Origin: an uncultured Candidatus Saccharibacteria bacterium
Lineage (GTDB): Bacteria; Patescibacteriota; Minisyncoccia; Phycocordibacterales; UBA2100
Assembly: GCA_964512835.1 (NCBI GenBank)
Contig: CAZELA010000003.1
Coordinates: forward strand, 15,516 to 79,515
Direction: 5' to 3'
DNA length: 64,000 nucleotides
Shown here: piece by piece, positions 1 through 64,000 of the stretch
How the letters are laid out: each line of letters opens with the position of its first letter
Position numbering within the stretch: the first letter of the stretch is position 1
Made by a program: the position numbers and the translations under genes
Notes under the pieces: generated by a model
Databases searched by the model: none
The model's input: the letters and a program-made list of their open reading frames with translations, nothing else
What the model was told of the DNA's origin: nothing

Positions 1-2712
1 GTTTGCAACGTTAGCCTTGATCGTGAGGGTGACATCCGTGTCCTTCGGCAAGTTTACCGGCGTCGAGAGTGTCGACGTAGCAATCGTGCTGCCAGAAGTG
101 AACGTGGCTGTACCAACCTGTGTCGCACCGTTCCAGATCGTGACCTGGATGAAGTCTGCCGAGCTTGTTGCAGAACCCTGGAGACCGAGCTCAGTGAGCG
201 TCATGTCTTCAGAAGTACCGCGGAGCTGGAAGGCACCGATGGTAACGCCGGTCGAAGCGCCCGCAGCAAAAGCGTAGGACGGAGACGACGGAGACGTTGT
301 AACTACGAGCGAGCTGTTTCCAACAGTCTGTGTGCCACTGTTAGAGATCGAGATCGTGAGATTCGTTCCCTGTGTGAGGCTGTTGCCAGACTGTACGCCC
401 GTTGCAGAGAAGGTACCACCAACCGTCGTAACACCTGTGGTGTATGCACCAGAAGCGAGCGACGAAAGGTTGCACTTAACTCCGAGCGTGACTACCGTAC
501 CCTTTGCAATCGTCAACGAATTGTCGAACGTAAAGGTGTTCTGCCCTGCCGAGATGGAAGACGGAACATTGGAGCCCGTGTTAACCGCTGACGATCCGTT
601 CCAGAGCTGGCACGAGCTTACGCCAGTGTTGCTCGAGAAGTTGATCGGGAGCTGGTTAACTCGGATGTCTTCACCCGACTGCGAAGCATCCAACTGGATG
701 TTCGCAAGCAAGACCGCAGAACCACCAGCAACGATCGTCTGAGCTGCCGGCTGAGCCGCAGCAGAGATGTTGAGGGTAGCACCACGAACGGTCATCGTAT
801 TCAGCGAGAAGGATGCTGCCGGGACAACTACAGTATTACCCGTAGTCTGACCGGTTACACCCGTCCAGTTTGCCGTGTTGATTGAAGCAGCATAGGTTGC
901 ACCGTTCGGTACGCCCGTAGCTACCTTACCCTTGATCGTGTAGACGTGTCGACCAGACTTGAGTGTGATCGAGTTGTTGAACGTGACCAAAGTGTTTACA
1001 GCGTCAACCGGACCAGCAACAACGACACCTGCGTCATCGACGAGGGTGACGTTCGTAAGCTGACCGGAAGAGCTCGTTGCAGTACCGTAGATGTTAATCG
1101 CCATGGTCTGAACCGTAAGCGCTTCACCCTTGATGTCTGCTACGAAGCCGCCGAGAGGCTGGTTCGAAACATTGATTGCAATGTTCTGCGACGGAACTTC
1201 CGTTGCGCGAGCAACAGTCGTAACCGACGAGCCCTGGACCAACACGGTCGAGCCCTGGAAGAACGGCTGTGCGTTCGTCGAGCCGGAACCATAGAAGCCA
1301 GAACCGTGTGCCGAAGCAGTCGACGGTGTCGAGCCATTGTACGACGCAGTCGGCGTGATGCCGTAGCCGTAGGTCTGACCGACAACGTAGATGTCAGATG
1401 CACGATCGATGTCCAACTCGATAATTCGAGAGTTCGAGTTCGAACCGGTTACATCACCCTGTACGTAGACATCGAGCGAGTTGCCCTTCGTCATGAGAAC
1501 GCCACCAGCGATCGTAGTCGTGTAGTAGCGACCGTCAGCCGAGAGAACCGTCGGGTAGCTGGTGCCCTCAACTACAGTCATGACATTCGAGATGTCAGAT
1601 GCAGATGCGGAACCATTGAGGCGCCATCGGATCGAGAAGAGGCGTACATCCTCAGCAGCACCCGCAGTCAAGCGGATACCCGAGAACTTAACCGCAGTGT
1701 CACCGATGTTCTTGGTGAGACCAGCGTTCGGATCGAACGAAGATCGTTCCATTGTCGCAGTACCGACAGCCAACGAGTTGTTGATCGTCTGGTTAGCACC
1801 CGAGATCGGGAGAGAACCGGAGACCGTGCTCGTCGTCTGGATACCAGTGACCTGGAGAGCAGCGACCTGACCAGCGTAGTTGGTGAGATCAGATGCCATG
1901 TTGCCAGCGATCGTGAAAGTCATTGACTGACCCGGCTGGAGCATCATCGATTCACCGACAGTCGCCATGTGGTTCGTGTCGAACGTTCGCGGAGTTCCAA
2001 TCTGGAGTCCGTTCTGATCGAGGAGAACAACACCTGCGAATGCAGCGTCAGATGCGAGACCGGCGCGAGTGACCGTCACGCCCGTAACCGTAACTGCAGC
2101 ATTCGACGTGTTCGTCAAAGTGAAGTTCGTGAACGGAACGCGCGATGCGCCCTTCGGAGCAAGCGAGTTTGCCGGCTGAGCGCCTGCAGTAACCGCGAGC
2201 GTACCCGGAGTGGTGTTACCGCCAGTGTTGCCACCGGTGTTACCGCCAGTCGTCGTGCAGAGGGCGTTTGCCTTTGCGCGAGTTGCAGCGAACCAGTTAC
2301 CAGTACCCTTCGACAAGCCCGACGGAGTCAAGATGTCAGCTGCGTACTTCTCCTGGAACTTGATCACAGCTGCTTTCGTAGCCGGACCGAAGGTTGAAGT
2401 CTCGTTTCCTGCTGAACCAGCGCCGCTAGCTGCGACCATGGTGTCAGAAGATTTGTTAAGGAATTTCTGCAAGTTCATGACTTCAGTTCCCTTTGAACCC
2501 ATCTTGAGGTTCGCTGTGAACGTGAAGGAGCACGAGGAGCTCGAAGAGCTACCAGAAAGTGCAGAGATCTGTGCGAGCAATGCGTTGATCTGAGCCTGGA
2601 GGTCAGAAACGGTATCTGCCTTTGCCGGTGTGGCGAAAGCAAAAACCGAGAGGACCATACCAATACCCAAGAGCACTGCTGCAACATTCTTTGTTGCTAA
2701 AGCTTTACTCAT
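1..2712 (-). CDS. Large secreted cell-surface protein (signal peptide, PG_binding_1-like domain, long Thr/Ser/Gly-rich beta-repeat region). Start codon at 2712; 3' end lies beyond the window's left edge.
   Basis: I checked all 904 minus-strand codons (reverse complement of 1..2712) and found no in-frame stop. The N-terminus is MSKALATKNVAAVLLGIGMVLSVFAFATPAKA|DT, a classic signal peptide with an AxA cleavage site. The following 'KMGSKGTEVMNLQKFLN...FGPATKAAVIKFQEKYA' matches the peptidoglycan-binding-domain-1 pattern. The plus-strand ORFs in the track across this region are Arg-rich antisense artefacts. The ORF track omits this gene because it runs off the window. Confidence 0.78.
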   Translation of the reverse strand, partial: MSKALATKNVAAVLLGIGMVLSVFAFATPAKADTVSDLQAQINALLAQISALSGSSSSSSCSFTFTANLKMGSKGTEVMNLQKFLNKSSDTMVAASGAGSAGNETSTFGPATKAAVIKFQEKYAADILTPSGLSKGTGNWFAATRAKANALCTTTGGNTGGNTGGNTTPGTLAVTAGAQPANSLAPKGASRVPFTNFTLTNTSNAAVTVTGVTVTRAGLASDAAFAGVVLLDQNGLQIGTPRTFDTNHMATVGESMMLQPGQSMTFTIAGNMASDLTNYAGQVAALQVTGIQTTSTVSGSLPISGANQTINNSLAVGTATMERSSFDPNAGLTKNIGDTAVKFSGIRLTAGAAEDVRLFSIRWRLNGSASASDISNVMTVVEGTSYPTVLSADGRYYTTTIAGGVLMTKGNSLDVYVQGDVTGSNSNSRIIELDIDRASDIYVVGQTYGYGITPTASYNGSTPSTASAHGSGFYGSGSTNAQPFFQGSTVLVQGSSVTTVARATEVPSQNIAINVSNQPLGGFVADIKGEALTVQTMAINIYGTATSSSGQLTNVTLVDDAGVVVAGPVDAVNTLVTFNNSITLKSGRHVYTIKGKVATGVPNGATYAASINTANWTGVTGQTTGNTVVVPAASFSLNTMTVRGATLNISAAAQPAAQTIVAGGSAVLLANIQLDASQSGEDIRVNQLPINFSSNTGVSSCQLWNGSSAVNTGSNVPSSISAGQNTFTFDNSLTIAKGTVVTLGVKCNLSSLASGAYTTGVTTVGGTFSATGVQSGNSLTQGTNLTISISNSGTQTVGNSSLVVTTSPSSPSYAFAAGASTGVTIGAFQLRGTSEDMTLTELGLQGSATSSADFIQVTIWNGATQVGTATFTSGSTIATSTLSTPVNLPKDTDVTLTIKANVAN

Positions 2713-2818
2713 ATTTTAGTTTTGACCTTTGTATTACATGTTCCCTATTAAAAGGAGAACACGGAACCGTGCACGTATTCATTCGACGTGAATACCTGCC
2801 CGTTTTTTGCGAACACAC

Positions 2819-2835
2819 TGTCTATTAAATAGACA
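2819..2835. promoter_or_regulatory. Perfect 17-bp palindrome TGTCTATT-A-AATAGACA in the AT-rich region upstream of the surface-protein gene; candidate operator site.
   Basis: Read directly from the sequence. It sits in the ~620-bp AT-rich non-coding region 2713..3332, about 110 bp upstream of the ATG at 2712. Confidence 0.3.
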
Positions 2836-3332
2836 ACGTGTCCACTAATAATTTATTGCTAACCCGAGCTTCTTGTTAATAGTCGACGCGAAGCAACGGG
2901 AGTAGCAGCGAATGGGAATGTGCCGTAACTGAGTTTCTATCCTGTCGGAATAATCTGAGCGGCGTGAATTCATGAGCACTCGTACATACAAGTATTTGTA
3001 TGTTCATGCATCATGAAAACGTGGTGATGCGATCACCGTAACGTTGTTTCAATATGTAAATGTCAAAGATCGACACAGAGGGCTTTCGCTTCCCTGTGCA
3101 ACACATCCAATGGATGCGTCCGCACAATTATATACTGGAAGCACTTTTAGACCCGTCTGAGCAAAACTCCGTTTTGTGGATAACTTGTGAGTAAAAAGGC
3201 CTCATTTCAAGCCCCTTTTGCCCTCGCAAGTTACCGGGGCAGGATACTGCACCGCCACACTGGAGTCAATTAAGGAGACGTGCGTACCGACCATATATTT
3301 CACGCCAAAACAGCGCCGGAATTGCGGGTATT

Positions 3333-4121
3333 TTAAACGACCGAATAGCGGGACCATCGCTTCAGACCGCTCTTTGTGACCTTGCCATCCGCGACCAGGG
3401 TCAGGAGCTCACGCTGGATCATCTTTTCGCTGTATTCGGGCAAATTCGAGCAAATGTCCTTAATACCCATGGAGCCGCTGGATCGAAGAATTTCCAATAT
3501 GCTTTGAGTCCGCACGCTCATTTGTCCGTTATGTGTGACAGTCTTCACCGCCGAAGCAGCGACCTCCCGTGTATCCGTTGCCTCCCCCGCAACACGAACG
3601 TCTTTTATGTCCTTTACTGCATAGGTCGCAGCGCGAGCGGGCAATGTTCCGACATCCAATAGCTCATCCTTTGATATAACGACACTTTCTGAAAAGTTTG
3701 TTCGCTGCGATACATGCATAAAATTGCCAAGCTCATCGAGCGCTTCAACGATGGCGCTCACATTTTGGGTAGAAGCAAATCCGGATATCGCCAGCATCCG
3801 CACCAGTGATATGAGGTGGCGGATCGAAGATACAACAGACACAACTCCACCGGAGTTCGACGAACGCATATCATCTCGGACCGAAAGCACTGACGACAGC
3901 ATCTGCATGGATTCCCTCCGAACCAGCCCGCGCAACGGCTCATCCTGATCAACGTGGTTGGTCAACAAATGGACTGCTGCCGCGATTCGCTCAGCACGAC
4001 GATAGGCTCTATCGGCCGCTCGATTATCACCAAAAGGATTCAAACGGACATTCTGAGAGTCGAAGAATTTTCCGAGATTTTCCGTCTTTTGTATGTCCTT
4101 ATTGTCGTCCATTTTATGCAT
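3333..4121 (-). CDS. Hypothetical protein with a C-terminal winged-helix-like segment
   Basis: 262-aa ORF. The C-terminus 'SILEILRSSGSMGIKDICSNLPEYSEKMIQRELLTLVADGKVTKSGLKRW' looks like an HTH/wHTH domain. I recognise no family for the N-terminal part. Confidence 0.5.
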   Translation of the reverse strand: MHKMDDNKDIQKTENLGKFFDSQNVRLNPFGDNRAADRAYRRAERIAAAVHLLTNHVDQDEPLRGLVRRESMQMLSSVLSVRDDMRSSNSGGVVSVVSSIRHLISLVRMLAISGFASTQNVSAIVEALDELGNFMHVSQRTNFSESVVISKDELLDVGTLPARAATYAVKDIKDVRVAGEATDTREVAASAVKTVTHNGQMSVRTQSILEILRSSGSMGIKDICSNLPEYSEKMIQRELLTLVADGKVTKSGLKRWSRYSVV

Positions 4122-4298
4122 GAATATGTCCTTTATTTATATCGGACATATGTATTGCAGACGGATTATATAAAGGACGACCGAAAACGCAATGTTCTGA
4201 GTAACGGCCGATAATGTCAGTGCGGGAACCGCTAATGAATGGCTCAATGCCTGGGTTTTTTGCCGCTTGTCCGATGTAGCGCGTGCTATGATGTTGCC

Positions 4299-6542
4299 AT
4301 GAAAGACAAGGCAAAAGAGAAGCCGAAGAGGAACACAAGGAAGAAAGATCTCGATTCGTCAGACTCCGCGGGCGTGATTAGCAGCGAGGCGCTTCGCGGT
4401 GTGATCGCTATTTTTCTTTTTGCAGTTTCGGGCTTTCTGTTGCTGGCACTTCTTGGCGTAGGGGGTGCGGTTGGAGCCGCGCTCTATAACGGACTGACAT
4501 GGCTATTGGGCGTCGGGTATCTGCTCTTGCCGCTTTCTATGATCATGCTCGCGGTCTTAATATTCCGCTCGCTTGAACGCAGCGTCTCGTGGGTGCACGT
4601 GATATCGATGGTCATCTTTTTGCTTTCGGGCCTCGGATTAACCGCGCTTGCGTATCCGATGGCGGGCGGCGTTTTGGGTGACGCGATCGCACAACCGATC
4701 GTGGCTGCGGTCGACGTGTTTGCTACGGTCATATTCCTCCTCGCGTTCACCGTTATGGCACTTGTGGTCGCGTTCGATATCAACCTCGGCGAAGTCGTCC
4801 GCTGGTTCAAGAGCCTGGTGAGCCCGTCAGAATTCCCGAACGAGCTTGCGCCGGTTGCACTCGACGATGTACCGGTGACCGGACTTTCCGTCGAACCGGA
4901 CGACCACGATGAGCGCGCACCGGCACCGGAACCTGTCGCAAAAAAGGAGAAAGAGCCGGAAATCAAAAAATTCTCCGACAAGGTATCGGATGATGTCGGC
5001 GGATTCCCGATCACCGCAGCAACCGGTTCAACCTACACACCTCCCCCGGCAACACTCCTTGCCAAGAATAAAGGTAAGCCCGAAGTCGGCGATGTGAAGG
5101 CCAACATGAACATCATCAAGCGCACGCTTCAGAATTTCGGTATCCAAGTAGAAATGGACGAAGCGAACATCGGACCGACCGTCACGCGCTACTCAATGAA
5201 ACCCGCAGAAGGCGTGCGTCTTGCAAAGATTGTGGCCCTGCAGTCGAACCTGGAACTCGCGCTCGCGGCATCCCCTGTTCGTATCGAGGCTCCCATTCCG
5301 GGTAAGTCGCTCGTCGGTATCGAAGTGCCGAACATATCGCGAACAACACTCGGTATGGGCCCGCTCGTATCAGACGACGGATTCACCGGCTCCGAAAAAT
5401 CTCTTTTGATGGCCCTTGGTCGCACCATTACCGGTGCGCCGCAATACGCGGATCTTGCCCGCATGCCCCACCTGCTTGTAGCGGGCACCACCGGCGCCGG
5501 TAAATCCGCCACGATCAACGACATGATCGTATCGCTCTTGTACCGATGCGGACCGGAGCGCCTTCGGTTCATCATGGTTGACCCGAAACGCGTTGAACTC
5601 ACGCTCTACAACCCGATCCCCCACCTGCTTACCCCCGTCATCACCGATGCCAAAAAAGCGATCCTTGCGCTCAAGTGGCTCGGAAAGGAAATGGAACGAC
5701 GCTATAACATCCTTGAAACGGAGCGTGTCCGCGATATCGGCTCATACCACGAGACCGTGCTCAAGCCGGCGCTCGAAAAAGGTCCGCAAGACGGCAAGCC
5801 GATGCCGGAAGCGATGCCCTATATCGTGCTCATCATCGACGAATTGGCCGATATCATGACGTCGTACCCGCGCGAACTCGAGGGCGGCATCGTTCGACTT
5901 GCTCAAATGAGCCGCGCTGTGGGTATTCACCTCATTCTCTCGACTCAGCGACCGTCGGTAAAAGTGATCACCGGCCTCATCAAGGCGAACATCCCCGCCC
6001 GACTGGCGCTCCAAGTGTCATCGCAAATCGATTCGCGCACTATTCTCGACATGGGCGGGGCAGAATCGCTGCTCGGCGCCGGCGATATGCTCTTTTTGTC
6101 GGGTGAAATGTCAAAGCCGAACCGCGTACAGGCGCCGTATATATCGGAGGCCGAAGTAAAAAGCGTGGTGGCATATATCGAAAAGCACAACGAACCGACA
6201 CTTGCTACCAGCATGGACATGGGTGAACACAATATGGGAGGCAAAGACGCCATATTCTCGTCGATGATCGGGGGTGACGGAGACGAGGAAGGCGACGAAC
6301 TGTACCCGGAAGCGAAGAAGACCGTAATAGAGGCCGGCAAGGCATCAACCTCGTACCTGCAGCGCAAGCTCGGTGTGGGCTACGCACGCGCTGCCAAACT
6401 CATGGACCTGTTGGAAGAGCGAGGCGTGATCGGCCCGGCAGACGGCGCGAAGCCTCGCGAGATCATAGGCGCGGGAAATGCCGATGAGCTCGCTGCGGAG
6501 CCGACTGGAGAAGATTACGCGGAAGATCCGCGAGAGAACTAA
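4299..6542 (+). CDS. ftsK: DNA translocase FtsK/SpoIIIE
   Basis: N-terminal multi-TM region, Walker A 'GTTGAGKS', FtsK motor conservation and a C-terminal gamma (wHTH) domain 'TSYLQRKLGVGYARAAKLMDLLEERGVI'. Start moved to MKDKAKEK (ATG 4299); the track start at 4239 is probably upstream read-through. Confidence 0.95.
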   Translation: MKDKAKEKPKRNTRKKDLDSSDSAGVISSEALRGVIAIFLFAVSGFLLLALLGVGGAVGAALYNGLTWLLGVGYLLLPLSMIMLAVLIFRSLERSVSWVHVISMVIFLLSGLGLTALAYPMAGGVLGDAIAQPIVAAVDVFATVIFLLAFTVMALVVAFDINLGEVVRWFKSLVSPSEFPNELAPVALDDVPVTGLSVEPDDHDERAPAPEPVAKKEKEPEIKKFSDKVSDDVGGFPITAATGSTYTPPPATLLAKNKGKPEVGDVKANMNIIKRTLQNFGIQVEMDEANIGPTVTRYSMKPAEGVRLAKIVALQSNLELALAASPVRIEAPIPGKSLVGIEVPNISRTTLGMGPLVSDDGFTGSEKSLLMALGRTITGAPQYADLARMPHLLVAGTTGAGKSATINDMIVSLLYRCGPERLRFIMVDPKRVELTLYNPIPHLLTPVITDAKKAILALKWLGKEMERRYNILETERVRDIGSYHETVLKPALEKGPQDGKPMPEAMPYIVLIIDELADIMTSYPRELEGGIVRLAQMSRAVGIHLILSTQRPSVKVITGLIKANIPARLALQVSSQIDSRTILDMGGAESLLGAGDMLFLSGEMSKPNRVQAPYISEAEVKSVVAYIEKHNEPTLATSMDMGEHNMGGKDAIFSSMIGGDGDEEGDELYPEAKKTVIEAGKASTSYLQRKLGVGYARAAKLMDLLEERGVIGPADGAKPREIIGAGNADELAAEPTGEDYAEDPREN

Positions 6543-6555
6543 CGTACCCGCTCGT

Positions 6556-6975
6556 ATGCTTCCCTACCGCGATGGCCGTCTTACCCGCATCGCTCTCGTC
6601 GTGTTCTTTTTGCTTATCGTGGGATACGCGTACTACGAGGCGCGGGGCGTTTTGTACGGACCGAACATTCAGCTCTCATCCGATATCCAAGAGGTGCACG
6701 ACCCGTTCATTGCAATTCAGGGAAAAGCTGACCGCATAGCGGAGCTATCCATGAACGGACGGCCTATTTCGGTCACGGAAGACGGCGCATTCGATGAGCC
6801 CTACCTGCTCTCTCCGGGATTGAACCGTATTATGCTCGATGCAACCGACCGATACGGCAGAAAGACGCAGCAGATTGTAGAGGTGGTGTACACCCCTGAT
6901 CCCAACGCCCCGACAGGCTCGCTCCGAGCAACATCCACCCCTCCGGAGGCGTCCACAACCCCTGAAACACCGTAA
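6556..6975 (+). CDS. Hypothetical membrane-anchored protein
   Basis: The track ORF 6478..6975 overlaps the ftsK 3' end. The internal Met (MLPYRDGRLTRIALVVFFLLIVGYAYY) begins just after the ftsK stop, followed by a TM anchor. No family recognised. Confidence 0.55.
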   Translation: MLPYRDGRLTRIALVVFFLLIVGYAYYEARGVLYGPNIQLSSDIQEVHDPFIAIQGKADRIAELSMNGRPISVTEDGAFDEPYLLSPGLNRIMLDATDRYGRKTQQIVEVVYTPDPNAPTGSLRATSTPPEASTTPETP

Positions 6976-6999
6976 GGTATACTGAATTTATTACCCGCA

Positions 7000-8088
7000 T
7001 TGAACCAACACGATATGGCACTCGGAACGAAAAAAGCGAAAGCAGCACCGAAAGAAACAGGTACCGGTACGGATAAAGACATCGAACGGGCACTCTCTGA
7101 TATCAAAACTAAATTTGGCGACGACTCGATCATGATGCTCGGCGCCACCCCGAAGGTGGATGTGAACGCGATCCCGACGGGATCTATCGGCGTTGACTGG
7201 GCACTCGGCATCGGGGGCATCCCCCGCGGTCGCATCGTCGAAATATTCGGCCCCGAATCGTCCGGCAAAACTACGCTGTCGCTGCATGCAATTGCCGAAG
7301 CACAGAAAAAAGGCGGCATCTGTGCATTCATCGACGCAGAACATGCGCTTGATCCGGAATATGCCAAAAAGATCGGCGTCGACATCGCTTCACTCCTGGT
7401 TTCTCAGCCTGATACCGGTGAGCAGGCGCTCGAGATCGTGGAATCGCTCGTTCGCTCCGGAAAGATCGATATCATCGTCGTTGACTCGGTTGCAGCCCTC
7501 ACCCCAAAAGATGAGATCGAGGGCGATATGGGTCAGTCACACGTCGGCAAGCAAGCGCGCCTCATGTCGCAGGCGCTGCGCAAATTGACCGCCATCGTCT
7601 CCAAAACGAAGACCGTTGTTATATTCATCAACCAGATCCGTATGCAGATCGGTGTGATGTTCGGTAATCCCGAAACGACGACCGGCGGCAAGGCACTCAA
7701 ATTCTATACATCGGTCCGCATCGACATCCGACGTATCGCGCAGATCAAAAAAGGCGACGAAACAATGGGCGGACGTCACCGTGTGAAGATCGTAAAGAAT
7801 AAGGTGGCAGCTCCCTTCCGTGCGGTTGAGTTCGACATGATGTACGGCGAAGGCATCTCGCGCGAAGGCGAAGCGCTCGCGCTCGGCGAAAAGCTGGGCC
7901 TCGTTCAAAAGTCGTCCGGCGGTTCATACACTATCGGCGACATCAAACTCGGTCGCGGCTACGATGCGGCCCGTACATTTCTCCGCGAGAACAAGCCGAT
8001 CATCAACGACCTCCTGAAAAACATCAAAAAACAGCTTGCCGAGAACGGCATGAGCTCCAAAAGCTCCGGCAGTAGCAGCGACGAGTAA
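7000..8088 (+). CDS. recA: Recombinase RecA
   Basis: '[10 protein letters not shown]' Walker A and end-to-end RecA conservation ([36 protein letters not shown]). Confidence 0.97.
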
Positions 8089-8108
8089 GTCAGGTTCAGC
8101 AAAACAAG

Positions 8109-8138
8109 AAACCCTCGTGGATGCACGAGGGTTTTTGG
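8109..8138. terminator. Rho-independent terminator after recA (ACCCTCGTG-gatg-CACGAGGGT plus T-run)
   Basis: Hairpin and U-tract read from the sequence. Confidence 0.7.
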
Positions 8139-8488
8139 TATGGGTACCGGCTCACCTCCCCCGGGACCGGGAAAGAAGCGCACGACGCGGGGGCACAGGA
8201 GCATGTAGAGCACAAACACCTGCATGCCGGTGGCAATGACGCACCATTCCGTCGCAACGAGCAGGAGCAAACGCTCGAGCGACTGATCCGGCGACGTGAA
8301 CGTGAGCGCGAGCGCCACAGAAAGCGTGGCCCACGATACGGTCGTCATGATCCAGGCTCGAAAGAGCTCGGACGAGTCGCAAACCATCGATGATCGCATC
8401 GGTCTCTCCTGTGTTGTTCCGCAGGCAGCCTATCACCCCGATCGCTCGGTGGACAAGGGCCCGATTTTGGCTACAATGCTTCAAATTT

Positions 8489-9055
8489 ATGGCAATGCTC
8501 GCATACAACGAAGTCCTCCCGAAAAGGATCATCATTATCGACGACGAACCGTACGAAGTGCTTTCTGCGTGGGTATTCCGCAAGCAGCAGCGCAAGCCGG
8601 TAAATCAGGTAAAGCTCCGAAACCTCAAGTCCGGATCGATGGCGGAACACACGTTCCATGTGTCCGATAAGGTTGAAGAGGCCGACATTGAGAACCGTAC
8701 CGCCATGTTCATTTATGAGCGCAACGGCGAATGGTTCTTTCACGAATCAAAGGACAAGTCGAAGCGCTTTACGCTCACCCAGGAGCGCATCGGAGACGAA
8801 AGCAAATGGCTCAAACCAAATACCGAAGTTGATGTGAAGTGGTTCGACGAGAAGCCGATTCAGGTTACGATACCGATCAAAGTAGAGCTCAAAGTAACCG
8901 AAGCGCCGCCGAACACGCGCGGAAACACCGCACAGGGCGGCAACAAACTTGTGCAGCTTGAAACAGGCGCAGCGATCACAGTCCCGATGTTCGTAGAGAC
9001 CGGTGACATCATCCGCATCAATACACAGACCGGCGAATACGTGGAGCGCGTGTAA
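8489..9055 (+). CDS. efp: Elongation factor P
   Basis: 'MAMLAYNEV...KLRNLKSGSMAEHTF...' EF-P KOW/OB domains. Start moved to the internal ATG at 8489; the track start at 8390 is upstream read-through. Confidence 0.93.
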   Translation: MAMLAYNEVLPKRIIIIDDEPYEVLSAWVFRKQQRKPVNQVKLRNLKSGSMAEHTFHVSDKVEEADIENRTAMFIYERNGEWFFHESKDKSKRFTLTQERIGDESKWLKPNTEVDVKWFDEKPIQVTIPIKVELKVTEAPPNTRGNTAQGGNKLVQLETGAAITVPMFVETGDIIRINTQTGEYVERV

Positions 9056-9074
9056 AACACTCACTATAAACAAC

Positions 9075-9108
9075 ACAAACGGGACCCGATGGGTCCCGTT
9101 TGTGTTTT
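9075..9108. terminator. Terminator after efp (ACAAACGGGACCC-gat-GGGTCCCGTTTGT plus TTTT)
   Basis: Read from the sequence. Confidence 0.7.
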
Positions 9109-9118
9109 AATTGCATCA

Positions 9119-9691
9119 ATGCCCCCGACACCGGTACAGGAGACCTATCAAAAGGGCTCGATATGGCCGACGATCGGCACGATCGTGCTGCTAATTGTGA
9201 TCCTCCTGCTCGGAGCCGCGATGTACATATCATACGGACACAATAAGCAGCTCGCTCACGAAAATTCTGACTTGAAGGTTCAGGTGCAGGCCATAACAGC
9301 GGACAAAGAAGCGCTAACCCTTCAGGTGAACGACCTTGCAAAGAAGCTTGCAGAGATCGAGTGTGACGGCGTGTGGAACGGCACATCGTGTGACCCCTAC
9401 CCCGTGACGATCGAAGCTAAGGCTGCGTCGGGCACATCGCCGTTCGCCGCAAGCTTTACGGTTAAAGCCAAGAGCTCGAGGTACGAAGTAGATTACTCGG
9501 ACGGCTCGGCGGTTTCGCCGCTTTCAGCAGCGACCGGTGACTGCGTACCGAAAGCCGACGGTTTGTGCGAATTCAAACTATCGCACGTATTCAAAAACAC
9601 GACCGAGAACGACGCCACATTTGAGGTAAAAATATCGAAGGGCGGTAAGGCATCGGCTTCGATGGTCGTTACAGTGTCGGGGAAGAAATAA
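9119..9691 (+). CDS. Hypothetical membrane protein with a coiled-coil segment
   Basis: Probable start MPPTPVQ. One TM helix (IGTIVLLIVILLLGAAMYI), then 'ENSDLKVQVQAITADKEALTLQVNDLAKKLAE' coiled coil and a Cys-containing C-terminal domain. A terminator follows. Confidence 0.55.
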   Translation: MPPTPVQETYQKGSIWPTIGTIVLLIVILLLGAAMYISYGHNKQLAHENSDLKVQVQAITADKEALTLQVNDLAKKLAEIECDGVWNGTSCDPYPVTIEAKAASGTSPFAASFTVKAKSSRYEVDYSDGSAVSPLSAATGDCVPKADGLCEFKLSHVFKNTTENDATFEVKISKGGKASASMVVTVSGKK

Positions 9692-9702
9692 TGTCCCCCA
9701 CA

Positions 9703-9768
9703 GTAAAAACCCGACTTTCGGCGGGGTTTTGAATTTTGTGGTTACTTCTGGATGTACGGGAGACCCCA
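9703..9768. repeat. Degenerate copy A of a ~65-bp unit (terminator hairpin plus pseudo-copy of the rpsR 3' end)
   Basis: 'gtaaaaacccgactttcggcggggttttgaattttgtggttacttctggatgtacgggagacccca' aligns to 9889..9950, which carries the genuine rpsR stop and terminator. Confidence 0.55.
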
Positions 9769-9888
9769 CATGTCTCGCCGCTGCTGCAGGTCGCGCCCAG
9801 GGCCGGCCTCGCGACCCCAAACACCGTCGTGTTTGGGTCCCCCGCTGCGGCTCCTCTTGCCCTCATTCAAACGCTGCGCGTTTACAAA

Positions 9889-9950
9889 GTAAAAACCCGG
9901 CTTTCGCCGGGTTGTTTTTACTTTTGAATGTAGGGCAAGAGGCCCATGAA
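9889..9950. repeat. Copy B of the same unit: bidirectional terminator CCCGGC-tttc-GCCGGG overlapping the rpsR 3' end
   Basis: Read from the sequence. Confidence 0.6.
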
Positions 9951-10115
9951 CCGTGCGCGTTTGACGGCTGCTTCAACTGCTCGCTGCTGCTTTGCGGTGA
10001 GTCCGGTTCGCTTGCGGCCCATAACGCGACCGTGAGGATTTACGAACTGCTTGAGCAAGTCGATGTCCTTGTAGTCGACGTGCTGGATGTCATTCTGTGT
10101 GAGGATGTTTGTCAT
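9918..10115 (-). CDS. rpsR: 30S ribosomal protein S18
   Basis: '...RKRTGLTAKQQRAVEAAVKRARFMGLLPY' S18 signature; 65 aa. Confidence 0.95.
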   Translation of the reverse strand: MTNILTQNDIQHVDYKDIDLLKQFVNPHGRVMGRKRTGLTAKQQRAVEAAVKRARFMGLLPYIQK

Positions 10116-10135
10116 ACTGCTGTTTTTTCTTTTGC

Positions 10136-10591
10136 TTAGAACGGAATGTCGTCGGGGTTAATATCGTCTTTCGGGTAATCGATACCGGGGCCTGTGGACG
10201 GTGCCGGAGCATCATCCATATCATCGGCTTGGCTTCGAGACGAACCGCCTCCTCCGCCACCGCCGGACGATCGGGGTCCGAACTGGACCGTATCTGCTAT
10301 TACCTCGGTTCGGTATTTCTTTTCGCCGTTCTGCTCCCAGCTGCGTGTCTGCATGCGACCTTCTACGTACACTGAGCTTCCCTTCTTGAGATACTGATTG
10401 ACCGTGTCTGCTGTTCGGCCGAATACGACAACGTTATGAAAATCCGTCTGTTCCTGCTTCTTGCCGTCGCGATCCTTGTAGGTGCGGTTCGTCGCTACAG
10501 AAAAATTGCACACATTCATGCCGCTCGGAAGCGCGCGCAATTCGGGATCGCGCGTCAGATTGCCGAAGAGCATTGCCTTATTGAGATACAT
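10136..10591 (-). CDS. ssb: Single-stranded DNA-binding protein
   Basis: OB-fold 'MLFGNLTRDPELR...FHNVVVFGRTAD', Gly-rich linker and acidic C-terminal tip 'DDIPF'. Confidence 0.95.
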   Translation of the reverse strand: MYLNKAMLFGNLTRDPELRALPSGMNVCNFSVATNRTYKDRDGKKQEQTDFHNVVVFGRTADTVNQYLKKGSSVYVEGRMQTRSWEQNGEKKYRTEVIADTVQFGPRSSGGGGGGGSSRSQADDMDDAPAPSTGPGIDYPKDDINPDDIPF

Positions 10592-10593
10592 AG

Positions 10594-11109
10594 TTAGTCG
10601 TTCGTGATGTCCGAGAGAGCCTTGTCGAGGTCCTCTTCAGAAACCGGGGCGCTCTCCTCGTCGGGGCGCTTTGCTGTCGTCTTGATGGTGTCGGTTCGCT
10701 TTACCTCACGCAAGGTCGGTGCCTTCAGTCGTGCGCGAGTCTCCTCGCGTACGGTGCGGAATACGATGTGTCGGAGAATGCTCTTGTGTGCCTTGAGGAA
10801 GTTCTCTAGCGCCTCTGCTGTGCCCACCACAGCCTCGAACTTGAGCCAGCCGAAGTAGCCGCGGTCCTGTGTAGCCCACTTGTCGCCCTCGCGGGAGTCC
10901 ATGTCGTATGCAAGCTTGGTAAGAACCGGAGCCCCTTCTGCAATGAATGAGCCGCCTGCGTTCTCGATAACCGCACGGATCTCTCCGACAACCTTCTCTA
11001 CGTTCTCTTCTGCAACAGACGAAAGGATGTGATAGCCCGTCTCGTAAATACGGGTTGTCGCCGCGTCTTCTGCGGTTGTATCAACGGTCTGTACTGTATC
11101 TTCTGACAT
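10594..11109 (-). CDS. rpsF: 30S ribosomal protein S6 with a long C-terminal extension
   Basis: 'YETGYHILSS...' S6 fold in the conserved rpsF-ssb-rpsR arrangement. Start set at MSEDTVQ. Confidence 0.85.
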   Translation of the reverse strand: MSEDTVQTVDTTAEDAATTRIYETGYHILSSVAEENVEKVVGEIRAVIENAGGSFIAEGAPVLTKLAYDMDSREGDKWATQDRGYFGWLKFEAVVGTAEALENFLKAHKSILRHIVFRTVREETRARLKAPTLREVKRTDTIKTTAKRPDEESAPVSEEDLDKALSDITND

Positions 11110-11177
11110 ATCTTGTTTGTGGGGGCACTCTAACACAGGCCCCCTCATGAGGCAAGAATTAGGGCCAAGATCAGGCT

Positions 11178-11690
11178 CTAGAGGCTGAGCAGGGTCTTAA
11201 AGTTGCCGCGAAAACCCTCTCCCTCCCCTGAGGGCTCCTGCTGTTCGCCGTGCTTGAGTACAAACGCACCACTCTCTGAGAACACGCCGATTTCGTCGCC
11301 CGCGCCTGCGAACCAGCAGAGAGCGCCCGAAACCTCGCCGTCAGAGAGCGAACCGTTTGACCCGTCGATCTCAGCGCAACTGCCTTCGTAGGTACCCGCG
11401 TCATGGCTTGTACCGTCCCATGTTACGGTAACCTTCGTTTTCTGCGGCGTGCCGTCGTCCTTCGCTTCTGCAACAGTTTCGAACTTCCAACTCACCGCAT
11501 GCTTGCCAATCGAGTCACCGGGAGTGCCCTGTGGAGTGCCCTCAGAGGCACCATCAATCCCCTGCGGGGCCTCCTCTCCCGCGAAGCGCGGCGCCTGCTG
11601 CGCCCGGAACATAGGGTCGCCCGAATAGTAGGCAAATGCTCCGCCTGCAGCCAAAATAAGGACACACACGATCACGAGGTTTTTATTCAT
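11178..11690 (-). CDS. Hypothetical secreted protein
   Basis: N-terminal signal peptide MNKNLVIVCVLILAAGGAFA. No family recognised. Confidence 0.55.
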   Translation of the reverse strand: MNKNLVIVCVLILAAGGAFAYYSGDPMFRAQQAPRFAGEEAPQGIDGASEGTPQGTPGDSIGKHAVSWKFETVAEAKDDGTPQKTKVTVTWDGTSHDAGTYEGSCAEIDGSNGSLSDGEVSGALCWFAGAGDEIGVFSESGAFVLKHGEQQEPSGEGEGFRGNFKTLLSL

Positions 11691-11776
11691 ACCCGAATAC
11701 TAAAGCGCGTCCCGCAATTAGCAAGCAAAACAAACGGCGGCTGCCTGAGAAGCAACCGCCGGAATTGTGGAACGAA

Positions 11777-13048
11777 CTAACGCTTCATGGTTTGCGGATG
11801 CGCCTCACGATGCGCAATCTCTGCACACAGACAGAGGAGCTGTGATGCTTTTCGCACATCAGCAAGACTCGGATACGTGGGTGCGATACGGATATGGGAA
11901 TCCTCCGGATCCCCCTTCACGAACGCCGCGCCGGCGGGTGTCAGCAGGAGTCCGAGTCCCCGAGCGAGCTCGACGACGCGCCGAGCACTCCCTGTCTCCA
12001 TATAGAACGAGATAAAGTAGCCGCCATCGGGCATTTCCCACCGAGCAATCCCCTTTTTTCCGATCGCGCGTTCGAGCTCGTCACACACCACCTTGAACTT
12101 CGGCCGGATGATACGGGCGTGCTTGCGCATGTGTGCCCGGATTCCGCTGAGGTTCTTCAGGAACAGGACGTGACGAAGCTGTGTGAGCTTGTCGGGACCG
12201 ATCGTTTGAGCAGCCAGCCGTTTGCGGAACCACTCCAACGAACGCGGACTCGCCGCCAGCATTGAGATGCCGGCACTTGCGAACGTGACCTTCGAGAACG
12301 AGCCGAAGATCCAAAAACGGTCTTCGGTCTTTGCCTCGCGTGCCAGCTTCATGATGTCGATGTCAGGCCGCGTGAGCGCACCAAGATGGTGCTCACGATA
12401 CGCGTCATCCCACATCACGATGAATCGGCCGTTCTTCGGCTTTAGTTCTGCAATCGCGCGCGAGACCGAGCGCGAATACGAAACTCCGGTCGGATTTGAA
12501 TACCGCGGCATGCACCACATACCGACAACGTCCGGATCCTGGATGCGATCCCTCACGATGTCCATGTCCGGACCGTTCTCGTTCATCGGTACCGGCACCA
12601 TGCCGATTCCGAGATTCCGCAAGATCTGAAAGTGCCGATCGTATCCCGGCTCCGGACAGATGAACTTCGGACTCCCCGCAGACCATCCGCCACGGAGCAT
12701 GTGCTCGGTTATCACCGAATACATGAGTTGCAGGCTCGAATTGCCGGTCACCAGCGTATTCTCCGGTCGCGTACCCAGGTATGCCGCGCAGAGCTTCCGT
12801 GCTTCCGGCAAACCGTCGAGGTGCGGACTGTAATTGCGACAGTCGAAACCGTCCTTCGACCGGAACTCGCCGATGGCGAGCATTGCGTTCGAGAGGCTCA
12901 ACTGTTCCTCGCTCGGTTTGCCCCGAGTCATATCAAGACTCAGTCCTTCGCGCTTGTGCGCGTCGTACCGTGCCCACAGGTCGTCCAGGTGGAGCCTGGC
13001 AGCACTCGGTGAATCCAACATCGTTCGCCCTTTCTGTTTGTTGACCAT
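11777..13048 (-). CDS. PLP-dependent aminotransferase, class I/II fold
   Basis: Length and motifs ('GSFSKVTFASAGISM' around the PLP lysine, 'SNPTG'). Specific substrate not determinable from sequence. Confidence 0.8.
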   Translation of the reverse strand: MVNKQKGRTMLDSPSAARLHLDDLWARYDAHKREGLSLDMTRGKPSEEQLSLSNAMLAIGEFRSKDGFDCRNYSPHLDGLPEARKLCAAYLGTRPENTLVTGNSSLQLMYSVITEHMLRGGWSAGSPKFICPEPGYDRHFQILRNLGIGMVPVPMNENGPDMDIVRDRIQDPDVVGMWCMPRYSNPTGVSYSRSVSRAIAELKPKNGRFIVMWDDAYREHHLGALTRPDIDIMKLAREAKTEDRFWIFGSFSKVTFASAGISMLAASPRSLEWFRKRLAAQTIGPDKLTQLRHVLFLKNLSGIRAHMRKHARIIRPKFKVVCDELERAIGKKGIARWEMPDGGYFISFYMETGSARRVVELARGLGLLLTPAGAAFVKGDPEDSHIRIAPTYPSLADVRKASQLLCLCAEIAHREAHPQTMKR

Positions 13049-13094
13049 TTGGTTCTATTTTGACTAAACCATAGGCCTCCTACCGAGTAAAGGT

Positions 13095-13904
13095 TCAGAT
13101 CTTGAACACGCGGTTCGCGTTTTTGAGCAACTGCTGCCGTACGAATTCCTCGTCCTCGCCGCGAATACCGGCAATCGCTTGTACGATGTACGGGATATAC
13201 GACGATTCATTGCGCTTGCCCCGAAACGGTACGGGCGTGATGTACGGCGCATCGGTTTCGGAGAGGATCATGTCGAGCGGCGCGTTCTTCACAACCTCGT
13301 CGTAGTCGTGTGTAAACGTGAGTACGCCGGTGAACGAAAGCGTGAATCCGATATCGAGGAACTTTTTTGCCATGTCCCAATCCCCTGCGAAGAAATGAAC
13401 GTCGCCCGTTACTTTCGTATGGGCTTTTAATACTTCGAGTGCGTCTTCGTACGCGTTACGGATATGAAGCATGAGCGGTTTACCCGTCTTGTTTGCAAGC
13501 TCTATGTGCTCGATAAACGCTTTTGTCTGGACGTCCTTGGTCGTTTCTTCGACGCGATAGTAATCCAACCCGCACTCACCAATGGCAATGACCTTTGGCG
13601 ACGCAGCCAATGCCTCATATGCCGCGGCATCAAACTGTTCACCACGTGAGGTGAACTCCTTTCCGCCCTCCCCCAACTCCTTTTCATCGTGGTAGGACTT
13701 GGCCGTATGCACCGGATGCAAACCGATCGTCGCATATATGCCGTCATGTTTCTCGGCGAGCTCCACAGCTTCACGAGATGTGTCGATCTGTGTACCCACA
13801 ACATTCATGCCGACACCTGCGTCGAACGCGCGCTTGATGACCTCGTCGCGGTCGTCTTTGTACGCCACGAAGTTGACGTGGGTATGAGCGTCGAAATATT
13901 TCAT
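13095..13904 (-). CDS. tatD: TatD-family metal-dependent hydrolase/DNase
   Basis: 'MKYFDAHTHVNF...' TatD signature. Start moved to MKYFDAH, 2 nt downstream of the metG stop. Confidence 0.88.
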   Translation of the reverse strand: MKYFDAHTHVNFVAYKDDRDEVIKRAFDAGVGMNVVGTQIDTSREAVELAEKHDGIYATIGLHPVHTAKSYHDEKELGEGGKEFTSRGEQFDAAAYEALAASPKVIAIGECGLDYYRVEETTKDVQTKAFIEHIELANKTGKPLMLHIRNAYEDALEVLKAHTKVTGDVHFFAGDWDMAKKFLDIGFTLSFTGVLTFTHDYDEVVKNAPLDMILSETDAPYITPVPFRGKRNESSYIPYIVQAIAGIRGEDEEFVRQQLLKNANRVFKI

Positions 13905-13906
13905 GG

Positions 13907-15355
13907 CTAGTCTTTGCGCTGAAACAGGTTCTCGGGTTTTTTGTTTGCAAGGATCGCATCCTTTATCGCGTCTGCGGTTTTGGGCATGAGCGGGCGCATA
14001 AGAAGCGAAATATCCCACAGATCGCTCACTAGGCTCGCAATCATGTTTTTGCCTTCTTCCACATCGGCCTTTATGACACTGAACGGTCTCGTGTTGGTGA
14101 TTTTTTCGTCGACAACGCGTACGGAACGCATGATCTCCATCGCTGCGGTCTGGAAATCGTATCTGTCCATTGCATCAGTAAATTCATTCGGTATGGGAAT
14201 ACTATTTCCACCGGAAACATCCACGGAATCCGGGCACGCGTCGAGATTCTTTTCTGCCAGATTCATAATGCGCGACGCAAGGTTGCCGATACCATTTGCG
14301 AGGTCGGCATTGTAGGCTTCTTTGAAGCGCTCCATCGTAAAATCGCTGTCATCGAACGGATGGATGTGTCGCAGCAGGAAATAGCGCACGGCATCGGTGC
14401 CGTACTCGTCAACGAGCGTATATGGCTCGATCACGTTACCGAGACTTTTTGACATCTTCTGCCCTCCGCTCGTGATGAACCCGTGATAGAGCACGCGATC
14501 GGTCGTCGGTAGCGACGCCGACATAAGCATCGCCTGCCACATAATCGACTGAAAACGCACCTGATCCTTGCCCGCGATTTGCAGCGTGAAGCCCTTTTCC
14601 CAGAAATTCTTGTAGAACCCTTCGCTATCATCCGGCCACCCGAGCGTAGAAATGTAATTCGTGAGCGCATCGAACCACACATACATAACCTGTGATTCAT
14701 CGCCCGGAACCGGAATTCCCCAATCCATGCGCGAGGTTTCGCGAGAAATGCTGAAATCCTCAAGACCCTTCTGTACAAAATTCACCGCCTCCTGACGGCG
14801 CCACTCCGGAACGATCACTCCCTCTTTTTGCAGATACTGCAGGATCGATTCCTGATAGCGACTGAGACGGAAGAAATAGTTTTCTTCCTCGATCTCCTGC
14901 AATTCCATGTTGGGATGATTGGGGCACTTTCCGTCCACAATGTCGCTCTCGGTCAGGAACGCTTCGTCACCCACACAATAGAGACCTTTGTACTTCTTTT
15001 TGTAGATATCCCCCGCCGCTTCGCAGCGTTTCCAGAGCTCCTGCGCGGCCTTGATATGTCGCTCGTCGGTGGTACGGATGAACGCGTCGTACGAGAGGTC
15101 GAGCGCTCTCTGCAATTTACGGAACTGGCCTGCAAAGTGATCGACATATTCTTGTACGTCGCGACCCTCTTCTTTCGCCTTTTGGTAGATCTTTTGACCG
15201 TGCTCGTCGGTACCGGTCGTGAAGAAGACCGTGTCCCCCATGAGACGGCGGTATCGTACGATCGCATCGGCCTGCACACTCTCAAGCGCGAAGCCGATGT
15301 GCGGATCCGCGTTCACGTACGGAAGCGTGGTTGTGAGATAAAAGTTTTTGCTCAT
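13907..15355 (-). CDS. metG: Methionyl-tRNA synthetase, minimal form (482 aa, no C-terminal tRNA-binding domain)
   Basis: 'PYVNADPHIGFA' (HIGH) and 'KMSKSLGNV' (KMSKS) motifs and MetRS-wide conservation. It ends right after the anticodon-binding domain. Confidence 0.95.
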   Translation of the reverse strand: MSKNFYLTTTLPYVNADPHIGFALESVQADAIVRYRRLMGDTVFFTTGTDEHGQKIYQKAKEEGRDVQEYVDHFAGQFRKLQRALDLSYDAFIRTTDERHIKAAQELWKRCEAAGDIYKKKYKGLYCVGDEAFLTESDIVDGKCPNHPNMELQEIEEENYFFRLSRYQESILQYLQKEGVIVPEWRRQEAVNFVQKGLEDFSISRETSRMDWGIPVPGDESQVMYVWFDALTNYISTLGWPDDSEGFYKNFWEKGFTLQIAGKDQVRFQSIMWQAMLMSASLPTTDRVLYHGFITSGGQKMSKSLGNVIEPYTLVDEYGTDAVRYFLLRHIHPFDDSDFTMERFKEAYNADLANGIGNLASRIMNLAEKNLDACPDSVDVSGGNSIPIPNEFTDAMDRYDFQTAAMEIMRSVRVVDEKITNTRPFSVIKADVEEGKNMIASLVSDLWDISLLMRPLMPKTADAIKDAILANKKPENLFQRKD

Positions 15356-15364
15356 ACCCCACGA

Positions 15365-16429
15365 CTATGCAACCTCATGCTCGTGTTTGGCAAGCCGACC
15401 CGTTTCGATGTCTTTAACAAGCTCCTGGAGCGTTGCTGCAACCGGCACCGAGAGGATAACGCCGAGGAACCCTGCGAGTTCTGCGCCGATGATGAGCGCG
15501 AGGATCACAAGCAGCGGCGGCACTCCCACCACCCGCGTAACCACGAGCGGATAGATCAGGTGGTTTTCAAATTGCTGGATAACGATGAATATCACAACGA
15601 CCGTGATGCCGAGTGCGGGACCGCCGGAGACGAATCCGATAATCACCGCCGGCGTCGCAGCAAGAATCGGACCGAAGACGGGAATGATTTCAAAGAACGC
15701 CGCGATGACCGCGAGCACGAGCGCATTCGGTACGCCCAAGAATTCGAGCGCCAAATACACGAAAATGCCGATAAGCAACCCAAGGATCACCTGCCCCTGC
15801 ATCCAGAGCCCGATCTTGTGCTGTGACCGCTTCCAGAGACCGAGCATATAATCGCGATGTGATTTCGGCGTAACGATGCGGATGAAGTCATCGACTCCGG
15901 TCTCAACGACGGCAAAGTAGAACGAGAATACGACGATGAGCACGAATGAGAACACGCCGCCGAATATCTTTGTGGCAGTCGCGAACGTATTGTCATCGAG
16001 TCCGAAGTCGAATGCACTGCGGAAACTCATGATCACATCGCTCCCGGAAAGACTTGCCGCCGAGGGCAGGCCCAGGATATTGGAGTACGCAATGTAGGCG
16101 CTCGTCTGTGTGAATGAGTCAAGGTACCCGGGAAGCGACGCGGCAAATTTTCCGAAGTCTTTCAATATCGACGGGAAGAAGAAATAAAACAGCAGGAAAA
16201 ACAACCCGAACATGAACAGATAGATGAGAAGCACGGCAAGTACACGAGGTATTTTGCGTCGGGATAGCTGCCGTACCGCAGGTTCAACCGCCGACGAAAT
16301 GACGACCGCCGTGAGCACCACCAATACAAGGTGGCGCAACACAAACAGGAGCCACGCGAGCGCGAGGACGACGATGGTCTTGAGGAGTGTGCCGGTCGAG
16401 ATCGTAACGTGCAGTGAACGGTCTTCCAT
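15365..16429 (-). CDS. AI-2E family transporter (PerM/YdiK/UPF0118)
   Basis: 8-TM architecture and family conservation throughout. Confidence 0.8.
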   Translation of the reverse strand: MEDRSLHVTISTGTLLKTIVVLALAWLLFVLRHLVLVVLTAVVISSAVEPAVRQLSRRKIPRVLAVLLIYLFMFGLFFLLFYFFFPSILKDFGKFAASLPGYLDSFTQTSAYIAYSNILGLPSAASLSGSDVIMSFRSAFDFGLDDNTFATATKIFGGVFSFVLIVVFSFYFAVVETGVDDFIRIVTPKSHRDYMLGLWKRSQHKIGLWMQGQVILGLLIGIFVYLALEFLGVPNALVLAVIAAFFEIIPVFGPILAATPAVIIGFVSGGPALGITVVVIFIVIQQFENHLIYPLVVTRVVGVPPLLVILALIIGAELAGFLGVILSVPVAATLQELVKDIETGRLAKHEHEVA

Positions 16430-16458
16430 GCACGCATCCTAGCACGCACGTACGATTT

Positions 16459-17832
16459 TTAGGCGATCTTTGCCTTGAGATCAGCGATAGAGATGCGCTC
16501 CTGGGCACCGGTATCGCGGTCACGGACCGTAACCGTATCTTTCAGATCCGGAGTCTCACCAAGGGTGTCGAAATCGATCGTAATGCAGTACGGGGTGCCG
16601 ATCTCATCCTGTCGTCGGTACCGCTTGCCGATGTTGCCGTTGTCGTCCCACATGATCTGCGGAACCTCCTTTTTGAGCATCAAGAACACCTCGCGCGCCT
16701 TTGTGACGAGTTCGGGCTTATTTTTGAGAAGCGGAAATACCGCAGCCTTTACCGGAGCGACCGCCTTGTTGAACCTGAGGAATACGCGCGTCTCGCCGTT
16801 CTGTTCGTCTTCCGAATATGCGTCTGAAAGGACCGCGAGCAGGAGGCGTCCGACGCCGAACGTCGGCTCGATGACATGCGGAATTAGTTTGTCCCCCGCC
16901 ACGTCATCCTGAAACTCAAGGTTCTGACTCGAACCCTCTTGGTGCGCAGACAGGTCGTAGTCGGTTCGGTACGCAAGCCCGAGCAACTCCTTCTGACCGA
17001 ACGGAAAATCAAACTCCGTATCGACGCTGTGTTTTGAATAGTGCGCACGGTCCTCAGCCGGAACGTCCACCGGATGGATCTTCGACGGCGTAAGTCCGAG
17101 ATCATCCTGCAGGAACGACATTTGTTCCGCTTCGAAGGCCTTGAAGTGTTTCTCCCAGTCCTCCGGTCGGACGAAATACTCGATCTCCATTTGTTCGAGC
17201 TCCCGCACACGAAAAATAAAGTCACGCGGAGCAATCTCGTTTCGGAACGCCTTGCCGATCTGGGCGATACCGAACGGCAGTTTCGGATGGAACGAGTCGA
17301 CGACATTCTTGAAGTTAACAAAGATCCCCTGCGCGGTTTCCGGACGGAGGTACGATACCGACGATTCGTCTTCTGTCGCACCGATGTGCGTTTTGAACAT
17401 CATATTGAACTGACGCACGTCACCGAGCTGATTACCCTCAGGACTCTTGATCCCCTTCTCTTTGATCGCCGCATCCATCTGCGACAGATTCATTCCTTTC
17501 GGATCAATACCTGCATCCTCAAGTAAGTGATCGGCCCGGTAGCGGCGCTTCGTCTTTTGGTCTTCGACGAGCGGATCATTGAATCCTCCTACATGACCCG
17601 AGGACTTCCACACCTCTTGGTTCATGAGAATCGCCGCGTCGAGACCGTACATATCCTCGCGATCGAGAACGAATTTCTTCCACCAGAGGTTTTCGATATT
17701 TTTCTTGAGCGCGACACCAAGCGGACCGTAGTCCCATGTTCCGGCAAGACCGCCGTAGATCTCGGAGCCCTGGTAGATAAAGCCGCGACGCTTCGCGAGC
17801 GAGATGATTTTTTCCATTGAAACGTCAGCCAT
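16459..17832 (-). CDS. glyQS: Glycyl-tRNA synthetase (alpha2 dimeric type)
   Basis: 'SMEKIISLAKRRGFIYQGSEIYGGLAGTWDYGPLG' canonical GlyRS N-terminus and class II motifs. Start set at MADVSMEK. Confidence 0.95.
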   Translation of the reverse strand: MADVSMEKIISLAKRRGFIYQGSEIYGGLAGTWDYGPLGVALKKNIENLWWKKFVLDREDMYGLDAAILMNQEVWKSSGHVGGFNDPLVEDQKTKRRYRADHLLEDAGIDPKGMNLSQMDAAIKEKGIKSPEGNQLGDVRQFNMMFKTHIGATEDESSVSYLRPETAQGIFVNFKNVVDSFHPKLPFGIAQIGKAFRNEIAPRDFIFRVRELEQMEIEYFVRPEDWEKHFKAFEAEQMSFLQDDLGLTPSKIHPVDVPAEDRAHYSKHSVDTEFDFPFGQKELLGLAYRTDYDLSAHQEGSSQNLEFQDDVAGDKLIPHVIEPTFGVGRLLLAVLSDAYSEDEQNGETRVFLRFNKAVAPVKAAVFPLLKNKPELVTKAREVFLMLKKEVPQIMWDDNGNIGKRYRRQDEIGTPYCITIDFDTLGETPDLKDTVTVRDRDTGAQERISIADLKAKIA

Positions 17833-17868
17833 ATCCAGAGAGTCTACCCAAGCGCCGCCGTTTAACAA

Positions 17869-19908
17869 CTACTTAACGACGGTTGCCTGCGCGGGCAGGA
17901 AGCCCGCATCCGGACGCACGGTTTGACTGGTCGATGTCTTACCGATCTGACCCAGATTCGTGGTGACATCCGGCTCGGTCTTTCGGGTGACTGCTGCACC
18001 CGTCGCTTCGTCGATACCGGTCAGGGTGACGTCCTGCACCAGCACCGGCTGATCCCCGATCTGACTTGTCGAAGGCGTGAGTCCGACCGAAATCGCTATC
18101 TGTCGCGGCTGCGTACCGTTCACGCCCACCCCCGGCTCAACCGATCCGAGGTCCCATGTGAATGTGCCGTTGTATTGGTTAAACGTCAGGTTCTCGCTAC
18201 GCGGCGCATGTGAGCCGATCCACCGAACGTACGTCGGCAATTTCGCCGTAAGTTTTGCATTCGTCAGTTTACTGGTCGTGTTGGTAACGGTGAATACGAG
18301 CGCGTAGGCAGTCTCCTCCCCGGCCTTCGGAGGCAACGGTCCGGCGACCCCGAACGGATTCTGCGCATACAACGCCTGAGAAGCGAGCTGCAAGTCTGAC
18401 GCAAGACGCACCTGTGCACGCGCGGTCGACTGCAGATTCTGCGGCACGCCCGTTTCCGAAAGACGCTTTCCGGCAGCGTTGACACTGATGTCGATCTTCG
18501 GATCGCTCGATGATGTATTCGGCGCAGGCATAGTAAACGAGAATGAGACGATACCGCGTGCTCCGGGAATCAATGCCTTGAGCGTTCCGTTGGTCGTACT
18601 CTTGTCCCAGATGACCGTGTCATCGGACGAGCGGTAGAATCCGTCGTTCACGCGGACTTTTTCTCCGTCGATCCCGAGCCCAGAAAGTCGCGCAACGATT
18701 ACCGCGTCGTCGATCTCGACTGAAAGATTGTTTTTATATTCGATGGAAACCGTCACGGTAGAGCCGGGTGCCGCAATCGGTACGCTTTTTGTCGGCTGTG
18801 TCTCGAAGTCGCTCGCTGCTTCGGCGGCCTGCGAAGTATTCGTCGAGATCGCGAGCCCGAGGAATGCCTGTGCGATACGCATCTCGTACGAATTCGACGC
18901 CAGTTTTGTGGTGACGGCGGTCGACGTAGAGTTTCGCGAACCCGCGGTCACGCGGAACACGCGTTTATCTCCCTGTTCCCCGGAGAGCGTCCCCTGCACG
19001 AGAATCGACTTCCGTTGACCGGGGGTGAAGTCGCCCAAAAGCCAGGTACTCCCTTTCGACGGACCGGGAGACGCGCTGGAGAATTTAAATCCGAACGGGT
19101 ACGTCATATCGACGACCACGTCGCGCAGCGGCGCGCTCGCATTCGACGCAACACTGACCGTGAACTGTACCGGCTGACCGGAGGTCGTCTGATTGTTACC
19201 GTCGATGGAAATCGACAGCGGCGACGATGTGAATGTGAGCGCATAATCGCGGTCGGCAACGAAAATGGCGCTCGATCCCTGAACACGGTATTCGAGCTCT
19301 ACTTTTACATTACCGCTTTGACCGCCTGAGCCTGAAAAGACCGCAGATATCGTTCCCTGTCTCCTGCCGCCCGGCTCGATGGTACCGAGCGACTGACGCA
19401 GGCTCGGTAGGTCGGTGGAGAAATCCGCGACCGAACGTGTGCCGGGCGGAAACGTAACAAGCAGGTCGGCGAGCTCGAGCGGGACCCGGTTCCTGTTCAC
19501 GACCGTGATCTGAAGTTCAACCGGCTCACCTCCCGCCACCTGCGGCGGTCCGGAGACGCTGATATCGATATTGCCGGGGTTCGCCGGATGCGACCCGCCG
19601 CCGAGCAAAAAGTAATACCCGAAGAACAGCGCCGCGCCGATGAAAAAGACCATGGATGCCACCAAGAGCCATCGGAGTATTGCGCGCGTGGTACCGATGA
19701 ACGGCGGAGCGACTTTCATTTTATCCATCTTCGGCTCCGGCATTTTCCAGTCGTCGGAAACGAGCTCTCGGTCATGTTCCAATTCGCGGCGTGGCCGTTC
19801 ATGCAGCTGTTCGGAGATCTTGCGTGAGTACATCGCTCGTCGCAGCTGCTCGATCCGTTCCTGTTCATGATCGGGAGGATTCATCGGGTCCATTCTACCA
19901 TCGGACAT
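17869..19908 (-). CDS. Large membrane-anchored protein: cytoplasmic Glu/Arg-rich N-terminus, one TM helix, ~570-aa extracellular beta-rich repeat region
   Basis: Start moved to MSDGRMDP (ATG with rc 'cat' at 19906-19908). The TM segment is 'ILRWLLVASMVFFIGAALFFGYYFLL'. The extracellular part is Ser/Thr/Gly/Val-rich, resembling DUF11/CARDB-type repeats (family call uncertain). Confidence 0.65.
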   Translation of the reverse strand: MSDGRMDPMNPPDHEQERIEQLRRAMYSRKISEQLHERPRRELEHDRELVSDDWKMPEPKMDKMKVAPPFIGTTRAILRWLLVASMVFFIGAALFFGYYFLLGGGSHPANPGNIDISVSGPPQVAGGEPVELQITVVNRNRVPLELADLLVTFPPGTRSVADFSTDLPSLRQSLGTIEPGGRRQGTISAVFSGSGGQSGNVKVELEYRVQGSSAIFVADRDYALTFTSSPLSISIDGNNQTTSGQPVQFTVSVASNASAPLRDVVVDMTYPFGFKFSSASPGPSKGSTWLLGDFTPGQRKSILVQGTLSGEQGDKRVFRVTAGSRNSTSTAVTTKLASNSYEMRIAQAFLGLAISTNTSQAAEAASDFETQPTKSVPIAAPGSTVTVSIEYKNNLSVEIDDAVIVARLSGLGIDGEKVRVNDGFYRSSDDTVIWDKSTTNGTLKALIPGARGIVSFSFTMPAPNTSSSDPKIDISVNAAGKRLSETGVPQNLQSTARAQVRLASDLQLASQALYAQNPFGVAGPLPPKAGEETAYALVFTVTNTTSKLTNAKLTAKLPTYVRWIGSHAPRSENLTFNQYNGTFTWDLGSVEPGVGVNGTQPRQIAISVGLTPSTSQIGDQPVLVQDVTLTGIDEATGAAVTRKTEPDVTTNLGQIGKTSTSQTVRPDAGFLPAQATVVK

Positions 19909-20014
19909 GCTTGACGGTTCCTCATTATCGCGTTTTGATGGACAGCGGCGTATCGAGTATCGATAAATGATTTTTGGTGAACGAATGTGGGAACACGCGA
20001 CATGGGAGCAGTGA

Positions 20015-20242
20015 GTGAAGATCACAGTGCGGCTGGCAATGTTGGGATCATCATCCCGAAAACCTATCAAGGGTGAGCTGGAAGTAATGGGGCCGTGTGA
20101 CACCGGAAGTATCGTGACAACGGTGACCGGTGCCATTATAGGTAAAATGAGTCGCGTTCTCGCCGTCGGCGGGATCGAGATCGAAGTAGAACCGTCGGTG
20201 TACGAACACTATCAAAAACAAGGCTGGAAGGACGCGTACTGA
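20015..20242 (+). CDS. Small hypothetical protein (75 aa)
   Basis: Sits in the 376-bp aclA/upstream intergenic region with a GGGAGCAG-type RBS and a strong terminator after the stop (GCCGCCGGA-gat-TCCGGCGGC plus TTTTATTTTT, 20257..20283). Codon usage matches neighbouring genes. Confidence 0.5.
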   Translation: MKITVRLAMLGSSSRKPIKGELEVMGPCDTGSIVTTVTGAIIGKMSRVLAVGGIEIEVEPSVYEHYQKQGWKDAY

Positions 20243-20256
20243 ACGCGAGCACCGCC

Positions 20257-20283
20257 GCAAAGGCCGCCGGAGATCCGGCGGCT
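20257..20283 (+). terminator. Rho-independent terminator after the small ORF
   Basis: Perfect 9-bp stem plus T-run, read from the sequence. Confidence 0.65.
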
Positions 20284-20284
20284 T

Positions 20285-22072
20285 TTATTTTTGGTCGTCC
20301 TCGCGCTCAAAGAGCAGTTCGTCCGGAAGACGGAACAGTCCTTCGTCGTTTCGTTTTTGCTCTATGAAGTGAGAAATGAATCCGACGGTACGCGGGATCA
20401 CGAAGAGCGCGTTAAAAAATTCGGCCTCGATGAGCTCCCCGATCTCGGAATCGGTGTATCCTTCTTTTTCCTGCAGCAGATCCAAAAGCAATGCCGCCAT
20501 CACCCCGTCCACGTTCAGTATCAAATTACCGTTTTTGCCGGTCGTGACCGCTTCGATCGCACGAGCAAAGTCATAGTGAGGATGATTCGAGAGCAGTGAA
20601 GCGAACTCTGAGAGCGCCGCGACGCGCGGATCAGGAATGCCGACACGATATTTCCGGTGCCCGATACCGGAAAGCAGCACGCCGGATTTATTTTTTGCCT
20701 CCACATATGCAGCGGCGTCGTGAGCGCCTGTCACCCCTTCGTGCCAGCTCCGGGCGGCCTCATTTACTGCACCGCCGAAACGCGGACCGACGGTAAGGAG
20801 TCCCGCTGCGAGCGACGCAACCATGTCTTTACCTGCCCGCGCCGTCACCATCGTGTTGACCGCGCCGGAGACATGACCGCCATGATCGATCAGGAGCTCA
20901 AAAATATTTTCCACGAATGCGGCCGTCTCAGCGGAAACCCGTTTACCGAGGAGTGCATGCAGCGCGGCGGACGCAAACGCATTCTGCGGCTGTTGCACGA
21001 GCGTACCGTCTTTCACGAAGCGCGGAACCTCGTCGAGGTCCACAATCTTGCGCGATGAGAGAATGCTGTGTTTCCGGTTCATGAACAGGGCTGTATCAAT
21101 GACGGTATCACGAACGGACGGGAGCGGAAGGTCGCGAAGTGCCTGCAAAAAAAGCGGAAACGACTCCGGGGCAACAGCGCCCGCGGCATTCAGCGCGTCG
21201 CGCTTCGCACGCGCACTTTCATCTTTGCGTGCAACGAGCGCCTTCGCATGACCGAACTGCATACGCTCGTCGAACGCTTCGTCGATGACGCCCGCAACAT
21301 AACAGATGATAGGCTTCGTCAGTTTTTTTGTCCGCATGAGATCGACGATCTCGTACTCGTCAGAACCGCCGAGCTCACCGAAATACACGATCGCTTTTGT
21401 GGCCACATCCCCTTCTGCGAGCGCAAGCACCTGCGAGAGCGCAGTGACCGGGAACCGATCTCCACCGATTGAGAGCGAGAAGGAAACGCGCTTGCCCGCA
21501 TGTGACACGGCGCGGATCAGCTCGTTGGTCATGCCGCCTGAGGTAGAGACGACCGCGACCGACCCTTCGGTCGCCAGATGCCCCGCCTCGATCTGCGCTG
21601 CGTCGGTGCCGCCGATCGCACCAAGCTTCAGATAATGCGGCACAAGCAGCCCGACACCCGAAGGTCCGGCGATAAGATATCGCTCACCATAGCGGGCAAT
21701 GAGTTCGGTCGCGTGACGCTCAGGCACGTTTTCTGCGAACAAGTGTGCTCCGAGCGCATCCGGAAACGCATCGAAAAAACCGCAGGTCGTTTGGAACGTG
21801 CGTCTACCCGACTGCGCATTGAGGAGCCACTGTATTCGCGCCCGCATACGCTCCGGTATTGCAGCGTAGTCCCGGTAGCATGGGATCAAAATTTCGCGTG
21901 CTCCAAAAAAGAATTTTTGAGCCTTTCTCGTACCGGCGATGATACCGACGACCGATGGGGCAGATTTACCGGACAAAGCGTCGAAATCCAGAATCGACTG
22001 CACGATGCCGGCATGATTACCGACGACCAATATGCCGTCCCCTCCCGTGCGTATGTGTTCGAGTATCGTCAT
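20285..22072 (-). CDS. aclA: ATP-citrate lyase alpha subunit (CoA-binding/phosphohistidine domain plus citrate-synthase-like domain)
   Basis: Motif-level match to the C-terminal half of eukaryotic ACLY: 'MQFGHAKA' vs 'VQFGHAGA' catalytic His; 'HGGHVSGAVNTMVTARAGKDMVASLAAGLLTVGPRFGGA'; 'GIGHRKYRVGIPDPRV'; 'NLILNVDGVMAALLLDLL'; 'ALFVIPRTVGFISHFIEQKR'. 595 aa, typical of bacterial AclA. Confidence 0.88.
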   Translation of the reverse strand: MTILEHIRTGGDGILVVGNHAGIVQSILDFDALSGKSAPSVVGIIAGTRKAQKFFFGAREILIPCYRDYAAIPERMRARIQWLLNAQSGRRTFQTTCGFFDAFPDALGAHLFAENVPERHATELIARYGERYLIAGPSGVGLLVPHYLKLGAIGGTDAAQIEAGHLATEGSVAVVSTSGGMTNELIRAVSHAGKRVSFSLSIGGDRFPVTALSQVLALAEGDVATKAIVYFGELGGSDEYEIVDLMRTKKLTKPIICYVAGVIDEAFDERMQFGHAKALVARKDESARAKRDALNAAGAVAPESFPLFLQALRDLPLPSVRDTVIDTALFMNRKHSILSSRKIVDLDEVPRFVKDGTLVQQPQNAFASAALHALLGKRVSAETAAFVENIFELLIDHGGHVSGAVNTMVTARAGKDMVASLAAGLLTVGPRFGGAVNEAARSWHEGVTGAHDAAAYVEAKNKSGVLLSGIGHRKYRVGIPDPRVAALSEFASLLSNHPHYDFARAIEAVTTGKNGNLILNVDGVMAALLLDLLQEKEGYTDSEIGELIEAEFFNALFVIPRTVGFISHFIEQKRNDEGLFRLPDELLFEREDDQK

Positions 22073-23220
22073 GAGTGTATGTAGTGTATTGCCTCTTCGA
22101 CCGCGCGCGTGATTACCTCGTTCGAGCCATATACCGCACCGAGCAGCGATTCTCGTTCCAGAAAGTCATACATGAGTGAGAGCCCCGCGGCTTCGTTCGG
22201 ACCGCCGCGTCGGACGAATACTTTGATCCCCTGCTCACGCATACGCGGAGCGACCTCGGTAAGGGCGTCAATGATTCCAAGAAAGGTCTTTTTTACATCA
22301 GTGAAATTCGCGACGCCGCCCGCGATCACGAGTGCCTTTTTCGGTGCAGTTGAACCGAGCATGAGTGCAGCGATCTGCCGGGCATACAGAAATGTTTCCT
22401 CGCGTGTCGGGCCGCCGCTGTATTCGCCGTAATTCGCGAGCGCTCCGCCAAGTCCCTGCACCTGCACTTCATCGGCGATGACGATCGAGCCCCCGCCGCC
22501 TGAGAGCAGAAAGAATAGTGCCCCGTTCGGGTTGATGACCGAAAGCTTAAGGGAGGCCGGTGTCGTCGCGGCGAGTGCTTCTACCGCGTCCTCTGCCGGA
22601 TGTTTCGAGCGTGCGGTTATTACATCGTCACCCTTCCACGAATCACGTACAAAAAACTCGCCCGCACTGTCCACCAGCGCAGCAGCATCAAGGAGTTCCG
22701 CCATACCGTCTTGAACCACAAGCGGATTGATCTCGAGGAACGCAAAGAATTCTTTGTCGAACGCGACGAACACGCGCTCAAGAAATGGAGCGGGCACACC
22801 GGTCGTCTCGGCGATCTGCGCAACATCATTCGCGGTACGGATCAGAAATGTCTGCACGGCCTCCGGGTGCGCCTCGATGTCGACGCCGCCGTCCCGTGCG
22901 TACAGCACGCGGACACCTTCGCGCACGCGTTCGAATGAAATATAGCGGTCGTTCTGTGCATCGTGTTCAAAATACGGGTCGAGGATGAACTGAGAAAACC
23001 CTTTGGCTTCCCACGAGGCGATCGCGGCCCTGATGTCCGCCTCGCCCTTGTCCACAACGACAAGCCCCTGCTTAAAACGCTTCTTGATTCCCTGATCGAC
23101 TTTTGCGACCCACCGACCGGCCGGTATCGATATAGCACCCGAGCGGAGCTGTACGCCTGAATAGCGCTCGCCGAGCAAGATCTTTTTTGCTGTATATTCG
23201 CTCAGTTTTACGCGCGCCAT
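22069..23220 (-). CDS. aclB: ATP-citrate lyase beta subunit (ATP-grasp, succinyl-CoA-synthetase-beta-like)
   Basis: 'LEINPLVV', 'SLKLSVINPNG', 'GGGGSIVIADE...LANYGEYSGGP', 'VIAGGVANFTDV', 'VFVRRGGPNE' match the ACLY N-terminal region. Its stop overlaps the aclA start (ATGA coupling). Confidence 0.88.
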   Translation of the reverse strand: MARVKLSEYTAKKILLGERYSGVQLRSGAISIPAGRWVAKVDQGIKKRFKQGLVVVDKGEADIRAAIASWEAKGFSQFILDPYFEHDAQNDRYISFERVREGVRVLYARDGGVDIEAHPEAVQTFLIRTANDVAQIAETTGVPAPFLERVFVAFDKEFFAFLEINPLVVQDGMAELLDAAALVDSAGEFFVRDSWKGDDVITARSKHPAEDAVEALAATTPASLKLSVINPNGALFFLLSGGGGSIVIADEVQVQGLGGALANYGEYSGGPTREETFLYARQIAALMLGSTAPKKALVIAGGVANFTDVKKTFLGIIDALTEVAPRMREQGIKVFVRRGGPNEAAGLSLMYDFLERESLLGAVYGSNEVITRAVEEAIHYIHS

Positions 23221-23816
23221 GTATCGTTTTCAAACATTGCACTCCAGTCGTTGTCAGGATCGGAGTACTCCTCAGAATAAATAAAACCAAGCTTATTTGC
23301 GAGCGCGACACTTGCCTCGTTATGTGAACTGACGCCGGCCCACAGCTTTGCATCAGGATGTCGAGCCTTGTAATCATCGATCACATACCGCATAAATCCC
23401 GTCATAAGACCCTGACCGCGGAAGCGCCCGTAGGACCGGTACACGACCGTGTGTGCGTCACCCTTCGCCTGTGCATACTCCTCTTTCAGTTCGGCCTCGG
23501 TTAGATAGCGAAGCGACTTACGCCCGATAGGTTTCGGACCGAACCATGCAAGCGCCGCCAAGCTACCTTCGGAACTGACGAGCGCATATGGTGTACGTTC
23601 CTTTCCGAACCACTCTTCGTAGGAGCCTTCGACGAATCGCTTCCGGTCGGATGTATGTGCATGGAGGTCGTGATCGCCGTCATCGGATGAATACGATATC
23701 AATTGCCTGACGAGCGCATGATCGAGTCCGATGACGATATCGAACTGCTCACCCGCCTTCGACTGCATTGAACCGATCGATGCGCGTTCAAAAATGGGCG
23801 GGATTTGAATCATCAT
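23208..23816 (-). CDS. GNAT-family N-acetyltransferase (putative)
   Basis: 'RGQGLMTGFMRYVID' looks like motif A; size ~200 aa. Weak call. Confidence 0.5.
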   Translation of the reverse strand: MMIQIPPIFERASIGSMQSKAGEQFDIVIGLDHALVRQLISYSSDDGDHDLHAHTSDRKRFVEGSYEEWFGKERTPYALVSSEGSLAALAWFGPKPIGRKSLRYLTEAELKEEYAQAKGDAHTVVYRSYGRFRGQGLMTGFMRYVIDDYKARHPDAKLWAGVSSHNEASVALANKLGFIYSEEYSDPDNDWSAMFENDTWRA

Positions 23817-23828
23817 GAGAGACTACCG

Positions 23829-24398
23829 CTACAAATGAGTCTCCGCAATCGCGCGGTTGATTGATTTGAGCATTGTTTCCCGCATGATCTCCGCTTCCTG
23901 CAAGTGGGCGCTCTCGAACGATGTATGTGAAAAGAGCGTCGTGCGCAGTGCTTCCTGCGAGATGTACCCGAGCGCAAACAGCACGCGTGCGACCGAGACG
24001 ATCTCGATCGTCGGGAGCGCATCATCGCTCGCACTCATGCACGCGCGGTGTGATTCCGCGAGCACATCAAAAAGATACTCGTTCTTCTCCTCGCCGGCGA
24101 CGAGCCGTTGTGTGAGCTCACACACGCGCACGAATGCATACAGTCCGGCACCGCTTTTCGGGAGCGAGCGGGCGGTCGCACCCGCTAATCGCCAGCCCCG
24201 CTTACCTTTTACGAGGGACGCATTCGCATAACTGTAATTCTGCGTCGCGTAGCGCATCTTTGAATGCTCGGAACGTATCGCACTTGCGCGTGCACGCACA
24301 AGCCCGAAATCGCGGGTCATGAGCGAAACAACACGGTCTGCTTCGCCGCGGGCATCTCCCCCCAATACGATCACATCGGTGTGGTACTTCTGGTACAT
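23829..24398 (-). CDS. Possible DNA repair protein RecO-like (short)
   Basis: N-terminal OB-like 'DVIVLGGDARGEADRVVSLMTRDFGLVRARA' resembles RecO. Only 189 aa, so weak. Confidence 0.4.
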   Translation of the reverse strand: MYQKYHTDVIVLGGDARGEADRVVSLMTRDFGLVRARASAIRSEHSKMRYATQNYSYANASLVKGKRGWRLAGATARSLPKSGAGLYAFVRVCELTQRLVAGEEKNEYLFDVLAESHRACMSASDDALPTIEIVSVARVLFALGYISQEALRTTLFSHTSFESAHLQEAEIMRETMLKSINRAIAETHL

Positions 24399-24400
24399 CG

Positions 24401-27283
24401 TTAGATCTCCAACGTAACACGCTTCTTCGGTGCTTCGACAAAATCGATCGCGAGCACCCTGGTCGCGCCGGAGAGTTCACCCACGAATTGCTTGAGGATC
24501 GCAATCTCGTCGCTCGGCGCTTCGATGACCGCGCGTGTAACGGAGTCTGCCGGTGCGAGATTCGCATCCTTGCGAGCACCCTGCAACAGGCGTCGTACTT
24601 CGCGCACCAGTCCTTCCTGCAACAACTCTTCCGTGACGGTGGTATCGAGCGATACGCCGACACCGCTCTCAAACCGGACCTCTTTGACGTTCACCTCATC
24701 CTTAATGAGTTCAAGAAACTCATTGATGCCCGGTGTCTCGGCGCCATACACATCGGTCGTGCCGATCGCGAGCATGCGCAGCGGCTGACGGACATTCAAC
24801 TTCTTGTCCTCTCGCTCTTTGAGCGCCTGGGACACAATGAGACGCGTCGCGAACATGCGTGTAAGCAGCTGCGCAGCATCGGTGTCATGCGCCAGCATTT
24901 CCGGCCACGTAGAAAGGTGGACGCTTTCTTCGTCCTCTCCTTCGCGTACGGCTTGGAACAGGTACTCAGCATAGAACGGCATGGTCGGAGCCATCACGCG
25001 CGAGAGCGTATGCAGCACATAGCGCAGCGTCGCCAGCGCCGCTTTTTTATCCGAACCCTCCTCTTTGAATCGCTCACGGGAACGGCGCAGGTACCACACG
25101 GACAGGTCGTCGATGAACTGCGGAAGCGGCCGCACTGCCTCGTCGAGCTCGTACGCCTCGAACCCTTCGGTTGCTTCACCGACCAGGGCATTTACACGAG
25201 CGATGATCCACCTGTCCAGAACGTGTGCACTCTTGAAGTCTCGGACCGTACCGTCTTCATAGAGTTTGTAGAATTCGAGCACGTTATTGAGGCGACCGAT
25301 GTTCTTCTTGAGCGTTTCGTCGACTCCGTTTTCCGAGAAGTTCAGGTTCTCTGCTTTCAAGAGCGGCGACGAAAGCATGTACAAACGCAACGCGTCGGCT
25401 CCGTACTTGTTGATCACATGCATCGGGTCGGGATAATTGTTGAGACGTTTCGACATCTTCTTGCCGTCTTCGGCGAGCACGATCCCGTGCGCCACGACGT
25501 TCTGAAACGCGTTCACATTGAACGTTGCTCCTGCGAGCACGTGCAGGTAGTAGAACCATGCACGGAACTGACCCGTGTATTCGGTTATAAACTGGGCCGG
25601 GAATGTTTTCTCGAACCGGTCTTTGTTCTCGAAGGGATAGTGCACCTGGCCGTACGGCATCGATCCTGAATCGAACCATGTGTCGAGCACATCGGGAATG
25701 CGGCGCATGGTTTTGCCGCAGGTGCACGGTACGGTTACCTCGTCGATGATGTGTTTGTGGAGGTCGTCGACGGTGGTTCCGCTCGCCGCTTCGAGCTCTG
25801 CGACCGATCCGAATACACGCTGGGTTTTGCACGATTCGCACACCCACATCGGAATGACGCTCGCCCAGAATCGCTGACGGCTGATGCCCCAATCCTTGGC
25901 ACCTTCGAGCCATTTACCGAATAACCCCTCCTTTATATGCGACGGTGACCAGTTCACGTTCTGTGCGGTTCGGAGTAACTCTTCTTTCAGTTTTGAGACC
26001 GAAACGAACCACGACGATGTCGCGTAGTTCAACAGCGGAGTGTCGCAACGCCAGCAATGCGGATACGAGTGCGTGATGTTCTCTTTTGAAAAGAAGGTAC
26101 CGTGGCCCTGAAGATATTTGAGTACCGCGATGTCCATCGCCATGCGCACGCGATCCTCGGCGTTCGGCTTAACTTCCATGCCGGCAAAGTCCGTAACCTC
26201 GGACTTAACCGTCCCGTCAAAGTTCACATGCTGCACGAACGGCAGATTCACCTGCTTCAGCAGCTCCCAGTCTTCGGCACCGAATGCGGGCGCTTCGTGT
26301 GCGATACCGGTACCGCTATCAGCCGTGATGAAATCCGCTGCGTAGATTTTCCAACCGTTCTCGCGATTCTTGAGCGTTTCGTCTTTGGCGTAGTAATCAA
26401 AAAGCGGCACATACTGTTTGCCGACGAGTTCACTACCCTTCTGCGTTCGAACGACGCCATACTCCTGTCCGCCAAAAATACTATCGAGCCGATCTTTGGC
26501 GAGAACGAATCGAACCGTCTCCCCCGTCCCGTCGTCCTTTTTCTCGACAGTCACGTAGTCGATATCCTTGTTGACCGCGAGTGCGACATTTCCCGGGAGC
26601 GTCCACGGGGTTGTGGTCCAGGCGAGGTATGACAACTTCGGGTCCTCAACGGAGCGAAATTCGGCGGTCACCGAAATATCCTTGATCTCTTTGTAACCCT
26701 CACTCACCTCTTGTTGGGAGAGCGTAGTCTCGCAGCGCGTGCAGATGTGCATCGAGCGGTAGTCCTCATACACGAGACCCTTGTCGTAGATATTCTTGAA
26801 CACCCACCACACGCTTTCCATGTAGGGCTTATCCATCGTGCGGTACGCGTTCTGCATATCCACCCAGCGGCCCGTACGCGGAATGATCTGTTCCCACTCG
26901 TGCGCATACGTCATCACTTGATCACGGCACGCCTCGTTGAACTTCGCGATACCGAAGTCCTTGATGTCTTTTTTGTGTTTAAAGCCGAGCTGTTTTTCGA
27001 CGATGTTCTCGATAGGCAGTCCGTGACAGTCCCACCCCCACACACGAGGGACCGAGTAGCCGCGCATGGTTTTGTATCGCGGTACGACGTCTTTGATCAT
27101 GCCGGTCACGAGGTGGCCGTAGTGCGGCAGACCGGTTGCAAACGGCGGTCCGTCGTAGAAAACAAATTCACCGTTCGGCGCGTCCTGCGCAACCGATTTC
27201 TCGAAAATCTTGTGCTCGTTCCAAAACGCCAGGATCTCCTCCTCGCGCTTGGCAACCCCTGATTTGTCGGCGTTTTCAGCCAT
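24401..27283 (-). CDS. ileS: Isoleucyl-tRNA synthetase (type 2, eukaryote-like)
   Basis: 'PPFATGLPHYGHL' (HIGH), 'KMSKRLNNYPDP' (KMSKS), CP1 editing domain and zinc-binding Cys cluster; 960 aa. Confidence 0.97.
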   Translation of the reverse strand: MAENADKSGVAKREEEILAFWNEHKIFEKSVAQDAPNGEFVFYDGPPFATGLPHYGHLVTGMIKDVVPRYKTMRGYSVPRVWGWDCHGLPIENIVEKQLGFKHKKDIKDFGIAKFNEACRDQVMTYAHEWEQIIPRTGRWVDMQNAYRTMDKPYMESVWWVFKNIYDKGLVYEDYRSMHICTRCETTLSQQEVSEGYKEIKDISVTAEFRSVEDPKLSYLAWTTTPWTLPGNVALAVNKDIDYVTVEKKDDGTGETVRFVLAKDRLDSIFGGQEYGVVRTQKGSELVGKQYVPLFDYYAKDETLKNRENGWKIYAADFITADSGTGIAHEAPAFGAEDWELLKQVNLPFVQHVNFDGTVKSEVTDFAGMEVKPNAEDRVRMAMDIAVLKYLQGHGTFFSKENITHSYPHCWRCDTPLLNYATSSWFVSVSKLKEELLRTAQNVNWSPSHIKEGLFGKWLEGAKDWGISRQRFWASVIPMWVCESCKTQRVFGSVAELEAASGTTVDDLHKHIIDEVTVPCTCGKTMRRIPDVLDTWFDSGSMPYGQVHYPFENKDRFEKTFPAQFITEYTGQFRAWFYYLHVLAGATFNVNAFQNVVAHGIVLAEDGKKMSKRLNNYPDPMHVINKYGADALRLYMLSSPLLKAENLNFSENGVDETLKKNIGRLNNVLEFYKLYEDGTVRDFKSAHVLDRWIIARVNALVGEATEGFEAYELDEAVRPLPQFIDDLSVWYLRRSRERFKEEGSDKKAALATLRYVLHTLSRVMAPTMPFYAEYLFQAVREGEDEESVHLSTWPEMLAHDTDAAQLLTRMFATRLIVSQALKEREDKKLNVRQPLRMLAIGTTDVYGAETPGINEFLELIKDEVNVKEVRFESGVGVSLDTTVTEELLQEGLVREVRRLLQGARKDANLAPADSVTRAVIEAPSDEIAILKQFVGELSGATRVLAIDFVEAPKKRVTLEI

Positions 27284-27300
27284 ATTCGATGAATCCTATC

Positions 27301-27337
27301 AAAAATCAAAGACCGGCGCGAAAAGCGAGCGCCGGTC
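27301..27337 (-). terminator. Rho-independent terminator (GACCGGCGC-loop-GCGCCGGTC plus TTTGATTTTT on the minus strand), ending 17 nt upstream of the ileS ATG
   Basis: Read from the sequence. The position suggests an attenuator or leader for ileS as well as a terminator for the upstream small ORF. Confidence 0.65.
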
Positions 27338-27359
27338 TTGATATGAGGAACGGATTGCT

Positions 27360-27563
27360 CTACCCCGAAACGAGACGGGGCCTGAACGGGGGTTCGACGA
27401 AGTGCTTGCTGTGAATGGCAGCCGGCATGTGTGGACCGGCGGCGCCGGTGAGCCTGGCCAGGTCGGTCGAGTTGTTGCAGATCCCCTGCACGTAGGTGCC
27501 GTTGACGACAACACCGCAGAGCTTGGGATAACTACCGTCGGTCACCTGAGACACATTGTCCAT
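27360..27563 (-). CDS. Small hypothetical protein (67 aa) or part of an ileS leader RNA
   Basis: GGAGGA RBS 8 nt upstream of the ATG and a terminator after the stop. No homologue recognised; may be non-coding leader instead. Confidence 0.4.
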   Translation of the reverse strand: MDNVSQVTDGSYPKLCGVVVNGTYVQGICNNSTDLARLTGAAGPHMPAAIHSKHFVEPPFRPRLVSG

Positions 27564-27662
27564 TCTCGTGTTCCTCCGCTTTTGAGCACAGGAAGCTGAT
27601 CTTCCCTTGCCATGATTAAGCGTACCAACCTCTTGATTTGGAGCAAGCGTTGTATGTGATGT

Positions 27663-27688
27663 AAAAGCCGGCGTTCATGCCGGCTTTT
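27663..27688. terminator. Bidirectional terminator AAAAGCCGGC-gttcat-GCCGGCTTTT
   Basis: Perfect hairpin with A/T runs on both sides. Confidence 0.7.
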
Positions 27689-27705
27689 GTCTTGCGTCGA
27701 GTGCT

Positions 27706-28014
27706 TCAAGGTATCGGTACCGCAACGATTAGGCCGCCCTGGTCGACGGTCTCGGCGAGCCATTCGGCCTCGCCATCATGCGAGCATCGCATAACGCGCG
27801 AGCGACGCGAAGGATCATGTCGATTCTGCAGAAACTGATACCAGAACAGTCCGCGCGCGAACAATTGCTTCACCGCCTCGCCGGAAGCAACAGTCTCTCC
27901 CTCGAGGTCCTGATTCCAATCAATGACGGACTCGGGAGCCACCGGCGGAGCCGAGTACACGGCTACCGGAGCGGATAGTTGCACGATGGGAACCTGGACT
28001 TTCGGATGTCGCAT
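27706..28014 (-). CDS. Hypothetical protein (102 aa)
   Basis: AGGAGG RBS 6 nt upstream of the ATG, terminator immediately downstream. No family recognised. Confidence 0.5.
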   Translation of the reverse strand: MRHPKVQVPIVQLSAPVAVYSAPPVAPESVIDWNQDLEGETVASGEAVKQLFARGLFWYQFLQNRHDPSRRSRVMRCSHDGEAEWLAETVDQGGLIVAVPIP

Positions 28015-28083
28015 GTCGTCCTCCTGCCTATTTCCACAGCCAGACTATGCAAACTATAGAAAAAAGCAATTTCGGAATACAGG

Positions 28084-28110
28084 AAAGTCCGGCGCGGGCG
28101 CCGGACTTTG
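28084..28110. terminator. Terminator after the HAD hydrolase gene (AGTCCGGCGC-ggg-GCGCCGGACT)
   Basis: Read from the sequence. Confidence 0.6.
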
Positions 28111-28120
28111 AAAAACCCTG

Positions 28121-28753
28121 CTACTGCAGGAAATACTCTTTGGGAAGCTCGCGCAAGTCGCGAACGATTGCGTCGGCCGGATAGTCCGTGCGGTCGTCAG
28201 AGACCAGCGCAACGCATCGCATACCTGCGGCGCGTGCACCGATCATACCGCTCACACCATCCTCGACGACGATGCAGTCGCGCGGATTCACTCCCATGCG
28301 CGCCGCAGCGAGCAGAAACACATCCGGCGCAGGTTTCCCTTGTGCAACCTCTTTTGAACTTGCAAAGGCGTCGAAGCGCCATTTGATACCGATCGTGCGC
28401 AAGACCAAATCGACGACCGGAGGCCGCGACGCGGATGCGACACCGAGCGGCGTCAGGCCCCAGAGCGACTCCAGTCGTTTGACCGTACCTTCAATCGGCG
28501 TGAACTCATCGACACACGCCATGAACCGCTCCGCTTTCCTGTCGGAGAGCGCCGGATCGTGCGTATACGGCAACCCGCGATCGGCGTGAAGCTCTGCGAA
28601 CTGGTCGCGAAGCGACCTTCCCGAAAAGCGTCGGGTGATCTCTTCGGGCGTGATCTCGATTCCGAACAACTCCTTCAGCATTTCGGATTCGATACGCGAG
28701 TGAATTCGCTGCGAATCGGCAAGCACGCCGTCCATATCGAAAATAACAGGCAC
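28121..28753 (-). CDS. HAD-superfamily hydrolase (beta-phosphoglucomutase-like subfamily IA)
   Basis: 'VIFDMDGVLADS' motif I and downstream HAD motifs. Likely GTG start (M)PVIFDMDG preceded by a GGGAGG RBS; the track ATG at 28852 overlaps argS. Confidence 0.85.
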   Translation of the reverse strand: MPVIFDMDGVLADSQRIHSRIESEMLKELFGIEITPEEITRRFSGRSLRDQFAELHADRGLPYTHDPALSDRKAERFMACVDEFTPIEGTVKRLESLWGLTPLGVASASRPPVVDLVLRTIGIKWRFDAFASSKEVAQGKPAPDVFLLAAARMGVNPRDCIVVEDGVSGMIGARAAGMRCVALVSDDRTDYPADAIVRDLRELPKEYFLQ

Positions 28754-28815
28754 GTTTCTACCTCCCTTGTTGTCCGTATTCGAGACTACCCTACCGTGCG
28801 CAGCTATGCACGCGC

Positions 28816-30495
28816 TTACATCTTTTCGGGCGCCGGGATACCGAGTATCCAAAGACCGTTCGTGAGTGTCCGCCTGACAGCATTCACCACTGCGACTTTA
28901 TGTGCAGCTGCCGGAGTACCGTCGAGAATCTGCTCCTGCGCATACCAACTGTTGTAGGCTGCGGCGAGTTGGGTCAGATACGTCGTTACGATATGCGGCT
29001 CCATAAGCGCCGCAGCCTGTTCGATGACTTCCGGAAAACGATGTACAAGTCGCGTCACCTCTGTCGGCACGACGCTCGGATCAACCGCTATCGCAACACC
29101 CTCGTTTGCAGCACGCTCGACTATCTGGTGAGCTCGCGCGTGGGCATACTGCAGGTACGGACCGGAATCCCCCTCGAGCGAGAGCGCCTGTTCGCGGTCA
29201 AAGATAATATCTTTGTTCGTAGCCTGTTTGAGTATCTGGAATTTAATTGCCGCAACCGCGACGTGCTCTGCAAGTAACTCTTTATTATCGGCGCGGCTTT
29301 CGGTGGCACGCGCGGTCGCCGCGTCTTTAAGATCATTAATGAGCGATTCACCGGTCACAACCGAACCCGTACGCGATGACATCTTCCCTTCCGGTAACCG
29401 CATCATGCCGTGTGCGACGTGCAGCAACTTTGCAGCAACCTCCGGGTACACGACCTCCATGGCCTTTTTGAGGACGCGAAAATACTCTGTTATCTCGTTT
29501 GCGGTGACGATCACAAACATGCGCGAAGTCGGAAACTCATCCTGCTTCAGTTTTTCGAGCCCCAGCTCTTTTGCCTCGTATGTCGGCAACCCTTTGCTAT
29601 TAATAAATACACGCGTATGCAGTCCGTACTCCTCGCCCTTGAATACCCGGGCGCCGTCGGACTCGGGAAAGGCCTCAGGATGCGAAAGTACGATCTCTTT
29701 CCCTATTGGACCTGTCTCACTTTCGAAATAGTAGCGGTCGAATTTCGTTCCGAGGATTGTATACAACTTTTCGAACGCCGCGAGAGAACCCGCACGACCC
29801 GTGTCGTAAAGCTCATTGAGCGCAGCATCACTTCGCTCATACAGTTTTCGATTGATGTCGTCGATCTCCGCCTTGGCAGACTCCGCTTCTTTGTATGCGG
29901 TCGCACCTTCAGCATATGCCCGACCGAATTCGTCAGCGGATTCGGGATGAATGCCAAGCTTGCGTATGCCCCAGATCGCACACGCGACATGTACACCGAG
30001 GTCGCCCTGGTAGTTGGCGCGCGAGACCGATGTGCCCGAAAAGTCGGTAAGTCGCGCGAGCGACTCGCCGATGGTGTTACTCATGAGGTGGCCGATATGG
30101 AACGCTTTAAACGGATTCGGGTCCGTGTATTCAAACAGAATATGTGTGCCGGTCGGGAGGTTGCGTCCCCACCCCTCACCTGCGGCCTCTGCGACGGACG
30201 CAGCTATTTCGGAGGCAGACAGCACAAAATTAATGAACCCCGGGCCTGCAATCTCGATCCTGTCGACGCCGGCAATATCCCCGAGCGATGCGACCAGCTT
30301 TTCCGCAAGCTCCCGCGGCGGTATTCCGGCCTGTTTTGCATAGCGCATCGCCGTGCCGGTTGCGTAATCGCCATGCTCGAGAGCGAGCGGGTATTCAAGC
30401 TTGATATCACTCTCCGACACCTCTATACCCTGTAGGGTAAGCGCCGCTGCAAGCGCAGCGCGAAGTCGGTTCGATACCGCGTCAGGATTCAACAT
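28816..30495 (-). CDS. argS: Arginyl-tRNA synthetase
   Basis: ArgRS N-terminal add-1 domain, catalytic core and DALR anticodon-binding domain ('...MEPHIVTTYLTQLAAAYNSWY'). Start set at MLNPDAV. Confidence 0.95.
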   Translation of the reverse strand: MLNPDAVSNRLRAALAAALTLQGIEVSESDIKLEYPLALEHGDYATGTAMRYAKQAGIPPRELAEKLVASLGDIAGVDRIEIAGPGFINFVLSASEIAASVAEAAGEGWGRNLPTGTHILFEYTDPNPFKAFHIGHLMSNTIGESLARLTDFSGTSVSRANYQGDLGVHVACAIWGIRKLGIHPESADEFGRAYAEGATAYKEAESAKAEIDDINRKLYERSDAALNELYDTGRAGSLAAFEKLYTILGTKFDRYYFESETGPIGKEIVLSHPEAFPESDGARVFKGEEYGLHTRVFINSKGLPTYEAKELGLEKLKQDEFPTSRMFVIVTANEITEYFRVLKKAMEVVYPEVAAKLLHVAHGMMRLPEGKMSSRTGSVVTGESLINDLKDAATARATESRADNKELLAEHVAVAAIKFQILKQATNKDIIFDREQALSLEGDSGPYLQYAHARAHQIVERAANEGVAIAVDPSVVPTEVTRLVHRFPEVIEQAAALMEPHIVTTYLTQLAAAYNSWYAQEQILDGTPAAAHKVAVVNAVRRTLTNGLWILGIPAPEKM

Positions 30496-30509
30496 GCGCA
30501 GATTGTACC

Positions 30510-31145
30510 TTAGCTGGCAGAGATCGCGTCCCAGACACGTTCGTGGATCACCTTCGGCGACTCGCCCGCTTTGCATTCGATGGTTCGCCACGTCCGGTCT
30601 TTTGAGAGCTTGCCGTACACTTCGGCAACCGCTCGCTGGTATTCGGCATCTGATTCGTGTTGATCAAGCTCCCGGCCGGAATCATCCATATGCTCCTTCG
30701 CTAATTTTTGTGACACCTTGAGGTAGATAACAAGATGCGGCTTCGGCAGGCCTGCTTCTCCATACATGAGATTCTGAACGAACGTGATGAATTTCCCGCG
30801 CGCCGCGCCCTCGAGCTTTGCACCATGAAATGCCATCGTTGAAGGAACGTAGCGATCAGCGACCACCATGCCCATTTTGAGCGCCGCCACGAGCGAGTCT
30901 TTTGTCGTCGCAAAATCCAACAGGTACGGGAGGCCGGAGAAATAGGGCGACAAATGGCGAAAGTCTCCGTGTTTGCCGTGGAGTGCGTCCTTGATGAGCT
31001 TACCGATCGGCTTTTCGTAGCGTGGTGAATGTGTCGAGGTCACATGGTGCCCCTGCTTCTTCAGACGATCCGCGAGCATCTTTGCCTGCGTTGCCTTGCC
31101 GGCACCGTCTATCCCCTCAAACACTATAAGAGTGTTCGTTCTCAT
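30510..31145 (-). CDS. tmk: Thymidylate kinase
   Basis: 'IVFEGIDGAGKAT' P-loop and dTMP kinase conservation. Confidence 0.95.
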   Translation of the reverse strand: MRTNTLIVFEGIDGAGKATQAKMLADRLKKQGHHVTSTHSPRYEKPIGKLIKDALHGKHGDFRHLSPYFSGLPYLLDFATTKDSLVAALKMGMVVADRYVPSTMAFHGAKLEGAARGKFITFVQNLMYGEAGLPKPHLVIYLKVSQKLAKEHMDDSGRELDQHESDAEYQRAVAEVYGKLSKDRTWRTIECKAGESPKVIHERVWDAISAS

Positions 31146-31221
31146 GCGGGCAGTATTCCCTTACAACCCTTAAAAAGCAACAGCCCCTCATATGAGGGGC
31201 TGTTGCGGTTTTTTGGTCGGA

Positions 31222-31650
31222 TTACTTGGAATCAACGTCGACTCCCATAGAGCGGGCAGTTCCGGCGATGATCTTCTTTGCGTGATCGAGATCAAGCGCA
31301 TTGAGGTCTTCCATCTTTTCGTTTGCGATATCCTCGAGCTGCTTCTGGGAGAGCTTCGCGATCTTGGTTGAGTGCGGCTTGTCAGAACCCTTCTCCTTGC
31401 CGATCGCCTTCAAGACGAGGCGCGAGGCCGGCGGCTTCTTGATGATGAACGAGAACGTTCGGTCCTTGTATACATTCATGACAACCGGGAGGATCGAGCC
31501 GGCCATAGCTCGGGTCTGGTTGTTGAACTGATTCACGAACTCGCCGATATTCACGCCGGCAGGGCCGAGCGCAGTACCGACAGGCGGAGCAGGCGTCGCA
31601 GCACCGGCTGCGATCTGCAATTTGATGATCTTTGTGATTTCCTTTGCCAT
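31222..31650 (-). CDS. rplK: 50S ribosomal protein L11
   Basis: '[35 protein letters not shown]' canonical L11. Confidence 0.97.
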
Positions 31651-31703
31651 ATCTAGTGACGCGGACTATACCCTTTTTATTTCTATATTTCAAGTTTTAT
31701 GGA

Positions 31704-31740
31704 AAATGCCCCGGACTCGTGTCCGGGGCACTGTTTTGGA
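31704..31740 (-). terminator. Terminator (GCCCCGGAC-acga-GTCCGGGGC plus TTTTCC on the minus strand) between the GC-rich membrane gene and rplK
   Basis: Read from the sequence. Confidence 0.6.
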
Positions 31741-31767
31741 AAGAACGGAACAGGATCGGGGGTGTGC

Positions 31768-32694
31768 TTACTGCGACCCCTCGAACTGCTTGGAGACCCC
31801 GCGACGAGCCCAGGCCCGGAGCGGCGCATCGAGGGCGACATTGAAGATGTCCTCGATGAACTTGCCGAACAGGTAGTTGATCGCGCGGAACGGCCAGTTG
31901 AAGACCCAGGCGACGTAGAGCGTAGTCACGTCGACATGCTCCTGGATGCTCGTGCCGATGCCGGCGTAGTACGTCTCGTGCTTGCGGACGAACTCCGCCC
32001 ACGGGGCGGCGAGTGCCTGGAGACGATAGTTCTTGAGATCGTCGTCGGACTTCGGCAAGGCGTCAGCCTCGGCACGCGCCGCGGCATCGAGCTTGGTCCA
32101 CACGTTGTCGTAGAGCTCGGACCGGCCGTACTTCTTCTTGTCACGCACCGACCTGAGCCAGTCGACGCGGGCATTGTTCCGGCGAACGACGCGCTCCTTG
32201 GCGAGCGCCACGGTCTTCGACTGCGCCGAAAACACGCCGACGATCAGACACGCGATGATGATCGCGCCGAACGCAGCGGCCTTGGCCCAGAATGAGACCA
32301 TGCCGAAGGCTTCGAGCCAGCGGAAGAAGCCGAGGGTGTACAGCATCGCACCGACAAAGGCGCAGATGCCGACGAGGTACGCGGCGACCTGCCAGATGGT
32401 CTCGCGGGTCCTGCCGGTGCGCTCGTCGTCTTCGACGAAGCATTTGCCCAGGCTGACGGCCACGAAGATGCTCGTCACGACGAGCGCGATGACTTCGATA
32501 GCGAACCAGAACCCGGTGGCCGCGAAGACCTTATCGGGACTCGGCGACAACGCGAAGCATGCGACCAGCACGATCGCGAGCCACAGAAATCCTTCCCTCA
32601 CGATCGAGATCGCCGAAACGACCACGAGCATCAAGAGAAAGATCGGAAGCGGAATCCACGCGAGCGGCGCGAGGACAAATTCGAACACCCACAT
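31768..32694 (-). CDS. Hypothetical 6-TM membrane protein with a soluble C-terminal domain; markedly GC-rich
   Basis: 308-aa ORF with ~65% GC codon usage (GCG/GGC/CGC-rich) against ~56% in flanking nusG and rplK. It carries its own terminator. No family recognised. Confidence 0.6.
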   Translation of the reverse strand: MWVFEFVLAPLAWIPLPIFLLMLVVVSAISIVREGFLWLAIVLVACFALSPSPDKVFAATGFWFAIEVIALVVTSIFVAVSLGKCFVEDDERTGRTRETIWQVAAYLVGICAFVGAMLYTLGFFRWLEAFGMVSFWAKAAAFGAIIIACLIVGVFSAQSKTVALAKERVVRRNNARVDWLRSVRDKKKYGRSELYDNVWTKLDAAARAEADALPKSDDDLKNYRLQALAAPWAEFVRKHETYYAGIGTSIQEHVDVTTLYVAWVFNWPFRAINYLFGKFIEDIFNVALDAPLRAWARRGVSKQFEGSQ

Positions 32695-32878
32695 CGTCTT
32701 CTCCTATAATGGAATGATCAGTCACAAACGAGGACCCCGCGAATACGGTGACCCTGCGTGACGGCTTAAAATGGCACGCCAACACGATGCTGTCAACGGA
32801 TACCACGCACCGTTTCTGCACCACATACACAAACGACCGGTCACGTGACCGGTCGTTCGTGTTTTATATACGTTCGGA

Positions 32879-33424
32879 TTATACGCGCTGTACCTGATCC
32901 GCCTCGAGCTCCACCGGAGTCTCTCGACCGAACATCGGGACGAGCACCTTCACCTTTCCGCGCTCTTCGTCGATCTCCCCCACCTTTCCTTCGAGGTCCT
33001 TGAACGGGCCGTCGATAATGACGACTGCGTCACCCTCACCGAGGTCGATCGCGTGTCGGACGACATCGCCGTCTGTTCGCTTGAGGATCTTTTCGACTTC
33101 TGACGGTTCGAGCGGAACTGCCTGGTTGGCGGTGCCGACAAAGCCGGTAACCTGCGGGGTATTTCGCACGACGCTCCAGGCATCGTCCGTGGCCACCATG
33201 TCCACGAGGACATAGCCCGGGAAAATCTTTTCCTTGGTCTCCGTGCGGCGACCGTTCTTGATCTTGATTTTCTTTTCGGTCGGAACAACCACATTAAAGA
33301 TGCGGTCACCCATGCCGAAAGATTCGACGCGCTGTCGGAGGTTTCGCGCAACCGCGTCCTCGTAACCGGAGTACGTGTGTACCGCGTACCACTGTCGCTC
33401 CGTTCCGTATGTCTGTTTTGCCAT
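32879..33424 (-). CDS. nusG: Transcription termination/antitermination factor NusG
   Basis: NGN domain 'WYAVHTYSGYE' and C-terminal KOW motif. Confidence 0.95.
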   Translation of the reverse strand: MAKQTYGTERQWYAVHTYSGYEDAVARNLRQRVESFGMGDRIFNVVVPTEKKIKIKNGRRTETKEKIFPGYVLVDMVATDDAWSVVRNTPQVTGFVGTANQAVPLEPSEVEKILKRTDGDVVRHAIDLGEGDAVVIIDGPFKDLEGKVGEIDEERGKVKVLVPMFGRETPVELEADQVQRV

Positions 33425-33464
33425 GACGAAAATGATTACTGATTAATATAGTGTAAGCCTTGTG

Positions 33465-33743
33465 TTAGTTGTCGCCCGGGAGATCAAGCTTGATCGTGGT
33501 CGATGTTGCGGTCGATGTAGCTGTTGGAGCTGCTTCCTGCTGTACTTCGATGGGAGCGCGCTGCACGCCGGCAAGACGAGCGAGCGTAGAGGTAAAGATG
33601 AAATCAAACAGACCCAAGTAGAGCGCAATGAAAAGCGAGATCGCGATCACGAGCACCGTATACACGATGGTCTGGGTTCGCGTCGGCCACGCAACATGAC
33701 GGAGTTCTGCCTGCGTTTCCTGAAAGTAGCTGAATACGGACAT
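33465..33743 (-). CDS. secE: Preprotein translocase subunit SecE
   Basis: Single C-terminal TM helix 'IVYTVLVIAISLFIALYLGLFDFIF' and position directly upstream of nusG. Confidence 0.8.
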   Translation of the reverse strand: MSVFSYFQETQAELRHVAWPTRTQTIVYTVLVIAISLFIALYLGLFDFIFTSTLARLAGVQRAPIEVQQEAAPTATSTATSTTIKLDLPGDN

Positions 33744-33863
33744 ACGGTTTTTGGCTTAAATAGTGTGCTTTTTAGGCATTTTTAAAACGCCGGGCGGCGT
33801 TTATTGAATAATACCTTTCAGAGACGTGAAGTCAAGGCGACCCTTTCGGGCCGCCTGAACCGT

Positions 33864-34154
33864 CTATTTGACCGTTGTGAGAAATTTCACGAGGGCTTTT
33901 GCCTGAGGATTCTTCGAAATCGCATAGCACATCATGCGCCCCGATTTCTGAGACACAACGATATCCGCGCCGGCGAGGACCGCCAACTGGTGACTTACCG
34001 CCGAGTGGGTCATGTCGAGCTCCCCTGCAATATCCTGCACAGCAAGCTGCTTGTGTCGGGATAGTACGAAGAGAATCGAAGCCCTCGTCGAGCTGGCGGC
34101 AAGTTTTAACAATCGCGCAGCCTGTGCAGCGCGCTTACGTTCTACAGTGCTCAT
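33864..34154 (-). CDS. ArsR/SmtB-family transcriptional regulator
   Basis: 'RASILFVLSRHKQLAVQDIAGELDMTHSAVSHQLAVL' HTH region; 96 aa. Confidence 0.85.
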   Translation of the reverse strand: MSTVERKRAAQAARLLKLAASSTRASILFVLSRHKQLAVQDIAGELDMTHSAVSHQLAVLAGADIVVSQKSGRMMCYAISKNPQAKALVKFLTTVK

Positions 34155-34158
34155 ATGT

Positions 34159-34974
34159 TTATCGGATCTCGTACGTGATGTTCACGTTAGAGGTTATTTT
34201 GTTCTGACCTACAGGAAGTTCAGGTGAAGGTGCGGCTTCTGCCTTTGCAAAGTTCCCCGCATCCATAGCCATCATCGCACCGCGCGCATAATAGGGCTGC
34301 GCGGTATTCTCGCTGAATCCGACGATGCGGACAATCGATACCCCGAGAGACGATGCGAGCTTATCCGCCTTTTCGCGCGCATCCGTGATCGCCTTGTCGC
34401 GAGCATCCGCTTCAAGCTGGTCCTGATCGTCGATGGTAAACGAAAGTCCGGAGACCGATGATGCCCCCTTTGAACCGACACCGGAGAGCAGATCGCCTGC
34501 CTTGTCGGTATCTTTCACTTTAACGGACAGCGTCTGGGTGACCTCGAACCCGACGAGTGTCTGCTTACCCGGCTGACAGTAGCCGGATGTGCACGATCCG
34601 TTTGTGTACTCGTATTGCGGGTTCACATTGTAATCAGCGGTCTGGATGTCCTTGTCCTCTACCCCCTCGCTCTTCAGATACGCGATAATGTCATTATTCT
34701 TCTTCGTTGCCGCAGTCTGTGCGGTCGCAACATCTTTAGCGCGCTCCTGGACTGTTACCGAGAAGGTTGCCGTGTCCGGAACTGCGAATACCTCACCCTC
34801 GCCGGTAATACTGATCGTATTGCTTGCGGAGACGCCGCTGCCCACATACCGCATACTCTTGAACACATACAGAGTCGACGCAATTAAAAACAGCGACAGC
34901 ATGATGAGTGCAAGGCCTCCTGCCATTTTCATCCGGTAAGTCGTTCGTGCGATGTCCTGTTCCGTGGGGTTCAT
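34159..34974 (-). CDS. SIMPL-domain (DUF541, BP26/OMP28-like) protein with an N-terminal membrane anchor
   Basis: 'ISITGEGEVFAVPDTATFSVTV...' start of the SIMPL domain and '...ITSNVNITYEI' end; one TM. Confidence 0.8.
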   Translation of the reverse strand: MNPTEQDIARTTYRMKMAGGLALIMLSLFLIASTLYVFKSMRYVGSGVSASNTISITGEGEVFAVPDTATFSVTVQERAKDVATAQTAATKKNNDIIAYLKSEGVEDKDIQTADYNVNPQYEYTNGSCTSGYCQPGKQTLVGFEVTQTLSVKVKDTDKAGDLLSGVGSKGASSVSGLSFTIDDQDQLEADARDKAITDAREKADKLASSLGVSIVRIVGFSENTAQPYYARGAMMAMDAGNFAKAEAAPSPELPVGQNKITSNVNITYEIR

Positions 34975-35037
34975 AACAATATGAAAAGTCGATTAATTGC
35001 ACACATAATATCATCAGACGCAGCGGAACTGCGCTCC

Positions 35038-35244
35038 TTACAGGTCGTACATCGCGGAGACGTCGCTATAACTCGACAGGAACGACGGTATCGCAAAGAA
35101 CAGCCCTATGAGCGGCAGTACGAATGCGATCGCGGAGACAATAAGAACCGTCAAGAAATATTTGCGGGTTTTTTCGACAGATACATACACAGCGTCGATT
35201 TTCTTCTCGATCGCATCGATCCTATTCTTGAGATCCTGATCCAT
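35038..35244 (-). CDS. Small membrane protein (68 aa)
   Basis: Single TM 'VLIVSAIAFVLPLIGLFFAI'. Coding status uncertain. Confidence 0.4.
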   Translation of the reverse strand: MDQDLKNRIDAIEKKIDAVYVSVEKTRKYFLTVLIVSAIAFVLPLIGLFFAIPSFLSSYSDVSAMYDL

Positions 35245-35257
35245 ACCAGCGAGTATA

Positions 35258-35953
35258 TCAGCCCGAGCGGGGTCCCCCGGTGTCGATCAGAAAGAGTTCG
35301 TACTCACGCTCGAATGCCCAGAGCGCAACACGATAAATACAGTACGTGATACAGAAAGCCGACGCGACATCGATCGAGTAATGAATGTGTCCCAGGAGCA
35401 CAATCACAACGAAGTACAGCGATGAAGCAAGGAAGAATGTTCGTATCCACGGGATCCGCCAGAACGCGAGCGCACCCAAAAAAGTCATCCCGGTGTGTCC
35501 GGAAAAGAACTGATCTGATCCGAAGAATGCATCGGTAATGGTGGCGCCGAAGTCGCTCGCATAACGCGCCTCCGGCGGTCCGAGGTGTGTGAGCAGCGTG
35601 AACCCGGAGCGGACGAGAATGAAGAGCGTCACCCCGTGCACGACGAACGGGATGCTCCGCGGTCGGGCAAGCACGATAAGGACAGCGATCACCAGGATCG
35701 TAAAGGTGCCGTTTACGAAGAGGCCGTCGACCTCGCGCGCGGGAAAGTTTGAAAGAATAAGATCGGTTACGCGCGCACCCGCTTCTGCCGTTGCCTGATC
35801 GATCGCCCAAAAATTCACATAGAGCGCCCCGCACAAAACCACGACCGATATCAGCAGAAGTGCAGAGTACCCCGGGGTACGAAATGCTGCGGCATATTCC
35901 GAACCGATGCGACGCAGATTGAACCACTCGCGTATGGTGGGCGACTCGTTCAT
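35258..35953 (-). CDS. PAP2-superfamily membrane phosphatase
   Basis: 'FFSGHTGMTF' and 'GHIHYSIDV' PAP2 motifs 2 and 3. Start set at MNESPTI. An alternative-frame ORF 35304..36041 was rejected. Confidence 0.75.
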   Translation of the reverse strand: MNESPTIREWFNLRRIGSEYAAAFRTPGYSALLLISVVVLCGALYVNFWAIDQATAEAGARVTDLILSNFPAREVDGLFVNGTFTILVIAVLIVLARPRSIPFVVHGVTLFILVRSGFTLLTHLGPPEARYASDFGATITDAFFGSDQFFSGHTGMTFLGALAFWRIPWIRTFFLASSLYFVVIVLLGHIHYSIDVASAFCITYCIYRVALWAFEREYELFLIDTGGPRSG

Positions 35954-36006
35954 GCGGTGAGTATACGCGCAGCGCCTTGCGCGCGGCAAATAGGTATACT
36001 GCCCCC

Positions 36007-36597
36007 ATGGATCCGGCTGCACTTATCGATATTCTTCTCACGTATCGTTACTGGGTACTTCTGCCGCTCGCTATCGTCGAAGGACCGATGCTCGCATTCG
36101 CATGCGGTGTTCTCATCTCGCTCGGATACCTGTCAGCGCCACTGACGCTGATCATCCTTGTCATCGGAGACATCATCCCCGACACCATCTTCTATACTCT
36201 CGGACGATTCTGGAGCGACCGGCCGTTCGTGAAGCGGTTGGCGGCACGCATCGGTGTTACCGACGGACATTTTACCGACGCACAGTCGCTCTGGCACGAA
36301 CATCCGGGCAAGACCATGCTCATGAGTAAGTTCGCCTACGGCATATCGTCGGCGTTCCTGTTTATGGCCGGACTCATGCGAATGTCTGCGAGTCGGTTCT
36401 ACGGGTACTCCGTCTCGATATCATTCGCTCATTACATAGTCATCATGACCGCAGGTTTCTACTTCGGGGCGTCACTCATCGCAGCCGGCGAGATCGTCCG
36501 CATCATTGAATACGGCATCGCGGGACTCGCGGTACTTATATCCGCATATGTCACGATCATGTGGTACATGCGAAAATCGTTCCCCTCGCTTCCCTAG
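36007..36597 (+). CDS. DedA/VTT-domain (SNARE-associated) membrane protein
   Basis: 'LPLAIVEGPMLAFACGVL' motif and ~200-aa 4-5 TM architecture. Start set at MDPAAL. Confidence 0.75.
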   Translation: MDPAALIDILLTYRYWVLLPLAIVEGPMLAFACGVLISLGYLSAPLTLIILVIGDIIPDTIFYTLGRFWSDRPFVKRLAARIGVTDGHFTDAQSLWHEHPGKTMLMSKFAYGISSAFLFMAGLMRMSASRFYGYSVSISFAHYIVIMTAGFYFGASLIAAGEIVRIIEYGIAGLAVLISAYVTIMWYMRKSFPSLP

Positions 36598-36611
36598 CAT
36601 TACGAACCCGT

Positions 36612-37742
36612 ATGAAAATTGCGATCTGTACCGATATGTATGCGCCCCAGCTCGGAGGCGTCGCGGATTCAGTGCTGCTTCAGGCGCGCGGTCTGCGCGC
36701 ACTCGGTCATGATGTACACATTTTCGCGGCGCATATGCGCGGCGAAACCCCCGACCCGGAGGTTACGCGATTCCGCTCGGTGGAACTCTTCGGCGGCACG
36801 TTTTGCATCGTCTCGCCGTTCGGGATACGCGGAGCGATACTCGAATACAAACCCGATGTAGTACACGCACACTCCTTCGGAACGATCGGATTGGTCGCCC
36901 GGTATACGGCCAAGAAACACACCATCCCGTCGGTCGCAACTATTCATGGTTCTCCGGTCGATTATTTACATTACTTCGGAATCGACCTAAAACCGTTCAG
37001 GTATCTGGCACTTCGTTTTGTTGCCTGGTTCTTCAGCGGCTTCACCGTTGTGACCGCGGTCTCGTCGCAGTCGATGGATCTCTTGCTGCACGCCGGCTTA
37101 CGCCGTGTACGTACGACCGTTATCTCAAACGCCGTCGACGACCGTTTATTCCGACACGTAGAAGACAAACAGGACCTCCGGGAGCGGATCGGTATAGACC
37201 ATAAGGCCGTGCTCGTATTCGGTCGGCTCGCAAAAGAAAAAAATCTGGACGCCGCTCTCACAATCTTTGCGGATGTGCACAAGCGGACGAACGCATCGCT
37301 CGTCATTGTCGGCGACGGACCGGAACGCGACCATCTGGAGTTACGTGCCCGCACGCTCGGTATCGCCGAACACACGTTCTTTATGGGCCGACTTTCGGGA
37401 GAGAATCTGGTAAGTACGATCAATGCGTGCAGCGTTATGCTCATCACCAGCCGTACCGAAGCTCAGCCGATGACGATTCTCCAGGCAAATTTATGCGGTG
37501 TGCCGGTGGTCGGCGCCCGCGCAGGCGGGATCCCCGAGAGCATCAATGACGAAGTGACCGGTTACGTGGTCGACGGCGACGACCATGGCGCGTTTTCTGA
37601 CCGAATATCTCGCCTCCTTTCAGACACAGAACTCAACGCTTCCATGAGCGCCGAGGCGATCGCGTTCGCTCGGCATCATGAACCTGCGGGGGTGGCACTC
37701 ACATGGGAGCGGCTCTATCGCACACTTCCCGGTGTTCTATAA
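36612..37742 (+). CDS. Glycosyltransferase family 4 (GT-B)
   Basis: N-terminal 'MKIAICTDMYAPQLGGV' and C-terminal 'E(x7)E'-region 'TSRTEAQPMTILQANLCGVPVVGARAGGIPE'. Confidence 0.88.
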   Translation: MKIAICTDMYAPQLGGVADSVLLQARGLRALGHDVHIFAAHMRGETPDPEVTRFRSVELFGGTFCIVSPFGIRGAILEYKPDVVHAHSFGTIGLVARYTAKKHTIPSVATIHGSPVDYLHYFGIDLKPFRYLALRFVAWFFSGFTVVTAVSSQSMDLLLHAGLRRVRTTVISNAVDDRLFRHVEDKQDLRERIGIDHKAVLVFGRLAKEKNLDAALTIFADVHKRTNASLVIVGDGPERDHLELRARTLGIAEHTFFMGRLSGENLVSTINACSVMLITSRTEAQPMTILQANLCGVPVVGARAGGIPESINDEVTGYVVDGDDHGAFSDRISRLLSDTELNASMSAEAIAFARHHEPAGVALTWERLYRTLPGVL

Positions 37743-37751
37743 GAGAGAAAC

Positions 37752-38261
37752 CTATTCGTGCCGATACATCGGTCGAACAAGCATAAGATAGACATTGGCG
37801 AGCAAGAAAAGTATTGCAAGTGTCCATGCCGACGCCTGTGCGCTACCCGTGAGCGCGATGCCGAGAACACAGACACCAAGGAGCGTTCCGGCCAGATCGA
37901 TTGCGATTTTTTTGCGTACCGTGCGATCGTACGGGGTCTTCCCCAGCATGTGCACGTATTTGATAGGTGCAAGTGTGAAAATGACGACCACACAGTACGG
38001 AAACAGAATCGATGTACCGAGCGATACCGCAAGCATCAGATACGAACAAAGGAGTACGCCATCAAGCGCACGCTGAAATAGCGATGCGGGAGTAAATGCA
38101 CTGAAGAAGCGTATTGAGAAATATGTATTCATACAGAGCACTGCGTAAAAGATCGTCTGTGGGACGATGAGGGCCGTATCGGTAGCATGAAAGAGAACGG
38201 ACCACGCACCGCAGGCCGCAAGGCAGTACGTTGCGATAAACGCGCGCATCGTGGGATTCAT
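37752..38261 (-). CDS. Hypothetical polytopic membrane protein (169 aa)
   Basis: 5 predicted TM helices; lies between two glycosyltransferase genes. Confidence 0.5.
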   Translation of the reverse strand: MNPTMRAFIATYCLAACGAWSVLFHATDTALIVPQTIFYAVLCMNTYFSIRFFSAFTPASLFQRALDGVLLCSYLMLAVSLGTSILFPYCVVVIFTLAPIKYVHMLGKTPYDRTVRKKIAIDLAGTLLGVCVLGIALTGSAQASAWTLAILFLLANVYLMLVRPMYRHE

Positions 38262-38270
38262 ACGGTTCGA

Positions 38271-38987
38271 TCAGCGAATATCGGTGTATTGCTGATGGTA
38301 TGGCCGGTCGAACAAAACCGGCCACGCGTAGTTCATAACGTAGTGCATATTCGTGCGGAAATACCCCTCCTTCACGAAACGTCGCGCCGAAGTCAGTCCG
38401 GAAAACCGCATGTTGAAAACCGTCTTTCCCTGTTCGCTCAGTCGTTTCGCCAACGTCATATCCTCACCGTAAAACTGCACGTTCGGATCAAACCCGCCGA
38501 TCGCATTGATCGCAGTTCGCGTGACAATGAAATTACCCCCGAGCACCATATACCCCACCATACGGTACATAACCGGCGCAGTGAGCCACCACCCGACCGC
38601 AAGTGTCGCGTTCCACGCGACATTCGGCGCATCGTAGTAGTACACCGGACCGCTCCACGAAACAGCATCCGGGTACTTTGCTATCAGCGCCGCCGCTTTT
38701 TCGCACCAGTCCGGATCGAGTCTGGAGTCGCCGTCCATGTATGCAACATATGCCGCAGTAGTTGATTCAAGGCCGGTCTGTCTCGCCCGTGTAAGACCCT
38801 TGCGATGTTCACTGACGACGCGCACCCCTGCGTACTGCGAAGCAATCGCGCCCGTACCGTCGGTGGATGCATTATCGACCACCACAATCTCCTTGAACCT
38901 CCCGCGCCCGTATGTAAGGACGGACTCTAGGCAGGGTCCGATGAACTCTTTTTCGTTGTGCGCCGGTATCACGAGTGCGATCTCCAT
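38271..38987 (-). CDS. Glycosyltransferase family 2 (polyprenyl-phosphate sugar synthase-like)
   Basis: 'VIPAHNE', 'VVDNASTDGT', 'MDGDS' (DxD) GT-A motifs. Confidence 0.88.
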   Translation of the reverse strand: MEIALVIPAHNEKEFIGPCLESVLTYGRGRFKEIVVVDNASTDGTGAIASQYAGVRVVSEHRKGLTRARQTGLESTTAAYVAYMDGDSRLDPDWCEKAAALIAKYPDAVSWSGPVYYYDAPNVAWNATLAVGWWLTAPVMYRMVGYMVLGGNFIVTRTAINAIGGFDPNVQFYGEDMTLAKRLSEQGKTVFNMRFSGLTSARRFVKEGYFRTNMHYVMNYAWPVLFDRPYHQQYTDIR

Positions 38988-39002
38988 ACCGTCATTCGAT
39001 AT

Positions 39003-41498
39003 TTAATAATCGTAGAAGTGGTCGATCTGTATTCCCTTGCGTGCAAGCGCTCGGTACACGTCGGCAAGATCCTGCACGTCAGCCTCGACCGTAACCCGGT
39101 CCTTGAGGACGTCTGTTCCATCGATGACCGATACAATCTCCGTGTCGCGCATGATTTCGCGCACCCGCTCGGGCGGCACTGCACCGACGGCATCTCGATA
39201 CGTGAACGTGATCGAATCGTTCCCGGATATGTCCTCGACGGCGAACCGTGCGTTCAGCCTCTCTTCGTCGAGGACCTCGAGAAGGCGTACGGTGAACGAA
39301 TGATAATGCGGGGCAGAGATGAGTTCGCTATGAACACCGTCTCGAGAAATGATTGCATAGACAACATCGTCCTGTACGCCGAACTTTGCATGGGTTGCTG
39401 CCCGGATGAGTGCCGCGTACACAGCCTTGATCCCATATTCGAGCGTCAGAAATGACTTTCGCTCGACGCGACGGATATTTTGTCCGACGGTGTAATCACG
39501 ATCTGCCTGCACGCGCCACAAGTCTTTCAGGTATCTTGCGTACGGGAAGTCGTACCACGGGTACGGATAAATGAAGTCCGCATACGCGCGTGCGGCATGT
39601 GCGGCAAACTCGTCTTCGGGCACACGGGTGTTCCCCGCCAGCCTTTCCGACAGTCGGCCGAGCGTACTCTCGTATAGATTCTTCACCGCATTCTCCACGC
39701 TGAAACTCCATCCGATGACTTGTAGGACGGTGATGTAATCGTCGTTGTTGTGCGGACTGTCAGCAACGAGAGCGGTTACCGCATTGAACTGCCGCCAATA
39801 CTCACGATTCGACGCGGAGTACGGGAAATGCGACGGCAGAGAATCACTGAGCACCGTGGCATATTCGTCTGCACTGTAGACGATGTACCACTCCGGTAAT
39901 GACAGGTACGCGTTGTCGTACGGACGATAGTACTCCGGCGTTGTGCTCGCGACCGATCGGATGCGCTGCTTGTCTTTGTAGTAGCGAAGTTTTTCCGGAC
40001 TGTAGTATTTATCCCACAACGAGTTGGTGAACTTATCCGTCGGATCGTACGCGTTCTTAATTTCAAAGTACTGCACCGCATTCGGGTACGCGCGATGCAA
40101 CTGATCGTCGGTCGCCCATGGCTGATACGGCAGGTAATATGTTCCTCCGACCGACAGTACCTCGTCGATCATCTGACGCGTCCACTTCCCTACGTGTTGT
40201 CGCGCAGCTTCGTCGGTCCCTTGCTTGTAATACACGACGAACGCAAAACTTTCGGTGCGCGCCCACGCGAGCTTTGCTCCCGGATCAGGCAACGCGTGAC
40301 GGATTGAGACGTTGAGAATGTTCACGTCGTTGTCTACAAAGACTTTTTTCATTTTGGGTACCCACTCGTCGAACCGCTCAACCGGTACGAAATATTCCTG
40401 GAGCACATACGAGCTGCCTCCACGATCCTTCGGCTCAAGCTCGGCAATATCGTAACTCGCCTCGTAATTGCGGGTATGTATCAGATGTTCCGCATAGATA
40501 TACGGCTCGAGTATGTATTCGCGAATAAGGTTCCCGAACGGCCACTCACTCATAACAACCCACGCAACACGCTCTTTCCAGTAATCCTGTTTACGCGGAA
40601 TGAGTCGGCCGGGAACGGTCGGCGGTCGGTCGGTTTTTGACCAGGTGACGACGGACACGTGTTTGAAGGCCGGCGGATACATGTCGCCGTTCTCGAACAG
40701 AACATCGGGGTTTGAGCGGACGTGGTCATTGAAGTACGCGAGATAGTCTTCGGTATTGATCTTGGTCTGTGCTCGTTCGACATTCACGTTGTCGGCAAGC
40801 TTGAGCGTGACGTCCGTAATGACGCCGATCCCTCCCATGCCGCCGATCGCGCTGTAAAAAATATCCGCATGACTGGTGGGTGAAGCCTCGATCACCGATC
40901 CGTCGGCGAGAACTATTTTGAAACTCTTTACACTGAGAATGATCGGCCCGAGACCGATGTAACGCCCGTGCACATTAACCGAAAGCGACCCGCCGACCGT
41001 GAAATTCGAATACGTCTGCATGATCATGATCGATAATCCGTACGGATCGATCGCGTCCTGGATGTCTCGCCACCGGGCGCCCGCCTGTACAGTCACCTCT
41101 TTGCTCGTCGTAGAGATGTTCAGGATCTTGTTGAACTCGCGCATGTCGATTTGCACCGCTCGGGGCGATGCGGTCTCGCCGCCCATGGAGTTTCGTCCGC
41201 CGCCGATGGAGACGTGGTCATGTGTCCTGACCGCCTCGACGATCTCTTCCGTTGTATGCGGCACGATGATCCCCTGTACATGCACCGGGTACAGCTCCGT
41301 TACGTCGGTGACGATATTCTGCTTTGTGTTTTCTGCTTCGCGCGCAAGTTTATCCGGTGTCGGGTCACCATGCACGCTGACTATCAGAAAAAGCAGTGCC
41401 ACGAACGGAAGCGCCAGGAGCACAGAGACCGCGCTGAGTACGCGCGTTCGGGTTATGTGTCGCGATACGGCGTGCAGGTATGAGCGCAGCCGCGTCAT
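39003..41498 (-). CDS. Membrane-anchored FAD-linked oxidoreductase (PCMH-type FAD_binding_4/ALO-like, ~480 aa) fused to a ~340-aa C-terminal domain of unknown function
   Basis: N-terminal TM; 'HVSIGGGRNSMGGETASP...VQAGARWRDIQDAIDPYGLSIMIMQTYSNFTVGGSLSVNVHGR' FAD-binding domain. I recognise no family for the C-terminal half. Confidence 0.8.
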   Translation of the reverse strand: MTRLRSYLHAVSRHITRTRVLSAVSVLLALPFVALLFLIVSVHGDPTPDKLAREAENTKQNIVTDVTELYPVHVQGIIVPHTTEEIVEAVRTHDHVSIGGGRNSMGGETASPRAVQIDMREFNKILNISTTSKEVTVQAGARWRDIQDAIDPYGLSIMIMQTYSNFTVGGSLSVNVHGRYIGLGPIILSVKSFKIVLADGSVIEASPTSHADIFYSAIGGMGGIGVITDVTLKLADNVNVERAQTKINTEDYLAYFNDHVRSNPDVLFENGDMYPPAFKHVSVVTWSKTDRPPTVPGRLIPRKQDYWKERVAWVVMSEWPFGNLIREYILEPYIYAEHLIHTRNYEASYDIAELEPKDRGGSSYVLQEYFVPVERFDEWVPKMKKVFVDNDVNILNVSIRHALPDPGAKLAWARTESFAFVVYYKQGTDEAARQHVGKWTRQMIDEVLSVGGTYYLPYQPWATDDQLHRAYPNAVQYFEIKNAYDPTDKFTNSLWDKYYSPEKLRYYKDKQRIRSVASTTPEYYRPYDNAYLSLPEWYIVYSADEYATVLSDSLPSHFPYSASNREYWRQFNAVTALVADSPHNNDDYITVLQVIGWSFSVENAVKNLYESTLGRLSERLAGNTRVPEDEFAAHAARAYADFIYPYPWYDFPYARYLKDLWRVQADRDYTVGQNIRRVERKSFLTLEYGIKAVYAALIRAATHAKFGVQDDVVYAIISRDGVHSELISAPHYHSFTVRLLEVLDEERLNARFAVEDISGNDSITFTYRDAVGAVPPERVREIMRDTEIVSVIDGTDVLKDRVTVEADVQDLADVYRALARKGIQIDHFYDY

Positions 41499-41499
41499 G

Positions 41500-41901
41500 C
41501 TATTCGTTCGAAAGCGCGATCTTTTTCACGGAGTAATGAAGCGCGATGGCGACCAGTACGGTAATGCCGATGTGCGGACCGTTGAGGAGAATATTTTGGA
41601 CAATTCCCTGCCCGATCAATACTCCGTATACCACCGTGAACAGCGCATCGAGCGCATAGTACCCGCCGATCGTCATGATGTATTTCACCGTCCATCGCGG
41701 CCCGGCGATGAGCGCAATGACGCCCGCGATACCAGAGATGCCGTGCGTTACATCGTCGATGAGCGAGATTTTGAACAGCCCGAACATGAGCCACTCGTGA
41801 GCAACCGACGTGTCTACGAGCACTCCCGGAACGCGTTCGATCAATACGATTCCGATAAAAAGGGCACTGAGGAATGCGGCCACATATTGTGCGATCTTCA
41901 T
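41500..41901 (-). CDS. Small 4-TM membrane protein (GtrA-like size and topology; family uncertain)
   Basis: 133 aa, four hydrophobic helices, immediately downstream of the FAD oxidase gene. Confidence 0.5.
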   Translation of the reverse strand: MKIAQYVAAFLSALFIGIVLIERVPGVLVDTSVAHEWLMFGLFKISLIDDVTHGISGIAGVIALIAGPRWTVKYIMTIGGYYALDALFTVVYGVLIGQGIVQNILLNGPHIGITVLVAIALHYSVKKIALSNE

Positions 41902-41915
41902 ACAAGTATTCTAGC

Positions 41916-42887
41916 CTACTTATCGAGCGCCTCGGAGAGCGCTGCGTCGAACGCCGTGTAGTCTTCGATCATTGGTATATGGCCGACGTTTTTGAGTGCT
42001 GTGAGTCGGATATCGGGAGTGACCGGTAACAGTGCCTGTGCGCCGGATATGGGAGTCAGCGTGTCTTCCTCGCCCCAGATTACGCGGACCGGGAACGGCA
42101 GTTTCGTATACGATGCGATGTCTGTGCTTTTGTAAACGAGCGGGTCGAGCGTGTAATCGCGAACCCAGTCGGACAACCGCTCCGTCACGTAACGCAGGTT
42201 GAGGTATCGCGTGTAGAGATGTGCGAGATCAGTATCGACATGGTCGGTCAGGTGGACGAACGACCTCAGACGCGAGAGCACGAGCGAGTCGTTGTGAATC
42301 AGAAGCCCGACAACAAACACACGAAGCGGTCCTATCGTAACCGGCGAGAATATCGGGACGTGTTTTTCTTCGCCGATGTTCAATACGGCGTCAATCAGGA
42401 TAAGTTTTTGTACCCGTTCGGGGTAACGCATCGCATACTCGGTCACCGGTCCCCCGCCGTATGAGTGGCCGACAAGAATGACTCGGTCGAATTGTTTTGC
42501 ATCTATAAACGCCTTGATACGGACGGCTTGTGTATCACGAAAATAGTTCCGGTCGGGCGCCGGCGTACTGTAGCCGAACGGAGGAAGGTCGAGTGCAACA
42601 TAATTGTATTGTGTACTTCGAGTATTTTGCACATCGACGACTCGCTGCCAGGTGCCGTTCCACGATGAAAGACCGCCGACGAAAACGACGGTGGTGTCTG
42701 AACCGTTATTGATCTCGCTATACGCATATCGCTCGTCGCCGACCGGAATGAACCGGGTCGTTTGCGGCGCACTGAGGCGCGCAAATTTAGATTCTGTGTA
42801 CGAAACATTATAGGTATACACACACAGGAGTCCGATATACGTCGCAATCAGTATGAACAATGCTGCCCGTATGGCTTTCTTGATCAT
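41916..42887 (-). CDS. Alpha/beta-fold hydrolase with an N-terminal membrane anchor
   Basis: 'ILVGHSYGGG' nucleophile elbow. Start set at MIKKAIRAALFILIA. Confidence 0.8.
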   Translation of the reverse strand: MIKKAIRAALFILIATYIGLLCVYTYNVSYTESKFARLSAPQTTRFIPVGDERYAYSEINNGSDTTVVFVGGLSSWNGTWQRVVDVQNTRSTQYNYVALDLPPFGYSTPAPDRNYFRDTQAVRIKAFIDAKQFDRVILVGHSYGGGPVTEYAMRYPERVQKLILIDAVLNIGEEKHVPIFSPVTIGPLRVFVVGLLIHNDSLVLSRLRSFVHLTDHVDTDLAHLYTRYLNLRYVTERLSDWVRDYTLDPLVYKSTDIASYTKLPFPVRVIWGEEDTLTPISGAQALLPVTPDIRLTALKNVGHIPMIEDYTAFDAALSEALDK

Positions 42888-42923
42888 GCTGCTACAGCGT
42901 AGCACTTTATGGAATTCGGCATG

Positions 42924-42979
42924 AGTCGTCCGCAAAAATAGAATTTGCAGACGCTGCGCGTCTTTAATTATTTTTGGGC
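42924..42979. repeat. 56-bp direct repeat, copy 1 (contains AGACGC-tgc-GCGTCT hairpin plus T-rich tract)
   Basis: Near-identical to 43117..43172 over the first ~50 nt ('agtcgtccgcaaaaatagaatttgcagacgctgcgcgtctttaattatttttggg'); the two copies diverge at the final ~6 positions ('...gggcagcgc' vs '...gggcgactat'). Confidence 0.85.
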
Positions 42980-43116
42980 AGCGCGGGTAAGGAGTCTAGC
43001 GAGCGGGAATCGGTCAAGCGCTCGATTCTGCGCCGTCGCGCAGAACCTCCGCCTGACCACGCTTAGGCATCCCCATCTGCTGATGGGGGCCCCAGCCTTC
43101 GCCTTCGATTCCCGAT

Positions 43117-43172
43117 AGTCGTCCGCAAAAATAGAATTTGCAGACGCTGCGCGTCTTTAATTATTTTTGGGC
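43117..43172. repeat. 56-bp direct repeat, copy 2, abutting/overlapping the 3' end of tRNA-His
   Basis: As above. It is also flanked by inverted 11-mers cccgatagtcg / cgactatcggg, the latter being the tRNA-His acceptor/T-stem. Confidence 0.85.
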
Positions 43173-43242
43173 GACTATCGGGAATCGAACCCGAATCGAG
43201 GGCTCCACAAACCCTAGTGTTAACCGTTACACCATAGCCGCC
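43169..43242 (-). tRNA. tRNA-His (anticodon GTG) with an encoded G-1
   Basis: Hand-folded cloverleaf: G-1 opposite C73; acceptor GCGGCTA/TAGTCGC; D-stem GTGT/ACAC; anticodon stem AGGGT/GCCCT; loop TTGTGGA; T-arm TCGGG-TTCGATT-CCCGA. Confidence 0.85.
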
Positions 43243-43294
43243 ATCGGCAAACAGAATGAGTTATAGCAGAATAGCGGCGTATTGGCGAGATTTG

Positions 43295-44395
43295 CTAGCG
43301 CGCTTCCTCTGTCAGCAGCACCCCTCCCTGTGACCGCACGACCGTAAATCGGATGCGACCGACAATCTGGCCGTGCTCCGTCAACACATTCACACGCCAT
43401 GAGCCGGGCTCGGGGTCATACTTTTCGGAGTACCCGCGGAATCCCCCATCCCGCCCTCCGTGGATAGTGAACCGCACATCAGAACGAGTCTCCCATACAT
43501 TCGTCGCATCGTTAAAGTATTGCCACTGATGGCGCAACAATGTCGAGAGACCGGACGGCGCGAACACGGCCGCAAACACATACACCTTCTCACCCTGAGC
43601 AAGGTGTACTGTGGCAGGTGTGCTGAGGTATCGTACCGGCCAGGTTTTTCGCTCACCCTCCAACGTGTATGTTCCTTCCGTGCGGGAAACCGCGTGGTAT
43701 ACCCCTCCCTCCTTTAACGCGAGCGGAAGCGGCGGAATCAAATTGGTGAAATACAACAGGTTAAACACGATGACGAGCGTGCCGAGCGAACGACGCAGTG
43801 TCGGGCGCGCACCCTGCACACGCTCAGGCACCAGTGCCTGCATGAGACCGAGGATCAAAACGATGATCAGCACACTGAGCACCCCCGAAAAAAGAAACAT
43901 ATACGGACCGATCACTTTGAACACGAGGGGCAAGAAAAAAATCAGAAACGAATAGAGCGCCGTAAAGTAGATTGATATTTGGAACGGCAGCTTTTGGTAT
44001 AGCGAACGAAAACGCTCGTTTCCGATTAATAGAAAAGCAAGAACAAGTACGAAGACCCACGACAGCGCAATACCTGCACTGCGGCTGTACAGACTCAGAT
44101 AGCCGGAGAAGAGCGCGCCGAAGAACAGCTGAATCACGACGGGTAAAAACGGTGCCACCCACAGCAGCAGACGATTTTGGGCCCTGCCGGATTCGATGTA
44201 GTTAATCGCGACAATCGCCACGAGCGCGAACACCAGGTACGAAAGCAATAAAATATTGCCGAAGATCACATCGACCCGATTGAGAAAGACGTAGTTATCG
44301 AGCAAGAATCCGACCACAAGGGCGACCGGAGACAGGTAGCGTTCGTACCAATGAATGAGTTCTTCGGTGCTCTTCGGCAGGTATTTGCGGATCAT
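43295..44395 (-). CDS. Hypothetical polytopic membrane protein (~8 TM) with a C-terminal extracytoplasmic beta-rich domain
   Basis: Start set at MIRKYLPK. The C-terminal ~130 aa are soluble ('...RVNVLTEHGQIVGRIRFTVV'). No family recognised. Confidence 0.55.
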   Translation of the reverse strand: MIRKYLPKSTEELIHWYERYLSPVALVVGFLLDNYVFLNRVDVIFGNILLLSYLVFALVAIVAINYIESGRAQNRLLLWVAPFLPVVIQLFFGALFSGYLSLYSRSAGIALSWVFVLVLAFLLIGNERFRSLYQKLPFQISIYFTALYSFLIFFLPLVFKVIGPYMFLFSGVLSVLIIVLILGLMQALVPERVQGARPTLRRSLGTLVIVFNLLYFTNLIPPLPLALKEGGVYHAVSRTEGTYTLEGERKTWPVRYLSTPATVHLAQGEKVYVFAAVFAPSGLSTLLRHQWQYFNDATNVWETRSDVRFTIHGGRDGGFRGYSEKYDPEPGSWRVNVLTEHGQIVGRIRFTVVRSQGGVLLTEEAR

Positions 44396-44420
44396 GTGTA
44401 CCGAGATGATAGCAAACGCA

Positions 44421-45008
44421 TCAACGAGTCGGCGCGTAGCCGTCGGGGTCGAACGATGCAGGATCAAGTCCGGTGAGCGGGTTGTATCCGCAGGCATACG
44501 TTAGACAGTCACGGAAGTACACGCCGTTTTTGTCCCTGGCGTACGAACCGGACGGCGTGACCTCGAGCGTTTCCGTATCGGCACCGTGCGGCAAGTACGT
44601 GAGTTTCGGAGAACGCGTAAGTGCGGTGAGCTTCATATCGGGCCACGTAGGACCGGCGGGAAGTTCGGTGCGGATAAGTCCGGGCGGCGGCACTCCGTCG
44701 TAGGTGATGACTGTGGTTTCTCCGCAGTCGGATTCACCGCACTCCGTGTACACACCCATACCCGCGGGGACGGTCATATCCGCATAGCGAATCCATTTCG
44801 GTGCAGCCTGTGCAACCGCTTGTATAGACGTCGAAAAACGTTCTGCCGGTTTCCGGGGAGCACTTATACGTCGTTCGTTCCGAACGATACCGAACACTCC
44901 TGCCGCAAACAGAAGGATGCCGACTGCAACCACAGCGAACACATAGTTCGGCAACGTATGCAGAGGCGAAGGAGAAGACGGCTCCCCGGCGGGGTCGAGC
45001 GGATTCAT
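44421..45008 (-). CDS. Hypothetical membrane-anchored protein (195 aa)
   Basis: One N-terminal TM (YVFAVVAVGILLFAAGVFGIV) and a Cys-containing extracytoplasmic domain. Confidence 0.5.
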   Translation of the reverse strand: MNPLDPAGEPSSPSPLHTLPNYVFAVVAVGILLFAAGVFGIVRNERRISAPRKPAERFSTSIQAVAQAAPKWIRYADMTVPAGMGVYTECGESDCGETTVITYDGVPPPGLIRTELPAGPTWPDMKLTALTRSPKLTYLPHGADTETLEVTPSGSYARDKNGVYFRDCLTYACGYNPLTGLDPASFDPDGYAPTR

Positions 45009-45075
45009 ACAAGAATGATAGCAAGGGAAAGCCTGTACTCGCGATTTTTTGCGGCTCTGCTATGATGCACGCGTC

Positions 45076-45160
45076 GCGCAGGTGGCGAAATTGGTAGACG
45101 TACTACCTTGAGGTGGTAGCGCCCGTTAAGGGCATGGGAGTTCGAGTCTCCCCCTGCGCA
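45076..45160 (+). tRNA. tRNA-Leu (anticodon GAG)
   Basis: Acceptor GCGCAGG/CCTGCGC; anticodon stem CTACC/GGTAG; loop TTGAGGT; long variable arm; T-arm GGGAG-TTCGAGT-CTCCC. Confidence 0.88.
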
Positions 45161-45204
45161 CACATAACAAAAAACTGGGGCATGCCCCAGTTTTTTGTTA
45201 TGTG
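45161..45204 (+). terminator. Long perfect hairpin immediately after tRNA-Leu (cacataacaaaaaactgggg-cat-gccccagttttttgttatgtg)
   Basis: ~20-bp stem with a T-run in the 3' arm. Confidence 0.7.
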
Positions 45205-45217
45205 GCAGCAGAGGGAG

Positions 45218-45320
45218 ACGAGAAAGCGAGGACTGGGGACCCGCGAACACGCGGGGATGTCCGAGCAGGGCCGAGTGGAGAAAAGTTCTGACGAGAACTT
45301 TTCGAGCGCTTGGCCGAGTC
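45218..45320. repeat. Copy 1 of a ~104-nt structured repeat element (candidate ncRNA or MITE-like element)
   Basis: ~88% identical to 48024..48127. Internal hairpins CCCGCG-aaca-CGCGGG and GAAAAGTTC-tgacga-GAACTTTTC. A second 'cgagagcttgaccgagtc' half-site follows at ~45378. Confidence 0.7.
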
Positions 45321-45458
45321 TCCTGAGCGACGGCGAGCCGAGAGTTGTGGGTCACATTAGACGACGGCGCAAAATCGAGAGCTTGACCGAGTCGCCCCTT
45401 GTGCAATCGAAGGACGCAGCGGCGCGTCGCCGCTGCGAGCGCAGGGTATTATCCCTCT

Positions 45459-46466
45459 ATGCGCCGACTACCGTTCGCACTCGCACTGTGCGCAACGACA
45501 CTCTTTCTATTTTTTACATTTCAGACTGATCCGGTACCGCGCGCGCCCGCACGAGAGCTATCACGCTCCGAGTACGATATAGCCCGAGACACATACCTGA
45601 CAATTCAAAAGACCGCGGGGTCGCGCACTGCACTCGACACCCTCCGTTCAGATATAAACAAAAACGACCCCCTTGCACGCTCATGCCACTCGATCGCCCA
45701 CGAAATAGGACAGCGCGCATTTATCCGCGACCCGGACTTCGGCAGAGCAATGGCAGTACAGAGTGATGTCTGTAACTCCGGGTACATGCACGGCCTCATA
45801 GAGATGTACTTCGTGGAACACGGCAATGCGACATCAACCATGCAGGCCGCATGCGCCGCCTATTCGGGCGGCGACTACCTGAGCTGGGAGTGTTACCACG
45901 GAGTCGGTCACGGACTCATGTTCGCCTCGAGTAACGATCTGCCCCATGCAGTCGTTCAGTGTGACGCCTACAACAACGAGTTCGCGGCGACCGCCTGCCG
46001 CAATGGTGCCTTTATGGAAAACTTCAATACTGATCCGACCGCACATCCTACCGAGTATGTCAGTAGCACCGACCTTTTTTACCCATGCAGCATGTTTGAT
46101 CAACGCGTAGCCGGTGACTGTTACCTCTACGCACCCGTACGCTACCTGAGCGTCCACGAAAATGACTACACAGGCGCACTCACCTGGTGCGGGTCAGCAC
46201 CCGGGAGGTTCAAGGACTTGTGCGTGCGCGGCGTCGGGACTGAAACCATGAAGCGAAACATTTCCGATCCGTCGTTCACGGAAAACGTCTGCTCGGGCGG
46301 AGATTTGTACGAACGATGGGCGTGCATCAGGGGTATGGCGGGCTTATACCTGAATCACGCCGGGTCTATGACTGCGGCGCGAGCGATGTGCAACGCATTA
46401 CAGCTTGTCGACCAACCTGCGTGCTACTACGAGCTCGATCAAGACGCTCCTATGTTCGACCATTAA
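45459..46466 (+). CDS. Hypothetical secreted Cys/His-rich protein
   Basis: Start set at MRRLPFALALCATTLFLFF (signal peptide). Recurrent C..(A/Y)H(E/G)(I/V)G motifs ('CHSIAHEIG', 'CYHGVGHG') suggest metal binding. No family recognised. Confidence 0.65.
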   Translation: MRRLPFALALCATTLFLFFTFQTDPVPRAPARELSRSEYDIARDTYLTIQKTAGSRTALDTLRSDINKNDPLARSCHSIAHEIGQRAFIRDPDFGRAMAVQSDVCNSGYMHGLIEMYFVEHGNATSTMQAACAAYSGGDYLSWECYHGVGHGLMFASSNDLPHAVVQCDAYNNEFAATACRNGAFMENFNTDPTAHPTEYVSSTDLFYPCSMFDQRVAGDCYLYAPVRYLSVHENDYTGALTWCGSAPGRFKDLCVRGVGTETMKRNISDPSFTENVCSGGDLYERWACIRGMAGLYLNHAGSMTAARAMCNALQLVDQPACYYELDQDAPMFDH

Positions 46467-46496
46467 AAAACACCCCATTCGGGGTGTTTTTTATTT
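46465..46496. terminator. Bidirectional terminator AAAAAACACCCC-attc-GGGGTGTTTTTT between convergent genes
   Basis: Read from the sequence. Confidence 0.75.
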
Positions 46497-46507
46497 TGAG
46501 TTTGAAT

Positions 46508-46963
46508 TTATGCCTGCTCTGCGGCTGCGCTCTCTTCTGCGGTCGGAGCTGCTGCTTCGATTGGTGTCTGGTCCTCTTCGATACCCGTAACAACCGGAGC
46601 CGACGACTTGTTTACCAACACAGTTCGGCGGAGTACGCGGCGAGCTTCGCGCGCAACCTTTTCGCGGATGAAGTAGAGCTTTGCGCGGCGCATGGTAGCG
46701 CGCTTTACGATCTCGATCTTGTCGATCATCGGCGAGTACAACGGGAAAATCTTCTCGACTCCCACACCGCTTGATACGCGACGAACAGTGAACGTACCGC
46801 CGGCCTCTGTGCCGTGCTTGCGCGCAAGTACCAAACCTTCAAAGGTCTGAATGCGGGTCTTACCCTTTTCTTCGATCTTCTGGTGAACACGCACCGTATC
46901 CCCCGATCGGAGATCGAGTTCTTTGCGCGCCTTCACGTCTACCGGTGAAATTACGAATGCCAT
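46508..46963 (-). CDS. rplS: 50S ribosomal protein L19 with a C-terminal extension
   Basis: '[72 protein letters not shown]' L19 core. Start set at MAFVISP. Confidence 0.88.
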
Positions 46964-47086
46964 AACGTCGCGGCACTGTAACATGACACCCCGCGGAGGG
47001 CAAATGCACCCTATCGCGCGCTCCTGTTGCACTCCTCCCCCTCCTCTATTAAGGTGCCCGCGGGACCAAACAGAAGGAGGGCACCC

Positions 47087-47644
47087 ATGACTGAGACTCT
47101 ATTGAAGATCGGCGTCGCCGGTAACCGCGACACATTGAACCGCATCGAATCCTGGCTGACCTCGGCAATGCAGCAGTACCTGCCGCCGAGGCGTTTCACC
47201 ATCTCGAATCACGATCCGTTCCCGCCGGGACAGAGCAACACCGAAATGTCGACGCTGGTGCGTCCACCCAAGGGCCTCGGCGCGATCCAGTCGCTACATC
47301 ATCGCTCGGGCACGATTGCGCGCGTGATGCTCGAGCGCAATCCCGACATCGACGTGATGATCCGGATCGACTCCGGCGGCCTGCAGATGGACATCCCGAA
47401 GCCGAGCAGCGTCTACCACGACAGCCAGTACGGCGTTGTTGCAACGCTCGCGACGCGACTGAAGGGCGCCGGCGCGATCATGCTGTACTCCAGCTTGAGC
47501 TCGCAGGGCTATCTGGGCGGAAGCGGCGTCGGCCATCGCCAGGAGACGGCAATGTCGGAGGTCGCGATGCAGGGAGTGCTCCCCCGCTGGTGGATGGAAC
47601 TCAGTCGCGGCGTCCACCGGGCGAGCACCGCGCTCGCTGCCTGA
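47087..47644 (+). CDS. Hypothetical protein; GC-rich, probably horizontally acquired
   Basis: ATG preceded by a GAAGGAGG RBS. ~66% GC with CTG/GGC/CGC-dominated codon usage, unlike neighbours. No family recognised. Long antisense ORFs on the minus strand here are a GC artefact. Confidence 0.55.
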
Positions 47645-47791
47645 ACTGCCTGATTGCACACGTGTTGAGCGGGTCGCCATGCGACCCGCTCTTTCAATAA
47701 TTGGTTTTATTGGGGAAATACGCTAAGGTGATGCAGAAGTAATTCACGGGTCACAAGCTCCGAAGACGACACTCTTCGCGGCGCGGTACCC

Positions 47792-47821
47792 CCGATTGCT
47801 TTCGTATCGTAGTTCATGGGC
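47792..47821. repeat. Duplicate of the tRNA-Val upstream region plus its first ~12 nt (ttcgtatcgtagttcatgggcgattagctc); second copy at 47874..47903
   Basis: Exact 30-mer repeat read from the sequence. Confidence 0.7.
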
Positions 47822-47891
47822 GATTAGCTCCAGAGGACGATGCCGTCGTTCGCGGAGCGGTGCCTTGAAAAGAGTTCGTATCGTAGTTCAT

Positions 47892-47964
47892 GGGCGATTA
47901 GCTCAGTTGGTAGAGCAACGCTTTTACACAGCGAAGGTCACAGGTTCGAGTCCTGTATCGCCCA
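47892..47964 (+). tRNA. tRNA-Val (anticodon TAC)
   Basis: Acceptor GGGCGAT/ATCGCCC; D-arm GCTC-AGTTGGTA-GAGC; anticodon loop TTTACAC; T-arm ACAGG-TTCGAGT-CCTGT. Confidence 0.85.
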
Positions 47965-48012
47965 CACAAATACAAAGGACCGACAGATTCTGTCGGTTCT
48001 TTGTATTTGGTG
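47965..48012 (+). terminator. Long hairpin immediately after tRNA-Val (caaatacaaaggaccgaca-gattc-tgtcggttctttgtatttg)
   Basis: Read from the sequence. Analogous in position and form to the hairpin after tRNA-Leu. Confidence 0.65.
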
Positions 48013-48023
48013 TTGCGCATCAG

Positions 48024-48127
48024 GACGAGAAAGCGAAGGCCGGGTACCCGCGAGCACGCGGGGATGCCTGAGCAGGGCCGAGCGGAGAAACGTTTTGACG
48101 AAAACGTTTCGAGCGCTTGGCCGAGTC
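48024..48127. repeat. Copy 2 of the ~104-nt structured repeat element, followed by a 30-nt duplicate of the tRNA-Val 3' end
   Basis: Aligns to 45218..45320. Hairpin GAAACGTTTT-gacg-AAAACGTTTC preserves the copy-1 stem through compensatory changes. 'cgagtcctgtatcgcccacacaaatacaaa' appears at both 47948..47975 and 48121..48150. Confidence 0.7.
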
Positions 48128-48182
48128 CTGTATCGCCCACACAAATACAAAACCCGCAGCAGTGCGGGTTTTGTGCATTTTG

Positions 48183-48254
48183 TGTCCCCGGTTGGAATCG
48201 AACCAACATAACCGGCTTAGAAGTCCGGTGTTCTATCCATTGAACTACAGGGAC
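48183..48254 (-). tRNA. tRNA-Arg (anticodon TCT)
   Basis: Reverse complement folds as acceptor GTCCCTG/CGGGGAC (one G-U); D-arm GTTC-AATGGATA-GAAC; anticodon loop CTTCTAA (A31-G39 mismatch); T-arm GTTGG-TTCGATT-CCAAC. Confidence 0.75.
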
Positions 48255-48292
48255 GTGCGCTGAATCGTAGCCGCGTACCCTACTCGGGTCAA

Positions 48293-48622
48293 TCAGTTAC
48301 TTTTCGACGGATCACTTACGGCAGGCGGAGTTGCGCGGCCGAGCTCGTAGTTTTCTCTGCGCTCATAGAATTGCGTTAATGTACCCTCGAGCTGTGTCCT
48401 ATCGATTGCGGGAGCAGCCTGTGATCCCCCTCCCGAAGTGGACGTCGATATGGTCTTCATGACCGCAGAGAATTCCCACACACCGAACAGAATGATCCCC
48501 ATCGCGGCGACTATTGCCGTCAGCAGTACGACACGCCAATACACTTCTGCGATCGGTCGCAGGTTTTCCGGCTCGTGACGAGCCTCGTAGAGCTCTTTGA
48601 AGGAATCGTGTGCGTCCGTCAT
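48293..48622 (-). CDS. Hypothetical single-TM protein co-transcribed with pilMNO (possible PilP-like accessory)
   Basis: Its ATG overlaps the upstream gene's stop (ATGA). TM 'VVLLTAIVAAMGIILFGVWEF'. Functional call is inference from context. Confidence 0.5.
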   Translation of the reverse strand: MTDAHDSFKELYEARHEPENLRPIAEVYWRVVLLTAIVAAMGIILFGVWEFSAVMKTISTSTSGGGSQAAPAIDRTQLEGTLTQFYERRENYELGRATPPAVSDPSKSN

Positions 48623-49170
48623 ATAGAAACTTGAATGAGCGTGAGTACCTTGATGCGCGCCGTAATGTGCCACGCGGGCTGCTTCGGGTCACTCGTATTG
48701 TTGCGCACGATTTCGATCTGATCCACTGACGACAAAAGAGGAAGTCGCTCGTAGAGTTGGGCAGCGTGCATAACCTGCGCCATCGATCCGTCTCCCTGCA
48801 CACTGAACATAACGGCGCGCAGTGTGTCACCCGATTTACCAAGCGGGAGCGTACCCGCGACCGACGCGTCACTTACCTTTGCCTCGATACCCGCACTTCT
48901 TCCCGCTGCGTCGATTGTGTCGATAACGGTCACCACATCAGCAGCAGCAAGCAGTGCCAGTTCCTCGCGTTTTTCTTTTGTCACCTCCGCAAGCGCCTGC
49001 ACCTTCTGGTTCATCGCCGACTGGTTCGCTTTAGTCATCGCTAGCTGCGTATCATTTGAACGCTGAAGCGCCGTTGCGCGGATCATCTGCGCCGCATACC
49101 CCACACCCGCGCACGATGCAATCGCGAAAACGAGCAATATCCACGACATGAGTTTGATGCGCTCCGACAT
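48619..49170 (-). CDS. pilO: Type IV pilus assembly protein PilO-like
   Basis: N-terminal TM plus coiled coil and periplasmic domain; position after pilM-pilN. Weak homology call. Confidence 0.55.
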   Translation of the reverse strand: MSERIKLMSWILLVFAIASCAGVGYAAQMIRATALQRSNDTQLAMTKANQSAMNQKVQALAEVTKEKREELALLAAADVVTVIDTIDAAGRSAGIEAKVSDASVAGTLPLGKSGDTLRAVMFSVQGDGSMAQVMHAAQLYERLPLLSSVDQIEIVRNNTSDPKQPAWHITARIKVLTLIQVSI

Positions 49171-49171
49171 A

Positions 49172-49681
49172 TCAAAAGTTTCCTTGCAGTGTTATGGAGA
49201 ACTGTCCGCTCGAACCGACGAGCGCCGCCACCGGTACCGACACCGTGGTAAATGTCCCGTCACCCTCGAGCGCCGTGCGGTACGCCGTCAGCTGTTCACG
49301 AGTCGCTTTCCCCCCGAGCTGAATCGATTTCGATGCACCGATATAACGGATATGATCGACCGTTACACCCTTGGGGCGCAGCTCAAGCGCCTTGATGACC
49401 GCTCTCGACGGCGACGACGTTGCGCTCACGACCGGCGCAACTGCAGTTAAGAGCGCTTGCGATCGAACCATGCTTTTCAGACTGTCTGCAGCGCCGGAGC
49501 CCTGGGCATTCACCTCTTCCGCGGAAAGCGTATTAACCTCGAGCGCCGCGAAGCTCGGTATGAGCGCAATCAGCGCGAACACCGACAACGCAATAAGCGT
49601 AAGCGACAAGACAATGATGAATCGTGCGCGATGCATTGCCCAGAGCGATCGTTGCGCAGGTACCGGTAGAACGTTCGACAT
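49172..49681 (-). CDS. pilN: Type IV pilus assembly protein PilN-like
   Basis: Single N-terminal TM (FIIVLSLTLIALSVFALIALIP) and periplasmic domain, directly after pilM. Confidence 0.55.
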   Translation of the reverse strand: MSNVLPVPAQRSLWAMHRARFIIVLSLTLIALSVFALIALIPSFAALEVNTLSAEEVNAQGSGAADSLKSMVRSQALLTAVAPVVSATSSPSRAVIKALELRPKGVTVDHIRYIGASKSIQLGGKATREQLTAYRTALEGDGTFTTVSVPVAALVGSSGQFSITLQGNF

Positions 49682-49684
49682 AAT

Positions 49685-50743
49685 TTATAGACCACGCAGC
49701 GCGAGTCCGACCGCGGTGGCAAATTGCAGCGACACATGTTTATCGATCGGCGGTACATAGTCTTCAAACGTTGTGACATGCCGCCACACATTACCCCGCA
49801 ACGCCTTTGCCTGTACGCGTCCCGAAATGTAGTCAGAAAGTCCGCGAAGATTTGCATTACCGCCGACCAGAATGACACGGCCGACCGGAGTCATGCGCTC
49901 CCCGTGCTCATTGCGCCTCGTATCCCAGTAGTGGTAGTGACGCGCAACCTCGTCGGCAAGCGCGGCGGCCGCTCCGCTCACGGCGTCCAGTTCCGGAGAC
50001 TTGGTTCCGTTACGCGTAGCAAGCAGGCCCTCGTCGTTCTTGAACCGTTCGGCGTCTTCGTGCGTCATATTGAGCTTTCCGACGAGCATCCGATCGATCA
50101 GGTCACCGCCCACCTCCACGGTCGACGTAAAGATCGGCACGCCCCGCTTCACGACGGCAAAACCCGTGCGTGCACGACCGAAATCCACCAATAACGTTAT
50201 CGGCTCTTCAGCGTCCGACGATGAAACGGCGCGCGCGATTGAACGCGCCTCAACCTCCAGCGAAAGCAGTGTAATACCGGCGGCAGAAAATGCGTCGACG
50301 TACGCCTGTGCCACGTCTTTCGGGAATACGACAACGCTTATTTCTTCGCTGCCGCCGTCGTCCCGCGAAAGCGTGTTGTAGTCGTACACAGCTGCGCTGG
50401 GTGGAATAGGAACACGGCCTTCAAATTCGAATTCGATCATCCCGAGCACCTGGGCACGCGGCGTGCCGCTCGGGACCTGCATGCTGAATACGTAAGCCGC
50501 CTCTTCGGGTAGTGCCGCATGAGCACAGTAGATACCCTTCAACTCTTTGCGTACGCCCTTGAGCACGTCCGCGAGCGCCGGCACATCATGAATAACCCCG
50601 TTCATTACAATGCCTGAACGGAGCGGAATATCGCCGTACGTCTGTACACGCAGACCGTTCTCTGCTGAAACGAGCGTCAGCCACTTGATCGACGAGTCCG
50701 AAATATCGACACCGGCGGCACGCGGCATCAGGAGACGCGGCAT
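49685..50743 (-). CDS. pilM: Type IV pilus assembly ATPase-like protein PilM (actin/FtsA fold)
   Basis: 'AGVDISDSSIKWLTL' start of the actin-like fold and overall PilM conservation. Start set at MPRLLMPR. Confidence 0.8.
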   Translation of the reverse strand: MPRLLMPRAAGVDISDSSIKWLTLVSAENGLRVQTYGDIPLRSGIVMNGVIHDVPALADVLKGVRKELKGIYCAHAALPEEAAYVFSMQVPSGTPRAQVLGMIEFEFEGRVPIPPSAAVYDYNTLSRDDGGSEEISVVVFPKDVAQAYVDAFSAAGITLLSLEVEARSIARAVSSSDAEEPITLLVDFGRARTGFAVVKRGVPIFTSTVEVGGDLIDRMLVGKLNMTHEDAERFKNDEGLLATRNGTKSPELDAVSGAAAALADEVARHYHYWDTRRNEHGERMTPVGRVILVGGNANLRGLSDYISGRVQAKALRGNVWRHVTTFEDYVPPIDKHVSLQFATAVGLALRGL

Positions 50744-50839
50744 CGGAAACCACCGCGTGAGGCGTCGCGAGAATGTTTCTTTCGCAGCAGAAAGAGCGGT
50801 GGGATCAGAAGACCACATCGCTCAATTATATCAGCATTG

Positions 50840-51235
50840 CTACTTCAATTTCGTTCCCTGTGGAACTTCTCGCTCCGGTTGTATGAGTGCGACACCCTTT
50901 TCGTCTGATGCAGCAATCAGCATGCCCTGACTCTCAACACCGCGAAGCATACGCGGCGCCAGATTTACGATGTACGGCAACTGACGACCGACCAGATCTT
51001 CAGGCTGTTTCCATTCTGCAATCCCGGAAACGATGGTGCGTGTGCCCATCGCTCCGAAATCGATCGTGCACTTGAGAAGCTTGTCGGCGTTCTCCACCTT
51101 TTCAACGGCCACGACGGTGCCGATACGTATATCAAGCTTGGCAAAATCATCGTACGAGATCTCAGCCTTCTTCTCGGGAACCGGAGTCTGTACTTCGACG
51201 GGGGCGATATTATCTGCGGGGGTTTGTTCTGACAT
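50840..51235 (-). CDS. Stand-alone tRNA-binding protein (Trbp111/CsaA/EMAP-II-like OB fold)
   Basis: 'FAKLDIRIGTVVAVEKVENADKLLKCTIDFG...RTIVSGIAEW...IVNLAPRMLRGVESQGMLIAAS' matches the MetRS C-terminal/Trbp111 domain. Confidence 0.82.
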   Translation of the reverse strand: MSEQTPADNIAPVEVQTPVPEKKAEISYDDFAKLDIRIGTVVAVEKVENADKLLKCTIDFGAMGTRTIVSGIAEWKQPEDLVGRQLPYIVNLAPRMLRGVESQGMLIAASDEKGVALIQPEREVPQGTKLK

Positions 51236-51242
51236 AGTCTGC

Positions 51243-51632
51243 CTAGTCTACACTTCCGGTTTTGATATCCAAATAGCGCTGCAGAATGATCGCGGCCGCA
51301 GACGCGTCGTCATGACGGTCATCCGGCGCGTAGCGGTTGGCTTCGATGGAGCTCCCCGCTTCCCACGAGGACGCAATCGGCACGTCGAGCGTCTTTTTCA
51401 GATCCTCGACGAAATCTCGCACCTTCAACGTGATGGGGTTCGGTATCCCGCCGTAGCTTTGCGTATCACCTACCACAATGAACCCGATCTTTTCGTCTTC
51501 GACGATCTTTTGGATCACACCGATGACTCCCCGCATGTTTGCGATGGTCTCACGCGGAAACGCGATCGTGCCCCCCTCGTCCGAGACAGCGAGTCCGATG
51601 CGCTTACCGCCGTAATCGATGCCCAAAAACTT
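51243..51632 (-). CDS. ruvX: Holliday junction resolvase-like RuvX/YqgF
   Basis: 'MKFLGIDYGGKRIGLAVSD' canonical N-terminus. Confidence 0.9.
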   Translation of the reverse strand, partial: KFLGIDYGGKRIGLAVSDEGGTIAFPRETIANMRGVIGVIQKIVEDEKIGFIVVGDTQSYGGIPNPITLKVRDFVEDLKKTLDVPIASSWEAGSSIEANRYAPDDRHDDASAAAIILQRYLDIKTGSVD

Positions 51633-51636
51633 CATG

Positions 51637-52278
51637 TCAGTAATCGTACGCTGTTCCGGTCTCGATTGCATCAAACGCGATGTTGTGGGATTTAAGGATG
51701 CCGCCGACCATTGCCGGAATAAACGCGGCGAATTGCGGGTGCAGGATCATATCGTGCACCGGGAACGCACGCTGCGGTTTGAGCATGATTGCGTAATCGA
51801 TTGCCTGGGACACCTTCATCCATGGACCGGCAACCGGAAGCGCCACGATTTCCACCGGCTCTCCCGGCTCAATAAACGCATCCCCCGGATACCAGAGGCG
51901 ACCCGCGATAAGAAATCCCGTATTTTGGATGCGCGGAATGGACGAGTGGATCTCTTCGTGCACGCCGGATACGCCGGTAAACGCAACGCCGCCGTGCTCG
52001 TGTGTCCCGTCCGTCATGGTGATGTGTTCGATGTGTTCGCGTGTGAGCAACGCAGACACCCCTTCGTTGCAGATAATCACAACCCTCGGGTTTGTAGCCA
52101 CAAGATGTTTTAACGATTCAAGGTGATAGTGGTCAGCGTGTTCGTGCGTGTAGAGAATAACGTCGATACCCGTGAGGGAGGAGTGGATGTTTGCAGTGAA
52201 TGCACCGGGGTCGGTCAGGATGCGGATCCCCCGCTCTTCAATCAGCAGACAACAATGTCCGTATTTCGTTATTTTCAT
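51637..52278 (-). CDS. Metallo-beta-lactamase-fold hydrolase
   Basis: 'YTHEHADH' (HxHxDH) motif. Confidence 0.85.
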   Translation of the reverse strand: MKITKYGHCCLLIEERGIRILTDPGAFTANIHSSLTGIDVILYTHEHADHYHLESLKHLVATNPRVVIICNEGVSALLTREHIEHITMTDGTHEHGGVAFTGVSGVHEEIHSSIPRIQNTGFLIAGRLWYPGDAFIEPGEPVEIVALPVAGPWMKVSQAIDYAIMLKPQRAFPVHDMILHPQFAAFIPAMVGGILKSHNIAFDAIETGTAYDY

Positions 52279-52293
52279 GCGCGTAGTATAGCC

Positions 52294-52707
52294 CTATCGT
52301 TCCTGAAGTTTCGATGTTTTGTAGATTTCGGGCTGAAAGGGTTTCAATCGGACGACACGGGTGTGCAATCCTGCACGGTCGAGCTCGGCCTGCAATTCGT
52401 TTACATAAAAGCTGTGCTGATCGTAGCCGAGCCCTATCACCTCGGGATCAGCCAAAACAATATGTCCGATGAAACCCTCACGATCTCCGAGAACCACCTC
52501 ATCCACAAGATTGCAGGCCTCGACCGTCTTGAGCCGTTCAAGCTCCGTATGTTTCGGCTTCATGCCTTTTATGCGTTCGGTCGATTGATCTCTCGCTATC
52601 GAAACAATGAGCTGCGGATCCTCTACGAGCGCGCGGGCCTGACGGAACATATCGAGATGTCCCTCGTGGAGCATGTCGAACGTACCGAATACCATTACCC
52701 GCCTCAT
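52294..52707 (-). CDS. Cytidylyltransferase-fold nucleotidyltransferase, RibL-like (putative FMN adenylyltransferase, archaeal type)
   Basis: '[22 protein letters not shown]...[18 protein letters not shown]' matches the (H/T)xGH nucleotidyltransferase core and resembles archaeal RibL/TagD. Start set at MRRVMVFG; it overlaps the upstream gene's stop by 4 nt. Confidence 0.7.
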
Positions 52708-53657
52708 GATGCGACTTCCTCCTGATTCTCCCGACTGAGCATATAGAGCGCAAACAGAAGCAGTGCGGTGCCTGCCCACTGCCCCACAAACAGGCCAAAG
52801 TAGGTGCCCGGAGCGTTATTCCCTGCGATGAAATATGCGTTCACAAATACAGCCGCGAGCGGAAACCCGAGCTCTGCGAGCGTTGCGATGGATGCTTTCG
52901 TGAACTGCAGTCCGTAGTAGTAGATAGAGAGCGAAAAGACTCCGGAAACCATTGCCACGATTGCGATAAAGAGCCAGTCCGTGGGAGTAATCGAAGCGAA
53001 CGGAGGCAACTGGTCTTGCGCCGCGGAAAGCATCATCAGAAACACAAAAGCAATACCGAAACGCAGCGCGGTGAGGGTTTGGAATGAACTTGTGCGCAGT
53101 GCGTACTTGCCCAGTACCGTTGATGCTCCCCACAAGAGCGCCGCAGCGAGCGCGAACAACACCCCGAGCATGTTCGGGTTGAACACTTCCCCTTCGTACA
53201 TTTGCGGGCGTATGTCCGGAAAGCTGATGAGGTACGCTCCCGCGATCGCAACGAGCGCCCATATCCAGAAATATTTATGCATGCGCTCTTTCAGAAAGAG
53301 AGCGGCGAGTGATATTGCGATCAACGGTTGCACCTTTTGCAGCAGGATCGCTACCGAGGGATTCACGTACGAGAACGACTGTGTGAATGCTATCGAGGCG
53401 AGCGCCGAACCACCCACTGCGATCACGATGATTGCCGCCCACTCGCGCTTGGTGAATGTCGCGAGCTCCCGCCAATTGAAGAACAGTACCGGGATTACGA
53501 ACAAAAGGTTTACCGCATGTTCGGCGAGCACGATAAAACTCGACGACAGATCCTTTGTAAGGTACGTGCGGAACGGCGCGTCGGTCGCCCACAGCATCGC
53601 CGCCGCGAAGACGAGCAAGGGGCCGAAAAATGCGAGGGATCGGGTTACCTGCTTCAT
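52704..53657 (-). CDS. DMT-superfamily (EamA) transporter; possible RibN-like riboflavin importer
   Basis: 10-TM EamA architecture, translationally coupled (4-nt overlaps) between the riboflavin kinase and RibL-like genes. The substrate is inferred from context only. Confidence 0.8.
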
Positions 53658-53998
53658 ATGTTCAGGAAGTATGCACGAACGAGCGCCACATCGGAAGCCA
53701 TGGCGGCTTTGAGGTCACCGTCGTTCTCAAACCGGCGGTTGTCCCGGATCTTTTCGTATACATCTATGCGCGCGGTCTTGCCGTACAGATTCCCCGACAT
53801 ATCGAGCAAGTGCGCTTCGAGCACCCCGCGTTTTGCATCGCGGAACGCCGCCGCCAAGAACTCCGCGCCGTCGATCACGACTTTCGCCGCGTAAATACCG
53901 TCAAGATCACAGTCGGCGCACTCGATGTTGATAGTGGGGTACCCGAGAAGGGCGGCTCGCTTCGAGCCGTGAACCACTTCACCGGTGAATGATTTCAT
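53654..53998 (-). CDS. Monofunctional riboflavin kinase (bacterial RibF C-terminal-domain type)
   Basis: 'GEVVHGSKRAALLGYPTINI...GIYAAKV...HLLDMSGNLYG' riboflavin kinase motifs; 114 aa. Confidence 0.8.
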   Translation of the reverse strand: MKSFTGEVVHGSKRAALLGYPTINIECADCDLDGIYAAKVVIDGAEFLAAAFRDAKRGVLEAHLLDMSGNLYGKTARIDVYEKIRDNRRFENDGDLKAAMASDVALVRAYFLNI

Positions 53999-54001
53999 AT
54001 A

Positions 54002-55051
54002 TCAGTTAATCTCGATATCTATGTATCGCACATGCGGACAGGCACTTTTCACGCGCCCCTCAATCTCGTCGATCTTCTTTCCGATCATGCGCGGTATACG
54101 ATCGGCATACCACACACAGAATCGCTTGAATGCTTCGTAGTCGTTGCTGATGTTATCGAATTCCGAGAGTAACGACTCCTGCTGGTACGCCTCGTTCATC
54201 AGCGCAGCGCCATTGAACTCGATCTCGAACTTCACACGGTAGACGCCGATGTCGAGGACCGTCGATTTGAAGTCGATCACGCGCTCGATCGCCGGTTCAC
54301 CGGCGAGCACGTCCATGATTGCATCCTGATCGTCTTCGGGAATCGCACGACCGATAAGGTACGAGCGGTTTTTTGCAATCAATGCAATCGCAACAATACC
54401 AAGCAGTGTTGCGATGATGATCGAACCTACTGCATCCCATCGGGGATTACTCGTCAGGTACGAGAGAATAATTGAGCTCGCTGCGATAATGACGCCGAAC
54501 ACGGCGACACCGTCCTCGAGACACACGGCAAGTGTTGACGGGTCCGCAAGGACAAACCGTTCGGTCCATGACTGTTTAGGGAACGAACGTGCGAGTGATC
54601 GCAGTGCTACCCAGAGCGTAAGCGCCTCGACTACGAATGCCACCAAAAGCACCGCAAACGTAAGCGCGCTGATCTCGATCGGCTTAGGGTGCTGCAGTGC
54701 CTCGATGCCGTGATACATGGTGACCCCTGCCCCGACAAAGAAGATGCCGCACGCCGAAATGAGCGCCCAAAAGAACCGCTCGTTGCCGAATCCGTACGCG
54801 AATTCACTCGTGGGCTTTTTATGCGAGCGGGTGACGCCCACTAAAAGCAATGCTTGATTACTGGTGTCAGCAAAGCTGTGAATGGCCTCTGAGAACATGG
54901 CGCTTGAACCTGAGGCAGAGGCAGCCAGTACTTTGAAGACAGTGACGAGTGCATTCCCTATCAGGGCCGCCAGCACCGGCCAAAACCCTTTCGACTTCGC
55001 GATAGCCATTCGGACCACTCTATCATTGTCGATCTGTGCGATTGCTTGCAT
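54002..55051 (-). CDS. Cation diffusion facilitator (CDF) family metal efflux transporter
   Basis: 6-TM core with 'SEAIHSFADTSNQ' and 'GIIIATLLGIVA' CDF signatures plus a C-terminal cytoplasmic domain. Confidence 0.88.
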   Translation of the reverse strand: MQAIAQIDNDRVVRMAIAKSKGFWPVLAALIGNALVTVFKVLAASASGSSAMFSEAIHSFADTSNQALLLVGVTRSHKKPTSEFAYGFGNERFFWALISACGIFFVGAGVTMYHGIEALQHPKPIEISALTFAVLLVAFVVEALTLWVALRSLARSFPKQSWTERFVLADPSTLAVCLEDGVAVFGVIIAASSIILSYLTSNPRWDAVGSIIIATLLGIVAIALIAKNRSYLIGRAIPEDDQDAIMDVLAGEPAIERVIDFKSTVLDIGVYRVKFEIEFNGAALMNEAYQQESLLSEFDNISNDYEAFKRFCVWYADRIPRMIGKKIDEIEGRVKSACPHVRYIDIEIN

Positions 55052-55276
55052 AGCTGCACGACACCGCTTTCATGTCGCGAACGATTTCCCCCAATCTCAT
55101 ATAGGGCTCTGTTGAGCCTCAATCGGAGGATATCCACTGACGGGCTTGACGTGATGTTAGTTAGTGTATAACCTACACTTAGTGATCGAAATAGCGGGTA
55201 CACCCCGCTCTCTCTCGATCATTACTTAGTGTACTAAATACACTATTTATGCTCTTTGAAATAACGGAGGAAAACT

Positions 55277-56173
55277 ATGAAAAAGCGCACACCGATCGGC
55301 GTGGTGGTCGGCCGATTCCAGGTCGCCACCCTCCACAAGGGACACAAGCATCTGCTCACGTACGCCGATACGCGAAATGAACACCTGCTGGTTGTTCTCG
55401 GTACACCGGAGTTCCCTACCCCACGCAACCCGCTCTCGTTCGAGATGCGGAAGCACATGATCGAAGAAGCGTACCCTGAAGCGATCGTCGTCGAACTTCG
55501 TGACACACCCAAGGATGCCGTCTGGAGCACACAGCTCGATTCGATCATTCGACGGAAGTTTCCGAACGCCGATGCGACACTCTACGGATCACGTGATTCG
55601 TTCCTGTCAGTGTACTGCGGCACCAACCGCACCGAGCTCGTTCCCGAGCTTGTGGGATATTCCGGAACCGTCGAGCGAGCGAAGTACACACCCTCGAAGA
55701 CGACGACTGCGGCATTCCGTGCCGGCGTCGTTCACGGATTCACGAGCAGACTCAAGATGACCCGACCGATGGTCGACATCGCGATCCTGAAACGTCGTGA
55801 AGGCTTGATACTCCTGGGCGGTAAACCTACAGACCCGAAGGGTCTGTGGCGTTTCCCCGGAGGCTTGGTGGATCCGACTGACCCGTCGCTCGAATTCGCC
55901 GCAAAACGCGAATCGTACGAAGAAGTTCGGAACATCGAGATCGACGACGTCACCTACATCGGTTCGACGTCGGTCAATGACAGCCGCTATCGCGGCACCG
56001 GTGAATACGCGATCACCGCACTGTGTATCGCGACCTACATCTTCGGCAGAGCAGAAGCGGGCGATGATCTCTCGCGAGTCGAGTGGTTCCCTGTCTCGCA
56101 ACTGCCGAAGGTGCTCATCCCCGAGCATCGTAAGCTCGGCGAGATGCTCACCAACTATCTCTCACGCGCGTAA
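55277..56173 (+). CDS. nadM: Bifunctional NMN adenylyltransferase / Nudix hydrolase (NadM-Nudix)
   Basis: N-terminal 'GVVVGRFQVATLHKGHKHLL' archaeal-type NMNAT (HxGH) and C-terminal Nudix box 'GGKPTDPKGLWRFPGGLVDPTDPSLEFAAKRESYEEV'. Confidence 0.88.
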   Translation: MKKRTPIGVVVGRFQVATLHKGHKHLLTYADTRNEHLLVVLGTPEFPTPRNPLSFEMRKHMIEEAYPEAIVVELRDTPKDAVWSTQLDSIIRRKFPNADATLYGSRDSFLSVYCGTNRTELVPELVGYSGTVERAKYTPSKTTTAAFRAGVVHGFTSRLKMTRPMVDIAILKRREGLILLGGKPTDPKGLWRFPGGLVDPTDPSLEFAAKRESYEEVRNIEIDDVTYIGSTSVNDSRYRGTGEYAITALCIATYIFGRAEAGDDLSRVEWFPVSQLPKVLIPEHRKLGEMLTNYLSRA

Positions 56174-56193
56174 GCGCTCCATAGGAGGACGTC

Positions 56194-57607
56194 ATGAACG
56201 CCCATGTAGGACCACTGACTTCGATCACAACGGCCGGCATCATCACGCTGACCGATAGCTACAAGCCGACGCACTGGCTGCAGACACCGTCGAGAACGAC
56301 GATGATCTATTCGTTCCTGGAAAGCCGCGGCGGCAAGTTCAATGCCGTTACGTTCTTCGGTCTGCAGTACTACCTGATGAAGTACTTCGCGGGAGTGGTG
56401 GTGAACGAACAGTTCATCAAGAAGGCCCGTCGACGTTTCAGGGCTCACTTCGGCAACGACGCGCTGTTCAACGAAGCCGGATGGCTACGACTGATCGAGA
56501 AACACGGCGGCAAGCTGCCGATCCGCATCAAGGCGGCCCGAAGGAACAACTGTTCCGACCGGCAACGTACTGATGACAATCGAGAACACCGACGAGGAAT
56601 TCGCCTGGATCACGAACTACCTCGAGACCTTGCTCTCGATGGTGTGGTACCCGTCGACCGTGGCGACGCAGAGCCGTGAAATGCGTCGGGTACTGCTCAA
56701 GTACCTGGTCATGACCGGCGATCCGTCGCTCATCGACTTCAAACTGCACGACTTCGGTTTCCGCGGTTCGACCTCGGTCGAAAGTGCGGGAATCGGCGGC
56801 GCTGCGCATCTGGTGAACTTTTTGGGCACCGATACGCTCGCCGCACTTGATGTCGCCGAAGACTACTACGACGAAGAAAGCGCCGGATTCTCAATTCCGG
56901 CAGCCGAACACTCCACGATTACCTCGTGGGGTCGCGAGAACGAGGCCGAAGCATTCGAAAACATGCTCACGCAGTTCCCGAGCGGACTCGTTGCCGTGGT
57001 GTCCGACAGCTACAACATCTACGAAGCGTGCAAGAAGATCTGGGGCGAACAGCTTCGGGAGAAAGTGCTCGCTCGTGATGGCGTGCTTGTCGTTCGACCG
57101 GATTCCGGCTACCCGCCGGACACGGTCGTCGTCGTGCTGAACATCCTGGGCGAGAAGTTCGGATACACCATGAACGACAAGGGCTACAAAGTCCTGAATC
57201 CGAAGGTTCGCGTCATCCAGGGTGACGGCATCGACTACGAGATGCTCGACAAGGTGCTGGTCGCGATGAAGATCGCCGGATGGTCGGCGGACAATGTCGC
57301 GTTCGGCTCGGGCGGCGGTCTCCTGCAGAAGGTCAACCGTGACACGCAGAAGTTCGCGATCAAGTGCTCGTATATGGAAGTCGCCGGCGAAGGTCGCGAC
57401 GTGATGAAGGACCCGATCACCGACCCGGGCAAGCGCTCGAAGGCGGGCCGACTCGCGCTCGTGAAGATCGATGGCGAGTTCAAGACCGTCCGCGAGGAAG
57501 AGGCAGCCCGCCTCGGACTCAAGGATGAGCTCGAGACCGTGTTCGAGAACGGCGAGATCCTGGTCAAGCACAGCTTCGCGGACATTCGTGCCCGCGCAGC
57601 AATCTGA
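56194..57607 (+). pseudogene. nadV: Nicotinamide phosphoribosyltransferase (NadV/NAMPT) interrupted by a -1 frameshift near 56535-56545
   Basis: Frame 1 (56194..~56540) encodes the NAMPT N-terminus ('...LPIRIKAA'). Frame 2 from ~56541 continues '(R)PEGTTVPTGNVLMTIENTDEEFAWITNYLETLLSMVWYP...', matching '[23 protein letters not shown]...' of known NAMPT. One missing C in the 'gcggcccg' run explains it. It is either a true pseudogene or an assembly error. Confidence 0.85.
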
Positions 57608-57693
57608 TTACTCCGTTTTCCCTCTTCCGCGCGCACTTCGGTGCGCGCGGTTCTTTGTTGCATGAACGTTCACAGAAAAGCTACTATGCTGCC

Positions 57694-58386
57694 ATGTCTC
57701 CCCTTCTCATACTTACCTGGACCGCGGCAGTCTCCCTGTGCGCGATCGGCGCCGCGTACTACGCACGAACATCCGGCCGCGCAGATGCGATCGTCGCACT
57801 CTATGTCACGCTCGTCGTGGCCTCGAATTTAGTCGCGTCAAAGATAGTCGGTTTTGACGTCGGTGCGACCACCCTTTTTGCTCCCGGTGCGACACTTCTG
57901 TTTTCGGTCACCTTTTTGCTGACCGACATCGTGAACGAGCGATTCGGCAGACAGGAAACCCAACGGATGATCTACATCGCCATGTTCGCACAACTCGCGT
58001 TTCTGCTCTTCGGTTACATCGCTGTGTCGGCTACGCCCGCGCCGTTCTTTTCGGGACAGGCTGCCTTTGAAACCGTGTTCGGAACGGTACCGCGCATCGC
58101 ACTCGCCGGACTCGTCACGTTTCTCATCAGCGAGTCACTCGATGCATATCTGTATCAGTGGTTTCGCCTGAAAACGCATGGCCGCAATTTGTGGCTGCGA
58201 AACGCGTTCAGCTCCATACCCGCGATGCTTTTGGACAGCGCGCTATTCGTCACGCTAGCGTTTTACGGAACGACGGCACTCCTACCGCTCATCATCGGAC
58301 TCACGATTGTGAAATGGATTGTCGCGGTGATCGACATTCCGTTCATGTACGCCGCCCGCTGGGTACTCGGTACGCGCAGTTCCTAG
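57694..58386 (+). CDS. YhhQ/VUT-family (DUF165) membrane transporter, queuosine-precursor-transporter family
   Basis: 6-TM 'vitamin uptake transporter'-like protein with conserved 'LLTDIVNERFG' region. Start set at MSPLLIL. Confidence 0.75.
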   Translation: MSPLLILTWTAAVSLCAIGAAYYARTSGRADAIVALYVTLVVASNLVASKIVGFDVGATTLFAPGATLLFSVTFLLTDIVNERFGRQETQRMIYIAMFAQLAFLLFGYIAVSATPAPFFSGQAAFETVFGTVPRIALAGLVTFLISESLDAYLYQWFRLKTHGRNLWLRNAFSSIPAMLLDSALFVTLAFYGTTALLPLIIGLTIVKWIVAVIDIPFMYAARWVLGTRSS

Positions 58387-58427
58387 CAATACCGAAAAAG
58401 CCCGCATTGTGTTACAAAGTGCAGCAC

Positions 58428-58512
58428 GGAGGGGTGGCAGAGTGGTCTATCGCACCTGTCTTGAAAACAGGAGTCTCGCAAGGGACCAAGAGTTCGAATC
58501 TCTTCCCCTCCG
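58428..58512 (+). tRNA. tRNA-Ser (anticodon TGA)
   Basis: Acceptor GGAGGGG/CCCCTCC; anticodon stem CCTGT/ACAGG; loop CTTGAAA; long variable arm; T-arm AAGAG-TTCGAAT-CTCTT; discriminator G. Confidence 0.88.
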
Positions 58513-58522
58513 CAATGATTCA

Positions 58523-58546
58523 AAGAAACGCCTTCGGGCGTTTTTT
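58523..58546 (+). terminator. Terminator after tRNA-Ser (AAACGCC-ttcg-GGCGTTT plus TTTTTT)
   Basis: Read from the sequence. Confidence 0.75.
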
Positions 58547-58663
58547 TGATTCATCATTTCGAGTAAGGGAAAAGATTCGAAGGCGAGCGGCGGAGGCTCC
58601 ATCAGCAGATGAAGCGACGCAAGCAGGGACGAACGAGCTCTTGGGCGAATCTCTCTACCCAAA

Positions 58664-58693
58664 TGAAGAACCGGTGCAGATAGCTGCACCGGT
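58664..58693. terminator. Hairpin CCGGTGCAG-atag-CTGCACCGG plus TTTTT just downstream of the DnaJ-domain gene stop
   Basis: Read from the sequence. Confidence 0.55.
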
Positions 58694-58710
58694 TTTTCGG
58701 TCGAAAGATC

Positions 58711-59868
58711 TCAGACGGTCGGCTCGTCATCCCGCCGCAACTTCTTCGCATGCAGGTCGGCAACACGGTTGAGCTGGCTCAGAAATTCGATGCCTTGCAC
58801 CGCCTTGAACCTCAGAACCGTGTAGCCGTCCTGAACGAAACGTTCAGCCGCACCTCGGTCGCGCAGGTCTTCAAGCGCATCGGCCCCTTCCGGCGGATCA
58901 GCAACGCGCACGCCGTCGCCGTCGAATTCCATTACAACCCATACCCACGTTCCGTCACCGAGCATCCCGAGGAGGACTTTGTCCGTGTACTCCACGGTAC
59001 CCTTGTCGTACTCAAGCTCCGCTGCAATCTCGAACCTTTTACCGAGGATGTCTTCCCGTTCCGCCGCGAGCGGCTCGAGCAACGCTTTCTGCCGTTCGAA
59101 ATGCTCATCCAATCGTGCGGTGTAGTGCGCGAGCACCGTACCCACATCGACGATCTCACTCACGCCTTCGGGCGCAGGCAGGAGTGCTTGTTCCCCTGCC
59201 GTGAGCAGAAACACCTGCTGCTCCACGTTCGTTCGAGCAAGCTCGCGCACGGCGATCAGGTGCTCTCCTACCTGTTCCCGGTATTCAAGTTTCGGCGTCG
59301 GTGAGTGATTCTTCTGTCCAAGATTGTCCCAGAGGAATCCTTCGCGAAGCGACAAATACAGGTCGCGACGTTCAAGCTGTTCCAGGTACGCCGGCTTCAA
59401 TGCATCCGGAATTCCCGTCGGCGACTCAGCCTGCGAACGGAAAAACTCGTACGTTGCCTTCTCGAACCCCGAGAACTGCAGCGCGAGCTTTTCCGCTTCG
59501 CGCTCTCGCACGACCGGATCTTCGTTGAGATGATCCATGAGTGTTGCAAACGAGAAATGCGGATCCGTAAGATCAATCACGATTTCCCCGCGGCGGCTGA
59601 GCGGGCGCTTCCAGTTCGCCAGCAGGTCGTCGTAGCCTGCTCGCCTTTCATGGTCGGACAGCACCGCATACGCAACATTGAGCAGGTTGGACTGGTGTTC
59701 GGCCTCCCGCAACAACTCGGGCGCGAGCCCCTGAAAGCGATCGGGGTGGTATTGCATCTGCTTTTTGTGGTACGCCGTCGTGATCGCGCTCTTATCTGCG
59801 TCACGCGGGACGTCGAGTAGTGCGTAGTAATCAATGACGAAATCTACGCCGAATGTTCCCGTGCTCAT
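58711..59868 (-). CDS. DnaJ (J-domain) protein with a ~310-aa C-terminal domain of unknown function
   Basis: 'DYYALLDVPRDADKSAITTAYHKKQMQYHPDR' J-domain with HPD motif. Start set at MSTGTFG, preceded by a GGAGGT RBS (coordinate +/-1, because my reading of this line disagrees with the ORF track by one base). Confidence 0.78.
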   Translation of the reverse strand: MSTGTFGVDFVIDYYALLDVPRDADKSAITTAYHKKQMQYHPDRFQGLAPELLREAEHQSNLLNVAYAVLSDHERRAGYDDLLANWKRPLSRRGEIVIDLTDPHFSFATLMDHLNEDPVVREREAEKLALQFSGFEKATYEFFRSQAESPTGIPDALKPAYLEQLERRDLYLSLREGFLWDNLGQKNHSPTPKLEYREQVGEHLIAVRELARTNVEQQVFLLTAGEQALLPAPEGVSEIVDVGTVLAHYTARLDEHFERQKALLEPLAAEREDILGKRFEIAAELEYDKGTVEYTDKVLLGMLGDGTWVWVVMEFDGDGVRVADPPEGADALEDLRDRGAAERFVQDGYTVLRFKAVQGIEFLSQLNRVADLHAKKLRRDDEPTV

Positions 59869-60030
59869 CGTCCTACCTCCGGAGTCAAAGGTCACACTCG
59901 CGCCAGTACACCCAAAACGCGAGCGTAAGTCAACCGAATCCACCTCTCTGTAACGTGCACTGCACACAGAGCAGTGCATTGCCGTATACGCTCAACAACA
60001 GACAACCGCGCAATGCGCGGTTGTTTTGTT

Positions 60031-60537
60031 TTAGGAGATCCAGACCAGGTTCTCCACTTCGTTCTCGACCTCCTTCATCGTGACGAACATCTGCTCAGTC
60101 TTTGTCATCTCGGTGTAGAGGTCCTTTACGGACTCTTTCAGTACGAGTAATGCAGTATCGGCCTCTTCGCGCGAGAGTGTACCGTGCTCGGCGAGTACCC
60201 GGAACACGAACTCGAGCATCGGACGGGATTGGATCGGCGTCTGCATGATCGCTGTACCGTCGTCACACACGAGAATCAAATGCCCGTGCGCTTCATGCGA
60301 CGTGTACGGACACACCACCGTACCGTCCGTATCCCACGGCGCCCGCATCTCCCACACCTCCACGCACGACCGACAAAATCCGACATGGAACGGAAACGGG
60401 TGACTCATCGGAATCTGAACCTCGCCGAGCACAAATGCCATACGAGGGTCCGCAACATTGATCGGATACATGCGCGTCTGCGCAAATACCCACGGGTAGT
60501 TGATCGTAAACATCTTCTCTTCCGACCGCGCACTCAT
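60031..60537 (-). CDS. Hypothetical protein (168 aa, Cys/His-containing)
   Basis: No family recognised. 'CRSCVEVWEMRAPWDTDGTVVCPYTSHEAHGH' is a possible metal site. Confidence 0.5.
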   Translation of the reverse strand: MSARSEEKMFTINYPWVFAQTRMYPINVADPRMAFVLGEVQIPMSHPFPFHVGFCRSCVEVWEMRAPWDTDGTVVCPYTSHEAHGHLILVCDDGTAIMQTPIQSRPMLEFVFRVLAEHGTLSREEADTALLVLKESVKDLYTEMTKTEQMFVTMKEVENEVENLVWIS

Positions 60538-60627
60538 GTGCGACTCCTCTTGCTGACTACTCTATCGACACTACTCCTCAGCCATCACACAGGCAAGCGC
60601 AGAGCCGATGCTACAATTGTCGTATCT

Positions 60628-61098
60628 ATGGAGGACCATACGGTCGTACTGAGGTGGAATGCGTACGAACACGAGCACATCGAGCGCGGAACGGAGTGGT
60701 TTTGGGCACTCGGCATTGCCGCCGTGTGTGCAGCCCTTACGGCCGTTCTTTTGAGTAATATCCTGTTCGGACTGGTGATACTCCTCGGCGCATTCACAAT
60801 CGCACTCATGGCGCGGCACGCGCCTGAAGTTGCCACATTCGAGATATCGGTCAAAGGCCTGCGCGTAAACAACACACTCCACCGCTACGACGAAATCATT
60901 TCCTTCTGGGTGGAAGACGAGCATGACGGCCACCCGATGCTTTTGATCGACACGGTGAAATTTCTCTCGCCCAACCTCATCATTCCTATTCACGATATCG
61001 ATCCGCAGCTCGTGCGGGCATACCTGAACGAACATGTGCACGAAGTGCCCATGAAAGAACCGATTGCACACAAAGTGCTTGAGTTCTTCGGTATTTAA
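60628..61098 (+). CDS. Hypothetical membrane protein: two TM helices followed by a small beta-domain (possibly bacterial PH-like, bPH_2/YdbS-like)
   Basis: Start set at MEDHTVVL. The track start at 60184 overlaps the convergent gene. Confidence 0.5.
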   Translation: MEDHTVVLRWNAYEHEHIERGTEWFWALGIAAVCAALTAVLLSNILFGLVILLGAFTIALMARHAPEVATFEISVKGLRVNNTLHRYDEIISFWVEDEHDGHPMLLIDTVKFLSPNLIIPIHDIDPQLVRAYLNEHVHEVPMKEPIAHKVLEFFGI

Positions 61099-61104
61099 AA
61101 CTGA

Positions 61105-62247
61105 TCAGTTCGCGCGAAGCGTGGTCTTTGCCTCTTTAACGTCGCCGTTCACGCTCGTGCACGTCAGAGATACTTCGGTATCTGATGTCATGCGAGGGAG
61201 TGCAATCGCACCGCTTTGCGGTACAGGATTCCCGAAGGACGCCGTCAGGTCGGCATTGCCGCTCGCATTGAGTTCACATATATCCATGCCGCGCGTCACC
61301 CACGCGAGCGCCTCGCCCGTGGGCGATGACTGCGACGTGAGCAGCATGAGCGGTTTTGCAACGGCAACCGCACAGGTTGCACTCACAACTTTTCTCCCGT
61401 CCGAACAGCGGAGACCGTAGATCATCGTCCCGTTCGGCAGCCCCGGATCGAGCCGAACTTCCGTTGCACCCCAAAGCCGTCCCCCGGTCGAAAATTCGTC
61501 GCTGGAACTCATAACAGAATTTGCGCATCCGAACGCCACGGCGACTTTCATACCCGACTGTGCGATCTTCGGTTGGCACGAGATCTGTGCAACCGGACCG
61601 GAAGCCTGTGCGACGGGGGCGCTCGCACTCAGTGTTTTAGAAATATCACGGATCGGAGCAGCATCGAGACCTCCCTCTTCGGCGGCATCGGCCGTTGCTT
61701 CGATGATACTTGTGATCGCGTCACGACCGCTCTGCGTGAGTGTGTCCTTGAGGAGTGGTGCGACATCCGCAGCAGTCTCTCCCTTGTCGTCTATCAAACG
61801 TGCCGCAAGAATGCTCGCCGCCTGCACGGGTTGTGTCGCGTTTTGAATTGCGGTACGAACACACATGTCCCCGTTGTCCGCCGGATCACACTCGGTGAGT
61901 TTGAAACACACACCGGCGCTCGCGTATGTCGACGGCGGACAGTATCGGATAACGCACTTTGACGGCACACCTGACACGCAGGCTCCGTTTTGAGAGCCTT
62001 CGGGACACTGCAGTGTGCGCACGGTCCCCGCACCCGACGACATGTTGACGGTATGCACGTCGCCTGCAATACACACGGACGGAAGCGCCGTTACAACAGT
62101 CGAAGCTGCGGCCGCGGACTGCGAGTCAGCGGGCTGCGATGCGATTTTGTAGCCCGATATGAACAGGACAAAGATCGCTACAAACACGAGCGCAGCAAGA
62201 ACAGAGGTGCCTGCCTGTGCAGTCGGGCCCGCCTGACGGTTGATCAT
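61105..62247 (-). CDS. Hypothetical membrane-anchored, Cys-rich extracytoplasmic protein (380 aa)
   Basis: N-terminal TM (SVLAALVFVAIFVLFISGY) and more than 20 Cys in the ectodomain. No family recognised. Confidence 0.55.
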   Translation of the reverse strand: MINRQAGPTAQAGTSVLAALVFVAIFVLFISGYKIASQPADSQSAAAASTVVTALPSVCIAGDVHTVNMSSGAGTVRTLQCPEGSQNGACVSGVPSKCVIRYCPPSTYASAGVCFKLTECDPADNGDMCVRTAIQNATQPVQAASILAARLIDDKGETAADVAPLLKDTLTQSGRDAITSIIEATADAAEEGGLDAAPIRDISKTLSASAPVAQASGPVAQISCQPKIAQSGMKVAVAFGCANSVMSSSDEFSTGGRLWGATEVRLDPGLPNGTMIYGLRCSDGRKVVSATCAVAVAKPLMLLTSQSSPTGEALAWVTRGMDICELNASGNADLTASFGNPVPQSGAIALPRMTSDTEVSLTCTSVNGDVKEAKTTLRAN

Positions 62248-62353
62248 GTATGTATCATCGCGTTGATGTGGCGACTCCGCAATGAGAATGCGGGGATATG
62301 AACCGACGACGCAACTGGATTTCGTGTCGACTCTACGCTAGACTCCTCTCCAA

Positions 62354-62425
62354 GCTCCCGTCGTTCAACGGATAGGATGCATCCTTGCGGAGGATGTGAT
62401 GTAGGTTCGATTCCTGCCGGGAGCA
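62354..62425 (+). tRNA. tRNA-Arg (anticodon read as GCG)
   Basis: Acceptor GCTCCCG/CGGGAGC; anticodon stem CATCC/GGATG; loop TTGCGGA; T-arm GTAGG-TTCGATT-CCTGC (one G-U). D-stem has two G-U pairs, so the anticodon call is moderate. Confidence 0.6.
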
Positions 62426-62432
62426 CAATGCA

Positions 62433-62460
62433 ACAAAATCTGCCGAAAGGCAGATTTTGT
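62433..62460 (+). terminator. Terminator after the tRNA (AAAATCTGCC-gaaa-GGCAGATTTT)
   Basis: Read from the sequence. Confidence 0.75.
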
Positions 62461-62608
62461 CGTTGTGCGACCAAGCAGAACACCTGCGTGCGCTATGCGC
62501 AGGAATCAAACGCCGGCGGAATGCGAGGCCGGTAGGCAGAGGCGCGAGGCGCGGTTGCGGAAATACGTTTGCGACGACACATGCAGTGCCCGTGACCGCA
62601 ATGCTTTC

Positions 62609-64000
62609 CTACTGCACCACTTTGAATGCCGCCGATATCGGGTTGTCGATGAATTTCGGTTCCGGCAACGAAGCATCCTTCACTTCGCCGAGATTCGCAT
62701 TCACCGGCTGGTACAGCGAAGCCAAAATCGCATACGTTGCGCCCGGGATGAGGTCAGTGCCGCATACAAGCGACGATGACATGTCGCACTCTTCGCCCTC
62801 GGTCGGAATGCTCCATGAGTACGTACCGGTTTTCGAGCGATGACCTGTTATGAGCGCGACGGTTTTCTTTTCTTCGACACTGTACAACCACAATGCAACA
62901 GCGGAGGCATCAGGTGCATCCGGGAAGTTCCAGCGTAGCGTCGCCTCGGATCCCCGCACTACATCAGTGCGGTTCTCGATTGACGCACTGATCGTCCCCG
63001 GTCGGTAGGCATCCAGCGTGATCTTTTCCTGCCGATTCTCGCCCGTCACCGTAACACAGTCCACATAAAAGTCGGACCGCTCAACTACCGGCGAGGTCGT
63101 CGCTATGCCTGCGGTGGCCGTTCGCGAAGCGTTTCGTGCCGTAAAGTCCTCCTGATCAGGGCTTGAGACCGTGCACGATTTCATACCGGTAGTCACCCAC
63201 CCGATCAGTGCACTGGTGCCCACTTTTACCGGATTAGGCTCAGCGCGAAGCGATATAGAAACTTTTGCGAGCTGTACCGAACACTGCGCGCCAGCAGTTA
63301 CGTTTCCGTCTTCACATTTAATCGCAAAATTCTTTCCGACAGCATTCTCCGGCGCGTCGTCGAGCGTAACCGTTGTTGCTCCTGCGGTCGCACCATTCGT
63401 GTCGAATCCGAGCCCGGTCGAACGTTGCGAATTCGTGCACGTGTATGAAATCGTCACGCGCGAACCCTTTTCGGCTACATCGGGGTTACACGCAATCTGC
63501 GCCGTCGGGGTTGTCGCATTGTTTGGTACACATTGCCAGACGGGGCAGACCATACCCGCACCGGATGCGGTCATTTGTCTCCATGTGCCGGTCGGACACG
63601 TTGCCGCAGACGGCTGTGCTGGAAGCTGCGGACACTGCCCGTTACCGTCCGTTCCGTACCTGGGTCGACACGGTTGCGGCGCTACCGGCGGCACAACGGT
63701 GTTTGTATACCCATACGAGGAGTTGTTTCGTACCTGGTAGTTATATTGTTCGAGCTGATAGTTGTATTGCTGCAATTGATAGTTGTATTGCTGCTGATAC
63801 TGCGCATACGCTTGCGGGTCGGTCGGGCATGATTGCGCCGGCCCCTGCTGCGGCTGCTGCGGCTGTCCTACGCCCAGCCCTTTCATGAGTCCTCCAAGGA
63901 ACGACATGAGTCCGCTTGCACCCGATCCTCCGAACGAACCGAGTCCGCCGGTCGTTTGTCGCGGCGCTGTCTGCGCGTCGGGGATTGTTGACGGCGGTTG
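62609..64000 (-). CDS. Hypothetical secreted/extracellular protein with N-terminal Gly-rich and QQYNYQ repeats; the reading frame stays open to the window's right edge, so the 5' end may lie beyond it
   Basis: The track lists 62609..63907, but there is no in-frame stop between 63908 and 64000 (translation ...GGLGSFGGSGASGLMSFLGGLMKGLG...). Triple 'QQYNYQL' repeat, then a Cys-containing Thr/Ser-rich domain. Confidence 0.55.
   Translation of the reverse strand, partial: QPPSTIPDAQTAPRQTTGGLGSFGGSGASGLMSFLGGLMKGLGVGQPQQPQQGPAQSCPTDPQAYAQYQQQYNYQLQQYNYQLEQYNYQVRNNSSYGYTNTVVPPVAPQPCRPRYGTDGNGQCPQLPAQPSAATCPTGTWRQMTASGAGMVCPVWQCVPNNATTPTAQIACNPDVAEKGSRVTISYTCTNSQRSTGLGFDTNGATAGATTVTLDDAPENAVGKNFAIKCEDGNVTAGAQCSVQLAKVSISLRAEPNPVKVGTSALIGWVTTGMKSCTVSSPDQEDFTARNASRTATAGIATTSPVVERSDFYVDCVTVTGENRQEKITLDAYRPGTISASIENRTDVVRGSEATLRWNFPDAPDASAVALWLYSVEEKKTVALITGHRSKTGTYSWSIPTEGEECDMSSSLVCGTDLIPGATYAILASLYQPVNANLGEVKDASLPEPKFIDNPISAAFKVVQ

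Follow-up and report, generated by a model that had tools for sequence, protein, structure and literature searches.

Why does a gene for a membrane protein stand between nusG and rplK in this genome, and is its presence connected with the absence of rplA from the place after rplK? Both questions were addressed in the window, by which we mean the whole stretch of DNA analyzed, 64 kb in length. On its minus strand, the genes around the junction follow the order secE, nusG, ORF308, rplK, tmk and argS, as listed here.

33465..33743, minus strand: secE (Pfam SecE, E = 5e-16)
32879..33424, minus strand: nusG (Pfam NusG and KOW)
31768..32694, minus strand: ORF308, an orphan integral-membrane protein of 308 aa (open reading frame and comparison of orthologues)
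31222..31650, minus strand: rplK, ribosomal protein L11 (Pfam Ribosomal_L11_N and Ribosomal_L11)
30510..31145, minus strand: tmk, thymidylate kinase, in the position usual for rplA in bacteria (Pfam Thymidylate_kin, E = 8e-25)
28816..30591, minus strand: argS (Pfam Arg_tRNA_synt_N, tRNA-synt_1d and DALR_1, precomputed for the identical gene of contig L001)

The secE gene is located directly upstream of nusG with a spacer of 40 nt, and nusG and rplK are not direct neighbors, the gap of 1228 nt between them (32878 down to 31651) containing ORF308. An earlier note on this sequence had placed the gene at coordinates that proved exact, and its statement that tmk takes the place of rplA after rplK was confirmed both by Pfam and by tblastn with L1 queries. 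The best matches of NusG were found in MAGs of Candidatus Kaiserbacteria, Paceibacterota or Parcubacteria (86 to 91% identity), and by its sequence the window is assigned to a genome of Candidatus Kaiserbacteria, a group of tiny uncultured bacteria (Parcubacteria, CPR).

Within the 64-kb window, tblastn detected none of rplA, rplJ and rplL (L1, L10 and L7/L12), the L1 queries being five in number (E. coli, B. subtilis and three CPR L1 proteins). Among related loci with room downstream, L1 was absent after rplK in 122 of 125 and next to or near rplK in the other 3. What follows rplK in Kaiserbacteria relatives is tmk and/or argS, with argS no more than 3 kb from rplK in 21 of the 23 close relatives that had enough downstream sequence; the usual arrangement in Kaiserbacteria is rplK-(tmk)-argS. 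A subgroup of Parcubacteria without ribosomal protein L1, "OD1-L1," has been described (Brown et al. 2015, as cited in PMC5220378; bioRxiv 10.1101/2022.01.07.475337), and SD motifs are reported to be scarce in many L1-less lineages. The window is likewise parcubacterial, has no rplA in its 64 kb and contains few SD motifs, and nothing in it contradicts membership in OD1-L1. The missing rplA fits this published loss, the genome-wide part of the statement being taken from the literature and ours covering the 64 kb of the window. The absence that the earlier note had pointed out is thus real, but not as a local event or a misassembly: it would be the ancient, group-wide L1 loss, unrelated to the insertion of ORF308. 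As a caution, neither the absence of rplA nor a broken ribosomal protein cluster is unusual in this CPR lineage, and neither should be taken as a sign of misassembly or of a recent change.

The noncoding sequence around the junction contains several putative regulatory elements.

33835-33808, minus strand: promoter-like TTGACT-16-TATTAT upstream of secE (sequence scan)
32827..32862, minus strand: hairpin after nusG, candidate intrinsic terminator (scan; -29.3 kcal/mol, z = -7.7)
32768..32796, minus strand: candidate promoter of ORF308, TTGACA-17-CATTTT (read from the sequence, predicted)
32701..32704, minus strand: SD-like GGAG, 6 nt before the ATG of ORF308 (from the sequence)
31700..31730, minus strand: candidate ORF308 terminator, GCCCCGGAC-ACGA-GTCCGGGGC followed by AUUUUC (hairpin at 31707-31730)
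31651..31736, minus strand: conserved noncoding block of 86 nt (comparison with orthologous loci)
31665..31693, minus strand: candidate rplK promoter, TTGAAA-17-TATAGT (10 of 12 consensus positions, conserved in orthologous loci)
31177..31206, minus strand: strong hairpin and T-run after rplK (-27.9 kcal/mol, z = -6.8)

All of these promoters and terminators are candidates derived from consensus and conservation. The hairpins after nusG, ORF308 and rplK have z values between -6.6 and -7.7. The first of them is a candidate for ending the secE-nusG transcript, and in the orthologous loci this place after nusG is taken by hairpins with T-runs that differ from locus to locus. Upstream of ORF308, the putative promoter has a weak -10 (3/6 consensus), under the scan threshold, and the pattern TTGAC(A/G/T), 16 to 17 nt, xAxxxT recurs at the matching position in three orthologous loci (L166, L004 and L170). 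The SD was retained upstream of all ORF308 orthologues (AAAGGAGAAAGCC-ATG; GGAATGGAGGGAATAG-ATG), while an SD-like motif precedes only 11 of 62 ORFs in the window against a background of about 10%. No rRNA genes are found in the window, so that it includes no 16S anti-SD sequence. The ORF308 terminator hairpin (-23.7 kcal/mol, z = -6.6 against shuffles) has a stem of identical sequence in L003 and L170, in agreement with the earlier proposal that the gene has a terminator of its own.

Between the end of ORF308 and rplK, the 86-nt block consists of the hairpin, an A/T-rich UP-like stretch and the candidate rplK promoter, followed by an SD-less 14-nt leader. It was found in all eight ORF308-bearing loci that reach it, in 0 of 163 other loci, and once in the window. 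Between the window and L170, the block differs at 7 of 86 positions (92% identity), compared to 53% identity at the 4-fold sites of rplK. Conservation this far above the neutral expectation lends support to a separate promoter for rplK. The expectation of the earlier note, that rplK should have its own promoter somewhere in 31651..31767, is therefore well supported at the sequence level, and transcription of rplK from its own sigma-70-type promoter is a well-supported prediction. The hairpin and T-run after rplK, identical in L170 and replaced by a different one in L166, imply that rplK would be monocistronic here. A permissive Rfam search of positions 30400-34300 returned no leader or riboswitch. 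Its one match in that interval was a sub-threshold "rnk leader" lying on the rplK terminator.

The explanation that we consider probable, with good confidence in it as a whole, is that a cassette was inserted in the ancestor of a clade and inherited vertically, that rplK came to depend on a promoter of its own and that the loss of L1 is a separate matter. On this view, the ancestor of a single clade at the genus level acquired a single-gene cassette in the short nusG-rplK spacer, with a terminator that ends the upstream transcript, then a candidate promoter and an SD, the gene for the 308-aa membrane protein and a second terminator. The cassette would probably have come from a pool of mobile or phage genes richer in GC. 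Vertical inheritance under moderate purifying selection would have followed. Through the insertion, rplK would have been separated from the secE-nusG transcript and would now be driven by a strongly conserved sigma-70-type promoter of its own, its leader being very short and SD-less and its transcript closed by its own terminator. Insertion is the parsimonious reading because ORF308 is compositionally foreign, is confined to a narrow clade and breaks a junction that is tight in close relatives. The foreign DNA suspected by the earlier note is upheld on these three grounds, but not as a recent event, since related species have orthologues with 78% and 56% amino acid identity at the same site, likewise with raised GC3 (0.76 to 0.81).

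The protein encoded by ORF308 has five clear hydrophobic TM segments within residues 1 to 156, followed by a basic juxtamembrane linker and a conserved C-terminal region (SIQEHVDVT..YVAW.FNWPFR.I.Y..G.FI.D.F) with one hydrophobic conserved helix, i.e., about five TM helices plus a hydrophobic C-terminal helix instead of the six TM helices first counted. The predicted topology is that of an inner-membrane protein with the N terminus out, about five TM helices and a cytoplasmic C-terminal domain. An AlphaFold2 model built from a three-sequence alignment was all-helical and poor (pLDDT 53, pTM 0.34) and therefore yields no structural clue to function. Scans of Pfam, NCBIfam, PHROGs and PADLOC and a profile search of PDB gave no match or only matches with E > 0.08. 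Neither tblastn against 50,697 phage records nor scans of IMG/VR, for which the alignment of the family and P0004 (see below) served as queries, produced a match, and the window contains no paralogue. Among 5.8 billion proteins, the family comprises only three clusters at 90% identity, all at the nusG-rplK junction. A profile search of 1.84 billion representatives recovered the family itself and one marginal match, P0004, the sole remote relative of the C-terminal module. Its library E value (8.7e-4) is at the detection limit, and the link remains marginal in hhalign (probability of 96.7%, 32% identity over 60 aligned residues). P0004 is encoded on a phage-like 53.7-kb contig of 31% GC (L085) with a terminase fragment and homing-endonuclease genes, a context that gives a hint of a phage gene pool as the source of ORF308. 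The putative role of the protein is most likely an accessory envelope function, e.g., phage exclusion or cell-surface interaction.

Base composition sets ORF308 apart. Its GC content is 62.7% versus 55.6% for the window (z = 3.1, within the top 0.16% of 927-nt windows), and its GC3 of 0.871, against a mean of 0.629 (standard deviation of 0.078), ranks first among the 67 ORFs of the window. The contrast with the flanking genes claimed by the earlier note is thereby borne out, and ORF308 is indeed the top GC3 outlier, but the GC figure of about 65% should be about 63%, since 65% is reached only as the peak over the gene in 300-nt windows. In the orthologues, GC3 is also higher than in flanking genes (0.76 to 0.81 versus 0.62 to 0.73). 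A GC3 still raised after a dS of ~1 is slow for simple amelioration and could be intrinsic to the gene. An alternative that we regard as unlikely is that ORF308 arose within the lineage, de novo or by extreme divergence, and that its high GC3 reflects codon or expression bias and not transfer. The highly expressed genes rplK, nusG and ileS are also on the high GC3 side in the window (0.70 to 0.72), and no donor or homologue appeared among 15 billion proteins. The flanks, made up of housekeeping genes, contain no integrase or transposase, only short repeats at chance level were found when direct or inverted repeats, target-site duplications and terminal inverted repeats were sought, and there is no tRNA near the gene. 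However, an origin in place would have to produce, without source DNA, a 927-nt ORF with five TM segments, an SD, a candidate promoter and a terminator from a spacer of ~10 to 60 nt. The GC3 of 0.87 is far above that of even ribosomal protein genes, a conserved SD is unusual where SDs are rare, and the C-terminal module has its marginal relative on a phage contig.

Comparison of the junction among relatives addresses a second and less probable alternative, that ORF308 is ancestral in Kaiserbacteria or Parcubacteria and was lost repeatedly elsewhere. No homologue or remnant was detected by tblastn (at 1e-4) in any of 150 other Parcubacteria loci, which include a close Kaiserbacteria set of 35 loci with NusG at least 85% identical. 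The same gene with similar GC is thus shared by relatives at the genus level only. The nusG-rplK spacer had a median of 57 to 59 nt (57 in the 35 close loci) and was no longer than 30 nt in 13 of these 35, although lengths varied from 7 to 2666 nt, a variability in favor of repeated loss. Very old homologues might also escape detection, given how fast ORF308 evolves (56% identity where NusG is 100% identical). On the other hand, exhaustive HMM searches found nothing elsewhere, atypical GC3 would not be expected of an ancestral gene and the rplK promoter block is equally clade restricted. Taken together, we consider repeated loss quite improbable.

The same comparison showed that the nusG-rplK linkage is broken fairly often in this phylum and is not inviolate. 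Inserts of at least 340 nt were present at this junction in 17 of 150 loci (11%) versus 2 of 155 (1.3%) between secE and nusG (Fisher p = 2e-4), a quantitative hint that the junction is insertion prone in Parcubacteria. These inserts share the insertion point with ORF308 but carry unrelated cargo, including GIY-YIG nuclease genes (L015, L023 and L026), reverse-transcriptase/DGR cassettes (L011, L054 and L091), a UDG (L100), a 23S-IVS four-helix protein (L124), a PD-(D/E)XK protein (L130) and multigene blocks (L049 and L067).

NusG is 100% identical in protein sequence across all ORF308-bearing lineages, and the nusG DNA is 79 to 87% identical, with a dS of ~0.8 to 1.0; the lineages are therefore separate species in which NusG is under extreme constraint. 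On this dS, the idea that a single species has a hypervariable locus that swaps alleles was rejected. Compared with its orthologues, ORF308 gave dN/dS values of 0.20 to 0.34 at a dS of 0.7 to 1.2, and its length (305 to 309 aa), start, SD, stop and hydrophobic periodicity were kept in all lineages. ORF308 is a real, fast-evolving gene under moderate purifying selection. That it might be a noncoding chance ORF in a GC-rich insert, as its lack of protein-family matches and the long opposite-strand ORFs that high GC also generates here (31699-32295 and 32138-32761, plus strand) could suggest, is very improbable against this constraint in the ORF308 frame.

Weakest of all, and effectively refuted, is the reading as an assembly or binning artefact, which the earlier note had allowed for and in which a chimeric contig would join nusG to foreign DNA with rplA truly beside rplK: a related contig (L001) is a mosaic with its breakpoint within the 3' end of nusG, another (L006) ends at that breakpoint with an overlap of exactly 55 nt, typical of an assembly-graph junction, and several metagenome contigs stop inside nusG, but the nusG-ORF308-rplK order was reproduced on 10 independent contigs (L001 to L004 and L166 to L171) from different samples and assemblers, the gene order after rplK is common to close relatives and the loss of L1 is documented for the group, so that we give it next to no credence. 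The 10 contigs come from NCBI, JGI, ENA and Logan assemblies and represent at least four diverged lineages. Across the junction, L002 is 100% and L171 99.7% identical to the window, while L003, L166 to L169, L004 and L170 derive from diverged species, with divergence uniform along the contig. Judged by its identical overlap of 55 nt with the end of L006, L001 is probably a chimera. A recent cross-species transfer of the cassette, which L001 might have suggested, was set aside as likely due to this chimera, and L001 offers no cassette-specific evidence because its identical segment runs more than 6 kb beyond the cassette.

With clade-ancestral insertion as the preferred explanation, the locus represents a clean natural case of a core ribosomal gene rewired to its own (candidate) promoter after the insertion of a cassette. 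ORF308 also defines a new and very narrowly distributed membrane protein family, and lineage-specific envelope proteins of this kind may take part in interactions of episymbiotic CPR bacteria with hosts or phages. A more general scenario can be put forward only tentatively, and we find it possible but doubtful as a whole. In L1-less Parcubacteria, rplK would have lost what it was ancestrally linked to, rplA and leader control by L1, and the nusG-rplK junction might act as a "safe harbour" where selfish and accessory cassettes (GIY-YIG genes, DGRs and ORF308) land repeatedly. ORF308 would found a new membrane protein family whose C-terminal module is related to phage, and the arrival of ORF308 would have forced, or delivered along with it, the near-leaderless rplK promoter.

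The closest resemblance at the protein level is to P0004, which shares N-terminal TM helices, a basic linker and a C-terminal motif (W..WPF.A..Y.F....D.F....DA) with ORF308 but has 197 aa, about three TM helices and the low-GC setting already described. At the level of the operon, the locus can be compared to the E. coli-type secE-nusG / rplKAJL-rpoBC cluster. In E. coli, secE-nusG and rplKA are distinct transcription units. Both arrangements have secE-nusG and then rplK on the same strand, with a terminator after nusG and a separate promoter before rplK (both candidates here). In contrast to the E. coli type, the window has a putatively autonomous 1.2-kb cassette between nusG and rplK, rplK is predicted to be monocistronic, and rplA, rplJ, rplL and rpoB are unlinked to it. 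With only ~14 nt from the -10 to the ATG of rplK, a regulatory leader that L1 could bind would not fit here. The cassette itself is reminiscent of phage "morons" or genomic islets of a single gene, in which promoter, gene and terminator form an autonomous unit and the composition deviates. Like them, ORF308 is a single ORF with a candidate promoter, an SD, a candidate terminator, a GC3 above that of its flanks and a patchy distribution. Unlike morons, it is located in a core housekeeping cluster with no prophage, phage or mobility genes nearby, and it is an old gene that has been passed on vertically in its clade.

The secE-nusG-rplK gene string of the window is interrupted by ORF308, a 308-codon open reading frame for an orphan membrane protein. 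Apart from ORF308, an ORF call, the genes were identified by Pfam and by the precomputed Pfam annotation of the identical genes on contig L001:

Genes at the locus
33465-33743, minus strand: secE
32879-33424, minus strand: nusG
31768-32694, minus strand: ORF308 (308 codons)
31222-31650, minus strand: rplK
30510-31145, minus strand: tmk
28816-30591, minus strand: argS
beyond argS, minus strand: a HAD hydrolase gene, then ileS

An earlier note, made from the sequence alone, had the coordinates and gene order right, judging from these Pfam identities and from tblastn searches with L1, L10, and L7/L12 queries of E. coli and B. subtilis, which gave zero matches in the 64 kb. Its observation is confirmed, while its interpretation, foreign DNA inserted into the operon, is supported in part. 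We consider it likely that the locus combines insertion of a clade-specific cassette, a re-wired rplK, and a lineage-wide loss of L1.

ORF308 has a GC content of 62.7% compared to 55.6% for the window (z = 3.1; 0.16% of 927-nt windows are equally high), and its GC3 of 0.871 is the window maximum (0.629 ± 0.078 over 67 non-overlapping ORFs; 0.62 to 0.72 in the flanking genes). The contrast had been noticed, although the proposed figure of about 65% was slightly overstated, 0.65 being reached only in peak 300-nt windows. ORF308 is a genuine gene, since it has orthologues of 305 to 309 amino acids (78% and 56% amino acid identity), shows dN/dS values against them of 0.20 to 0.34 at dS of 0.7 to 1.2 (Nei-Gojobori), and agrees with them in its length, its start and stop, and a GGAG motif placed 6 to 8 nt before the ATG. 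Elsewhere in the window, codon composition also deviates in a NAPRTase-family gene (56573-57607, plus strand, GC3 of 0.80), in a 205-amino-acid ORF adjoining rplS (47027-47644, plus strand, GC3 of 0.82), a doubtful gene with no Pfam match, and in a 136-amino-acid ORF with a GC3 of just 0.34 (41495-41905, minus strand); each of these three may likewise be foreign, or may not be a gene at all.

Among 5.8 billion proteins, the ORF308 family comprises only three clusters at 90% identity, and every contig carrying a member has the order (ArsR)-secE-nusG-ORF308-rplK-(tmk). The ten such contigs (L001 to L004 and L166 to L171), drawn from assemblies at NCBI, JGI, ENA, and Logan, belong to at least four diverged lineages. 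Their DNA identity to the window is 71 to 80% overall and 86 to 87% in nusG, and this recurrence of the same context rules out a misassembly of nusG-ORF308-rplK. Judged from NusG similarity, the organism is a Candidatus Kaiserbacteria (Parcubacteria, CPR). We fetched 160 related loci from genome and metagenome collections, and none of the 150 with both nusG and rplK had a homologue of ORF308. The nusG-rplK spacer had a median of 59 nt in these 150 and of 57 nt in the 35 with NusG identity of at least 85%, 13 of which had 30 nt or less. In the closest relatives lacking ORF308, rplK begins only 6 to 30 nt past the nusG stop (for example, TAAATCT-ATG), so that the two genes must presumably be co-transcribed there. 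The parsimonious explanation is that ORF308 was gained by the common ancestor of a single shallow clade, throughout which the NusG protein is 100% identical. The event is old, given a dS of about 1 between clade members. Carriage of the same gene at similar GC by all relatives, which the earlier note had named as evidence against a foreign insert, is thus true of the nearest species and false of the rest of the family. No donor could be identified, and mobility genes, a tRNA target, and flanking repeats are all absent around ORF308.

One of the ten contigs, L001 (JGI), is a mosaic. Its first 1,197 nt are 100% identical to positions 5306 to 6502 of L006, a contig from a genome sharing about 87% identity with the window, while the remainder is essentially identical to the window. 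This could reflect a real recombinant, but L006 ends exactly 55 nt past the last position at which L001 agrees with it and differs from the window (about 32923-32978 in the window), an overlap characteristic of assembly-graph junctions at k = 55. The point lies in the 3' end of nusG, which is ultra-conserved. The most likely reading of L001 is thus an assembly chimera of two co-occurring Kaiserbacteria species. Across this breakpoint, the arrangement of the window is confirmed by L002 (100% identical) and L171 (99.7%). The latter (JGI Ga0490020_003571) matches the window only up to 37504, with SufBD-family and other genes in its positions 1 to 1650; the break may be a strain-level rearrangement, an indel, or another assembly junction.

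The transcription architecture of secE-nusG-ORF308-rplK was inferred from the following signals:

Candidate transcription signals
upstream of secE, minus strand: candidate promoter TTGACT-16-TATTAT, 10/12 consensus positions
32827-32862, minus strand: hairpin 3' of nusG, -29.3 kcal/mol
31707-31730, minus strand: hairpin 3' of ORF308, -23.7 kcal/mol
31693-31665, minus strand: candidate rplK promoter TTGAAA-17-TATAGT, 10/12 consensus positions
31177-31206, minus strand: hairpin 3' of rplK, -27.9 kcal/mol
31651-31736, minus strand: 86-nt block 5' of the rplK ATG, with hairpin, A/T-rich run, -35/-10 elements, and a 14-nt leader without a Shine-Dalgarno (SD) motif

All three hairpins are followed by U-rich sequence and have z values of -6.6 to -7.7 against shuffles. 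Upstream of ORF308, a TTGACx element is found at a conserved position with a weak -10 element. The promoter for rplK postulated in the earlier note is strongly supported: between the window and L170, the 86-nt block has only 7 differences (92% identity) whereas the 4-fold degenerate sites of rplK are merely 53% identical, and the promoter core, single copy in the window, is found in 8/8 ORF308-bearing loci reaching that far and in 0/163 others. Because of this restriction, the putative promoter would belong to the same clade-specific innovation as ORF308; such a well-conserved promoter would be compensatory, accompanying the ORF308 islet. With its own promoter and a hairpin downstream, rplK is probably monocistronic in the window. 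The conservation of the 86-nt block exceeds what a generic terminator plus promoter needs; its hairpin stem is unchanged, without compensatory changes, and the block had no Rfam match.

Within the phylum, an interrupted nusG-rplK junction is less special than it first appeared. Inserts of at least 340 nt were found there in 17 of 150 loci (11%) versus 2 of 155 at the neighboring secE-nusG junction (Fisher p = 2e-4), and the cargo is diverse, mainly selfish or accessory:

Inserts between nusG and rplK in Parcubacteria
L015:1592-1861, L023:6606-6875, L026:5713-5994: GIY-YIG nuclease genes (89 to 93 amino acids), three genomes
L011, L054, L091: reverse-transcriptase cassettes
L100: uracil-DNA glycosylase
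L124: 23S-IVS four-helix protein
L130: PD-(D/E)XK protein
L049, L067: multi-gene blocks

The L091 cassette, from a Kaiserbacteria relative, is a diversity-generating retroelement (2499-4466) lying between nusG (1276-1818) and rplK (starting at 4484). Of the 20 mismatches between its two 114-nt repeats (2499-2612 and 2929-3042), 17 coincide with adenines in the second, identifying it as the template repeat, and an RVT_1 reverse transcriptase follows at 3399-4466. L011 and L054 have similar reverse transcriptases with no detected repeat pair. In the AT-rich L067, an extra L11-like ORF of 141 amino acids (6564-6989) directly follows nusG, and between it and a second L11 gene (8964-9356) are ORFs resembling, by eye, dCMP deaminase and ThyX; rplK may have been duplicated here, with a block for nucleotide metabolism inserted between the copies. 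Short tandem repeats fill the spacers of two other Kaiserbacteria relatives (L017:6544-6692 and L018:6544-6709), one end consisting of (CGAAGCA)n and the opposite end of (TTCGAAT)n or (TTAGAAA)n. ORF308 is another occupant of this site and the sole example of its kind, a lineage-specific accessory gene islet of an ordinary type in an unusual, well-documented location.

Hydropathy of the ORF308 protein indicated five clear transmembrane segments in residues 1 to 156, followed by a strongly basic segment, KERVVRRNNARVDWLRSVRDKKKYGR, and a 150-residue region. Conservation peaks in the final 60 residues, which include the hydrophobic helix YVAWVFNWPFRAINYLFGKFI. The protein is thus a membrane protein as proposed, with five transmembrane segments plus a hydrophobic C-terminal helix rather than six, and by the positive-inside rule its N terminus would be outside and its C terminus inside. 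A scan of 1.84 billion representatives with the family HMM gave a single additional, marginal match (E = 8.7e-4), the 197-amino-acid membrane protein P0004, which resembles ORF308 in its transmembrane helices, basic linker, and C-terminal motif W..WPF.A..Y.F....D.F....DA (hhalign probability of 96.7%, 32% identity over 60 residues). Its contig, L085 (31% GC), is likely phage, since it carries a terminase fragment, homing endonucleases, and an intein-containing polymerase fragment. Within L085:1-16074, the terminase is a large-subunit fragment and the endonucleases are large HNH/homing types (DUF7487); an ABC transporter operon is also found. The pair provides a weak hint that the shared C-terminal module circulates in a phage gene pool; ORF308 itself had no match in phage or IMG/VR collections. 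An AF2 model (pLDDT of 53) gave no usable fold. We suggest, with low confidence, that the protein has an accessory role in the inner membrane, where it may contribute to phage exclusion or to cell-cell interaction at the envelope.

As for rplA, the earlier note correctly found none downstream from rplK, a feature that is not peculiar to this locus. Three CPR L1 proteins from related loci likewise gave zero matches in the 64-kb window, and of the 125 related loci whose sequence extends 900 nt or more past rplK, 122 lack L1 there. The three carrying it (L075, labeled Magasanikbacteria, L084, and L161) have NusG proteins only 59 to 63% identical to that of the window. In 21 of the 23 close relatives with sufficient downstream sequence, argS is found no more than 3 kb from rplK, often with tmk in between. 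The absence is probably lineage-wide and represents biology already known for this lineage: L1 is reported to be missing from a whole subgroup of Parcubacteria, OD1-L1 (PMC5220378). This loss was borne out when complete CPR genomes were surveyed, and the same survey reported that the anti-SD motif is often missing in L1-less lineages (bioRxiv 10.1101/2022.01.07.475337). In the window, which contains no rRNA gene, an SD-like motif precedes 11 of 62 ORFs of at least 100 amino acids, against a background of about 10%, and ORF308 is among the few. Both rplK and nusG are without one, and all ORF308 orthologues retain a clear GGAG. This scarcity of SD motifs agrees with the published absence of the anti-SD in many L1-less Parcubacteria.

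Follow-up and report, generated by a model that had tools for sequence, protein, structure and literature searches.

What is the origin of the repeats that surround the 3' end of a tRNA-His gene in Candidatus Saccharibacteria? The window, by which we mean the whole 64,000-nucleotide stretch of DNA analysed here (assembly GCA_964512835.1, contig CAZELA010000003.1, positions 15,516 to 79,515), carries a direct repeat that runs into the tRNA-His gene and an inverted copy of the 3' end of the same tRNA. The initial annotation took this arrangement to suggest a decayed integration site of the tyrosine-integrase type or a small palindromic element rather than an intact island, with two neighbouring membrane-protein genes as possible remaining cargo. 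In the following sections we examine the repeats themselves, the family to which the segment between them belongs, the predicted structure of its core, and its variation among relatives.

The repeats at tRNA-His

tRNA-His(gtg) is located on the minus strand at 43169/70-43241, as identified by ARAGORN and by the Rfam tRNA model (59.1 bits). The 56-nt direct repeat AGTCGTCCGC...TTTTTGGGC occurs exactly twice in the window, at 42924-42979 and 43117-43172, with 0 mismatches, while 100 shuffled sequences gave 0 matches. The proximal copy overlaps the last 4 nt of the tRNA. The 18-mer TTCGATTCCCGATAGTCG is present on the plus strand at 43104-43121 and within the tRNA on the minus strand at 43172-43189, and no shuffled sequence gave two matches; the inverted repeat extends to 32 nt at 84% complementarity (43098-43129 / 43164-43195). 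Each repeat contains the AGACGC-TGC-GCGTCT hairpin. The observation made in the initial annotation is confirmed by these data, with one correction concerning the T-tract, which follows the stem directly only on the plus strand, antisense to tRNA-His. A simple terminator scan scores the hairpin only on that strand, whereas on the tRNA-His strand the T-run starts 10 nt after the stem; other members of the family described below have symmetric hairpins with T-runs.

Duplication by slippage or template switching around a terminator palindrome, or an error of assembly, could in principle generate such an arrangement. The hairpin modules are long palindromes that could promote fold-back synthesis, an exact 56-nt repeat 193 nt apart can arise by slippage, and Logan contigs break inside the repeat. 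Nevertheless, the arrangement is present unchanged in three independent assemblies (loci L002, L003 and L117), and the segment between the repeats recurs behind 14 different tRNAs in at least 10 assemblies. This contradicts a purely local origin, which we consider most unlikely.

The 56-nt repeat is mostly not tRNA sequence. Read on the minus strand, the proximal copy (43117-43172) holds the last 4 nt of the tRNA (GCCC), an A-rich trailer, the AGACGC/GCGTCT hairpin, a T-rich arm and the first 8 nt of the antisense copy of the tRNA (GGACGACT); we refer to this hairpin module as t. It is followed on the minus strand at 43104-43124 by B', the antisense copy of tRNA-His positions 54-73, which contains the exact 18-nt match and agrees at 19 of 20 positions without gaps. 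Positions 54-73 of the tRNA, together with the trailer, are termed B, and positions 1-53 are termed A. A conserved structured core then occupies 43013-43103 (minus strand). The direct repeat of tRNA sequence proper starts directly after this core, at 43004-43012 (minus strand), as a sense copy of the T-loop and T-stem (CGATTCCCG, tRNA positions 56-64). A scrambled stretch of 24 nt (CTCGCTAGACTCCTTACCCGCGCT) at 42980-43003 (minus strand) stands where the rest of the distal tRNA 3' end should be. Its 3' part, together with the adjacent GCCCA, reads ACCCGCGCTGCCCA, and the same relic lies downstream of tRNA-His in a relative, L038, from which we infer that an older decayed copy is likely. The distal 56-nt copy (42924-42979, minus strand) is the older tRNA-His trailer and hairpin module with 8 nt of a truncated B', and is followed by the abhydrolase promoter region.

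A family of cassettes behind tRNA genes

A repeat search of the whole window reveals that the 137-nt segment between the 56-mers is not a one-off relic. Part of it recurs, inverted, just downstream of tRNA-Ser (58574-58611), tRNA-Leu has the same layout of 3' end, hairpin and antisense 3' end (45141-45224), the regions behind tRNA-Leu and tRNA-Val share 104 nt at 88% identity, and the tRNA-Val 3' end plus 12 nt is repeated exactly 175 nt downstream. Alignment of the four regions gives one architecture, A-B-t-B'-core-B, in which the hairpin is about 45 nt and the core about 95 nt. The core contains the invariant stretches GGGGATG, GAGC, GCGGAG and TCGAGCGCTTGRCCGA (for the His copy, the invariant junction nucleotides are GGGGATG, GAGC, GCGGAG and TCGAGCGCTTG) and its 3' end reads GCGCTTGAC, while CGATTCCC precedes the hairpin and B'. 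The distal sense copy begins at CGA of the T-loop, which is position 56.

The member behind tRNA-Leu(gag) occupies 45162-45405 on the plus strand and comprises a hairpin, B', a full core (45201-45339) and then a 5'-truncated relic copy (45323-45405). The member behind tRNA-Val (47966-48151, plus strand) has a hairpin, B' and a core (48008-48146), and is flanked by the exact 30-nt direct repeat of the tRNA-Val 3' end plus 12 nt (47947-47976 / 48122-48151). The member behind tRNA-Ser(tga) (58514-58670, plus strand) is decayed and lacks the second hairpin arm. Thus, four of the six tRNA genes in the window carry a cassette, in spite of the little room that the tiny genomes of Patescibacteria offer for selfish or regulatory DNA.

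A composite motif was scanned over one genome for each of 185,579 species and gave 62 loci. The 15 loci with the 64-66-nt spacing of the family are all metagenome-assembled genomes (MAGs) of Patescibacteria, most of them Candidatus Saccharibacteria and a few labelled Paceibacteria or Parcubacteria; the other loci are chance hits in unrelated phyla. A scan of metagenomes added only four new loci. A covariance model, R1, built from 16 copies finds 32 matches at E<1e-6 in the loci collected. In the window it scores the His copy (42988-43127, minus strand) at 135 bits (E=1.7e-44), Leu at 139.3 bits, Val at 142.4 bits, and the decayed Ser copy at 37.9 bits (E=1.8e-10). About 25 non-redundant copies were obtained, and all 25 copies with enough flank lie behind a tRNA gene on the same strand; in 23 of them the model starts 39-47 nt after the tRNA end. 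The 14 isoacceptors represented are His, Leu(gag, caa, tag), Val, Ser(tga, gga, gct, cga), Gly(gcc), Arg(tcg), Trp, Tyr and Glu. The sense copy starts at tRNA position 56 in the 23 copies where it could be located. Exact runs of the direct repeat amount to 30 nt for Val and 19-22 nt at the loci L017, L038, L066 and L081, a 16-nt exact repeat is found at L115, and the His copy of the window has 9 nt. The motif scan of viral contigs found no copy, blastn searches of 50,697 phage records and 72,556 plasmid records also returned none, and no larger autonomous version was seen. Full-text literature searches found no description of such an element.

Predicted structure of the core

RNAalifold applied to a plain MAFFT alignment predicts a three-way junction, in which the T-stem part of B' pairs with the distal B to form the closing helix P1, and the two arms consist of P2-P3 and P4-P5. 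In this alignment 19 of 37 pairs show compensatory change. On 30 distinct sequences, 96% of cells are paired, compared with 76% in shuffles and 27-49% when partners are slid by 1-3 columns, 33 of 37 pairs change on both sides, and 0 of 500 shuffles reach any of the measures. The latter alignment was fitted to the model, but the independent MAFFT/RNAalifold run gave the same helices. Compensatory change therefore exceeds the controls, as expected for a structured RNA or a folded single strand under selection. In the two P4 pairs that vary on one side (columns 148/201 and 149/200), G-U alternates with A-U with only 1 unpaired cell in 59, so the fold belongs to the tRNA-sense strand. Two internal loops have tandem G-A/A-G character. 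A gathering-threshold scan of the whole window with Rfam 15 identified only the tRNAs, and scans of the His and Leu copies up to E=10 gave only chance miRNA or sRNA hits on the hairpins, so that no Rfam family accounts for the core.

The hairpin modules t are near-perfect hairpins of 18-21 bp with A-rich and T-rich arms. The His cassettes (window and L115) and Gly cassettes (L027 and L105) share a recognisably homologous module, which indicates that the hairpin travels with the core between tRNA types. In contrast to the core, B' varies considerably in quality. It is near-perfect in some copies (19/20 for His, 19/20 for Gly, and 20/20 for Arg(tcg) in two genomes with different T-stems), but poor (11-14 of 20 for Leu and Val) in others whose core is intact. 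The first pattern suggests that B' is maintained, and the second suggests decay.

These features raise the possibility that the cassette is a host-beneficial small RNA or cis-acting RNA element. In this view it would be co-transcribed with the tRNA by read-through of the hairpin, its closing stem and 5' arm would pair with the 3' half of the tRNA, for example to control folding, processing or quality control of the precursor, and the direct and inverted tRNA copies would be maintained for function rather than left by insertion. The strong covariation, the restriction of the fold to the tRNA-sense strand, the perfect B' of tRNA-Arg(tcg) in both genomes, and the covariation of the antisense T-stem part with the tRNA between the window and L038 at Leu(gag) all agree with this view. 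The core, including its invariant unpaired nucleotides, is far better conserved than B' in many copies, which fits a host-selected RNA better than dead insertions. Read-through is plausible at tRNA-His, where the hairpin is not directly followed by a T-run on the tRNA strand, and the long hairpin B:t:B' dominates the predicted fold of the precursor. On the other hand, B' is degenerate in many copies with an intact core, and the exact 19-30-nt duplications of the tRNA end plus trailer are longer than any helix requires. Together with the turnover discussed below, this leaves the host RNA as the main rival explanation, possible but less likely than an inserted cassette.

Other readings of the core could be set aside. 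The His copy has an in-frame ATG...TGA of 18 codons, but the stop is absent in the TTGGCC subtype and the hairpins covary as RNA, so this frame was rejected; the cassettes contain no ORF. The group I introns reported in tRNA genes of Patescibacteria are situated at anticodon-loop position 35/36 (PMC13011429), and the core is too small for such an intron. Dual guides of the TIGR or bridge-RNA type do not fit either, since TIGR spacers are 9 nt each, adjacent rather than complementary to one another, and lie in arrays next to Tas genes (PMC12045711). An origin of B' from a tRNA-derived minihelix was also considered. At the G4-U69 pair, B' follows the perfect complement of the 3' strand and not the tRNA's own 5' strand, although the tRNA of L038 has A at that position, so this comparison is not decisive.

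Gain, loss and turnover

Strain-level contigs recovered through neighbouring proteins provide three alleles at tRNA-His with identical upstream flank. L001 has the tRNA, one hairpin module and 8 nt of B' (GGACGACT), followed by the abhydrolase flank, and lacks the 193-nt unit with its core. The window type is also seen in L002, L003 and L117. L115 carries a different hairpin, about 75% similar to that of the window, B' at 18/20, and a core of another subtype (96 bits), which are followed by a near-complete tRNA 3' copy (CTATTCCTCGATAGTCGCCC) and exactly the L001-type trailer and hairpin. L115 thus shows directly that a cassette lies between the tRNA body and the previous 3' end with its hairpin. 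L001, by contrast, retains a cassette-type hairpin and 8 nt of B' and lacks the relic ACCCGCGCTGCCCA, which the window shares with the more distant relative L038. It is therefore best read as a deletion between the two 56-mers rather than a virgin site; we also note that L001 comes from a metagenome assembly.

The Val cassette is absent from L067, a Saccharibacteria MAG that is 100% identical to the window for 2775 nt up to tRNA-Val, although its spacer is non-homologous. This identity places the window in the lineage of L067. L038 keeps the Leu(gag) cassette but has only a relic at His and no cassette at Val. The seven relic matches that lie directly downstream of a fuller copy all keep the 3' end and lack the 5' part, starting at model positions 55-110. 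This is expected if the internal B-t-B' palindromes of tandem arrays are deleted, but would also fit 5'-truncated retro-insertion. Core similarity does not follow tRNA type, as the Leu(gag) core of the window is 95% identical to a Leu(caa) core in another genome and 86% to the orthologous Leu(gag) core. The differences in presence between near-identical strains and between relatives, the different core subtypes at the same tRNA-His site and the tandem truncated relics count against the host RNA.

Such turnover might also be achieved without any machinery of the cassette's own, by natural transformation and RecA recombination, with the conserved tRNA gene as homology on one side, the distal tRNA 3' copy as short homology on the other, and the core as a passenger or the source of some unrelated benefit. 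The cassette is bracketed by tRNA sequence on both sides, and sharp switches in identity occur at these loci, with L067 falling from 100% to 93% identity to the window beyond tRNA-Val and L117 diverging from within the distal 56-mer onward. L113 looks like a recombinant with a Val-type hairpin and B' joined to the Leu core and Leu distal flank, but it comes from a metagenome assembly and may be chimeric. RecA and SSB homologues are present in the window, and no dedicated recombinase was found. However, this explanation accounts for neither the antisense copy B' nor the strong structural conservation of the core, and the right-hand homology is only 9-30 nt. We regard it as doubtful.

Proposed interpretation as a non-autonomous cassette

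The reading that we favour, though at about even odds, is a family of small, non-autonomous cassettes of about 175-195 nt that occupy the 3' end of tRNA genes in Saccharibacteria and other Patescibacteria, such that an occupied gene reads A-B-t-B'-core-B-(older trailer and hairpin). We take the analysis to show that the cassette (B, t, B', core) lies between the tRNA body and the previous 3' end with its hairpin, that the tRNA stays intact but acquires a new downstream hairpin, that the previous 3' end is pushed distally, where it decays or is partly deleted, and that repeated entries give arrays whose older members are 5'-truncated. The mode of entry, in contrast, is inferred. Recombination between the B of the cassette and the B of the gene is suggested by the start of the sense copy at T-loop position 56, as in T-loop-class att sites, and B' would let the cassette strand fold B:B' into a duplex copy of the target, or into helix P1 that closes the core. 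The core would be the module recognised by a trans-acting enzyme, a recombinase or reverse transcriptase that was not found, or would act as an RNA after read-through from the tRNA promoter. In this view the 56-nt repeat of the window is the hairpin module present twice, once in the cassette and once in the older remnant, and the inverted 18-mer is B'. Against this reading, no recombinase, transposase or reverse transcriptase is linked to the cassettes, no copy was found in viral contigs, phage records or plasmid records, and it remains unexplained how one core family acquires arms matched to 14 different tRNAs. Moreover, the window's own allele does not fit a single clean insertion, because the distal tRNA copy is scrambled while the two 56-mers are identical; gene conversion between the two hairpin modules is the simplest patch, but it is not shown.

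If the cassette is mobile, it is an unusually small element whose target specificity is written in sequence copied from the target, and which remodels tRNA 3' flanks and terminators and creates recombination and assembly break points. If it is a host RNA, it is a new structured RNA class tied to tRNA expression in organisms whose RNA biology is almost unexplored. Either way, the covariance model offers a ready handle for annotation and for experiments in transformable Saccharibacteria. A bolder reading, which we put forward only tentatively and consider unlikely on balance, is that of a categorically new, tRNA-programmed mobile or semi-mobile element, in which a three-way-junction RNA or folded single strand of roughly 95 nt would use paired sense and antisense copies of the 3' half of its target tRNA, rather than a linked protein gene, to specify where it resides, and would replace the 3' end and terminator of the tRNA gene each time it enters; alternatively, it would be a tRNA-tethered regulatory RNA class unique to ultra-small Patescibacteria.

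Comparison with known systems

Integrative elements that use T-loop-class att sites in tRNA genes, one of the sublocation classes of tyrosine integrases reportedly distinguished by Williams 2002, also sit at the tRNA 3' end, keep the tRNA intact by an element-borne 3' segment, displace the original 3' segment to form a direct repeat that begins in the T-loop, and form tandem arrays at one tRNA. They have empty and filled alleles; for the cassettes an empty site is less clear, since L001 is probably a deletion derivative and the spacer of L067 is non-homologous. The cassettes share with attL/attR sites the direct repeat of the tRNA 3' segment that flanks the inserted DNA beside an intact tRNA. 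They lack the defining element-borne integrase, as the unit is only about 180 nt without an integrase or any other gene; furthermore, one core family serves 14 tRNAs with arms matched to each, and the unit carries an inverted copy of the target and a strongly covarying folded core.

Folded single-strand recombination sites, such as integron attC cassettes and the CTX-phage attP hairpin, resemble the cassettes in that an imperfect palindrome could fold a single strand into a duplex copy of the recombination site, new units enter at the proximal site and push older ones outward, and structure is conserved through compensatory change. As regards recombination of a folded strand, only the palindromic shape (B:t:B') is seen in the cassettes, no IntI or Xer dependence has been shown, the target is a tRNA gene and not attI or dif, the unpaired nucleotides are also highly conserved, and no gene is carried. 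Bacterial MITEs and REP/BIME-type intergenic repeats are likewise small, non-coding, multi-copy, structured, intergenic, and able to provoke rearrangements and assembly breaks. However, the inverted arms of the cassettes (B'/B) are not constant but copy the neighbouring tRNA, the duplications are 9-30 nt of tRNA sequence rather than a short fixed target-site duplication, and every copy is tied to a tRNA 3' end and to one orientation. The 178-bp repeats downstream of E. coli tyrT, each reported to end with the 3'-terminal 19 nt of tRNA-Tyr, are direct repeats that contain the 3' end of the tRNA, but that case is locus-specific, with no known shared structured core across tRNAs and no known antisense copy. 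The primer-binding site of retroviruses or LTR retrotransposons is an 18-nt stretch complementary to a tRNA 3' region, including the CCA end, and lies adjacent to reverse-transcriptase or LTR sequences. Here the complement covers positions 54-71/73 and excludes the CCA end, lies beside the tRNA gene itself, and has no reverse transcriptase or LTR context.

Neighbouring genes and the att-footprint reading

The interpretation given in the initial annotation is partly supported. It correctly described a small element at a tRNA 3' end rather than an intact island and the involvement of duplicated tRNA 3' segments. Relatives do differ in occupancy of the site, and the direct repeats of tRNA 3' sequence begin in the T-loop, a sublocation used by one class of tyrosine integrases. 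The initial annotation misassigned the repeats, however, and missed the family. As a footprint of a larger integrase-borne island lost from tRNA-His, the locus is very unlikely, since all about 25 copies have the same compact boundaries and no cargo, and the supposed filler is the most conserved part of the locus, which contradicts a one-off relic. A PHROGs scan of 51 ORFs of the window gave RecA-like, SSB and FtsK-like housekeeping proteins, but no strong integrase or transposase hit among the 25 families listed.

The suggestion that the membrane-protein genes are leftover cargo is not supported. The DUF2914 gene lies on the 5' side of tRNA-His, outside the repeats. An exact look-up of its 400-aa ORF returned no entry, because gene callers use a shorter 366-aa start. 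In L038 the gene is syntenic between tRNA-Leu and tRNA-His, at 72% amino-acid identity.

Possible recombination boundaries and assembly break points at tRNA genes

A 74-nt tandem unit lies upstream of tRNA-Val, at 47775-47904 of the window and at 2700-2836 of L067, a Saccharibacteria metagenome-assembled genome. The unit contains the promoter region, the first 13 nt of tRNA-Val and 18 further nt. The window possesses one pseudo-copy in addition to the real gene, while one more unit is present in the otherwise identical L067. Comparison of the two sequences reveals that the identity is 100% for 2775 nt up to tRNA-Val and drops to 93.2% for the next 5 kb. The break is located exactly at tRNA-Val and its cassette (47904-48148 of the window), which suggests a recombination boundary at the tRNA.

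In the metagenome contig L113 (positions 1540-3010), tRNA-Leu(gag) is followed by a plain terminator and a second L19 gene, after which comes tRNA-Val with a Val-type hairpin and B', the antisense copy of the tRNA 3' end, joined to the Leu-type core and Leu distal flank of the window. This contig represents either a recombinant between two cassettes or an assembly chimera. In L114, a contig of another strain (positions 1443-3733), the DUF2914 gene is shortened to 244 aa, and the tRNA-His locus is replaced by a region with tRNA-Ser(cga) and tRNA-Glu, each of which is followed by a weak family copy (45.6 and 31.9 bits). In the Logan contigs L004 and L005 and in the contig L001, the short-read assemblies end 29-30 nt inside the 56-nt repeat, as is expected for k=31 graphs at a branching repeat. 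These cassettes are therefore systematic assembly break points next to tRNA genes.

Hairpin modules and the antisense copy

The hairpins behind tRNA genes in this genome (45141-45224 and 62427-62475 of the window) have unusually long, nearly perfect A-rich and T-rich arms that start right at the tRNA end; this is also the case for tRNA-Arg(gcg), which has no cassette. Two hairpin modules are situated between tRNA-Gly and its cassette in the locus L043 (positions 176-300), and are separated by GTGCGGG...CCCGCAC, which are fragments of B' and B, where B is the sense copy of the tRNA 3' end. This arrangement looks like a cassette that lost its core, followed by an intact one. ARAGORN calls a “tmRNA” that overlaps tRNA-Leu(tag) in the locus L051 (positions 1589-1752), which is probably a false positive caused by the neighboring tRNA-like sequences.

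In 8 copies with the T-loop TTCGAGTC, namely those at 45214-45224 and 48022-48031 of the window and those in the loci L006, L017, L038, L050, L051, and L054, the antisense copy reads GA(C/T)GAGAA (GGCGAGAA in L038) instead of the exact complement GACTCGAA. The central dinucleotide is therefore kept in sense orientation.

Follow-up and report, generated by a model that had tools for sequence, protein, structure and literature searches.

The two ~104-nt repeats in the window (the whole 64,000-nt stretch of DNA analysed here) are members of a large family, so far unannotated, of small, non-coding and structured modules that lie just 3' of tRNA genes in Patescibacteria. The family is new, with no match to any described RNA family or mobile element checked. 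Our preferred reading, to which as a whole we give a probability of about one half, is that of a non-autonomous module which spreads between tRNA 3' ends and is co-transcribed with the tRNA; its spread and its expression are what we infer from the copies described below.

Every unit has a constant order: a segment A, a spacer hairpin H, a segment A', a core of ~90 nt and then A again. A is the 3' segment of the tRNA and spans T-loop (near C56) to discriminator. In A', this segment stands in reverse complement, specific to each host tRNA and mirroring it even in the T-loop and at the partners of wobble pairs. The core is a pair of hairpins, both interrupted by an internal loop, and the module as a whole is non-coding and about 130-190 nt in size. 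A' and the downstream A pair and close a three-way junction, so that the closing helix replicates the T-stem of the host tRNA and often its acceptor stem too. As the tRNA 3' end is complete ahead of the module, the tRNA gene remains intact, and the upstream host tRNAs are intact. The sequence-only reading of the window did not contain A', the key feature of the unit. The features in the window are as follows.

43169..43241, minus strand: host tRNA-His(GTG) (ARAGORN; Rfam tRNA 59.1 bits)
43122..43168, minus strand: spacer hairpin H of the His unit, inside an exact 56-nt repeat, 43117-43172 (sequence; repeat analysis)
43104..43121, minus strand: A' of the His unit, CGACTATCGGGAATCGAA, the reverse complement of tRNA-His from the T-loop into the acceptor strand
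43012..43103, minus strand: core of the His copy, P2 and P3, GGTCAGG/CTTGACC subtype (covariance model R1 132 bits; fold z = -6.6)
42924..43012, minus strand: downstream A of the His unit, CGATTCCCG, followed by a 24-nt insert and then a second copy of the 56-nt repeat (CCCA, the whole of H and the start of A')
45076-45161, plus strand: host tRNA-Leu(GAG) (ARAGORN; Rfam 50.8 bits)
45161..45204, plus strand: spacer hairpin H of the Leu unit, a perfect palindrome that resembles a terminator (sequence)
45205..45225, plus strand: A' of the Leu unit, GCAGCAGAGGGAGAC, and the junction GAGAAA; complementary, with mismatches, to the T-stem and acceptor 3' strand of tRNA-Leu
45226..45315, plus strand: core of the Leu copy, P2 and P3, GGCCGAG/CTTGGCC subtype (R1 137.6 bits; fold z = -6.6)
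45315..45323, plus strand: downstream A of the Leu unit, cut down to CGAGTCTCC; direct repeat of 11 nt
45340..45405, plus strand: older second Leu copy, 3' half only (3' strand of P3, CTTGACC subtype), then a degenerate tRNA-Leu 3' end, CGAGTCGCCCCTTGTGCA
47892..47965, plus strand: host tRNA-Val(TAC), whose last 18 nt, with the 12 nt that follow, make up repeat copy 1, 47947-47976 (ARAGORN; Rfam)
47966..48010, plus strand: spacer hairpin H1 of the Val unit; no plus-strand terminator call
48012..48032, plus strand: A' of the Val unit, GTTGCGCATCAGGAC, a degenerate complement of the tRNA-Val 3' end, and the junction
48033..48122, plus strand: core of the Val copy (R1 145.5 bits; fold z = -5.3)
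48122..48151, plus strand: downstream A of the Val unit, an exact duplicate of 30 nt that begins at T-loop C56 and extends 12 nt beyond the tRNA end
48146..48175, plus strand: canonical bidirectional terminator closing the unit of tRNA-Val and element, common to the convergent tRNA-Arg(TCT)
58560..58673, plus strand: decayed copy 3' of tRNA-Ser(TGA) (58428-58513), with P3b deleted and P2 mutated (R1 30.5 bits; sequence)
62427..62610, plus strand: possible relic 3' of tRNA-Arg(GCG) (62354-62426), a hairpin followed by the A'-like GCAGGAATC at 62499-62507 (12-nt inverted repeat)

The window, which comes from a Saccharibacteria genome, therefore holds three intact copies (Leu, Val and His), one half copy, one decayed copy (Ser) and one possible relic (Arg(GCG)), the last without a covariance model match at 62427..62610. 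The sequence-only reading had described the Leu and Val copies, and its account of them stands: the repeats, at 45217-45320 and 48024-48127, are 88% identical, the compensatory changes in the distal stem (GAAAAGTTC/GAACTTTTC versus GAAACGTTTT/AAAACGTTTC) are seen in the alignment, both copies retain the inner hairpin CCCGCG/CGCGGG, and a long hairpin begins at the end of each tRNA. The exact 30-nt duplication that it saw at tRNA-Val is present, its coordinates (47947-47976 and 48122-48151) being 1-2 nt from those first given, and the end motif CGAGNGCTTGRCCGAGTC recurs at 45303, 45376 and 48110, a further minus-strand occurrence at 43007-43024 having one mismatch (six matches at up to two mismatches, with 0.02 expected). 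A duplication of the tRNA-Val 5' flank, also pointed out earlier, is real (47775-47830 and 47849-47904, 82% over 56 nt) but lies outside the element, and belongs to two degenerate 74-nt tRNA-Val-like units. The full third copy, 3' of tRNA-His on the minus strand (covariance model match 42985-43125), is an addition to that account; its A' forms a 21-nt inverted repeat with at most one mismatch to tRNA-His, and carries an A opposite U69 of the G4-U69 wobble pair. The decayed tRNA-Ser(TGA) copy had likewise gone unrecorded.

Beyond the two copies first noticed, pattern scans and the covariance model gave 49 matches, representing 46 distinct sequences on 37 contigs, and the named genomes among them are all Patescibacteria (CPR bacteria). 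The proposed tRNA 3'-end context is general: about 40 of the 49 copies have a tRNA on their own strand 25-140 nt upstream, with ~20 isoacceptors represented, and the others are cut by a contig end, stand second in a tandem or have no upstream tRNA (L037, L041). In the retrieved loci the element is present at 41 of 71 tRNAs; at least two further tRNAs carry subtypes missed by the model, and one has a possible relic.

The fold is strongly supported by covariation in this larger alignment, in which double changes occur at 33 of the 37 pairs and the paired fraction of cells is 95.6%. None of 500 shuffles equalled the observed value, and slid controls were 32-45% paired. The three-way junction is retained in the more diverged subtypes. 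G-U and U-G pairs together number 95, against 15 for A-C and C-A, which assigns the fold to the tRNA strand; this bias alone is compatible with RNA and with top-strand single-stranded DNA alike.

With Rfam 15, only the tRNAs of the window pass the gathering threshold, and at E <=10 nothing credible covers the core (the matches being miRNA hairpins and a ylbH hairpin that scores 28.9 bits where the threshold is 50). The impression of an unfamiliar RNA thus agrees with Rfam, which assigns no family. The earlier rejection of a hammerhead also agrees, in that neither this nor any other ribozyme model matches; the models below gathering threshold include hammerhead, twister, pistol, hatchet, tmRNA, 5S and group I intron. 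Viral contigs, phages and plasmids contain no matches to the element. The 91 ORFs flanking copies show no enrichment of integrases, transposases or reverse transcriptases, and none of these enzymes is found near the window copies.

Several known classes were compared with the element and set aside. MITEs and REPIN-like repeats are said to be short, multi-copy, non-coding, hairpin-forming and intergenic, often just 3' of genes, with decayed and nested copies and a presumed trans-acting enzyme, all of which the element shares. A strict MITE is excluded because the inverted repeat is copied from the local host tRNA, A'/A differing for each tRNA as its 3' end does rather than being a constant terminal repeat owned by the element, and because the flanking repeat, at 19-67 nt and less in decayed copies, lacks the fixed length of a target-site duplication. 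Furthermore, the element is located strictly at tRNA 3' ends, its covariation is strong and specific to one strand, and no transposase domains of an autonomous partner occur among the 91 flanking ORFs. A tRNA intron (group I or BHB) is rejected, as the complete tRNA precedes the element, no group I model matches, and A' is antisense, not sense, to the T-loop. A retron ncRNA is rejected on the lack of reverse transcriptases among the flanking ORFs.

There is also a likeness to the tRNA-like domain of tmRNA and to mascRNA, as these are reported: the closing helix contains the T-stem in all copies, and acceptor stem and discriminator in about half, and the element stands directly 3' of a tRNA, like a second 'tRNA' in an operon. 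This position makes processing by RNase P and RNase Z plausible. However, the 90-nt two-hairpin core takes the place of the T-loop, the acceptor part is missing from many well-conserved copies (e.g. L053, at 143 bits), and the helix sequence is copied from the neighbouring tRNA and is not constant.

The repeated segments themselves follow the tRNA closely. In most copies the direct repeat begins at T-loop C56, and in ~20 of 36 it reaches the tRNA end; it is usually 19-25 nt long, ending at the tRNA 3' end, but is 30-67 nt in four copies, where it runs through H. A' appears as a near-exact inverted repeat of up to 21 nt (at most one mismatch) ~45-55 nt downstream, and is restricted to tRNAs that carry the element (median 14 nt versus 7.5 nt).

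Copies also differ in presence, state and composition. Related genomes show empty sites of the kind that the sequence-only reading had proposed to look for: tRNA-Val is without the element in L015 and L065, while other tRNAs on those contigs are occupied. Some tRNAs carry more than one copy, in tandem or nested and of different subtypes (window Leu, L036, L043, L029, L023), and copies have decayed (window Ser, L009 Trp). Core similarity does not track tRNA identity: for example, the cores of a Ser-TGA and a Glu copy share 95% identity, and those of a Leu-GAG and a Tyr copy 93%. L053, behind tRNA-Ser(TGA), has a distal A of Ser(GGA) type. The empty sites, mixed-subfamily tandems, recombinant copies and decayed copies together suggest an element of duplicative, site-specific behaviour, transcribed together with the tRNA. 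The initial proposal, of either a small non-autonomous element at tRNA 3' ends or a structured ncRNA family, has thus gained support on both counts. No filled and empty pair was found in near-identical genomes, and hence the inserted segment and its junctions lack exact definition.

Under this preferred reading, the module sits at the 3' end of the tRNA gene, on the tRNA strand, and would be gained or lost through site-specific duplicative DNA events at the segment from T-loop to 3' end. A would act like the core of an attachment site, with the newest unit adjoining the tRNA, and copies may exchange parts by recombination. The match of A' and A to each tRNA could arise through integration at cognate sites or, alternatively, through template switching that corrects the quasi-palindrome A-H-A'. 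Read-through transcription started at the tRNA promoter would yield the module as a structured trailer RNA ending at the next terminator, and its tRNA-like closing helix may allow release by RNase P and RNase Z. The interval between H and A' leaves no room for a promoter. No sense-strand terminator is called for H at Val and His, the Val element is followed by its canonical terminator, and H has no U-tract in GC-rich lineages. In Saccharibacteria, H often resembles an intrinsic terminator, as in the Leu copy with its U6 tract, and read-through there could therefore be rare.

The same data could describe an RNA that serves the host and does not move, a reading that we consider rather unlikely. 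The module would be a conserved tRNA trailer, cis-acting or released, in Patescibacteria tRNA biogenesis or quality control: A' would zip with the 3' half of the tRNA through H, the downstream A would compete, and the core would be a sensor or protein-binding platform, with patchiness arising by loss and gene conversion. The deep conservation of core sequence and structure, which extends with the three-way junction across Saccharibacteria, Paceibacteria and Kaiserbacteria and includes diverged subtypes, fits a host-beneficial RNA equally well, and the high occupancy of tRNAs and the lack of mobility enzymes among the 91 flanking ORFs speak for it. At L041, which has no tRNA, a promoter-like TTGGAA-16-TAAAAT lies directly 5' of H. 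Whole-transcript folds favour the tRNA-A:H:A' hairpin where the downstream A is short. In addition, A' remains complementary to the tRNA over 17-21 nt in units with a decayed downstream A (window His, L010 His, L016/L057 Arg, L057 Gly), and it follows tRNA sequence changes in orthologues. This suggests that the partner of A' is possibly the tRNA itself, a feature that a mobile element does not predict. Nevertheless, single copies are decayed or missing at the same tRNA in relatives, it is difficult to account for mixed-subtype tandems at one tRNA unless insertion has recurred, and a perfect A-H-A' palindrome could be maintained by template-switch correction of DNA without selection.

A direct repeat from the T-loop to the 3' end that regenerates the tRNA is the classic signature of tRNA attachment sites. 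Sites of this T-loop class are reportedly used by integrative elements such as tyrosine-integrase islands and prophages, and the element shares with them this repeat, the displaced tRNA 3' fragment at the far end and tandem arrays resembling accretion. It could accordingly be a scar, or cis-mobilizable mini-element, left by larger islands or prophages, the direct repeats being attL and attR cores of a T-loop-crossing tyrosine integrase and the core a conserved island end. We judge this improbable. The repeats always enclose the same ~150 nt of H, A' and core, non-coding and never of kilobase scale, and no copy, in the window or among those with the 91 flanking ORFs, has an integrase beside it; this constant content and absence of integrases speak against an island scar. 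Furthermore, an extra, inverted copy of the att segment (A') is present, ~20 tRNA species are used, each with its matching A and A', viral contigs, phages and plasmids give no matches, and RNA-type covariation with G-U pairs is unexpected for arm sites in double-stranded DNA.

Equally improbable is a recombination site in folded single-stranded DNA, comparable with integron attC or CTX phage attP(+), in which A' and A would fold on one strand into a duplex mimicking the tRNA gene 3' end and be recombined with that gene by a host recombinase. In those systems, as they are generally described, inverted segments tens of nucleotides apart fold one strand into a target-like duplex, and cassettes form tandem arrays at a single entry point. 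The strand-biased structure, the ~90-nt structured spacer between inverted repeats, a unit too small for coding and the better-preserved unit adjoining the tRNA in some tandems (window Leu, L036) are consistent with this. However, the primary sequence of the core is highly conserved, as that of attC sites is not, the target is a tRNA gene rather than attI or dif, and neither an IntI-like nor any other recombinase is linked to the copies (91 flanking ORFs). The structure could equally be RNA, and no direct evidence points to a single-stranded DNA stage. The tandem G-A motifs and conserved loops of the core resemble RNA tertiary motifs, a resemblance only.

Least probable of all is a new ribozyme that cleaves or ligates itself, or else a small circular RNA of viroid type, with copies in the genome, for which the compact three-way junction with its conserved junction and internal-loop nucleotides, the ~175-nt unit that can be drawn as a closed structure (a three-armed rod in the circular permutation A-H-A'-core) and the lack of matches to known families could be cited, but which is purely structural speculation, with known ribozyme cores absent, no nearby reverse transcriptase to account for DNA copies and group II introns undetected in the Patescibacteria genomes surveyed (PMC13011429).

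More tentatively than for the small mobile module preferred above, a new class of protein-less, tRNA-templated module is possible. Here, a ~90-nt core would enter at the T-loop of essentially any tRNA gene and rebuild the tRNA 3' end in both inverted and direct form, leaving the tRNA intact and a closing helix that replicates its acceptor and T-stem. Propagation would be by a mechanism not previously described, candidates being a ~175-nt circle that integrates by way of folded single-stranded DNA or of RNA, and hairpin-driven template switching. If this is so, the RNA of the module might additionally act on its cognate tRNA through the 20-nt antisense A'.

The 104-nt repeat claimed in the sequence-only reading was recovered by repeat search and alignment, with 88 % identity between its two copies. 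As that reading also had it, both copies lie 3' of a tRNA gene on the same strand, each is preceded by a long hairpin starting from the last base of the tRNA, and the Val copy is flanked by an exact 30-nt duplication. The end motif that it described, CGAGNGCTTGRCCGAGTC, has six matches at no more than two mismatches (0.02 expected). A minus-strand match of this motif revealed a third full copy, missed in that reading, 3' of tRNA-His(GTG), in which both stems differ in sequence yet still pair. One three-way junction fold is common to the three window copies (z = -5.3 to -6.6), and their tRNA-sense strand folds 10–15 kcal/mol better than the complement.

Copies of the element and associated features in the window
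42924-42979 and 43117-43172: exact 56-nt repeat flanking the His copy
43169-43241, minus strand: tRNA-His(GTG), host of the third copy
45076-45161, same strand as its copy: tRNA-Leu(GAG)
45217-45320: copy 3' of tRNA-Leu(GAG)
47892-47965, same strand as its copy: tRNA-Val(TAC)
47947-47976 and 48122-48151: exact 30-nt duplication around the Val copy
48024-48127: copy 3' of tRNA-Val(TAC)
58560-58673: decayed copy after tRNA-Ser(TGA), found by R1, the covariance model (CM) of the element

The duplicate of the tRNA-Val 5' flank, also listed in the earlier reading, is explained by tRNA-Val-like tandem units and lies outside the element. These two 74-nt units (47744–47891), directly 5' of tRNA-Val, align with it (GGGCGATTAGCTC…GTTCG…) and, judged by that alignment, resemble degenerate pseudogenes of tRNA-Val. 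A second Saccharibacteria genome conserves this layout (L015, about 629–702, minus strand; L-numbers denote contig loci fetched for comparison).

In about 40 copies compared with their host tRNAs, the unit order was invariant: A, H, A', core and A again. The first A is the tRNA 3' segment, from T-loop to discriminator; H is a spacer hairpin of ~40 nt, shorter in some copies; A' is the reverse complement of A (CGACTATCGGGAATCGAA in the window His unit); and the core, of ~90 nt, comprises stems P2 and P3. The closing stem P1 is formed by A' and the downstream A and is a replica of the host tRNA T-stem, to which about half of the copies add the acceptor stem and discriminator. The module is non-coding and fixed to tRNA 3' ends, and it leaves the host tRNA intact. 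In the Arg copies of L016 and L057, A' matches the last 18–19 nt of the tRNA exactly. A' is not a sense copy of the tRNA 5' strands, because the T-loop complement is present (e.g. ATTTGCA in L060, for the unusual loop TGCAAAT) and because Watson–Crick partners face the wobble positions U69 of tRNA-His, where A' carries an A, and U64 of tRNA-Arg. A T-loop intron in a tRNA minigene was rejected, since A' reverse-complements the T-loop and the acceptor 3' strand, as was a primer-binding site for mature tRNA, since A' has no CCA complement and is continuous with the trailer hairpin.

The direct repeat begins at T-loop position C56 in most copies. It stops 0–4 nt beyond the tRNA end (19–25 nt) in about 20 of 36 copies, spans the whole of H (30–67 nt) in the window Val and His units, L004 and L060, and is cut down to the T-stem part in about 12. 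The downstream tRNA-end copy is often split by an insert at the boundary of T-stem and acceptor strand, ~105 nt long in Ser copies (L040, L053) and 20–24 nt (CGCTAGAC…) in His copies (window 42980–43003; L010). At the otherwise empty tRNA-His of L015, only a short remnant (…GAACCCGCGCCGCCCA) is kept after the tRNA.

At occupied tRNAs, the inverted repeat has a median length of 14 nt and reaches 21 nt (at most one mismatch), about 45–55 nt downstream; the same criterion gives a median of 7.5 nt at 30 tRNAs that have no CM hit. The inverted repeat is specific to occupied tRNAs, and this background level at element-free tRNAs excludes A' as a general trait of long terminator palindromes. Three of the 30 are outliers: the window tRNA-Arg(GCG), which may hold a relic of the element, and L029 tRNA-Pro and L004 tRNA-Tyr, where more diverged subtypes are present. 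Together with that of L065 tRNA-Arg(TCT), these subtypes have the same A-H-A'-core-A order and, although their core sequences differ, keep the three-way junction. The architecture thus predates the modelled sequence family and extends beyond it.

The junction is conserved and strand-specific. RNAalifold on a 16-sequence MAFFT alignment gave 37 pairs, 19 of them with compensatory changes. Covariation was also found in the larger alignment of 46 sequences, which is fitted to the model, so that its figures are flattered, the independent MAFFT result agreeing in direction: 33 of 37 pairs change on both sides, 95.6 % of cells are paired, none of 500 shuffles attains any of these measures, and sliding the 3' partners by 1–3 columns lowers pairing to 32–45 %. 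G-U and U-G pairs number 95, against 15 A-C and C-A, indicating that the fold is selected on the tRNA-sense strand, as RNA; top-strand single-stranded DNA is less likely. Conserved features that are single-stranded or non-Watson–Crick comprise, in P2, a symmetric tandem G-A and the internal loop UGGGG/AU, in P3 the internal loop GA/GAG, and, at the junction, two short strands.

A pattern built from the three window copies was scanned over 185,579 species genomes and gave 14 true copies, which belong without exception to Saccharibacteria, Paceibacteria, Kaiserbacteria or unclassified Patescibacteria; a further 20 matches, within unrelated sequence, are due to chance. A metagenome scan added 26 contigs. 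In place of two copies, R1 finds a family of 49 (46 distinct) across 37 contigs, and, by its named hits, the family is confined to Patescibacteria. Over half of the tRNA genes at the loci sampled carry the module (~150 nt), a fraction biased upward because these loci were picked for containing the element. In an uncultured Saccharibacteria MAG (L033, contig CAZWFX010000006.1), one copy is identical to the window Leu copy, which places the window in that organism or in a nearly identical one. Position 1 of this contig (locus L061) corresponds to window 45130, inside tRNA-Leu and just 5' of the element, and the contig start of L062 falls within the element. No relevant earlier description turned up in literature searches; a single related paper (PMC13011429) treats group I introns of Patescibacteria tRNAs, which are anticodon-loop introns. 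The element is real, and its family is much larger than first seen.

Empty sites exist in relatives. tRNA-Val lacks the element in L015, a Saccharibacterium that is syntenic and whose tRNA-Val is identical, and in L065, a relative found via the neighbouring 185-aa protein; occupied instead are tRNA-Leu in L015 and tRNA-Arg(TCT) in L065, while the window has the element at Val and none at Arg(TCT). A search through the same protein for an empty site in a near-identical strain returned only contigs ending before the tRNA, or a 62 %-identical relative. This protein, encoded beside rplS, has four homologues at E ≤1e-10 in a 5.8-billion-protein database and therefore appears limited to a narrow Saccharibacteria lineage.

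Several units, often of unlike subtypes, can stand in tandem or nested at a single tRNA. The window Leu copy is followed by the 3' half of an older copy of CTTGACC type (named by its P3 strands) and a degenerate tRNA-Leu end (45340–45405); L036 has two full units at one tRNA, and further examples occur in L043, L029, L023 and L057. In the tRNA-Gly spacer of L016 (176–300), a core-less A'-hairpin-A unit (GTGCGGG-GGCTCCGTAGGAGCC-AACCCGCAC) lies between two hairpins upstream of a complete element, and may have arisen by deletion or represent a precursor state of the module. Decayed copies follow the window tRNA-Ser and L009 tRNA-Trp, and L010 has a partial copy. Core similarity, as compared in sequence, is independent of tRNA identity (Ser-TGA/Glu 95 %, Leu-GAG/Tyr 93 %, Trp/Leu-TAA 92 %). 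Even at orthologous loci, an entire arm can differ between copies, the window and L010 His copies having H and A' in common and different P3 types. In L053, 3' of tRNA-Ser(TGA), A' is of TGA type and the distal A, past the ~105-nt insert, of Ser(GGA) type; the core, together with >130 nt of the flank 3' of it, has its homologue at the Ser(GGA) locus of L040, and by these homologies L053 is a recombinant. The H of Glu, Ala, Gly and His copies has AAAAATWAC..GAG…CGACWATWWTTTTTG in common, and therefore H moves along with the module in one lineage at least. As read from these comparisons, gain, loss, stacking and recombination of copies rank among the demonstrated properties of the family.

The best reading, to which we give a probability of about 0.5, is that of a structured module, non-autonomous and anchored at tRNAs, which is duplicative as DNA and expressed as a tRNA trailer. 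A would act as the attachment core, its span being that of classical T-loop tRNA att sites, and integration at A of a circular permutation, A-H-A'-core (~175 nt), would yield the observed order and the tandem arrays. The 56–67-nt repeats with H inside resemble one unit joined to a portion of another. The match of A' and A to the tRNA could arise if each element lineage were cognate to one tRNA, with rare switching. Alternatively, template switching could correct the A-H-A' quasi-palindrome to perfection while selection protects the tRNA arm. Such correction would explain why A' is kept perfect when the distant downstream A has decayed (25 copies vs 5, a few downstream-A extractions being faulty), and why A' followed a T-stem change between the orthologous Arg copies of L016 and L057.

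With regard to expression, the H-A' interval is too short for a promoter, H of the Val and His units is not called as a terminator on the sense strand, and H has no U-tract in GC-rich lineages; this makes production as a tRNA trailer the most likely route for the module. A canonical terminator lies 3' of the Val unit. A tRNA-like closing helix directly after a tRNA would give the layout of a second gene in a tRNA operon, and the module might be released through cleavage by RNase Z at the tRNA and by RNase P at A'. H-A'-core-A is present without an upstream tRNA in L041 (150–200) and L037 (839–1025). In L041, H is preceded at a few bases' distance by a good sigma-70-like promoter (TTGGAA, 16 nt, TAAAAT), which suggests possible stand-alone expression. 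In folds of whole transcripts with a short downstream A, a ~40-bp hairpin forms between A' and the 3' half of the tRNA itself; with an intact downstream A, both structures coexist. A host ncRNA tied to tRNA maturation, the main rival reading and in our view the less likely one, would put this competition for A' to use.

We assign the element to no known family. cmscan, run at the gathering threshold and at E up to 10, matched it to no Rfam family, and ribozymes including the hammerhead, riboswitches, 5S, SRP, tmRNA and group I introns were thereby rejected. It shares repeat geometry with tRNA-integrating islands but has no integrase or cargo. MITEs and REPINs are comparable in size, copy number and decay, but their constant terminal repeats and fixed target duplication are missing here. 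The folded single-stranded sites attC and CTX attP likewise have two inverted segments, as the element has around its ~90-nt spacer, but this spacer is sequence-conserved and a link to a recombinase was not observed. The closing helix is like that of tRNA-like capped RNAs; a T-loop, however, is absent, and so is the acceptor part in many well-conserved copies. Phage, plasmid or island cargo was rejected: viral contigs, phages and plasmids gave no match, the 91 ORFs flanking copies encode no integrase, transposase or reverse transcriptase, nor is there such a gene near the window copies, and the neighbours are housekeeping genes. A small peptide or a 5' leader of a downstream gene was rejected, as downstream genes vary; a hairpin or terminator, and not a gene directly, comes next after the window Val and His copies.

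Around the elements, the ORFs at 45399–46466 (+), 47087–47644 (+) and 44421–45008 (-) have no Pfam match. Elsewhere in the window, the intergenic segment 9692–9945 has two terminator-like hairpins (9699–9730 and 9885–9916, 84 % identical) that bracket a GC-rich stretch of ~150 nt with a strong fold (z = -4.0) and no Rfam hit; it could be another small RNA.

Patescibacteria genomes are tiny, with little spare DNA; nevertheless, the module stands at many of the sampled tRNA genes. As a mobile element, it would rank among the smallest site-specific ones known, with a novel means of leaving an essential target unharmed, a copy of that target's 3' end. As a host RNA, it would represent an ncRNA found across the phylum and connected with tRNA production, in a group whose RNA biology has hardly been explored. 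On either reading, the element provides a new RNA structure with good support (33 covarying pairs) and a marker for CPR genomes, and it may contribute to assembly breaks at tRNA loci.
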